From NCBI GenBank assembly GCA_902773015.1, contig CACYCW010000190.1:1-33056 (forward strand): DNA of 33,056 nucleotides. Reading direction: 5' to 3'. Under the pieces are notes generated by a model. The model made no database searches. It was not told the origin of the DNA and saw nothing but the letters and a program-made list of their open reading frames with translations. Origin of the DNA: an uncultured bacterium (lineage in GTDB: Bacteria > Verrucomicrobiota > Kiritimatiellia > RFP12 > UBA1067). Position 1 is the stretch's first letter. Each line of letters begins with the position of its first letter. Below, in pieces: positions 1-33,056 of this stretch. Both the position numbers and the translations under genes were made by a program.

Positions 1-1
1 G

Positions 2-910
2 CTCGGCTTCGAGGGCGGCCACGGCACGGTCGGCGGCATGTCGCAGGCGTTCACCGCGAAGGGCTGGTCGGACGGCATCGCGCTCGGATACACCATCGCG
101 ACGTTCGGCATGATCGCTGGCATCGTGCTGGGGATGGTGCTCGTCAACTGGGCCTACCACCGCGGACTCGTGAAGACGGTGCGGCCGTTCTCCAAGCGCA
201 CCATCGCCGAACGCCGCGGCATCCACGCGCGGGACAACCGCCCATCCGCGGGACGCCAGACGGTCGCAGCGGATTCGGTGGATTCGCTCGCCTGGCACAT
301 CGCGATCGTAGGCCTCTCGGTGCTGGTCGGCTGGGGGCTCTGGCTCACGGTACCGCTGGACGGGTTCCCGCTCTTCCCGCTCTGCATGATCGGCGGGGTC
401 GTGCTGCAGGTGGTGGCGAAAATCTTCCACGTCGACCTGCTCGTCGACCGTGACCAGATGGCGCGCATCTCCGGCGCCTCGCTCGACTACCTTGCGCTCG
501 CGGCGATCACCACGATCGAGCTCTCGGTGGTGGTCGCGAACTGGATGCCGCTCACGATCATGGCGGTATCCGGCGTCATCTGGACGGTCTTCGCCGTGCT
601 GTTCTTCGGTCCGCGGCTCTTCAAGACGGCGTGGTTCGAGCGGGCGATCGCCGAGTTCGGCCAGGCGACGGGCGTGACGGCGACTGGGCTTCTCCTGCTG
701 CGCACGGTCGATCCCGAGTCGAAGACGCCGGCGCCCGCGTCTTTCGCCGGCAAGCAGCTCCTGCACGAGCCGGCGATGAACATCTGGGTCGCGCTCTCGT
801 TCGCGCTCATCTTCACGATCGGCTGGCTTAAGGTGTTTCTCATCTGTCTCGCGATGCTCCTCATCTGGGTGACGGTCGCGTTCTTCATCATGATGAGAAA
901 CCGGAAATGA
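2..910 (+). CDS. gltS: Sodium/glutamate symporter (GltS/ESS family), 5'-partial
   Basis: The frame is open from base 2 (LGFEGGHGTVGGM...), which includes the GGHGT motif of GltS. Many hydrophobic helices follow, and FGQATGVTATGLLLLR.VDP matches the second re-entrant motif. The true start lies upstream of the window. Confidence 0.85.
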   Translation, partial: LGFEGGHGTVGGMSQAFTAKGWSDGIALGYTIATFGMIAGIVLGMVLVNWAYHRGLVKTVRPFSKRTIAERRGIHARDNRPSAGRQTVAADSVDSLAWHIAIVGLSVLVGWGLWLTVPLDGFPLFPLCMIGGVVLQVVAKIFHVDLLVDRDQMARISGASLDYLALAAITTIELSVVVANWMPLTIMAVSGVIWTVFAVLFFGPRLFKTAWFERAIAEFGQATGVTATGLLLLRTVDPESKTPAPASFAGKQLLHEPAMNIWVALSFALIFTIGWLKVFLICLAMLLIWVTVAFFIMMRNRK

Positions 911-1143
911 AGCGCGCTTCCTTCCTTGTCGCGTCGAAGCCGGACGGGCGGCCGGATCTCGTCGACGAGGACTTCGTCTATTTCGGCGACCAGGCGAACA
1001 TGCCCTACGGACGCTACGCAGCGGAGGGCAAGGCGGACTTCCTGCGCGAGCTCGTTACCGACGACGCGCGCTTTCTTCTTGACGGCGCGGAGCATCCGCC
1101 GGCGAAGATCGTGGTCATCGCCATGCCGCAAAGTATGGTATAA
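907..1143 (+). pseudogene. Glutamate (Asp/Glu) racemase internal fragment
   Basis: EDFVYFGDQANMPYG and KIVVIA match MurI motifs (YfgD..r.PYG; k.lVIACNT). The N-terminal FDSGxGG motif is absent, and the ORF ends just after VVIA, without the catalytic CNT. Confidence 0.7.
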
Positions 1144-1169
1144 TACACACTTCAAGCAATACTAAGGAG
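1134..1169 (+). promoter_or_regulatory. Extended -10 promoter and RBS of gpmI
   Basis: TGgTATAAT at 1136-1144 in an AT-rich patch; AAGGAG at 1164-1169 ahead of ATG 1181. Confidence 0.7.
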
Positions 1170-1180
1170 TAGAAAGAGCA

Positions 1181-2767
1181 ATGAGACCAGTGGTTTTCAT
1201 CATTCGTGATGGTTGGGGAGTGAACCCCCGTCAGGCGGGTAATTCGGTGTTCGGGGCGAAGACGCCAGTCATCGACCAGATTCGGGCGCGTTATCCGCAC
1301 TGCCTGCTTGACTGCTGCGGCGAGGCCGTCGGTCTGCCGGACGGCTACCAGGGATCTTCCGAGGTCGGCCACCTCAACATGGGCGCAGGGCGCATCGTCA
1401 TCCAGGAGCTCAAGCGCATCGACGACGGTCTGTCCTCGGGCGAACTCTTCAAGTCCCCCAAGTGGCAGAAGCTCATCGGCGACTGGAAGGCGCATAACTC
1501 GACCTTCCACTTCTTCGGTCTGCTGCAGGACGAGGGCGTGCACGCCCACCAGGAGCATCTCTTCAAGCTGATGCGTCGCGCCCGCCAGGAGTTCCCCGAG
1601 GGGCGCATCGTGGTGCATCCGTTCCTCGACGGCCGCGACACGCCGCCGCGCTCGACGCTCGAGTACATCGCACGACTGAAGCAGGAGCTCGCCGCCGTCG
1701 GCAACGCGAAGATCGGCACTGCGATGGGCCGCTACTACGGCATGGATCGCGTGAAGAACTGGACGCTCACGAGCACGGCCTACGACTGCATCGTCGGCGC
1801 GAAGGGCAAGCGCGTCGCGACGATCGAGGAGTGCGTCAAGGCCGAGTACGAGTCGGGGCAGACGCCGGACGGCGCCCCGATGACCGACGAGTACATCCCC
1901 TGCTACGTGATCGGCGATTACGCGGGCATGGCCGACGGTGATGTCGTCATGCACACCAACTACCGCCAGGACCGCGCCATCCAGCTCACCCAGGCCTTCG
2001 TCTGCGACGACTATCCCGGTGAGCGCTGCGCCCGTCCGAAGGTGACCTACCTCGGCTTCACCCGCTATTGGGACGAGTTCGCCGACTACCTCCTCGGCGC
2101 GATGGGCGCAGGCGGCGGCATGGACAACCTGCTCGGCGAGGTCGTCTCCCGCGCTGGCATCCGCCAGCTCCGTCTCGCCGAGACACAGAAGTTCCGCCAC
2201 GTCACGAGCTTCTTCAACGGCAAGTCGACCACACCCTCGGAAGGCGAGGACCAGGTCGAGGTCAAGTCACGCTTCGATCCTGCGACATTCGCCTCGCATC
2301 CGGAGATGGACGCCTACAACGTGACGGACGAGTTGCTGCGGCGTCTGCAGGACAATCCCTACGGTTTCATCGTCGTCAACTACGCGAACTGCGACATGGT
2401 CGGCCACACGGGCGACGAGGCAGCGGCGACACGGGCGGTGGAGGTCACCGACGAGTGCATCGGCAAGATCCTGCCGCGACTCCTCGAGTTGGACGCGCAC
2501 GTCCTCATCTTCGCGGACCACGGCAACGCCGAGCAGATGGTCGACTACCGCACCGGTCTCACCAAGACCTCGCACACGCTCAACCTGGTGGACTGCTTCT
2601 ACGTGGCGAACGACGCCGCCGGCGTGCGGCTGACGCCGCTCGCGAAGCTCTCCGCCGTCGCGCCGACCGCGCTCCAGATGCTGGGCATCCCCGTTCCGCC
2701 GGAGATGACCACGCCCTCGCTTCTCGCGGGCAAGGAGCCCTGGTCACGTACGACGCTCGCCGTTTAG
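1181..2767 (+). CDS. gpmI: 2,3-bisphosphoglycerate-independent phosphoglycerate mutase
   Basis: IRDGWG, VGLPDGYQGSSEVGH, FLDGRDTPP, GRYYGMDR, AETQKFRHVT, NYANCDMVGHTG, ADHGNAE and TSHT motifs; 528 aa. Confidence 0.97.
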   Translation: MRPVVFIIRDGWGVNPRQAGNSVFGAKTPVIDQIRARYPHCLLDCCGEAVGLPDGYQGSSEVGHLNMGAGRIVIQELKRIDDGLSSGELFKSPKWQKLIGDWKAHNSTFHFFGLLQDEGVHAHQEHLFKLMRRARQEFPEGRIVVHPFLDGRDTPPRSTLEYIARLKQELAAVGNAKIGTAMGRYYGMDRVKNWTLTSTAYDCIVGAKGKRVATIEECVKAEYESGQTPDGAPMTDEYIPCYVIGDYAGMADGDVVMHTNYRQDRAIQLTQAFVCDDYPGERCARPKVTYLGFTRYWDEFADYLLGAMGAGGGMDNLLGEVVSRAGIRQLRLAETQKFRHVTSFFNGKSTTPSEGEDQVEVKSRFDPATFASHPEMDAYNVTDELLRRLQDNPYGFIVVNYANCDMVGHTGDEAAATRAVEVTDECIGKILPRLLELDAHVLIFADHGNAEQMVDYRTGLTKTSHTLNLVDCFYVANDAAGVRLTPLAKLSAVAPTALQMLGIPVPPEMTTPSLLAGKEPWSRTTLAV

Positions 2768-2775
2768 GTTTCTGG

Positions 2776-4164
2776 ATGACGAGGAGCAGAGAGGCCTGGG
2801 TGCGGTTTGCGGCGACGCGCGTCGTCGGGCTTGCGCTTGATGCGACAGTGCTCGCGGCTGCCTACGTCGCGGCGCACCTGCTGAGATTCGACTTCGGGCC
2901 GCCGCGCTGGGGATGGCGCGTCGCCGCGGTGTCGTTCATTACCGTCTGCGCGATTCATCTCATCGCGCTGGTCGCATGTGGCTGCTACCGCATTGCGTGG
3001 CGGCGATTCTCGTTCGGCGACCTGCCGCGCTATTTCGCCGCTACCGGTCTCGCCTGCGCCGCGCTCACGGTCATCCGCTACGTGACGCCGATCGACAGCT
3101 TCGCCCATCTGCGCCCGCCCTACTCCGTGACGCTGATGTTCTTCGTCCTGGGGACGCTCGGGGTCGTGCTCTGGCGCATTGCGTGGAGCTGGCTCTCGGC
3201 GTCGCGGGTAAGCGAGACGGAGCTCCTGGAGCGCCGCGTCCGGCGGATGGACTCGGCGGCGGCGGTGGGTTTCCTGCGCGGCAAGGTGGTGATGATCACC
3301 GGCGCAGGCGGCTCCATCGGCTCGGAGCTCGTGCGCCAGGTGGCGGTCGCCGCGCCGCGCGAGTTGCTGCTCGTCGAACGCGGCGAGAACGCCCTCTACG
3401 AGATCGACCGCGAGATGCGCCAGCGCGGTACGCCGACGCGGCTGGTGCCGCTCATGGTGGATGTCAATGACGCTGCGCGCATGGAGGAGATCTTCGCCGA
3501 GCATCGTCCCGAGATCGTTCTGCACGCGGCGGCCTATAAGCACGTGCCGATGGTTGAGGCGAACCCGAAGGAGGGCGAGCGCAACAACACCGAGGCGACG
3601 CGGCTTCTTGCCGGAATGTCGCGGCGGCATGGCGTTGCGCGGTTCGTGCTGATCTCGACGGACAAGGCCGTGAACCCGATTTCGGTGATGGGCAGGACGA
3701 AGCGCGCGGCGGAGCAGGCGATCATGGCGCTCAATGCCGAGAGTGCGGGCACCTCGTTTTGCGCGGTGCGCTTCGGCAACGTGCTCGGGTCGTCGGGCTC
3801 GGTGGTGCCGCTCTTCCGCGAGCAGATTGCGAGACGACTGCCGGTCACGGTGACGCACCCGGGAATGAAGCGCTACTTCATGACGGTCGAGGAGGCGGTC
3901 GGTCTTGTCCTCCAGGCGGCGAGCCGATCCGAGCGCGCGATCTACACGCTCGACATGGGCGAGCCAGTGCTCATCCTCGACCTCGCCGAGCAGATGATCC
4001 GCCAGGCGGGCTACAAGCCCTATGTCGACATCCCCATCGTCTTCACGGGCATCCGTCCCGGCGAAAAGCTCTTCGAGGAGCTCGACATTTCCGAGCGCTC
4101 GGCCTACAAGACCGACATGGCGCGCATCTACATCACCAGGGACGAGATCCCGAAGGGCGGCTGA
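2776..4164 (+). CDS. CapD/PglF/WbpM-type membrane-bound nucleoside-diphosphate sugar dehydratase (Polysacc_synt_2)
   Basis: About four N-terminal TM segments, then ITGAGGSIGSEL, HAAAYKHVP, STDKAVNP, MGRTKR, VRFGNVLGSSGSVVPLF and GIRPGEKLFEEL. Start taken as ATG 2776 (GTG 2800 is an alternative); the ORF-track extension to 2068 overlaps gpmI. Confidence 0.9.
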   Translation: MTRSREAWVRFAATRVVGLALDATVLAAAYVAAHLLRFDFGPPRWGWRVAAVSFITVCAIHLIALVACGCYRIAWRRFSFGDLPRYFAATGLACAALTVIRYVTPIDSFAHLRPPYSVTLMFFVLGTLGVVLWRIAWSWLSASRVSETELLERRVRRMDSAAAVGFLRGKVVMITGAGGSIGSELVRQVAVAAPRELLLVERGENALYEIDREMRQRGTPTRLVPLMVDVNDAARMEEIFAEHRPEIVLHAAAYKHVPMVEANPKEGERNNTEATRLLAGMSRRHGVARFVLISTDKAVNPISVMGRTKRAAEQAIMALNAESAGTSFCAVRFGNVLGSSGSVVPLFREQIARRLPVTVTHPGMKRYFMTVEEAVGLVLQAASRSERAIYTLDMGEPVLILDLAEQMIRQAGYKPYVDIPIVFTGIRPGEKLFEELDISERSAYKTDMARIYITRDEIPKGG

Positions 4165-5042
4165 TGCGGTTCGCGCTTTCAACGAACTGGTGCAATCGTC
4201 GGATCGAGTCCGGCGAGGCGATCGCCGATAAGGCGATGGCGCTCGGGTTCAACGCGCTCGAACTCGGCTTTCACACGACGCTTCAGCAGGTGAAGGGCTT
4301 CAAGGCGCGACTGGACCGGATGCCCGTCGGCAGCGTGCACGCGTTCTGCCCTGTGCCGATCTCCGCGCCGCAGGGCTATCCCGAGCTGTATCTCCTGGGG
4401 GATCCCGATCCCGAGGCGCGGGCGCTCGCGCGCATTCATGTGAAGCGGAACATCGAGTTCGCCGCGTCGATGGGGGCGGACGCCGTGGTGCTGCACGCGG
4501 GGCGCGTCGCCTGCAGCGGCTTCCTGCGGCGCTGGGACCTGAAGCGGCGCGTGAAGCGCGGGCGGAAGGCGATTGACGTACTGAAGGGCGAGCTGGCCGC
4601 GCTGCAGCCCGTCCTCGAGGAGAACAAGGTCACACTGGGCCTCGAGAACCTGCCGTATCTCGAGGGGTTCCCGGCCGAGTGGGAGATCGCCGAGCTCGTC
4701 GGCGACTGGGTGAAGCCCTGGTTCGACACCGGCCACGATTACGTCAGGCAGGTCAACGGCTGGAAGAACCAGCAGCCCGACGGCAATCAGCAGTCCGACG
4801 GCAATCGGCAGCCCTCGACGGCAAGCGCGGCGATTGCGTTCCCTCAACCCGTCGGTCTTCACATCAATGACTCGCAGGGCGGCGATGACCACCTGCCGCC
4901 TGGCGAGGGGAAGGTCGATTTCGCCGCAATGAAGCCGATGGCCGCCGCCGCGCGGCACATCGTCTTCGAGCCGCACGACGGCGTGACCGAAGCGGCGCTG
5001 AAGAAGGGGCTTGAGCATCTGAAGAGGACATGGGGGCTATGA
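4164..5042 (+). CDS. Sugar phosphate isomerase/epimerase (xylose isomerase-like/AP endonuclease 2 TIM barrel)
   Basis: TGATG overlap with the upstream stop; metal motifs VLHAG, LENLP, FDTGH, HIND, DDHLPPGEG, VFEP. Confidence 0.85.
   Translation: MRFALSTNWCNRRIESGEAIADKAMALGFNALELGFHTTLQQVKGFKARLDRMPVGSVHAFCPVPISAPQGYPELYLLGDPDPEARALARIHVKRNIEFAASMGADAVVLHAGRVACSGFLRRWDLKRRVKRGRKAIDVLKGELAALQPVLEENKVTLGLENLPYLEGFPAEWEIAELVGDWVKPWFDTGHDYVRQVNGWKNQQPDGNQQSDGNRQPSTASAAIAFPQPVGLHINDSQGGDDHLPPGEGKVDFAAMKPMAAAARHIVFEPHDGVTEAALKKGLEHLKRTWGL
4767..4822 (+). repeat. Intragenic imperfect tandem repeat, three units of 18-20 bp
   Basis: AACCAGCAGCCCGACGGC / AATCAGCAGTCCGACGGC / AATCGGCAGCCCTCGACGGC, encoding NQQPDG-NQQSDG-NRQPST. 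Confidence 0.8.
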
Positions 5043-8000
5043 CACAGACTCCGAATCCCGAGGACTTCCTCCTGAAGTGGCGGGGCGACATACTGCATGT
5101 GACATTACGTCTCGACACGCCGCGCAAGGGTCGCGCGGCGTTCCGCACCAACCTCGGTCGCGCCACCGTGCGCCGGCGCGAGATCATCGACGAGACCGAG
5201 AAGGGCCTGACCCCGCTTGCACGGGCATGGACGGACATCCCGCTGGACGAGATCGCCCCCGGCGTCTTCGCCGCCGACATCCCGCTCGATGAGGTCGGCA
5301 TCTTCTCGGGCAAGGCCTGCTTCTTTCCCGAGGGCTCGCACGTGCCCGAGTGGCCGGAAGGGCGCAATACCCATGTCAAGGTCGAGAGCGCCGAGACGCG
5401 CAGGGGTAACTCGATCTACTGTGTCTTCCCGCGCCAGTTCGGCTCATTCCGCGAGATCATCCGCCGGCTGCCGGTTATCATGGACACGATGGGCTTTCGC
5501 ATCATTCAGACGCTGCCGCCGTTTCCGGTGCCGACGACCTATGCGGTGATGGGCGAGTACGGGTGCCCGTTCGCGGCGACGGACTTCCTCTCCGTCGATC
5601 CGGCGATGGCCGAGTTCGACGAGTACGCGACGCCGCTCGATCAGTTCAGGGAGCTGATTGGCGCCGTGCACGCGAAGGGCGGGCTCATGTTCATCGACCT
5701 GCCGGCGAACCATACCGGCTGGGCCTCGACGCTGCAGACCCACCATCCCGACTGGTTCCACCGAGACTCGGACGGGCGCTTCATCTCGCCCGGCGCTTGG
5801 GGCGTCACATGGGCGGATCTTGTCGAGCTCGATTATGCCAAGCCGGAGCTGCGGGCCTACATGGCGGACGTCTTCCTCTTCTGGTGCCGCGTCGGCATTG
5901 ACGGCTTCCGCTGCGACGCGGGGTACATGATTCCGGCGGAGACGTGGGAGTACATCGTCGCCCGTGTGCGCGAGGAGTATCCGGACACGGTTTTCATGCT
6001 CGAGGGGCTCGGTGGCGAGATCGCGGTGACGGATCGGCTTCTGGCGGAGTCCAATCTCGACTGGGCGTATTCGGAGATCTTCCAGACGTATGACCGCGGG
6101 CAGTTTGAGTGGTACCTGCCGGGAGCGATTGCGCGGGCCGAGATGTACGGCACGCTCGTCCACTTCGCGGAGACGCACGACAACGACCGTCTCGCGAATG
6201 GCGGCGAGACGTATGCGCGACTTCGGGTGCAGCTCGCGGCGCTTCTCTCCTGGCAGGGCGCGTGGGGCATCGCCAACGGCGTCGAGTGGTATTGCCGCGA
6301 GAAGATTGACGTTCACGGCCGGAACGACCTCGCATGGGGGGCGACGACGAACATGGTCGGCCTCATCGCCCGCCTGAACCGCCTCCTGAGGACGCATCCG
6401 TCGTTCTCTGGCGCGGAGCATCTCGCGCTCGTGACGCGCGGTGATGGGAACACGCTTGCGGTGACGCGAGGCAATGGGCTGCTCGTCCTGGCCAATCTTG
6501 ATTGCGGGAGTGAGGCGACGATCGACTGGGATCGTGCGCGCTTCGGGGCGACGGCGGCCGTCGATCTGCTGACCGACGCCCCGCGCGATCTCTCGGGGCC
6601 GGTGCGACTCGCCCCCGGCGAGGTGCTCTGCCTCGCGGCAGAAGGCGCGGTGGCCGGTGCGGCGGAAGATGGGCGGCCCGTTGTGTCGGCGGCAGATTCG
6701 TCCGCCGTGCTCTTCCACATCGTGATGCCGCGTGACGGGCGACGCGATGTGGTGGTACCCGAGGGACAGCTCGTGGAGATCTCGTCCGACACTCCGTTCC
6801 GCGTGCGGCTCATCGACCCGGAGACGGAGCGGACGATCCGCGTCTACCGGTCCGTCGGCAACCGTGTCGTCTTCGACGCGCCGCACTACCACGGTGACGG
6901 CACGCGTTGCCGAATGCTCGACTTGAGCCTCACCGTCTATCGCGACGGTCGGGCGGTGCGCTCGCACTCGCGCTTCCTCGTGCCGCCGCCGCCGGATCGT
7001 GCGCGCGTGAGGGTCGCGCTCAGCGGCGACGAGGTGCGGCAGCATCCCGAGTACCGCACGGTGCTTTCGAATGGCGCGGGAGCGGCGGCGCAGGTGAGAA
7101 TCGGCTGGGGGACGATCCGCTCGCAGTATGACGCGATTCTCGCGGCGAATCCGAATCCCGACGTGCCGTCCGACCGGCTGAACCTCTGGACGCGTACGCG
7201 CTGTTGGCTGCAGCGCGAGGGCTATACGCGCGAGCTCGACCGCAAGTGCGTCACGCGCTTCACGGCGGACCCGGCGGGTCGTCTTGCGCGCTGGGACCTG
7301 ACGGTGCCCTGCGGCATGGGGCAGGAGACGGCGTTCGTCCTCGAGCTCGCGCTCGTCGAAGGACACAATGTCGCGGTGCTGCGCGTGACGCGTGTCGCCG
7401 CGCCCGAACGCGACGTCGGTGACCAGGTGCGGCTCGTGTTTCGTCCTGATGTCGAGTGGCGAAGCTTCCATGCCGTCACCAAGGCGTTCGCGGGGCTCGA
7501 GGGACGATTTCCAGCGGCGACGCACGCACGGGCGGACGGTTTCGACTTCTCGCCCGAAAACGGCACTTTCTCGCTGACGGTGACGGGCGGCGCCTATCAC
7601 CATGAGCCGCAGTGGGACTACAACGTTGCGCACCCGGAGGAGGCCGAGCGCGGCCAGGACGGCACCGGCGACCTCTACAGCCCCGGTTGGATCTCGGCCG
7701 ATCTCAAGGTCGGCGAGGCGGTCACGATCACCGGCGAGCTGAAGGCCGGCGACGGCCGGCAACCGACGGCCCTCGACGGCTCCTGCCAGCCCTCGACGCC
7801 GACCGAGGCCGCGCCGACGCTTCCCTTCGCCGTAGCACTTCGGCAGGCGCTCGAACTCTTCGTCGTGAAGCGCGACGACCTGAAGACCGTGATCGCCGGC
7901 TACCCGTGGTTCCTCGATTGGGGACGCGATACCTTCATCTTCATGCGCGGCATGATCGCGGCGGGGCTCATCGACGACTCGCTGAAGATCCTGAGGGCCT

Positions 8001-8908
8001 TCGCCGCGTTCGAGCAGGGCGGCACGCTGCCCAACATCATCAATGGCGCGACGGCCGCCAACCGCGACACGACCGACGCGCAGCTCTGGTTCATCCGATG
8101 TGTCGCGGAGATCGAGAACGCCATCGTTTCGGCGGCTGCTGATCTCGCGCCGCTCAAGACGACGTGCGAGAGCATCGTCGACAACTACATCAGGGGAACC
8201 CCCAACGGCATCCGTGTCGACCCCGACTCGGGGCTCGTGTGGTCGCCCTCGCATTTCACCTGGATGGACACCAACTATCCCGCGTGCACGCCGCGCGTCG
8301 GCTATCCCGTGGAGATCCAGGCGCTCTGGATCTCGGCCCTCCGATACCTCGGCCGCGCCGAACTCGCCGCACGGGCAACGGAGTCCCTCGTGCGCCTCTT
8401 CAAGTGGGAGCACGGCTATCGCGACTGCCTCGCCGCTCCGAACGGCGAGCGCGCGGCGGATGCGACGCCGGAGGACACGATCCGTCCGAACCAGCTTTTC
8501 CTGCTGACGCTCGGCGTCATCGACGATCGCGAGATCCTGCGCGCGACGGAGGAGCTGCTCGTGCCGGGCGGCATCCGCTCGCTCAACGCTGGTCATCCGC
8601 TCTATCGCGGCACGTATGCCGGTGACGAGGACACTTCGCGCAAGCCCGCCTATCACAACGGCACTGTCTGGGCGTGGCCGTTTCCGCAGTATGCGGAGGC
8701 ACTCGTGCGGACGGGCGCGGCATCGCGCGAAGTGGCGCTCTCACTCCTCGCGGGCGCCGTGGAGAACCTGAACGCGGGCTGCGTCGGTCATCTGAGCGAG
8801 ATCGCCGACGGCGACTCGCCGCATGCGCAGCGTGGGTGCGCGGCGCAGGCCTGGAGCGCGAGCGAGCTCCTGCGCGTCTGGCTCGCCCTCGGCGGCGAAG
8901 CCGAATAG
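5039..8908 (+). CDS. Glycogen debranching enzyme: GH13 alpha-amylase/glucanotransferase domain + GH133 amylo-alpha-1,6-glucosidase
   Basis: GH13 regions DLPANHTG, GIDGFRCDAG, MLEG, ETHDN. C-terminal IAGYPWFLDWGRDT, TWMDT, PVEIQALW, RPNQL, YHNGTVWAW, RGCAAQAWS. ATGA overlap at 5039-5042 favours this start (5030 is an alternative). Confidence 0.92.
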   Translation: MTQTPNPEDFLLKWRGDILHVTLRLDTPRKGRAAFRTNLGRATVRRREIIDETEKGLTPLARAWTDIPLDEIAPGVFAADIPLDEVGIFSGKACFFPEGSHVPEWPEGRNTHVKVESAETRRGNSIYCVFPRQFGSFREIIRRLPVIMDTMGFRIIQTLPPFPVPTTYAVMGEYGCPFAATDFLSVDPAMAEFDEYATPLDQFRELIGAVHAKGGLMFIDLPANHTGWASTLQTHHPDWFHRDSDGRFISPGAWGVTWADLVELDYAKPELRAYMADVFLFWCRVGIDGFRCDAGYMIPAETWEYIVARVREEYPDTVFMLEGLGGEIAVTDRLLAESNLDWAYSEIFQTYDRGQFEWYLPGAIARAEMYGTLVHFAETHDNDRLANGGETYARLRVQLAALLSWQGAWGIANGVEWYCREKIDVHGRNDLAWGATTNMVGLIARLNRLLRTHPSFSGAEHLALVTRGDGNTLAVTRGNGLLVLANLDCGSEATIDWDRARFGATAAVDLLTDAPRDLSGPVRLAPGEVLCLAAEGAVAGAAEDGRPVVSAADSSAVLFHIVMPRDGRRDVVVPEGQLVEISSDTPFRVRLIDPETERTIRVYRSVGNRVVFDAPHYHGDGTRCRMLDLSLTVYRDGRAVRSHSRFLVPPPPDRARVRVALSGDEVRQHPEYRTVLSNGAGAAAQVRIGWGTIRSQYDAILAANPNPDVPSDRLNLWTRTRCWLQREGYTRELDRKCVTRFTADPAGRLARWDLTVPCGMGQETAFVLELALVEGHNVAVLRVTRVAAPERDVGDQVRLVFRPDVEWRSFHAVTKAFAGLEGRFPAATHARADGFDFSPENGTFSLTVTGGAYHHEPQWDYNVAHPEEAERGQDGTGDLYSPGWISADLKVGEAVTITGELKAGDGRQPTALDGSCQPSTPTEAAPTLPFAVALRQALELFVVKRDDLKTVIAGYPWFLDWGRDTFIFMRGMIAAGLIDDSLKILRAFAAFEQGGTLPNIINGATAANRDTTDAQLWFIRCVAEIENAIVSAAADLAPLKTTCESIVDNYIRGTPNGIRVDPDSGLVWSPSHFTWMDTNYPACTPRVGYPVEIQALWISALRYLGRAELAARATESLVRLFKWEHGYRDCLAAPNGERAADATPEDTIRPNQLFLLTLGVIDDREILRATEELLVPGGIRSLNAGHPLYRGTYAGDEDTSRKPAYHNGTVWAWPFPQYAEALVRTGAASREVALSLLAGAVENLNAGCVGHLSEIADGDSPHAQRGCAAQAWSASELLRVWLALGGEAE
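7751..7800 (+). repeat. Intragenic degenerate 10-bp-period repeat
   Basis: GACGGCCGGC/AACCGACGGC/CCTCGACGGC/TCCTGCCAGC/CCTCGACGCC in the interdomain linker. Confidence 0.55.
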
Positions 8909-8915
8909 GCAATCC

Positions 8916-11792
8916 ATGTTCACGAGCCTCCAGTGTCCGCGAATCCCAGTCTGTGCGCTGGCACTGACGCTCGCCGTCACCTCGTCGGCCGCGACTCGCC
9001 GCGCTCCGCTCAACTCGAGGTTCGAGGAGTGGTCCAACCGCCGCGCCGCCGCCGAGGCCCATGGGCTCATCCCATCGCCCGTCGATCGTTCCTATCTGGC
9101 TCGTGCCTACCGTGCCATCACTATGTCCAAGACGACCTCCGGCGCCAGTCGGCGGCTTCTGAAGGCGGATGCGATTCCCTCGCGTTGGGACTCGCGCGAG
9201 CAGGGCTGGGTCACCCCGATCCGGAACCAGGGCGCCTACGGCACGTGCTGGGCCCACTCGACGCTGGCCTGCCTCGAGACCGCGACGCTCAAGGCGACTG
9301 GTGGCGCGGTCACTAACGACCTCTCCGAGAATCATCTTGCGGCGCATCGCGTCGGCTTCGTCAACGAGGTGGACTTCGACGTCGGCGGGAACAACCAGAT
9401 GGCGCTCGCGATGCTTACCGCTTGGAGCGATCCGCTTGATGAGGCGGACGATCCCTACCCGCATCCCGACTCGACAGTCTCCCTGCCCCCGATGCAGCAC
9501 GTGCAGAACGCGGTCATGCTGCCCGGGCGCGAGAGCGCGACGGACAATGACATGCTCAAGCGCGCGGTGATGGACTACGGAGCGGTCGCCGTCTACTACT
9601 ACGACCACGGCTCGTGGCGGAATTCGACGACCGGCGGCTACTGCTATCGGGGGAAGCAGACGGCCAACCATTCCGTCGCCTTGATCGGCTGGGACGACGC
9701 CTACCCCACCAACAACTTCGTTTCAGGCAGGCAGCCGGCATCGCCAGGCGCCTTCCTCGTCAAGAACAGCTGGGGCACGACTTACGGAACGAACGGATGC
9801 CTCTGGATATCCTACGAGGATTCGGCATTTGCGATGCAGGAGTCAACCGCCTATCCTGTCCCCGAGGCCACGAACAACTACGGGCGGGTCTACCAGCACG
9901 ACCTGTGCGGATGGGTGATGAACTACAATTCAGACGGAGAAGAGAACTGGTGCGCGAATGTGTTCACATCGGTGTCGACGGGACTTGTCGCCGCGGTTGG
10001 GTTCTACGCGGTCTCGCCGGACATCCAGTATGTCCTGCGCGTCTATGTGCGATGCGGCAACGATCCGACGTCGGGCACGCTCGCGGTCGAGCAGTCGGGT
10101 GCGGTGAGCGCCGCCGGATACGTGACGGTTCCACTCGTGACGGACGCACCGATCCTCTCGATCGGCGAGCGCTTTGCCGTTGTCCTTCGCCTCGAGTCCG
10201 CCAGCTACGGCTATCCGATGCCGGGTGAATGCACTGAAGACGGCTACTGCACGGCGACGGCGAACGCGGGTGAGAGCTTCTACTCAGCGAATGGCCTGGC
10301 CTGGACGGATATCCACGACGAGGATCCGTCGGCCAACTTCTGCATCAAGGCCTACACGCGATTCGGCTGCGACGGGCCCGGGCACATGCCGACGACGGTA
10401 CACGTCGATGCCGCGTCGGGCACGACAGTGCCGGATGGCTCGGCGGAGCGTCCCTTCGCGACGATTGCGGACGCGCTCGTGATCTCGGCGGGCGGGGACA
10501 CGGTGCGCGTCGCGGCTGGGCGCTACTGCGAGCCGGTGGTCGTCCCGCCCTGGCCGCTGCGCATCGAGTCCGTCGATGGCCCGGAGGTGACGATCATCGA
10601 AGGAGGAGTGGCGAACTGCTGCTATGATGGAACCGCGAACGAGGCGACCGAGCTGGCGGGCTTCACCCTGGAGAACGGCGGCGATGGCGGCGTCGTAGGC
10701 GGACTGATCTCGAATTGCGTGATACGCGGCTGCTGGACGACCGATGAGGCGGGAGGAGGCGGCGCGTTTGGGGCGACGCTCATCGATTGCGTCATCTCCA
10801 ACTGCACTGCGGTCATCGGCGGCGGTGCGACGTTCTCGACGCTGACCAACTGCCTCATCGTCGGGAATCGGGCGGAGGTCGGACAGGGGCGGGACAGCGG
10901 CGCTGGAGGCGGAGCCTATGATTGCCAGCTTGTCAATTGCACGCTGGCGGGGAACACGGCGGCACGCTTTGGCGGCGGCGTCTATCTCGATTCGGGCTCT
11001 GCTGTCCGCAACACGATCATCACGACGAATGTCTGTGACGAGGGGGCCGCAAACGGCCATGACATCTACGGGATGGGGGAGATGGTTTGCAGCATTTCCG
11101 GTCAGGATGTGCGCTTCGTCAATGCGGCGAACGGCGATTGGCGGCTCTCGGCGCGGTCACCGTGCATTGACGCCGGCAGCAATGCTTTCGTGATGGTATC
11201 ACACGATCTCGCCGGCACGAATCGCGTCATCGGCGCTCGGGTGGATCTCGGTTGCTTCGAGTTCACTGGCGCGCCCGTGGGCTGGCCGGTGCCGGCCGTG
11301 GCGCGTGACGCGGCGGCGGCCGAGGAGGCGGTAGCGGTCGCGGCGGCAATGCTGCAGGCGGGTTTCCCCGCGTCATCTGCCAACGTCCTGACGAGCGTGG
11401 CTCAGTACGCGGCGTTCGCCGTCTGGGCGGACGAACATCACCTCGCGGTCGACAATCTCGTTTCCGCGCCGACGGCGTTTCTCTCGGCGGCGCTGGACGC
11501 ACCGGGTGTCCTGGGGCTCGTTCCGTCAGATCTGCGAACCGCCTCGTTCGTGCCGACATCCGACGGCGCAGGCTGGTCGCTCACGCTTGCGCTTTCGCCA
11601 TACGATCCGACGCGGGTCTCGCCTGCGCTGCTTTCGGCGGCCGTGGGTGTCGTGGGCGCCCATGCCGTCGATGGTACCTATTCGCCCGATGGGCTGGATG
11701 TCTCCGTTCGCGCCACGTCAGACGGTGTGGAAATGCTCATCACGCCCCCACCCGGCGCCTCGGCCTACTTCCTCCGCCCGACGGTACGATGA
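8916..11792 (+). CDS. Secreted papain-like (C1A) cysteine peptidase with lectin-like domain, right-handed beta-helix/choice-of-anchor-Q-like region and C-terminal domain
   Basis: Signal-like N-terminus. Catalytic Q/C in RNQGAYGTCWA, H in NHSVALIGWDD, N in KNSWG. Lectin-like segment from YQHD..GW to NFCIKAYT. DGSAERPFATIADA, G-rich NC repeats, and DWRLSARSPCIDAG...VDLGCFE. Confidence 0.88.
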   Translation: MFTSLQCPRIPVCALALTLAVTSSAATRRAPLNSRFEEWSNRRAAAEAHGLIPSPVDRSYLARAYRAITMSKTTSGASRRLLKADAIPSRWDSREQGWVTPIRNQGAYGTCWAHSTLACLETATLKATGGAVTNDLSENHLAAHRVGFVNEVDFDVGGNNQMALAMLTAWSDPLDEADDPYPHPDSTVSLPPMQHVQNAVMLPGRESATDNDMLKRAVMDYGAVAVYYYDHGSWRNSTTGGYCYRGKQTANHSVALIGWDDAYPTNNFVSGRQPASPGAFLVKNSWGTTYGTNGCLWISYEDSAFAMQESTAYPVPEATNNYGRVYQHDLCGWVMNYNSDGEENWCANVFTSVSTGLVAAVGFYAVSPDIQYVLRVYVRCGNDPTSGTLAVEQSGAVSAAGYVTVPLVTDAPILSIGERFAVVLRLESASYGYPMPGECTEDGYCTATANAGESFYSANGLAWTDIHDEDPSANFCIKAYTRFGCDGPGHMPTTVHVDAASGTTVPDGSAERPFATIADALVISAGGDTVRVAAGRYCEPVVVPPWPLRIESVDGPEVTIIEGGVANCCYDGTANEATELAGFTLENGGDGGVVGGLISNCVIRGCWTTDEAGGGGAFGATLIDCVISNCTAVIGGGATFSTLTNCLIVGNRAEVGQGRDSGAGGGAYDCQLVNCTLAGNTAARFGGGVYLDSGSAVRNTIITTNVCDEGAANGHDIYGMGEMVCSISGQDVRFVNAANGDWRLSARSPCIDAGSNAFVMVSHDLAGTNRVIGARVDLGCFEFTGAPVGWPVPAVARDAAAAEEAVAVAAAMLQAGFPASSANVLTSVAQYAAFAVWADEHHLAVDNLVSAPTAFLSAALDAPGVLGLVPSDLRTASFVPTSDGAGWSLTLALSPYDPTRVSPALLSAAVGVVGAHAVDGTYSPDGLDVSVRATSDGVEMLITPPPGASAYFLRPTVR

Positions 11793-11832
11793 GATAGGAC
11801 TCGTCGCTTCAACCCACGACTTTTCTGCGCGT

Positions 11833-11880
11833 TTGACAGCGTGCGAGGGATTATGGTATCATCAGCCAGAGAGTAAGGAG
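11833..11880 (+). promoter_or_regulatory. Sigma70-type promoter and RBS
   Basis: TTGACA 11833-11838, 18-bp spacer, TGgTATCAT (-10 at 11857-11862), AAGGAG 11875-11880 before ATG 11887. Confidence 0.8.
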
Positions 11881-11886
11881 AACGAG

Positions 11887-14106
11887 ATGAATTCGAAAAT
11901 GTCGAGCCTGTTCCTGTCGCTTCTGGTCGCCACCTTGGCTGCCGTTTCGGGGTGGGCGAACGTGGTCATTGAGAATGACGCGTTTCGGCTGACGGTGGCG
12001 TCTAACGCGGTCGTTCGGTCACTGGTGGTGAAGGCGTCCGGCGAGGAGCTGCTCGATGCCGCGGCCGAGACTCCGCTCTTCTCGGTCACGCAGGAGCGAC
12101 CGTTCATCAACGAGGTGAAGCTCGCCTATCCGAACAAGCGCACCACGTTCCGCGCGAATCGAATCCGTCGCGAGGGCGATTCCCTCTTCGCCGGCTTCGA
12201 GCTCGCCCCTTACGAGGCGCGTATCGACCTGAAGGTCACACCGCACTACATCGCCTTCACGCTTGGCGGCTTCGTCGTGCCGCCGCATGCCCGCTACCAT
12301 GTGCTGCAGATGGATGCTCCGCCGGTCGAGTCATTCAGGCTCCTCCAGTTGCCGATCGTCCGCCGGCGCCACTTCGGCGACTGGCTCGACGTGATGTGGG
12401 ATGATTCAGCCGCCGTCGCCGTGGTCGCCGCCATGCCGGAGGCGCTGATCGACCATGAGCGTACCCTGCGCGGCGAGATGCTCGTCGCCGATGCCCAGCG
12501 CAAGGTCCGCCTGGAGGGGACGACGGCGGCCCTCGTTGCGACGCCGGCGAAGGGCTTCTTGAATGCGCTGGAGAAACTTGAGCACGACTTCAGCCTGCCG
12601 CCTGGCGTTGCGTTGCGTCGCTCGCCCGCGCTGCGCTCATCCATCGTGCGTGTCTTCGATCTCAATCCCCAGACGGTCGACGAGCACATCCGTTGGGCAC
12701 GGAAGGGCGGCTTCCGCCATCTTCAGGTCTACTACACGTCCATTGTGCGGGATGGCTATCCTGAGCCGCCGTACTGCCGCTGCGGCGACTACGACTATCG
12801 TCCCGAGTATCCCCGCGGCAGAGCGGATCTCGTGGCGATGCTCGCGAAGCTGAAGGCCGCCGGCATTGTCACGGGGCTGCATGTCCTGCCGCAGCACATC
12901 GGTCTCCGAAGCCGGTATGTGGTTCCCGTCGCGGACCGGCGTCTTCGCCTTAAGGATCATTTCACGCTGGCCCGTGCCCTCGCTGCGGACGCGTCCGGTG
13001 GCGAGCTTGTGGTGGACCAGGATCCGCGCGTGGCGCCGCGCCATCCCAAGTGCCGGGTTCTGCGCTTCGGCGGCGAGCTCATGACCTATGAGGACTGCGT
13101 GACGACGCGTCCCTACCGGTTCACGGGCGTCGTGCGGGGGGCGTTCGGCACGACCCCGGTCGCGCACGCGGTCGGCGAGATCGGCGGCGTCCTCGACATC
13201 AGCGAGTTTGGCGGCTCGAGCTGCTACGTTGATCAGGAGACCGACCTGCAGGACGAGATCAACGACAAGATCGCGGACATCTACTCCGCCGGTTTCGAGT
13301 TCGTCTACTTCGATGGCGCCGAGGGGGTCTCGCCGCCGTTCAACTTCCATGTCGGGAACGCCCAGTACCGCCTGTGGAAGAAGCTCGACCCGATGCCGAT
13401 CTTCGCCGAGGGCGCGGCGAAGACGCACTTCGGCTGGCACATGCTCTCGGGCGCGAATGCCTTCGACGCGTTTCCGCCGGAGGTCTTCAAGCGGAAGATC
13501 GACGAGCACCCCGCCGTCGAGGCGCCGCAGATGCTCGACAACTTCACGAAGGTGAACTTCGGCTGGTGGTATTTCTGTCAGCCGAACTCGAAGACCGTCG
13601 GCTGTCAGGTTGACATGTGGGAGTATGGCGCGAGCCGTGCGGCGGCTTGGGACTGTCCCCAGACGATCTCGCTCTTCTCATTGAAGCTCCTGGCTTCGCA
13701 CCCTCGCGCGGACGATCTCTACGAGATGCTGCGCCGCTGGGAGGACGTGCGCGCTAATCAGCTGCTCACGGAGGCCGAGAAAATGGAGCTTCGGGTCCTC
13801 GGTCGCGAACACCACCTCTACCTGAACGAGGCGGGGCGGTATGAGCTTCATGCGATAGAGATGCTGCCTGATGCGCCGAAGGCGCCCGACCTGAGGGGTT
13901 TCGTGTTCGAGCGCAACGGCCGTCGCGTCGTCGCCTACTGGCATGTGCGCGGCGCAGGCGAGGTGGAGGTCGCTCTCGAGGGCGGTGTGCGGCGGCTGAA
14001 GGTCGACCGCCTGCGCTACCTCGAGACGGACCTTCCCCTCCCGGCCGTGAGGCAGGCCTTCCGCGCGGCGGCCGTGAGCGTCATGCCGGTCGCCTTGCGG
14101 AAGTAG
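11887..14106 (+). CDS. Secreted hypothetical protein, probable glycoside hydrolase-like TIM barrel
   Basis: Signal peptide MNSKMSSLFLSLLVATLAAVSGWA, strong RBS and promoter. Barrel-like segments (KLKAAGIVTGLHV, GFEFVYFDGAEG, FAEGA). Family not assigned. Confidence 0.65.
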   Translation: MNSKMSSLFLSLLVATLAAVSGWANVVIENDAFRLTVASNAVVRSLVVKASGEELLDAAAETPLFSVTQERPFINEVKLAYPNKRTTFRANRIRREGDSLFAGFELAPYEARIDLKVTPHYIAFTLGGFVVPPHARYHVLQMDAPPVESFRLLQLPIVRRRHFGDWLDVMWDDSAAVAVVAAMPEALIDHERTLRGEMLVADAQRKVRLEGTTAALVATPAKGFLNALEKLEHDFSLPPGVALRRSPALRSSIVRVFDLNPQTVDEHIRWARKGGFRHLQVYYTSIVRDGYPEPPYCRCGDYDYRPEYPRGRADLVAMLAKLKAAGIVTGLHVLPQHIGLRSRYVVPVADRRLRLKDHFTLARALAADASGGELVVDQDPRVAPRHPKCRVLRFGGELMTYEDCVTTRPYRFTGVVRGAFGTTPVAHAVGEIGGVLDISEFGGSSCYVDQETDLQDEINDKIADIYSAGFEFVYFDGAEGVSPPFNFHVGNAQYRLWKKLDPMPIFAEGAAKTHFGWHMLSGANAFDAFPPEVFKRKIDEHPAVEAPQMLDNFTKVNFGWWYFCQPNSKTVGCQVDMWEYGASRAAAWDCPQTISLFSLKLLASHPRADDLYEMLRRWEDVRANQLLTEAEKMELRVLGREHHLYLNEAGRYELHAIEMLPDAPKAPDLRGFVFERNGRRVVAYWHVRGAGEVEVALEGGVRRLKVDRLRYLETDLPLPAVRQAFRAAAVSVMPVALRK

Positions 14107-15200
14107 CGGCAGAGGACGGGTAGCGAATTCCAGCCGCAGCGCTGGGCGATTGCCGTCATCGACGCTGTGCCTTGCGCGAGCAGGTTCTTCACGTTTTCCA
14201 GCCGCACGGACATGATCTCGTCCCGGATCGAGTGTCCCGTGACCTCCCGGAAGCGAATCTCCGCTAGACGGCGGGAGATCCGCATTTCGGCCGCGACGTC
14301 ATCGACGCCAAGGTGCTCCGCCGCGTGTGCGCGGATGAACTCGATGGCCCTCACGACCCGGCTGTCGTGCGCGGTGATTGGACAGGTGGAGGCGCGGCGA
14401 ATGACACAGAGCGGACCGAACAGTCCCTGCTCCGGCGCGCCGGATGGCTTGGACATTCGGCGATCCAGGATCGCCGCGGCCTGATAACCGCCGTGACTGT
14501 AGTCCGGCAGGATGCTCGACAGCTGCGGTCGGGAGTTCTCGCAGGTCGTTTCGTTGTTGTCCACGCCGATGACGGCGATGTCATCCGGTACGCGCAGGCC
14601 TGCCGCTCCTGCGGCGGCAATTACCTGGGCGCCGAGCTCGTCGTTTGCCGCAAAGACGGCGCACGGGCGCTTGACGGCGGTGAGGAAGGTCTTGAGGCGG
14701 CGTTGGAGGCGGATGAGATCGCGGCGTTCGCGCGGAAGCGGTTCGCAGAGCGCAGTGGTTCGTCCGTTGATGGCGAGCGCCGCGCGAAAACCCTCAAGCC
14801 TCCGTCTGCTCCAGTAGAGCGGTTCGAACCAGGCCACATAGGCATAGTTCGGGTAGTTCAGCGACTGCAGTTCCTTCGCGGCCATCTCGGCCGTCGCCCG
14901 AGAGTCATGCGTGACGCAGCACACATGGCGCTCGTCCTGCTTCGGGTGGCAGTCAAGATAGACGGCCGGCACCGTGCCGAGTGCCGCGCGATCAAAACGC
15001 TGCAGGTCGTCGATGTTTGCGATGATGCAGCCGTCTGGAGCCCAGAACCGGACGGCATCGGCGACGGATGGGATGTGCGTCGCATTTGGGATGATCCGGA
15101 GATTCCAGCCGTGCATCCGGGCATAGCGGTTGACGCCGTCGAATTCTCGGTGTTCTGACACCTCGTTGAAGGCCGATTGGAAAAGAAGAACCGTTCTCAC
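14016..15200 (-). CDS. XylR-type transcriptional regulator (LacI-like ligand-binding domain + C-terminal AraC HTH)
   Basis: GVNRYARMHGWNL, AVFAANDELG, LRVPDDIAVIGVDN, LSSILPD, VIRRAST, then AraC signature ISRRLAEIRFREVTG...IAQRCGW...YFRKATGMT. GTG start. Confidence 0.92.
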   Translation of the reverse strand: MRTVLLFQSAFNEVSEHREFDGVNRYARMHGWNLRIIPNATHIPSVADAVRFWAPDGCIIANIDDLQRFDRAALGTVPAVYLDCHPKQDERHVCCVTHDSRATAEMAAKELQSLNYPNYAYVAWFEPLYWSRRRLEGFRAALAINGRTTALCEPLPRERRDLIRLQRRLKTFLTAVKRPCAVFAANDELGAQVIAAAGAAGLRVPDDIAVIGVDNNETTCENSRPQLSSILPDYSHGGYQAAAILDRRMSKPSGAPEQGLFGPLCVIRRASTCPITAHDSRVVRAIEFIRAHAAEHLGVDDVAAEMRISRRLAEIRFREVTGHSIRDEIMSVRLENVKNLLAQGTASMTAIAQRCGWNSLPVLCRYFRKATGMTLTAAARKACLTAGRGRSVSR

Positions 15201-15207
15201 GTCGGAA

Positions 15208-15236
15208 ATTGTACCACACTTTTCGCCCTTCGTGAA
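15208..15236 (-). promoter_or_regulatory. Promoter of the XylR-type regulator (probably leaderless)
   Basis: Minus strand reads TTCACG-17 bp-TACAAT with a TG extension; the -10 ends 7 nt before GTG 15200; no SD. Confidence 0.65.
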
Positions 15237-15254
15237 GTGTAAAGATAATATTTT

Positions 15255-15294
15255 CGCAAAAGGTCAATTGCGGCAGTTGTCCCTGGTGTATAAT
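15255..15294 (+). promoter_or_regulatory. Divergent promoter of the 15332-23761 cluster, with candidate activator site
   Basis: Perfect TATAAT 15289-15294, no TGn extension and no properly spaced -35. AT-rich upstream region containing CGCAA-N8-TTGCG at 15255-15272. Confidence 0.55.
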
Positions 15295-15331
15295 CCTCAA
15301 CATCGCAAACCACATTAGGGATGTTCGAGAT

Positions 15332-16027
15332 ATGATTAAACGACTCCTCACGATGGCAATCGCCGCAGGGGCGATTTGGGCAGTCTTTGCCGCGCAGAGC
15401 CCAGAACTGCGGCTCTATTGCTCGTCAGAGCGCAATCTCACCTGGCAGACAATCGCCTCTGGCACGGTATACTTGGCACTGGTCTGGCCCGAAGGGGCGA
15501 CGGCGGCGGATGTTCTCGTCCGTGATGTCGACGGGCGGGCAACGGTGCGTGCGACAGGAATCACAGCCGGAACCGAATCCTATGCGTGGACGGTGTTCGA
15601 GGGCACCACACCGGCGGCGGACAACTGCTACCAGGTGAACGTGACATACCGATCCGGCAACGACCCGATCACGACTGACACAGCCGAGCTGGCGCTGCTG
15701 AGGGGCACCTTCGCGCCGATCAAGGTCAGTTGTGCCGACAGCGAGCGCGCGTTTGCCCGTACGAGGACAGGCCGCCCGATCGCCTTTGATGCGAGATGGT
15801 TCACGGACGGCGCGTCCGGTTTCTCGCTCACGGCGGAGAACCGCGCGACGGGCGTGCCGGTTGTCTTCGCGTCCGACGGCATGAGTAGCGGCTACTTCCG
15901 CTGGAACCCGCTGGAGGCGGACGCCGGTCGAGACTGGTTTGATATGACGCTTACGGCAGCGGGGATCGATCCGCTCATCGGTTCGGCCTACCTCAGCGTC
16001 GGTGGGGCGCTCTTGCTCGTTCGCTAA
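15332..16027 (+). CDS. Secreted hypothetical protein ending in a Gly-x-hydrophobic-Arg tail
   Basis: Signal peptide MIKRLLTMAIAAGAIWAVFA; beta-rich body; terminus SVGGALLLVR. Confidence 0.75.
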   Translation: MIKRLLTMAIAAGAIWAVFAAQSPELRLYCSSERNLTWQTIASGTVYLALVWPEGATAADVLVRDVDGRATVRATGITAGTESYAWTVFEGTTPAADNCYQVNVTYRSGNDPITTDTAELALLRGTFAPIKVSCADSERAFARTRTGRPIAFDARWFTDGASGFSLTAENRATGVPVVFASDGMSSGYFRWNPLEADAGRDWFDMTLTAAGIDPLIGSAYLSVGGALLLVR

Positions 16028-16043
16028 GTAAGGAGTCCTGAAC

Positions 16044-17396
16044 ATGAAGAAGAGCCTTCTGACCATTGTTCTCGCGACCGCAGCCATTTCTGCGCTCGCG
16101 ACGGCCACGATCGAGCAGCGGACCGTTCGCCAGCGCTGGCCGTTCTCGCGGACGGTTGACGTCGATTTCGTCCTGTCCTGCGATCCGTCCGAGACCTATG
16201 ACATCACGCCGCGCTTCTACGACGGTGAGACCGAGCTCACGGTGGAGGACGTCGCGATCTCTGGCGATTTCAATTCCGTCTCCGACGGTGCGCATCGTCT
16301 CACCATCGACCTCTCGCGCAGCTCCCTGGCCGGCACCGAGAGCTTCACGAACTTCCATGTGGAGCTTTCGGCTGTGGAGCCTCCGCTCTACATGATCGTC
16401 GATATGCGCAAGACCGGGGCGGACGCCAATCGTGTCTCCTACCTCACCCGCACCGACATCCTGAGCGGTCAGCATGGGACGTACGAGACGGACATGACTC
16501 GCCTGGGCATCTCGGGATGCATGCTTCGCAACCCGATCGTCTGGACGGGCTGCACCAATGACGCGCGCTTCGCCTCGTCGCACTTCTTGTTCCGTCGCAT
16601 CGAGCCGGGCGCATTCATCGCGGCGGGTTCCGGGGCATCCACCAACAACGTGTTCATCCACCATGCGTTCTGGCTCTCCGTGTTCGAGTTCACGCATGGG
16701 CAGTACAATACGATGGTGGACGGCAAGACACCGGGCATTCCCCTGACGCTGTCGGAGCGCCGTCCCCATTACAACTACAGCGCCTCGAGCATGCGCGGCT
16801 CTACCAATACGGTCACCGGGGTGAACTGGCCCGCGACCGGCTACGACAAGGTCGGCGGGCTGATTGCCACCTTCCGCAGCCGCACCGGAATCCGCTTCGA
16901 CCTCCCGACCGAGGCGCAATGGGAACTCGCCTATCGGGCGGGTACCGTCACGAAGTTCCACAACGGCTCGGATGACAACGCCGCGGCGGATCTGATCGGT
17001 CGCCACAGGGACAACGGCGGCTACTGGGACAATGGCGACGGAGTGAACGAGCCGAACTGGCATCCGTCCTACGACCAGCCGACGAATCCCGCCGAGGGCT
17101 ACGCACCTGTCGGCTACTACCGGCCGAATGCCTATGGCCTGTACGACATGTCGGGCAATATCGAGGAGGTGTGTCTCGACTGGCGCACGTCCGCATCGTC
17201 GGCTGCCCACCTCGGGGCCGATCCGTCCGGACCGCTACAGGCCGCTGCATCCAGCCTCCACCGCGTTGCCCGCGGCGGAAGCGCCTGGCATTCTCCTGCG
17301 GATACCGGCGTCACACAGCGACAGGGCGCCGGACAGGACGAGGCCAGCAGCCTCTACGGATGGCGTCTCGCGGTCATCGTCGAACCTACGCGATAG
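16044..17396 (+). CDS. Secreted FGE-sulfatase (SUMF1/EgtB/PvdO, C-type lectin fold) domain protein, paralog 1
   Basis: RBS AAGGAG, signal peptide, N-terminal RQRWPF..VDVDF, then FEFTHGQY, DLPTEAQWELAYRAG, PNAYGLYDMSGNIEEVCLDW, RVARGGS, GWRL. Confidence 0.88.
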   Translation: MKKSLLTIVLATAAISALATATIEQRTVRQRWPFSRTVDVDFVLSCDPSETYDITPRFYDGETELTVEDVAISGDFNSVSDGAHRLTIDLSRSSLAGTESFTNFHVELSAVEPPLYMIVDMRKTGADANRVSYLTRTDILSGQHGTYETDMTRLGISGCMLRNPIVWTGCTNDARFASSHFLFRRIEPGAFIAAGSGASTNNVFIHHAFWLSVFEFTHGQYNTMVDGKTPGIPLTLSERRPHYNYSASSMRGSTNTVTGVNWPATGYDKVGGLIATFRSRTGIRFDLPTEAQWELAYRAGTVTKFHNGSDDNAAADLIGRHRDNGGYWDNGDGVNEPNWHPSYDQPTNPAEGYAPVGYYRPNAYGLYDMSGNIEEVCLDWRTSASSAAHLGADPSGPLQAAASSLHRVARGGSAWHSPADTGVTQRQGAGQDEASSLYGWRLAVIVEPTR

Positions 17397-17419
17397 GATA
17401 GGGGAAAGGAACATCACCC

Positions 17420-18808
17420 ATGAAAAGACTTCTTACATTCGTCTTCCTGGCGACCCAGCTGACAGCGCTCGCCGACACCGACCGCGTCTCGCTCGTCTCC
17501 GCACGCCAGCGCTGGCCGTTCAGCCGTCTTGTGGACGTCTCCTACACCGTCTCGGGTGCGACTGATCCCGTTGACATCCGGGTTGCGATCATGAACGGGT
17601 CCGAGACGATTCCTGTGCCGGAGACGGCGATCGAGGGACAGCTCTATGACGTTGCCAATGGCGACCACACGCTTGTCATCGATCCGACGCGTTGCGGACT
17701 CGTCAATCGCGAGCTCCTCACGGCCGCCCGTTTCGAGGTGACGGTCGTCGATGCGCCGATCTACCTGATCGCCGACCTCCGGAAGGACAGTCTGTTGGGC
17801 GATGATCCCCGCCTTGTCTACCTGACCCGCGGCGACATCCGCACTGGGAACTACGGCACCTATGCGGAAGGCGATGACGTCGACTGGATCTCGAACTGTT
17901 CGCTGCCGTCGAAGTTCGTCTGGACCGGCGTCACCAACGACGTCACCTACTGCACCACGAACATGGTGTTCCGTCGCGTTGCGGCGGGCGCGTGCCGCAC
18001 GTACAATACGCTTGGCTTGATGTCGGCGACGAACAATCTCTTCATCACGCGTCCCTACTACGTCGCGGTCTTCGAGTTCACCGAGGCGCAGCGGCGGATG
18101 CTTGACGATTCCGGGCCGGCTAGTAGCTGGTGCGGCGGGCGCAAGCCCTACGGCAATGCCTCCTACGCGAGTTACCGCGGTGCGGCCAGCGAGACGCTCG
18201 ACTGGCCGTCGACCGGGCACGAGACCGTCGGCGGCTATGCGCTCAAGCTGCGCAACCGCATCGGACTCCAGGCGGATCTGCTCACGGCCGGACAGTGGAT
18301 TCTGGCCTACCGTGCCGGCACCGATACCGACTATTACCTTGGCACCGGCAACGGCACGACCGTGAACGGCACGAACTCGGTTGCCCACACGATTGGCCGC
18401 TATCAGTACAATGGCGGCTGGTCCTACGACGCCTCTGGCAATTTCAAGTGGCAGTGGAACACGGCGGCTGCGATGTCCGATCCGGCAACTGGCTGGGCGA
18501 CGCCGGGTCTCTATCTGCCCAATGCTTACGGACTCTACGACATGGCCGGCAGCGTTGACGAACTGGTGCTCGACTATTACGTGGCCTATTCGAGCAAGTA
18601 CGGCTACACCCGCATCGGGACGGATCCTGTCGGGCCGACGCAGGCGCAGAGCGCGGAGCTCGACTCCGGCAAGCGCGACGCGCTGGGCGGCAGCGGTTGG
18701 GCAGGATCGGGCTCGCTCAAGGCGACGAGCACGTCATCCATGTTGGATGGCTCTGCGAGCTCGAGCACGACGGGCACGCGATTCGGCATCTTCATTGATC
18801 ATCGGTAG
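17420..18808 (+). CDS. Secreted FGE-sulfatase domain protein, paralog 2
   Basis: Signal peptide, RQRWPFSRLVDVSY, WTGVTND, FEFTEAQ, DLLTAGQWILAYRAG, PNAYGLYDMAGSVDELVLDY, LGGSGW, GTRF. Confidence 0.85.
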   Translation: MKRLLTFVFLATQLTALADTDRVSLVSARQRWPFSRLVDVSYTVSGATDPVDIRVAIMNGSETIPVPETAIEGQLYDVANGDHTLVIDPTRCGLVNRELLTAARFEVTVVDAPIYLIADLRKDSLLGDDPRLVYLTRGDIRTGNYGTYAEGDDVDWISNCSLPSKFVWTGVTNDVTYCTTNMVFRRVAAGACRTYNTLGLMSATNNLFITRPYYVAVFEFTEAQRRMLDDSGPASSWCGGRKPYGNASYASYRGAASETLDWPSTGHETVGGYALKLRNRIGLQADLLTAGQWILAYRAGTDTDYYLGTGNGTTVNGTNSVAHTIGRYQYNGGWSYDASGNFKWQWNTAAAMSDPATGWATPGLYLPNAYGLYDMAGSVDELVLDYYVAYSSKYGYTRIGTDPVGPTQAQSAELDSGKRDALGGSGWAGSGSLKATSTSSMLDGSASSSTTGTRFGIFIDHR

Positions 18809-18818
18809 GTCCGGTCGT

Positions 18819-21602
18819 ATGAGACCCTTCGCCTCGCTGCCCGTCGCGCAAGTTGTAGCGCTGCTCGTGCTGGTTCTCGCTGCGGTCGTCGCATCGGCGG
18901 GATGCGAGTGTGTATTCGTTCTTCCCGATGGAGGCACGCGAATCGAATCGGCGGCGGTCACAGCCACACCGATTTTCTTTCTGCCGAAGTCAATGGGCTG
19001 CGCGCCATTCGCCGTCATGAATCAGGTTCCGCGCCACGGCGAGACTCCGTTTGGCATCCGCTCCCTGCTGGATGACCACCGTCAGGTCTTCGAGGGCTCG
19101 ACCTCCTATCGCTCCGACGGGAACGGGGAGGTGGTGGTGCGGCACCGGCTTGTCTGCGTGGCCGAGACGGAGGCAATGGGGCTCTACGCCACCTTCCCGC
19201 TCGCGGCCGGCGACTACGCCGGCGGCGGCATCGTGTTCGACGGACACGAACGGGTGGACCTTCCGGTCGAGCGCGGACGGTTGAAGGGCGGCCTCCATCG
19301 GGCGAAACGGGCGGTCGCGTTGGGGCCCGATGGACACGAACGTTTCTCGGTGCGGTTCGATTCGCCCCAGGATTTCGAGGTGAACGATTCCCGCTCCTGG
19401 GGCGGCCCCGGCTACGTCTTTCGCGTCCCCGCGATTCGGCGGAACCGTTTTCGCGCCGGCGAGACTAACGAAATCGCCTACACGCTTTCGACGCCTCGCG
19501 GACTGGATGTCCGCACGGGCCCCGTCCGCCTCGTCGCGGGCCGGGAGTGGGTCCCGCTCGTCCGGTTCTCCCCGTTTGTCGCTGCGAATTCCGCGCTGGA
19601 CTGGACCCATCTACGGCCGACTGGGGAGCCGGCGGGAAAGGACGGTCGGCTGCGGTGTGTTGGACAGAACTTCGAGTTCGAGCGGCGACCGGGCGAACGC
19701 GTGCGGTTCTACGGCGTCAACATCTGCGGCGACATGTGTTGGGCGTTGACCGATGACGAATGCGACGAGTTCGCGGCCAACTTGGCGCGCATCGGCTACA
19801 ACTCCCTGCGCATTCACCATCACGACGGCGGACTCGCGACGGGACCGGACCGCACAGAGCTCAACGCAGCGCGAATGCGGCGCCTGGATCGGCTGGTCAA
19901 GGCCTGCATCGATCGTGGACTCTACTTGACGACCGATCTCTACGTATCCCGTTCGCTCACCTACCGTCAGCTCGGCCTGGACCGGAACGGGCGGCCACCC
20001 TATGAGTCCATCAAGCCACTCTTCTACATCTGGGAGCCGGCGTTCTCCAACTTCCTCGCCTTCGCCCGCAATTTTCTCTCGCATGTGAACCCCCATACCG
20101 GCTGCCGCTACGCCGATGAGCCGGCGATGCCGCTCATCTCGCTTGTGAACGAGGGGTCGATCGGCATGGACGCCATGAGCGGAGTGAAGGACAACCCGGA
20201 GCTGTTTCGTCCCGCCTTCGAGCGCTGGCTCGCCGCCCGTGCCGAGCGGGATCCCGCCTACCGCGGCATTCGCGTCGATCCGTTCCCCGGCGAGATCTTC
20301 AACGGGAGAAGCCCCGAGACCCAGGCTCTGCTGCTGTTCTGCGGCGAACTGGAATATCGCTTCAATGCTCGGGTCACCCGGTTCCTGCGCGAGGAGCTTA
20401 GGGCGAAGTCGCTCCTCACCGACATGAACATCGACTACGATCCCGCCTGCTATGAACGGGTCCGGAACGAATTCCACGACTACGTCGACATGCATTTCTA
20501 CGTCGATCATCCAAGGTTCCCCGAGAAGGCCTGCTCCTTGCCGAGCTACCGCCTGAACGTCAGCTGTCTGAGCGACTATCGCGTGGGTCCAAAGACACGC
20601 GCGATGATGCGCCATCTTGACAAGCCGTTCTGCGTGACGGAATTCAACTTCTGTGGTCCGGCTCGGCTTCGCGCGCAGGGTGGCCTGGCAGTCGGGGCGG
20701 TGGCGGGTGTGCAGAACTGGGCGGGCGTGTGGCGCTTCGGGTGGTCGCATCACGCCAGCCGCCACCGCAACTGGGCGAAGGAGAGCATGGGCGGGTTCGA
20801 TCTCGTGACCGACCCGCTGAAGATCGCCGAGGACCGCGCAGGCCTGGCGCTCTTCGGCTTCGGACAGCTGCCCGAGGCGACCGAGACCACGGCCATCGTG
20901 CTGCCGCGCGATCGCCTAACGCGCTTCGATCGAAAGGGTGCGCGTTTCATCGACCGTATCGACCTCGCCTTTCTCCCCTACTTGCGCAAGATCGGCCTCG
21001 CGGTTGACGACGAGGCACCGCCCGGGGCGGAGACCCTGGGCGACTATGACACACCGTTCTTCCGATTCGGACGCGCGGACACGCGTCGCCGTTGGTATCC
21101 GGACGGCATTGTGCGCGGACCTCACCTCGAGCTTGACACCAACGCGGGGGCGCTCGCGGTGAACACGCCACTGACGGCGGGTGGCTTCGCCGAGAAGGGC
21201 GAGATCCGAGCCGGACCGTTCGCGGCGCGTCTTTCCGGCGGCCCGGCTGCCGTGTGGGCGAGCGCGATCGACCTCCGCCCCCTCACGACATCGCGGCGGA
21301 TTGTCGTCTTCCATCTGACCGAGCTGCAGAACTCGGAGTCGCTTTTCGCCGACATTGCCCTCTGCTATCTGCTTGAACGCGGCCATCTGCCTTATCTCGT
21401 CCGTGCCGGAACCGCCGCGCTCGAACTGGCGGTCGGCGATGGCGACTGGACGGTGCACGCGCTGGATTCTTCGGGCCGCCGTGTCCGCACGGTGACCTCC
21501 TCCTGCGTCGACGGAAAGCTGCGCTTCCTTGCCGATGTCTCGGCGGATCCGACGAACGCGACGTTTGTCTATGAGGCGGTGGCCGGGGAGAAGTCTCGGT
21601 GA
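18819..21602 (+). CDS. Secreted clan GH-A (GH5-like) glycoside hydrolase with extra N-terminal domain
   Basis: Hydrophobic signal after ATG 18819. RFYGVNIC, GYNSLRIHHHD, YLTTDL, ISLVNE (acid/base), YVDMHFYVDHP, FCVTEFN (nucleophile). Confidence 0.75.
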   Translation: MRPFASLPVAQVVALLVLVLAAVVASAGCECVFVLPDGGTRIESAAVTATPIFFLPKSMGCAPFAVMNQVPRHGETPFGIRSLLDDHRQVFEGSTSYRSDGNGEVVVRHRLVCVAETEAMGLYATFPLAAGDYAGGGIVFDGHERVDLPVERGRLKGGLHRAKRAVALGPDGHERFSVRFDSPQDFEVNDSRSWGGPGYVFRVPAIRRNRFRAGETNEIAYTLSTPRGLDVRTGPVRLVAGREWVPLVRFSPFVAANSALDWTHLRPTGEPAGKDGRLRCVGQNFEFERRPGERVRFYGVNICGDMCWALTDDECDEFAANLARIGYNSLRIHHHDGGLATGPDRTELNAARMRRLDRLVKACIDRGLYLTTDLYVSRSLTYRQLGLDRNGRPPYESIKPLFYIWEPAFSNFLAFARNFLSHVNPHTGCRYADEPAMPLISLVNEGSIGMDAMSGVKDNPELFRPAFERWLAARAERDPAYRGIRVDPFPGEIFNGRSPETQALLLFCGELEYRFNARVTRFLREELRAKSLLTDMNIDYDPACYERVRNEFHDYVDMHFYVDHPRFPEKACSLPSYRLNVSCLSDYRVGPKTRAMMRHLDKPFCVTEFNFCGPARLRAQGGLAVGAVAGVQNWAGVWRFGWSHHASRHRNWAKESMGGFDLVTDPLKIAEDRAGLALFGFGQLPEATETTAIVLPRDRLTRFDRKGARFIDRIDLAFLPYLRKIGLAVDDEAPPGAETLGDYDTPFFRFGRADTRRRWYPDGIVRGPHLELDTNAGALAVNTPLTAGGFAEKGEIRAGPFAARLSGGPAAVWASAIDLRPLTTSRRIVVFHLTELQNSESLFADIALCYLLERGHLPYLVRAGTAALELAVGDGDWTVHALDSSGRRVRTVTSSCVDGKLRFLADVSADPTNATFVYEAVAGEKSR

Positions 21603-23761
21603 CGACCGCGCTGGCGATTCTGGCGGCGGCGACGCTGACCGCATTCAACGACGGCTGGGAGGTGCGTCGGGAAGGGGAGACCGGCTGGCAGCGGGTAACG
21701 CTGCCGCATGACGCCGCGTTCGACCGTGGCTATGTGCGGGCGGAGGACGCCGACCAGGGCTACGTGAGCTGTCCGGTGACGACTTACCGCAAGACCTTTG
21801 TGCGGCCAGCAGGCGACGGTCGGCTGGCCTTGCGCTTTGACGGCGTCTACATGGACTCCATGGTCGCCCTTAACGGCCGTTGCGTCGGCGGCCGCCGCAA
21901 CGGCTACCTGCCGTTTGAGGTGTCGCTGGACGGAATGGCGGCGACGAATGTCCTCGAGGTGACGTGCGATGCCCGCACGCCCAACGCGCGCTGGTATCAG
22001 GGCTGCGGGATCCTGCGCGACGTGTGGCTTGTTCACCGCCGGGGATGGACGCTTGAACCCGAGGCCGTCGCCGTCACGACCGAACTTCGGGCGGACGGCT
22101 CTGCCGTTGTGCGTGTCCGTGCCGAGGGCGCGCGCGTCATCTCCCCGGTCGGCGGGGAGCAGATCGTCGGCCATCCCGCGCTCTGGTCGCCCGAGGTGCC
22201 GAACCTGCAGGAGATCGTCGTCACGGCGGAGAACCCCGAAGGCGAGCGCGACACCCTGACGGTTCGCTACGGCATCCGCGCGCTCACGTTTACCCTCGAC
22301 CGCGGGCTTCTGCTGAATGGAAAGCCTTATCGTCTCAAGGGCATTTGCCTGCACGAGACGTTCGGGGCGCTTGGCGCAGCCTTCTGCCGCGCGGCGACGC
22401 GGCGCGAGCTCGTCACGTTGAAGGACCTCGGCGTCAATGCGATCCGGACGGTCCACAATCCGTTCGCCCCCGCCTTCTACGACCTGTGCGACGAGCTCGG
22501 ATTCCTCGTGATGGACGAGGCGTTCGACGAGTGGCGAATTCCGAAGACGGCCCACGGCATTTCGCGCTTCTTCGATGCGTGCTGGACGAACGACCTTCGC
22601 ACGCTCGTGCGCCGGGATCGCAATCATCCGTGCGTCGCGCTGTGGTCGATTGGCAACGAGATTCCGGATCATCGTCAGGGAGTGGACGCGGGGAGCCTTG
22701 TGCGGGCGATGGTCGATGTCGTGCATGCGCTCGACCGTACGCGTCCGGTCACCGCCGCGCTCGACCATCCGGACAGCGCGTTCACCAACGGGGTGATGGC
22801 TGCGCTGGATGTCGTCGGCCTCAACTACAACGTAGGCTGGTTCGCACGTCTTCGCGGTCTGAAGCCGGTGCTGGGTTCCGAGACCGCCCCGTCGCTCGCT
22901 GATCGCGACACCTATCTCTTCGAGGAGCGGAACGGGCGGATGGTGCCCGTCCAGTCTCGCAATCATCGCGAGTGCGCCTATTCGCCGAAGGCGTTCACCT
23001 GGGCCGACCCGGCCGAGGTCGCTCTGCGGACGCAGGTCGACTCGCCCTGGAGCGCAGGCGAGTTCGTCTGGTGCTCCTACGACTATCTCGGCGAGCCCAA
23101 TCATCTCGGGGCTGCGCCCGGCCGACGCAACTACTGGCCGGCGCGCAGCTCGTACTGGGGACTCTGCGATCTCGCCGGTCTCCCCAAGGATCGCTACTAC
23201 CTCTACCGCAGCCGCTGGAACGAGCGCGTGCCAACCGTCCACCTGATGCCCGACTGGACCTGGCCCGGACATGAGGGGCGGCTGTTCCCGGTCTGGTGCT
23301 ACACGAACGCCGAGGAGGCGGAACTTTTCCTGAACGGACGTTCCCATGGTGTGCGCCGTCCAGCCGCCACGAAGGATCTCCACCTCTTCTGGGAGGTCCC
23401 CTACGATCCCGGCATACTCGAGGTGCGCGCGAGGATGAAGGATGGTACGGTCGTGACAGACCGCCGCGTGACGTCCGGGTCGGTCGCCGCTCTTCGCGTG
23501 ACGCGGCTCTTCGAGTCGGATGAACTCGCCTTCTTCCGCTGTGATGCCGTTGACGCGGCTGGTCATCGCGTCCTGGCCTGCGAGGATCGCATTCAAGCCC
23601 TGGCGAACGGCGGCGACCTGCTGGCGCTTGACAATGGCGATCCGCTCGACCACGAGCGCTTTCGATCATCGACGCGGCGGCTGTTCCGCGGTTCGCTGGT
23701 GGCGATTGTCCGTCGTCGTTCGTCCGATTGCTCGCTCCGCTGCGACTTCACGGCGAAGTGA
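21599..23761 (+). CDS. GH2 beta-galactosidase-like glycoside hydrolase
   Basis: GTGA overlap; LRFDGVYM, RWYQGCGILRDV, LKGICLH, GVNAIRTVHNP, RDRNHPCVALWSIGNE, GSE, WCSYDYLGEP, VWCYTNAEEAELFLNG. Confidence 0.93.
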   Translation: MTTALAILAAATLTAFNDGWEVRREGETGWQRVTLPHDAAFDRGYVRAEDADQGYVSCPVTTYRKTFVRPAGDGRLALRFDGVYMDSMVALNGRCVGGRRNGYLPFEVSLDGMAATNVLEVTCDARTPNARWYQGCGILRDVWLVHRRGWTLEPEAVAVTTELRADGSAVVRVRAEGARVISPVGGEQIVGHPALWSPEVPNLQEIVVTAENPEGERDTLTVRYGIRALTFTLDRGLLLNGKPYRLKGICLHETFGALGAAFCRAATRRELVTLKDLGVNAIRTVHNPFAPAFYDLCDELGFLVMDEAFDEWRIPKTAHGISRFFDACWTNDLRTLVRRDRNHPCVALWSIGNEIPDHRQGVDAGSLVRAMVDVVHALDRTRPVTAALDHPDSAFTNGVMAALDVVGLNYNVGWFARLRGLKPVLGSETAPSLADRDTYLFEERNGRMVPVQSRNHRECAYSPKAFTWADPAEVALRTQVDSPWSAGEFVWCSYDYLGEPNHLGAAPGRRNYWPARSSYWGLCDLAGLPKDRYYLYRSRWNERVPTVHLMPDWTWPGHEGRLFPVWCYTNAEEAELFLNGRSHGVRRPAATKDLHLFWEVPYDPGILEVRARMKDGTVVTDRRVTSGSVAALRVTRLFESDELAFFRCDAVDAAGHRVLACEDRIQALANGGDLLALDNGDPLDHERFRSSTRRLFRGSLVAIVRRRSSDCSLRCDFTAK

Positions 23762-23775
23762 AATCGTCGCGCAAC

Positions 23776-23804
23776 TTGCGTGATGGTGGAGCGTGTGATA
23801 TAAT
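23776..23804 (+). promoter_or_regulatory. Sigma70-type promoter
   Basis: TTGCGT 23776-23781, 17-bp spacer, TGaTATAAT (-10 at 23799-23804). Confidence 0.7.
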
Positions 23805-23845
23805 GTCGGACATGAAACTCAACTGGTAGGCTCGTGACTCGGAAA

Positions 23846-26812
23846 ATGAAATACGGTTTCGTCCTGGCGGCCTTCGCCGTCGTGTACGGTCTTGTTGCCT
23901 CCGCTGCGGTCGATCTTTCAGGCGTCTGGAAGGCCTCGGGCGAGGGCATCGCCGGCGAGGTGCGCTTCCCCGGCACGCTCGCGCAGGCGCATCTCGGCAA
24001 GCATTGGACCGAGACGGACTTCAAGAACTCGATGGATCTCGAGCAGTCAGAGGCGCTCGCCCAGGAGTATCAGTACGAGGGCCTCGTCGTCTACGCGCGC
24101 GAGATCGAACTCTCTGAAGCTGACTGCCAACATGACGCCGAGATCTTTATGGAGCGCGTGATGTGGAAGAGCGAGGCGTGGTTCGACGGCGAACGACTCG
24201 GCGAGCGCGATTCGCTTGCGACGCCTCACGTCTATCCCGTGCCCCGACGGCTGCTGACGCCAGGACGGCACACACTCAGGATCGCGATTGACAACTCGCG
24301 TCGCTATGGATTCTCCCGTCAGGCCCATTCGTACGGACCGAGCATGCAGGCGATCTGGAACGGCGTCCTGGGAAGGTTCGAACTCCGCCGCGCCCATCCG
24401 CTCCGATCTGTCCGCGTGTTCGCCCCGTGGCCCGCGAACGGAAAATTCGAGTTTGAAACCGCGGCGGATGTGGCCGACGTCGTCCTGCGCGGGCCGGAGG
24501 GTCTGAAGGTCGACGGCTTCGTGCGGATCGGCGGACGCTACGTGGTTCGAGTCGATGGTTCCCCCAAGCCCTGGAACGAGTTCGCCCCGACGCGCTATAC
24601 GCTGTTGCTCAAGGCGCGCGATGGCTTCGAGCGGGCTGTCAGTTTCGGCTTCCGCACCGTCGGCACGCGTGGACACGCCCTCACCATCAACGGTTCCGAC
24701 ATCTTTATCCGCGGCAATGTGGATAACGCGAACTTCGCCAAGGACGGTCTGCCGTGGATGACGGTTGCAGAGTGGAATCGCATCTTCTTTCTGCTCAAGA
24801 ACGAGGACGGCGTGAACGCCATTCGCTTCCACTCCTGGTGCCCTCCCGCTGCAGCGTTCGAGGCGGCGGACGAAATCGGCGTCTTCCTGCAGCCGGAGGC
24901 GGGGATCTGGACTGACCGATGGATGCAGAATGCGGACGAGGTGGGCAACGGCAAGGCGGTGGACCTCTTCGTCCAGCGCGAGTTGAAGGCGATCGCCGAC
25001 GCCTATGGCGATTCGCCATCGTTCATTTCGCTTTCGATCGGCAATGAGCTCGGCAACTCTAATTTCGAGACCATGGGGCGCTGGATAGGCGAGATGAAAA
25101 GGTACGACCCGCGGCATCTCTACTACTGCTGCTCGGCGCGCACGGTTGCGAAAGAGGATGACTTCGCGCTCTCCCATCAGATCCATGACGTCGGACTCGC
25201 GCGTGAACGTCTTTTCCCAAAGACAGACTGGGATTATGAGGACGTCTACTCCAAGTCGACCGTTCCCACCATCGCGCACGAGATCGGGCAGTGGCCGGTC
25301 TATCCGATTTGGCAGGAGCTGCTGCCAAAGTTCACGGGGATGATGCGCCCGTGGAACATTTCGCGCCACTACGACACGGCGGTGCGGCGCAACGCGCTTC
25401 GTTTCACCAACGAATACCATGCGGCATCGGCGAGGCTCAACCGGATCATCTACAAGGAGGAGGTGGAGAGCTTTCTCCGGACGCCTTCCTGCGCAGGGTT
25501 GCAGCTTCTGAACATCCAGGACTACACGGGACAGGCCGAGGCGCTCATTGGCTGGCGTGATCCGTTCTACGACCTGAAGAGCGGTTTCCGCGACCTGCCG
25601 CCGTTCCGGACGGTGTGGGGCCCGGTCTCGCCCCTCGCCAGGTTCGCGAAGTTCTCGTGGACGGTCGGAGAGACATTCCGTGCGACGCTCGAGGTGCGCA
25701 ACCTGACGGATGCGCCGCTTCTCGTCGGCACGAAAATGCCGTATTCCATCGCCGGGCAGAGCGGCATCCTCAAGATCCCCTCGGACATCGCACCGGGACA
25801 TGTCGGGTTTGTCGGCGAGGTTTCGCTTCCGCTCACGGCGGAAATGACGAAGGCGAAGCAGTCGCTGACCTTGGGCAGGAACAGCTGGAGTTTCTGGGTG
25901 TTTCCGGCCGAAGGGAAGTGCGCATGGCCGTCGGGGGTCATTGCCACCGCCGACGCAGGTGCGGCGAAGCTGGCGGTTCGCGAGGGAAAGACCGTGCTCT
26001 ACACCGGCTTCACGCGACGGTCTGCGAAAGGGACCTTCAAGCCCGTCTACTGGAGCGCGCGGTGGTTCCCCGTGGACAACACGGTGCGCGCGGCGCTTGG
26101 TACGTGGTTTGACGTGAAGCATCCGGTCTTCGGCGGATTCGTCACCGAGGACTTCACCGACTGGCAGTGGTATCCACTCGCCGAGGGCGGAATCGTCCAC
26201 GCGCTCGAGGGCTTCTCGGCGGGGTACCGTCCGTTCGCGCTGTCGGTGAACGACTTCCACTATTCCGAGTTCGCCGCGCCGATGTACGAGGTACTCTGTG
26301 GCCGCGGACGGCTCTTCGTCTGCGGCTACGATCTCGAACGGGATGATCCCGCCGTACGCCGGCTACGTGCGTGCCTCGCGGCGTATCTTGCGGGTCCCGC
26401 CGCGGAGGGAACGCCGCGGGTGGACGACACCTGGCTTGAGCGGACGTTCGAGCTTCATCCGCAGGAGGATCTCTCCGGCCTCATCTACGACGTGACGACG
26501 AACTGGACGGGTTCGGCGTTTTCGGCGACGCTCACCGGTTTCGCGCCGGTGACGGGCAAGGTATGCGTCGACCTTCATCAGCCCGTCGGCGGCATGATGG
26601 TCGCTCGCGGTTTCCTCGAGGGCCGGGTCTTCGACGTGCCGACGCTGACGTGCAAGGGGCAGACGACCGTCGTTTCACTGCCGATCATCCGTGAGGACAT
26701 GCTGGACGGGCGGCTGGAGCTTTCGATCAACCTCATGTTCGGCAAGGGCATGTCCGTCGACCGCATCCGCATCATCGACGGGCAGAAGACAGAACAACAG
26801 ACCTCTGATTGA
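23846..26812 (+). CDS. GH2-like glycoside hydrolase (secreted)
   Basis: Signal MKYGFVLAAFAVVYGLVASA (GTG 23834 is an alternative start); DSLATPH, WNGVLG, FGFR, GVNAIRFHSWCPP, SIGNEL, IAHEIGQW, LLNIQDYTGQ. Confidence 0.85.
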   Translation: MKYGFVLAAFAVVYGLVASAAVDLSGVWKASGEGIAGEVRFPGTLAQAHLGKHWTETDFKNSMDLEQSEALAQEYQYEGLVVYAREIELSEADCQHDAEIFMERVMWKSEAWFDGERLGERDSLATPHVYPVPRRLLTPGRHTLRIAIDNSRRYGFSRQAHSYGPSMQAIWNGVLGRFELRRAHPLRSVRVFAPWPANGKFEFETAADVADVVLRGPEGLKVDGFVRIGGRYVVRVDGSPKPWNEFAPTRYTLLLKARDGFERAVSFGFRTVGTRGHALTINGSDIFIRGNVDNANFAKDGLPWMTVAEWNRIFFLLKNEDGVNAIRFHSWCPPAAAFEAADEIGVFLQPEAGIWTDRWMQNADEVGNGKAVDLFVQRELKAIADAYGDSPSFISLSIGNELGNSNFETMGRWIGEMKRYDPRHLYYCCSARTVAKEDDFALSHQIHDVGLARERLFPKTDWDYEDVYSKSTVPTIAHEIGQWPVYPIWQELLPKFTGMMRPWNISRHYDTAVRRNALRFTNEYHAASARLNRIIYKEEVESFLRTPSCAGLQLLNIQDYTGQAEALIGWRDPFYDLKSGFRDLPPFRTVWGPVSPLARFAKFSWTVGETFRATLEVRNLTDAPLLVGTKMPYSIAGQSGILKIPSDIAPGHVGFVGEVSLPLTAEMTKAKQSLTLGRNSWSFWVFPAEGKCAWPSGVIATADAGAAKLAVREGKTVLYTGFTRRSAKGTFKPVYWSARWFPVDNTVRAALGTWFDVKHPVFGGFVTEDFTDWQWYPLAEGGIVHALEGFSAGYRPFALSVNDFHYSEFAAPMYEVLCGRGRLFVCGYDLERDDPAVRRLRACLAAYLAGPAAEGTPRVDDTWLERTFELHPQEDLSGLIYDVTTNWTGSAFSATLTGFAPVTGKVCVDLHQPVGGMMVARGFLEGRVFDVPTLTCKGQTTVVSLPIIREDMLDGRLELSINLMFGKGMSVDRIRIIDGQKTEQQTSD

Positions 26813-26832
26813 CTGACGATTAGGGTGTCCCG

Positions 26833-26885
26833 TTGCCTTTGGCGCGGAGATTATGATAAAATACCCGAGAACTCAGGACAAGGAG
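26833..26885 (+). promoter_or_regulatory. Promoter and RBS of the esterase gene
   Basis: TTGCCT 26833-26838, 18-bp spacer, TGaTAAAAT (-10 at 26857-26862), AAGGAG 26880-26885. Confidence 0.6.
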
Positions 26886-26898
26886 TGAATTGCGGATC

Positions 26899-28188
26899 AT
26901 GAAACTGAATAAGATGACAATCCTGTCGGCGCTCGTGTGCAGCGCATCAATGGCCATGTCAGGGGCGTCTTGCGCAGTCCCGGGGGGAGAGGTCTCTGAC
27001 GCCGAGAAGGCGTCCGTCAGGCCGTGGATGCTCTGGCCGCGTCCCGAGCCTATCAACCTGCCGCCGCTCTTCACGGAGGCGTCTGGCGGGGCGACCGTCG
27101 AGGCGTGGGAGAAGACGCGACGTCCCGAAATCATGCGCATCTTCGAGTCGTCCATGTATGGTGAGCGCCCCGTCGGACGTCCCGACGGCCTCACATTCAC
27201 GCCCCTCGCGGAGGACAAGGTGATGATGGACGGTCAGGCCATCCGCAAGCAGGTGCGGATCGGCTACACGGGGCCGCTCGGCACGGGTGGGTTTAACGTG
27301 CTCGCCTACATCCCCGTCTCGGCCCGGACGAATCCGGCACCGGCGTTTGTGCTCATCTGCAACCGGGTGCTTGACGAGAACGCCGATCCCGACAGGAAGG
27401 TCCGTACGGGCTTCTTCCCCGCGGAGGAGATCGTCGCGCGCGGCTACGCGGCGATCATCTTCAAGAACACGGAGCTTGCGCATGACGAGAAGATCCACTC
27501 CCTCACGGGAGGGGTCTTCGCTGTGTTCGGCCCGAAGGAGCGCACATTCCGCAGCTGGGGCGCGATCAGCGCCTGGGCGTGGGGCGCGAGCCGCGTGATG
27601 GACTGGATCGAGACGGAGCGCCTTTTCGACGCGCGGCATGTCGGCGTGGTGGGGCACTCGCGTGGCGGAAAGACATCGCTCTGGGCGGCCGCGACGGACA
27701 GCCGCTTCGCGATGGCGTGCGTCAACGACTCGGGCTGCTGCGGCGCGAAGCTGAACCATGCGTCGATTCCGATGTCGGAGAACATCGAGCTCGACAACGT
27801 GGTCAATCCGCACTGGTTCTGCTCGGCCTTTCGCCTTTGTGATGGTCGCGACGCCTTCCTGCCGTTTGACATGCACCAGGTCGCGGCGTGTATCGCACCG
27901 CGGCTTCTTGCCATCGGCTCGGCGAGCCGAGACACGCCGGCCGGTCCTTACGGCGAATTCCTCACCGCGAAACTCGCCTCTCCCGCCTGGGAACTCTATG
28001 GGCTGAAGGGATTGGAACCAGATCCCGACATGAAAGACAAACTGGGCCACAAAGGCTTTCCGCCATGTGGTGTCGCCATTGATGCGGGCCGTGTCTCCTA
28101 TCACCTTCGGGAAGGGGGGCACGGCCTGACGCTCGAGGACTGGAACATCTACATGGATTTCGCCGACCGTCATGGTTGGCGTGATTGA
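26899..28188 (+). CDS. CE15-like (glucuronoyl/acetyl xylan) esterase, alpha/beta hydrolase
   Basis: Signal peptide; GAISAWAWGASRVMD, nucleophile elbow GHSRGGK, SGCCGA, LPFDMHQ..A.IAPR, YHLREGGH. TTG 26890 is an alternative start. Confidence 0.85.
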   Translation: MKLNKMTILSALVCSASMAMSGASCAVPGGEVSDAEKASVRPWMLWPRPEPINLPPLFTEASGGATVEAWEKTRRPEIMRIFESSMYGERPVGRPDGLTFTPLAEDKVMMDGQAIRKQVRIGYTGPLGTGGFNVLAYIPVSARTNPAPAFVLICNRVLDENADPDRKVRTGFFPAEEIVARGYAAIIFKNTELAHDEKIHSLTGGVFAVFGPKERTFRSWGAISAWAWGASRVMDWIETERLFDARHVGVVGHSRGGKTSLWAAATDSRFAMACVNDSGCCGAKLNHASIPMSENIELDNVVNPHWFCSAFRLCDGRDAFLPFDMHQVAACIAPRLLAIGSASRDTPAGPYGEFLTAKLASPAWELYGLKGLEPDPDMKDKLGHKGFPPCGVAIDAGRVSYHLREGGHGLTLEDWNIYMDFADRHGWRD

Positions 28189-28204
28189 ATGGTTATGGTA
28201 TAAT
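28176..28204 (+). promoter_or_regulatory. Promoter of the rnhC-exbBD-tonB operon
   Basis: TTGGCG 28176-28181, 17-bp spacer, TGgTATAAT (-10 at 28199-28204), 11 nt before ATG 28216; no SD. Confidence 0.7.
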
Positions 28205-28215
28205 ATACATTCAAG

Positions 28216-29316
28216 ATGGAAGGGGAGACGCCCAGGAAGACCAGCTTCACGTACGAGCTGACGAACGACCAGCAGGAGATCCTGCTCGGCCTGATGATGA
28301 CCGGCAACTTTCGCCGGCGCGAGGTTCCCTATGCGCTATGCTCCATCGAGGGCGACCATTTCAATGCGACGCTCTACGAGAAGGAGCGCCACGGCCGGCG
28401 CAAGCTCTGCGTGCAGGGCTCCAAGGCAGAAGACTTCGTGCTCTTCCAGCTCGAGCCATGCGTTCTCGGCGGCGCGTCGCTCGGCTACGAGCGCGAGCTG
28501 AGTCCAGAGCTCTTCTCCGCGCACGCAGGCAGCGACGAGTCCGGCAAGGGCGACTACTTCGGCCCGCTCGTCGTCTGCTGCGCCTACACCGACGAGCGCC
28601 TCTCCGAGGAGATGGTGAAGCTCGGCGTGAAGGACTGCAAGCAGATGACGGATGCCGCGGTGCTCACGGCCGGCGCTGCGCTGCGCCACCTGCTGGGGCC
28701 GACCGGCCATGCCGTCGTGAAGCTCGGCCCCGCCGCCTACAACCGCCTCTACGCGAAGATGCGCAACATCAACCGCATACTCGCCTGGGCGCACGGCACG
28801 GCGATCGAGGAGCTCCTGGAGCGGCGCCCCGACTGTTCGCGCGTGGTGGTGGACCAGTTCGCGCCCACGGAGACGACGATCCGCCGCGCGCTGAAGACGC
28901 GCGGGCGCGCCGCCACGGTCGAGCAGCGTCACCGCGCCGAGAGCGACATCGCCGTCGCCGCGGCCTCGGTGATCGCCCGCGAGATATTCATCCGCGACAT
29001 CCGCCGCATGGGCGAGGAGCTCTTCGGCGCGCCGACGGGCGATGCCGAACAGGACGCCGCGCGGCGCGTGCCGATGGGCTCGAGCGACCCGCGCGTCCGC
29101 GCGCTCGCCGAGGAGATGGTCCGGAAGAACGGGCCGACCTGGCTCATGAACCACTGCAAGGCGCATTTCCAGACGACGGACAAGGTGCTCGGCGCGTGCG
29201 GCAGGTCCCGCGCCGACCTGCCGCCCGAAGGGCAGGTCACCTCGGCCGTCGCGAACGGCAGCTTCTCGAAACGCAAGTCAATGACAACCACCAATCAGGA
29301 GACACAGAACCCATGA
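28216..29316 (+). CDS. rnhC: Ribonuclease HIII
   Basis: N-terminal TBP-like extension (ATLY...KLCVQG), AGSDESGKGDYFGPLV, GVKDCK, VVDQF, AESDIAVAAASVIAR, KAHFQT. Confidence 0.93.
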   Translation: MEGETPRKTSFTYELTNDQQEILLGLMMTGNFRRREVPYALCSIEGDHFNATLYEKERHGRRKLCVQGSKAEDFVLFQLEPCVLGGASLGYERELSPELFSAHAGSDESGKGDYFGPLVVCCAYTDERLSEEMVKLGVKDCKQMTDAAVLTAGAALRHLLGPTGHAVVKLGPAAYNRLYAKMRNINRILAWAHGTAIEELLERRPDCSRVVVDQFAPTETTIRRALKTRGRAATVEQRHRAESDIAVAAASVIAREIFIRDIRRMGEELFGAPTGDAEQDAARRVPMGSSDPRVRALAEEMVRKNGPTWLMNHCKAHFQTTDKVLGACGRSRADLPPEGQVTSAVANGSFSKRKSMTTTNQETQNP

Positions 29317-30035
29317 TACTGGCGAACTCACTCATAAACGGCTTTCTTGGCTCGAACCTCACCGGCAAGGTCCTCGTCTGCATCCAGCTCGGCGGCTCGG
29401 TGCTGATGGTGATGACTATCCTCGGCAAGTGGAAGGCCCTCGCGTCCGTCTTCTCGAAGACGCGACGTTTCCTCCATGACTTCGCCACGTGCCACGATGT
29501 CCTCGAATACTACGTGCAGCGGCGGCCGAACGCCGTCTACGGGCTCGAGTGGATCTACAAGGAGACGTGCGAACGCCTGCTGAAGATGCTCCGGCCAGAC
29601 GTGCGTTCGCTCCTCGTCGGGAACCAGACGGACGGCAACGGCGCAGCGGCGCTCACGGCGCGCGAAGTCGAGCTCGTGCGGGGCACCTGCGAGCATGCGC
29701 TCGACGAGGAGGAGATCCGCATCGAGCGCGGCATGGCGTTCATCGCCACCATCGTCGCCCTGGAGCCGATGGTCGGCCTGCTCGGCACGGTGTGGGGCGT
29801 CCTCGACGCATTCGCCGAGATGGGCACGGCCGGCAGCGCCAACCTCGCGACGATCGCGCCGTCCATCTCCGCCGCGCTCGTTACGACCGTCGTCGGCCTC
29901 TTGATTGCAATTCCCGGCCTCGTCTGCTTCAACATGATGAACGCCAAGCTCCGCGGCATCACGAGCGACATGGAGGGCTTCTCGGACGAGCTGATGGGGC
30001 GCATCGCGTGCGAGTTCCAGGGAAAGGGCGCCTGA
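29313..30035 (+). CDS. MotA/TolQ/ExbB proton channel family protein
   Basis: ATGA overlap with rnhC, AGGAG upstream; IATIVALEPMVGLLGTVWGV, IAPSISAALVTTVVGLLIAIP. Confidence 0.92.
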   Translation: MILANSLINGFLGSNLTGKVLVCIQLGGSVLMVMTILGKWKALASVFSKTRRFLHDFATCHDVLEYYVQRRPNAVYGLEWIYKETCERLLKMLRPDVRSLLVGNQTDGNGAAALTAREVELVRGTCEHALDEEEIRIERGMAFIATIVALEPMVGLLGTVWGVLDAFAEMGTAGSANLATIAPSISAALVTTVVGLLIAIPGLVCFNMMNAKLRGITSDMEGFSDELMGRIACEFQGKGA

Positions 30036-30036
30036 G

Positions 30037-30456
30037 ATGTCCCTGAGAAACAGGCGCAATCGAAAGCGGCGGGAGATGCCGAAGGCGGGCATCGACATGA
30101 ACTCGCTCATTGACCTCACCTTCCTCCTGCTCGTCGTCTTCATCGTGACCCTCCCGACGCTGGAGCAGTCTATCCACATCATGCTGCCCGTCGGCAAGGT
30201 CAACAAGGCGCAGGACGACAAGAAGAAGGTCTTCTCGATCTCGGTCGACTCCGAGAGCCGCATCTACGTTGGCGAGAAGCCCACCACGATCGACGACCTG
30301 AAGACCGAGCTCGCCGCGCGCGTCGCCGCCGACCCCGACCTCAACGTCCTCGTGCGCGGCGACGTGCGCGTGACCTACGGCGACGTCTACAATGTCGTGA
30401 AGGTCGCCAAGGACTGCAACGTGCGCCACCTCGGCCTCGTGTCGGTGGAGAAGTGA
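30037..30456 (+). CDS. ExbD/TolR biopolymer transport protein
   Basis: IDMNSLIDLTFLLLVVFIV (TM Asp), VLVRGDVRVTYGDV. Confidence 0.92.
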   Translation: MSLRNRRNRKRREMPKAGIDMNSLIDLTFLLLVVFIVTLPTLEQSIHIMLPVGKVNKAQDDKKKVFSISVDSESRIYVGEKPTTIDDLKTELAARVAADPDLNVLVRGDVRVTYGDVYNVVKVAKDCNVRHLGLVSVEK

Positions 30457-31353
30457 ATGCTCTTCGAACGCCCAGATGACAGCCAGCGGATCGTGAGCGG
30501 GCGCAATTTCGCCCTCGCTCTCGTGATTCACTTCGCGCTCTTCGTCGTATTCTGGGTGGTCGCCGTCTGCCAGGGGCTATTCAGCAAGGCCGAGGAGATC
30601 ATCCCGATCGACCTCACCGTCGTCGTCAACGAGAACCTCGAGGGCAAGGAGAATGAACCACCGCCGGTGAAGAATCCCGAGCCGGAGAAGCCAAAGCCCA
30701 AGCCGCCGCCGAAGCCCCAGCCGAAGCCAAAGGAACCCGAGAAGCCCAAGGAGCTCGAGCAGATCGTCACCAACATCGTCGTGAAGGTGGAGAAGAAGAA
30801 GTCGGCGGAGTCGAAGAAGCCAGAGAAGGAGAAGCCGAAGGAGCCCGAGAAGCCGAAGAAGACGAAGGAACAGCTTCGCCAGGAGCGCATCGAGGAGATG
30901 CGCAAGCGCGCGAAGGTCAGCAACAAGCCGGTGAAGATTGAGGTGAAAAGCGCGCGTGAGAGCGGCGACGGACGCACCGAGCGGCAGACGCGCTCGCCCG
31001 CCGAGATCCAGCGTCTCCTCAACCAGGGCTACCGCCCTGGCACGCGCACCCAGCTCGCCTCCAGCGTCGAGCAGCGCTGCATCCTTCTCATCCAGCGGGC
31101 GCTGGACGAGAAGTGGGACAGCCTCCAGCCGAGCGTCGGCGCGGCGGGCACCGTGCTCCTCACCGTGCAGTTCACCTCGGCTGGCGGCCTCACCAACGTG
31201 CGCCTCGAGCGGAGCTGCGGCGACAAGGTCTCCGACGCGGCGGCGCTCTCGGTGGCGCGCAGCGTGAGCTTCATCCAGGGCCTCGACCCGGAATTCACCG
31301 CCAAGTTCCGACGCGAGCCGCTCACGATCCGATACAAGGTGCAGGGCAGATGA
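30457..31353 (+). CDS. TonB/TolA-like energy transducer
   Basis: N-terminal TM with His (ALVIHFALF), Pro/Lys/Glu-rich linker, C-terminal TonB_C/TolA-III-like domain (RSCGDKVSDAAAL). Confidence 0.85.
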   Translation: MLFERPDDSQRIVSGRNFALALVIHFALFVVFWVVAVCQGLFSKAEEIIPIDLTVVVNENLEGKENEPPPVKNPEPEKPKPKPPPKPQPKPKEPEKPKELEQIVTNIVVKVEKKKSAESKKPEKEKPKEPEKPKKTKEQLRQERIEEMRKRAKVSNKPVKIEVKSARESGDGRTERQTRSPAEIQRLLNQGYRPGTRTQLASSVEQRCILLIQRALDEKWDSLQPSVGAAGTVLLTVQFTSAGGLTNVRLERSCGDKVSDAAALSVARSVSFIQGLDPEFTAKFRREPLTIRYKVQGR

Positions 31354-33056
31354 CGGCGACTCTCATTCTCGCGGCGGCGATCCTGCTGCCGGGCGTGCGC
31401 GGCAGCGAGCTCCATGCCCGCGCGTTCTTCGACGCGAACAACGTCAAGGTCGGCGATCCGATGATCCTGACCATCGACTTCATCGGCGAGGCGGACTTCT
31501 CCTCTCTCCATCCCCCCGCGCTCGCCCGCGCCGTCGACCGCCGCGACTGGAAGCTCGACGACGCGAGCGCGAAGACGGATACCTTCCGCGACGCGCGGCG
31601 CCTCACGTATCGCGTGCGCCCGATGCGCGAGGGGGTGCTCTGGTTCCCCTCCCTCACCTTCGAGTTCGAGGGACCAGGCGGTACGCGTCATCGCGTGATC
31701 GCGAACGAGATACCCGTCCATGCCAAGGTCGGCGCCCAGGTCAATGTCGCGGGCATGGACGAGGTCGACACCGGCCTGCCGACGCCGCCCGATCTCGTCA
31801 TCGCCCCCGGCGTGGCGCTATCCGACGACCGGCTCTTCGCCTGGCGCAAGGCCCTCGCCCAGCCGACCGAGGCAGCCTTCGCCGCATTCGACTTCCCCGC
31901 CGCGCGGCTGAACGAGGCGACGTGCGCGCTGCGCGCCGGCAACTGGGCGCGCGCGCTGGATGTCTACCGCTGGCTCGAGTGGCGCATCGGGCAGACACCG
32001 GACATCGAGCGCGGCATCGTCGCCGCGCTGGCGCTGCGCCATGACAACCCGACAGTCGAGCTGCCGATGTGGCGGCAGGTGCTGCGGCCGATCCTGCGTC
32101 ACGCCTGGCTCGGCCGCATCGGCCTCGTCGTCGGCGGGTTCGCCGCGATTGTCCTCATCCTCTGGCTCCTCGGCCGCGGCATCCGCGCGCTCGCCTGCCT
32201 TGCCGTCGCCTTCACGCTAGTCTTCGCCGCGAACGCGCAGGACATTCGGCAGATGATGGAGCAGATGGAGCGCCGGCACCAGCAGATGATGCAGCAGGCA
32301 TTCGGCGGCGGATTCGGCTTCTCGTTCGGATCGGAAGAGGAACGCAAGCCCGTGCGCATCGCCGCGAACGTGATGACGAGCAAGAAGACCCTGCAGGTGG
32401 GCGACCCCTTCGAGTTCATCCTCACGCTTGAGTATCCGAAGTCCGCCTCGGTCGGACAGATCCAGATCGCGCCCTCGTCGAACTTCGGCCTCACCTTCAC
32501 CGGCGCCGCGCAGAATCTCACAGACGGCACCCCGTCCAATCCCTCGAACATCCTGAAGCGTCTTTCCGTTCCGGCCCGCTACGACGTGCCGTATCGCGGA
32601 CGTCTCTCGTTCACGATCGAGGGCATGGTGAGCGAGCGCGGGTCGCGTCGCGGCGGGATGTTCTCGTTCTCGTTCCAGAATTCCTTCAGCAGCAAGACGC
32701 CGCCGATCGACATCGCGGTGCAGCCGCTCCCCTCCGCAGGGCAGCCCGCCGACTTCAGCGGCATCATCTCGGAGGGGTTGCGTGTGCACGAGACGTGCGA
32801 CCTGCTGACGGTCGAGACGAACGACGTCGTCACGATCACATACCGGCTCTTCCCGAAGGGATATGTGCCGGATGGCTACCTGCCGAAGGGCGCGGCGTTC
32901 GAGTGGATGCGTCAGAACGACCGGGAGGGGCGTCCGAAGGAAATCGAGTTCCGCCGCTACTTTGTCGCGGACGGCGCTCCGGCGACACCGCGACTGTCGA
33001 TCTCCTACTATGACCCGCGTACGAAGAGGTATCGCTGCGCGGAGACCGGTGACACC
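31350..33056 (+). CDS. BatD-like multidomain protein, 3'-partial (absent from the ORF track because there is no stop in the window)
   Basis: Manual translation from the ATGA overlap: MTATLILAAAILLPG...VKVGDPMILTIDF...LTYRVRPMREGVLWFPSL, a TPR-like helix pair, two hydrophobic segments, then LQVGDPFEFILTL...VQPLPSAGQPADFSG...SYYDPRTKRY. No stop up to 33056. Confidence 0.75.
   Translation, partial: MTATLILAAAILLPGVRGSELHARAFFDANNVKVGDPMILTIDFIGEADFSSLHPPALARAVDRRDWKLDDASAKTDTFRDARRLTYRVRPMREGVLWFPSLTFEFEGPGGTRHRVIANEIPVHAKVGAQVNVAGMDEVDTGLPTPPDLVIAPGVALSDDRLFAWRKALAQPTEAAFAAFDFPAARLNEATCALRAGNWARALDVYRWLEWRIGQTPDIERGIVAALALRHDNPTVELPMWRQVLRPILRHAWLGRIGLVVGGFAAIVLILWLLGRGIRALACLAVAFTLVFAANAQDIRQMMEQMERRHQQMMQQAFGGGFGFSFGSEEERKPVRIAANVMTSKKTLQVGDPFEFILTLEYPKSASVGQIQIAPSSNFGLTFTGAAQNLTDGTPSNPSNILKRLSVPARYDVPYRGRLSFTIEGMVSERGSRRGGMFSFSFQNSFSSKTPPIDIAVQPLPSAGQPADFSGIISEGLRVHETCDLLTVETNDVVTITYRLFPKGYVPDGYLPKGAAFEWMRQNDREGRPKEIEFRRYFVADGAPATPRLSISYYDPRTKRYRCAETGDT

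Follow-up and report, generated by a model that had tools for sequence, protein, structure and literature searches.

In Bacteroidota PULs, the surface glycan-binding proteins SusD and SusE/F are encoded ahead of the hydrolases together with a sugar-responsive regulator, and ECF-sigma/anti-sigma control also occurs. Catalysis by formylglycine-generating enzyme (FGE) requires O2, and domains of the FGE fold may bind peptides, as true FGE does with an extended peptide, or proteins, as in PorK-PorN. In strictly anaerobic Kiritimatiellales, the many FGE-domain genes are called a paradox in a passage of PMC6388578 that suggests an "alternate function"; the O2 requirement of FGE is discussed there as well. 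Here, we describe a locus in a 33,056-nt stretch of DNA (the window). With about even confidence, we read its genes B, C, and D as an extracytoplasmic recognition module heading a hydrolase operon under sugar control in a Kiritimatiellia bacterium of the ruminant gut. The module probably binds or senses a substrate rather than modifying sulfatases.

The gene run begins with B and is oriented divergently to a regulator gene on the minus strand (14016 to 15200), whose product combines a periplasmic-binding-protein-like sugar sensor (Peripla_BP_3, 5e-28) with an AraC-type HTH (HTH_18, 7e-14). This is the XylR-type architecture that had been predicted; the NCBIfam matches were all under their cut-offs, and no equivalog cut-off was reached. 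The 131-nt divergent intergenic region (15201 to 15331) is presumed to be the control region. A minus-strand sigma-70-like site at 15236 to 15208 faces the regulator, and the promoter scan found no consensus site for B. At L038 and L049, the module is likewise preceded by divergent regulators with XylR-type architecture. The order on the plus strand is B, C, D, E, and the GH2 gene F, followed by the GH2-like gene G and the CE15 esterase gene H. The gaps are 16 nt between B and C, with AAGGAG preceding the ATG of C, 23 nt between C and D, and 10 nt between D and E, which starts with ATG at 18819; the stop codon of E and the GTG start of F overlap by 4 nt (21599 to 21602). Gene order, coordinates, and spacing all agreed with the original prediction, and so did the claim that the island lacks SusC/SusD, a TonB-dependent receptor, ABC and MFS transporters, and sulfatases, since none of the 8 proteins encoded between 14016 and 28188 matched such a family in Pfam or NCBIfam. 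Of the separate promoters proposed for G and H, a sigma-70-like site was found before H (26833 to 26862) and none before G. In a bovine metatranscriptome (n = 1), short contigs covered C, D, E, G, and the G/H junction, and none of them bridged two genes.

Among the plus-strand enzyme genes, E (18819 to 21602; 927 aa, with a possible lipoprotein signal, ..ASAGC) is weakly GH5-like. Its match to PF00150 (E = 0.0033, residues 292 to 374) reached 17.4 bits compared to a cut-off of 23.5, and it has no sequence relative in the PDB. Its look-alikes in the ESM Atlas are ~900-aa hypothetical proteins from Lentisphaerota and Verrucomicrobiota. E is probably an uncharacterised TIM-barrel hydrolase; its earlier placement in clan GH-A is soft, resting on this subthreshold match, to which the presence of PF00150 in 11% of one look-alike cluster adds a lead. 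The matches confirmed the two GH2 proteins and the CE15-like esterase. F (21599 to 23761) is beta-galactosidase-like (Glyco_hydro_2_C, 2.7e-28, with DUF4982 and Glyco_hydro2_C5) and matched the GalB model at 2.2e-159, which is under the cut-off of that model. G (23834 to 26812; 992 aa) matched a GH2-family protein (PDB 8u01_A, 1.3e-97) and, under its cut-off, the NCBIfam model for BT4151-type exo-beta-1,4-galactosidase (6e-129). H (26890 to 28188) is a CE15-type glucuronoyl esterase (PF22244 GCE_fung, 1.7e-27).

C (16044 to 17396, plus strand) and D (17420 to 18808, plus strand) are secreted proteins with Sec-type signal peptides, an N-terminal beta-sandwich, and a noncatalytic FGE/C-type-lectin-fold domain (PF03781, 1.1e-20 and 1.3e-06, respectively). 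D is a tandem paralog of C (38% identity, E = 1e-86) and its sister in the tree (support, 100/99). The AF2 model of C had a pLDDT of 83.6 and a pTM of 0.85, and the best match of C to a solved structure, both by sequence (4e-8) and by Foldseek (4.8e-13, TM 0.63 on the target), was the ligand-binding protein TvpA (Treponema denticola variable protein 1, PDB 2y3c). A binding role also fits the family alignment, in which few fully occupied stretches vary more than the one that follows RGGS. In related genomes, FGE-like domains are also embedded in giant surface proteins along with CBM_4_9, BACON, LRR_5, Flg_new, M60 and S8 peptidase, and beta-helix domains.

B (15332 to 16027, plus strand; 231 aa) has a signal-peptide-like N terminus and matched no Pfam or NCBIfam family. 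It is homologous to a 212-aa protein of L001 (E = 2e-9), and a profile built from 8 members found 651 cluster representatives of the B-like family. B is a divergent member of this unannotated family, which would consist of two beta-sandwich domains; several of the family-conserved residues are absent from B. The AF2 model of B was poor (mean pLDDT, 59), and the FN3-like match of residues 27 to 126 (Z = 8.3) is a generic one. B ends in GGALLLVR (16001 to 16024, plus strand), that is, a glycine, five hydrophobic residues, and a terminal arginine. In the family logo, G stands at position -7 in 128 of 150 representatives and the last residue is R or K in 129 of 150. The tail is not special to B: 29 ORFs in the genome carry it, compared to 2.6 expected from shuffled controls, which makes it a proteome-wide C-terminal tag.

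The B-like and FGE-like genes recur as a pair. The genome itself holds three copies, each ahead of large secreted proteins. Across 41 related genomes, 16 of the 21 B-like matches lay at most 150 nt upstream of an FGE-like match on the same strand, and one further B-like match was parted from its FGE-like gene by an IS transposase alone. This recurrence, in the genome and in its relatives, means that the arrangement exceeds chance. The conserved unit is a B-like gene plus one to three FGE-like genes; thus, the predicted conservation of the triplet held for the linkage but not for a fixed set of three. In tandem FGE-like pairs, both copies were sisters in the tree in six out of six cases, and each pair therefore arose by a separate duplication. 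Roughly half of the FGE-like loci that include an N-domain had no B-like gene upstream; therefore, the lectin-like proteins do not need B to function. An extreme example of the linkage is P0080 (640 aa), a natural fusion that carries a signal peptide, an N-domain, an FGE-like domain, and a B-like domain with the tail in one chain. Linkage and fusion together support a conserved module made up of the leading genes, and no description of it was found in the searched literature. Glycoside-hydrolase-type or DUF4838 genes neighbored the module at 14 of 24 loci, in CAZyme-rich genomes; by Pfam domains, GH, CE, or lyase-type genes were present at 10 loci and DUF4838 at 4, phosphoesterases were the sole recognisable neighbors at 3, and nothing was recognisable at 4. 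Sugar-binding-domain regulators flanked 6 of the 24.

In the mechanism that we propose, C and D would be ligand binders, and their ligand would most likely be the glycan on which the beta-galactosidase-like and glucuronoyl esterase-like enzymes encoded downstream act. B would act as a two-beta-sandwich adaptor that binds the FGE-like proteins and may be held at the cell envelope via its G-(five hydrophobic)-R tail, and tethered B would keep the lectins, and hence the substrate, near the cell. At sister loci, the pair may instead signal the presence of the ligand to an ECF sigma factor. Three of these loci encode an anti-sigma-like protein whose outer part is a B-like domain; a FecR domain is present in two, and an ECF sigma gene adjoins two. 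L057 contains, in order, an ECF sigma gene, a FecR-domain protein with a B-like C-terminal part, an FGE-like gene, and GH42-like and beta-helix genes; L034, from the same genus, contains an ECF sigma gene, an anti-sigma-like protein with a B-like domain and no FecR match, an FGE-like gene, and a GH gene; and in L053, the gene directly upstream of an FGE-like gene encodes a FecR protein whose C-terminal domain is B-like. B-like domains in anti-sigma-like proteins mean that the module may sense as well as capture. The original interpretation, an extracellular glycan-capture or scaffolding module that replaces the Sus binding proteins, is partly supported: a conserved module that usually lies beside hydrolase genes holds, glycan capture, scaffolding, and Sus replacement are putative, and the sigma/anti-sigma loci point at least as much to sensing.

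These loci also suggest that the pair could be chiefly a sensor, in which the FGE-like protein picks up a ligand outside the cell or in the periplasm and passes the signal on via the B-like domain, free-standing B being a decoy or modulator. Fusions of the B-like family to Ser/Thr kinases (P0085) and sigma-70 regions (P0013 and P0109) fit such a role, as do kinases of relatives with FGE-like outer domains (L161). We find it rather doubtful, because the B of the window carries a signal peptide of its own and contains neither a membrane span nor a cytoplasmic region, the regulator at this locus is of the cytoplasmic XylR type, and free-standing members dominate the family (140 of the top 150 of the 651 representatives are shorter than 300 aa). 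An AXE1 esterase with a B-like domain at its end (P0034) better suits an adaptor or anchor. The ligand of C and D could also be a protein instead of a glycan, because FGE-fold domains also bind peptides or proteins. C and D might then be PorK/GldK/GldJ-like accessories for envelope assembly, anchoring, or secretion of B, the downstream enzymes, or the tail-bearing proteins. Weak NCBIfam matches to GldK and GldJ (9.6e-12 and 1.2e-4, far under cut-off), PorK structures among the Foldseek matches (9mzu, 3e-8, TM 0.32), the extended peptide bound by true FGE, and the tail on a large downstream protein at L035, L047, and L033 all point this way. However, the PorK match is much weaker than those to TvpA and FGE, the translated signal peptides of C and D lack a lipobox cysteine, and E, F, G, and H lack the tail. 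Moreover, there are only five FGE-like genes for 29 tail-bearing ORFs, and of these ORFs just the three that are B-like are accompanied by FGE-like genes. We therefore regard this role as unlikely.

Two further readings concern the FGE-like domain itself. The annotation and a recent synteny survey would make C and D active FGEs or oxidative enzymes related to them (SUMF1/EgtB/PvdO family), with a client protein to mature. Their PF03781 matches exceed the threshold, and a preprint (10.64898/2026.10.06.756941) places formylglycine-generating enzymes among the auxiliary families colocalised with CAZyme clusters in Kiritimatiellia and reads them as sulfatase activators. However, no cysteine occurs in the 30 residues following the RGGS of C or the GGS of D, so the catalytic C-x4-C pair is absent, and alignments to solved FGEs stop at RGGS. 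A single partial match to the sulfatase family PF00884 (33.7 bits) was found in the genome, which is 85% complete, compared to five PF03781 genes, all within these modules, and the locus itself has no sulfatase. From these sequences, we exclude C and D as formylglycine-generating enzymes, because the catalytic cysteines are gone and sulfatases are nearly absent. The Sec-type export of C and D and the probably anaerobic lineage ([FeFe]-hydrogenase gene in L002), set against the O2 requirement, also make such activity very improbable. TvpA as the best match, together with the variable C-terminal stretch, raises the question of whether a diversity-generating retroelement acts on C and D. Against this, the assembly holds no template-repeat-like copy of the C or D 3' ends (the longest non-self match at E < 0.01 was 58 nt at 76% identity), and a search for RVT_1 reverse transcriptases in the genome, at 85% completeness, was negative, so that we give this idea almost no credence.

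The recognition module that we favor resembles several known systems in part. Its tail is like PEP-CTERM/exosortase tags in marking many secreted surface-type proteins and in combining a small motif (often PG or GG), a hydrophobic run, and a basic end, and one exosortase-family gene is present in the genome and also in 39 of the 41 relatives. However, the hydrophobic run of five residues is too short for a membrane span, there is one basic residue only, and NCBIfam sorting-domain models matched none of 16 proteins scanned (13 tail-bearing ORFs of the genome and 3 family representatives). C and D share with FGE (SUMF1/FGE, PF03781) the Pfam domain and fold, but they lack the cysteine pair, are secreted, and belong to a probable anaerobe with almost no sulfatase clients. 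PorK/GldK/GldJ, the Bacteroidota type IX secretion and gliding lipoproteins, are likewise noncatalytic FGE-fold envelope proteins, acting via a partner protein; C and D match them weakly (44.9 compared to a 350-bit cut-off; TM-score of ~0.3) and have no lipobox. TvpA, a ligand binder, is like C a secreted, noncatalytic protein with an FGE-type C-type-lectin fold, whereas C and D come without a retroelement, template repeat, or reverse transcriptase in the assembly of this 85%-complete genome and have an extra N-terminal beta-sandwich, tandem paralogy, and a hydrolase-operon setting behind a B-like gene. We know of no sequence or fold relation of SusD or SusE/F to the module, and the genome, at 85% completeness, has no detected SusC, TonB-dependent barrel, or SusD. 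The likeness to Bacteroidota PULs lies instead in the arrangement, with putative binding-protein genes ahead of hydrolases, a sugar-responsive type of regulator, and, at some sister loci, an ECF sigma factor with a FecR-type anti-sigma protein.

The small secreted protein B and its relatives form, together with one or more non-catalytic FGE-fold proteins encoded next to them, an undescribed, lineage-restricted extracytoplasmic module that is attached to hydrolase operons. In the window, which is contig C190 of a MAG of 2.24 Mb in 250 contigs (85% complete, ∼65% G+C), the gene layout of the original prediction proved real from 14016 to 28188, coordinates and spacing included. B (15332-16027) is the first gene of a predicted operon on the plus strand and is followed by the tandem paralogs C (16044-17396) and D (17420-18808), both assigned to PF03781, at intervals of 16 and 23 nt. 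E (18819-21602) begins 10 nt behind D and overlaps F (21599-23761) by 4 nt, and G (23834-26812) and H (26890-28188), also on the plus strand, follow after 72 and 77 nt, respectively. Diverging from B on the minus strand is a regulator (14016-15200) in which a PBP-like sensor domain (Peripla_BP_3, residues 111-272) is fused to an AraC-type helix-turn-helix (HTH_18, residues 303-378). This is a XylR-type architecture, and every NCBIfam equivalog scored below its cut-off, the best being RbsR, FtrA, and GntR models at ∼50 bits.

The downstream genes were assigned with differing strength. F is a GH2 protein with Glyco_hydro_2_C and _N, DUF4982, and C5 domains. G has no Pfam match and was matched by a BT4151-type model (6e-129) and by PDB 8u01_A (1.3e-97), a solved GH2-family protein, and H exceeded the CE15 model PF22244 by a wide margin (97.2 bits versus a cut-off of 27). 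For E, the label "clan GH-A" has behind it only a sub-threshold PF00150 match (17.4 bits versus a cut-off of 23.5) and a lead from the ESM Atlas, and no PDB relative of E was found by sequence search. G and H had been given promoters of their own; a consensus promoter-like site was found for H and none for G. The predicted lack of transporters and sulfatases held, with no such family detected among the eight proteins of 14016-28188 in Pfam and NCBIfam scans. A bovine metatranscriptome (run X18) contained short contigs over parts of C, D, E, and G and over the G/H junction, none of which bridges two genes; two further runs, X19 and X20, are probably DNA and not RNA.

Several genes surrounding the island were also recorded. 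Just downstream, 29391-31353 encodes ExbB (MotA_ExbB, 1.2e-29), ExbD (5.8e-22), and a TonB-like, Pro/Lys-rich ORF of 298 aa; despite these genes, a search of the 85%-complete genome revealed no TonB-dependent receptor barrel. On the other side, a 739-aa secreted protein without a family match (11887-14106) is convergent with the regulator gene, and the 3′ ends of the two ORFs share 91 nt. Next to it lies a large secreted papain-family (C1) peptidase (8916-11792) with a Lectin_like domain (2.5e-38), a weak DUF1565 match, and a choice-of-anchor Q domain; its C terminus, ..GASAYFLRPTVR, is not the short tail described below. A 1,292-aa protein encoded at 5030-8908 joins an alpha-amylase catalytic domain to the glycogen-debranching domains GDE_N and GDE_C.

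Judged from their sequences, C and D are non-catalytic FGE-fold proteins. Both exceed the 23.3-bit cut-off of PF03781 (C, 1.1e-20; D, 1.3e-06), and they are 38% identical to each other. The AF2 model of C (pLDDT 83.6, pTM 0.85, from an alignment of 35 sequences) consists of an N-terminal beta-sandwich, hereafter the N-domain, followed by an FGE fold, and Foldseek matched solved FGEs to it at ∼1e-10 to 1e-11. The top match of C by both sequence and Foldseek was TvpA (2y3c), the Treponema denticola variable protein 1, followed by FGEs and PvdO, with PorK far weaker. In true FGEs, two catalytic, copper-binding cysteines (C-x4-C) sit just after the RGGS motif. At this position the sequence is RGGSAWHSPADTG... 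in C and LGGSGWAGSGS... in D, neither protein has a cysteine within 30 residues after RGGS/GGS, and HMMER alignments with solved FGEs break off at RGGS. The C-x4-C spacing occurred here in 1 member among 35 family members. As for sulfatase clients, a single partial PF00884 match (33.7 bits) was present in the 85%-complete genome and zero in the locus. Both signal peptides are Sec-type and cysteine-free (C, MKKSLLTIVLATAAISALATA; D, MKRLLTFVFLATQLTALADT).

B belongs to a family without annotation. A word-based homolog search with B alone returned nothing but B, and a profile built from eight B-like proteins (A2) retrieved 651 cluster representatives among 1.84 billion, 434 of them at ≤1e-10 and 114 at ≤1e-30. 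These representatives are mostly 205 to 230 aa long, and the B-like part matched no Pfam or NCBIfam family in any member scanned. B and C show no similarity when compared, so that B did not arise as a duplicate of the N-domain found in C and D. B itself was modeled poorly (mean pLDDT 59); an FN3-like sandwich covers residues 27 to 126 (Z 8.3, a generic match), and behind it comes another strand-rich part. The ESM Atlas was uninformative, the best score for the B-like protein P0001 (0.81) being to a "hypothetical protein" cluster. Of 201 genomes drawn evenly from the class, 6 had B-like matches, the window's own among them; all come from the window's family (4 of the 6, besides that of the window) or from a single further family within its order.

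Most of these proteins end in a short tail of a glycine, five hydrophobic residues, and a terminal arginine or lysine, located in B at 16001-16024. Among 150 B-like representatives, the glycine at position -7 was present in 128, followed by the five hydrophobic residues, and R or K was last in 129. The tail is also found beyond the B-like family: 29 ORFs of the host MAG end in it compared to 2.6 in shuffled controls (for example, C157:11448-14669, C44:3908-7618, and C21:3047-4840). These are mostly 800- to 1,370-aa PATR-repeat or LamG proteins, and 20 large tailed ORFs that were scanned showed PATR repeats (10), LamG (3), Flg_new_2 (1), a weak DUF1565 match (1), or nothing (5). NCBIfam sorting-domain models gave no matches in 16 proteins (13 tailed ORFs of the host MAG and three family representatives), and the 11 regex matches to canonical PEP-CTERM-like termini in this genome were all apparently spurious. 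A single exosortase (EpsH-family) gene is present on contig C122 (9630-10487; PF09721, 2.4e-50), and 39 of 41 related genomes also carry one. The short tag may be a new kind of sorting signal, and the C122 gene might encode the enzyme that acts on it.

The pairing of B-like and FGE-like genes recurs within and beyond the host genome. The MAG contains exactly five FGE-domain genes: two in the window, two on contig C12, where a 212-aa protein precedes them and a 1,588-aa DUF4838 protein follows, and one on contig C151, preceded by a GntR/PBP regulator and a 235- to 261-aa protein. The three small leading proteins are homologous (B versus the 212-aa protein, E, 2e-9) and end alike (GGALLLVR, PGFMLLFR, and GGAVMIVR). 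FGE-like matches (query C, 1e-10) were found in 30 of the 41 relatives, one of which had 32, often in tandem. The profile located 21 B-like places in the same relatives, and 16 of these lie ≤150 nt upstream of an FGE-like match on the same strand; the remaining five comprise one split by a DDE transposase, one at 3.5 kb, one at a contig edge, and two with no FGE-like match on the contig. In the split case (L037; G029:C2, ∼131.0-132.2 kb), the B-like gene is parted from the FGE-like gene by an inserted DDE_3 transposase gene. FGE-like genes depend less on a B-like neighbor than the converse: of the well-called loci that have FGE-like genes with the N-domain, about half have a tailed or B-like gene upstream. 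What is conserved is a B-like gene with one or more FGE-fold genes rather than a fixed triplet.

Gene order was followed in 20 fetched contexts and 77 public loci, in which genes were called by a crude GC3-GC2 scorer that is unreliable at low GC, so that poorly called low-GC loci among L053-L129 were left uncounted. In the well-called loci, a small tailed protein often directly precedes one to three FGE-like genes and a large protein. The closest parallel (L038) was found in a 99%-complete genome of another family, with a divergent XylR-type regulator, a 211- to 218-aa tailed protein, two FGE-like paralogs, a 1,027-aa GH42-like protein, and a 735-aa protein. E shows no homology to the 1,027-aa protein at the equivalent position; it is the module that is conserved and not the hydrolases behind it. 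In all 6 of 6 tandem FGE-like pairs, the two copies are each other's sisters (100% support), which means that such pairs form again and again or undergo concerted evolution; for this reason, "first" and "second" copies were rejected as positional orthologs. In one relative (G006), the 32 FGE-like matches lie in tandem arrays (L041, L042, and L044) interspersed with very short proteins of 67 to 145 aa that comprise little beyond a signal peptide and this tail (..SGAIITIR, ..LGLNIIIR, and ..AGFTVIVR); the B-like profile did not detect them. Related public contigs are labeled as Kiritimatiellia and Lentisphaeria/Victivallales MAGs from rumen and gut. The window locus itself was near-identical in bovine and goat gut metagenomes, with at least half of the sampled words in 17 runs and at least part of the locus in 20 runs from 12 studies.

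Fusions tie the two parts more closely and show that the module can be wired to signaling. In P0080, a signal peptide, an N-domain, an FGE-like domain, and a B-like domain with tail form a single chain. Elsewhere the B-like domain ends an AXE1 esterase (P0034), is combined with a kinase and LRR (P0085), or is preceded by sigma-70 regions (P0013 and P0109). At L053 (41-1876) and L057 (3543-5881), the tailed B-like domain is the C-terminal part of a FecR-domain protein, and an FGE-like gene comes directly after it; at L057, an ECF sigma gene overlaps the start of the FecR/B-like gene, and GH42-like and beta-helix genes lie behind. In the window's genus (L034, 10347-11911), an ECF sigma gene stands next to the gene of a 331-aa anti-sigma-like protein whose C-terminal part is again a tailed B-like domain; directly behind lie an FGE-like gene and a 1,370-aa MGH1-like glycoside hydrolase. 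From these fusions, it is likely that the B-like and FGE-like domains are partners, either physically or functionally. FGE-like domains are also embedded in giant secreted proteins of 1,000 to 2,500 aa (L150-L163; G012, G015, G016, G027, G028, G040, and others) together with LRR_5, Flg_new, PATR, CBM_4_9, BACON, CHB_HEX_C_1, Peptidase_M60, Peptidase_S8, and beta-helix domains, and one Ser/Thr kinase with Sel1 repeats in these relatives has an FGE-like domain as its outer part.

Scanning of the genes around the module covered 69 of 87 listed neighbors, with those of the window and of the two other loci of its genome (L001 and L002) scanned separately, for a total of 24 loci. As raw counts, 10 loci had GH/CE/lyase-type neighbors (GH2, GH16, GH42, GH89, GH109, MGH1-like, beta-helix, BNR_2, SASA, GDSL, and CE15), 4 had DUF4838, 3 had only phosphoesterases, 3 had LamG, F5/8-C, or FAD-oxidoreductase types, and 4 had nothing recognizable. 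Regulators with sugar-binding domains flank six loci and are of the XylR type (the window, L038, and L049) or the GntR/PBP type (L002, L048, and L050).

The best-supported reading of the module is ligand recognition, which would proceed by capture and, in some loci, by sensing. A wider and rather doubtful proposal is that of an unrecognized two-part extracytoplasmic recognition system, held by gut Kiritimatiellia and at least one MAG labeled Lentisphaerae, in which a degenerate FGE-fold lectin would work with a dedicated B-like adaptor. The free adaptor would be tethered by its very short exosortase-type C-terminal tag, and in an alternative form it would be built into FecR-type anti-sigma factors, kinases, or enzymes. 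In this SusCD-free lineage, the system would take the role of SusD-type binding and SusC/anti-sigma signaling of Bacteroidota, and it would account for the "paradox" that strict anaerobes have many FGE genes. That puzzle was raised by van Vliet et al. (2019), who counted 20 PF03781 genes in one strictly anaerobic Kiritimatiellales strain and 11 in another, called this abundance paradoxical, and proposed inactivity or an alternate function (PMC6388578). A 2026 preprint lists "formylglycine-generating enzymes" among the auxiliary families colocalized with CAZyme clusters and interprets them as sulfatase activators (10.64898/2026.10.06.756941). No account of the module or the tail was found in the literature searched, and the supplements of the preprint may name these families. 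The present data offer a possible answer to the puzzle of O2-dependent "FGE" genes and correct what is likely a systematic mis-annotation, in which such proteins are taken for sulfatase activators in nearly sulfatase-free genomes. Among glycan degraders of ruminant and other guts, Kiritimatiellia are common, and they bind and sense polysaccharides without SusC/SusD; the module, an unannotated family tightly linked to non-catalytic FGE-fold proteins, is a bench-testable candidate for polysaccharide binding or sensing.

The locus was also compared with known systems. A PUL of the Bacteroidota type would have a SusC-like TonB-dependent transporter paired with a SusD-like protein as neighbors; neither protein was found in the locus, and PF00593 and PF07980 were unmatched in the 85%-complete genome. 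Functional FGEs share the fold and PF03781 with C and D, whereas here the cysteine pair is absent and sulfatase clients are nearly so. The likeness to TvpA, the variable protein of a diversity-generating retroelement (DGR), includes the C-type-lectin/FGE fold and a variable C-terminal region, column entropy of the FGE-like alignment being high at residues 406 to 435. However, no copy of the 3′ ends of C or D that could serve as a template repeat was found anywhere in the assembly, and a search of the 85%-complete genome with RVT_1 was negative; a retroelement is therefore unlikely, and C and D were rejected as DGR targets. PorK, GldK, and GldJ are lipobox lipoproteins, whereas C and D have no lipobox cysteine and score below the family cut-off (350 bits for NCBIfam GldK, versus 44.9 for C and 21.5 for D). 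Finally, a PEP-CTERM signal combines a motif, a membrane-spanning hydrophobic stretch, and a basic cluster, whereas the tail here has a glycine, five hydrophobic residues, and one R/K; the two are alike in that an exosortase-family gene is present in the same genome as the tail.
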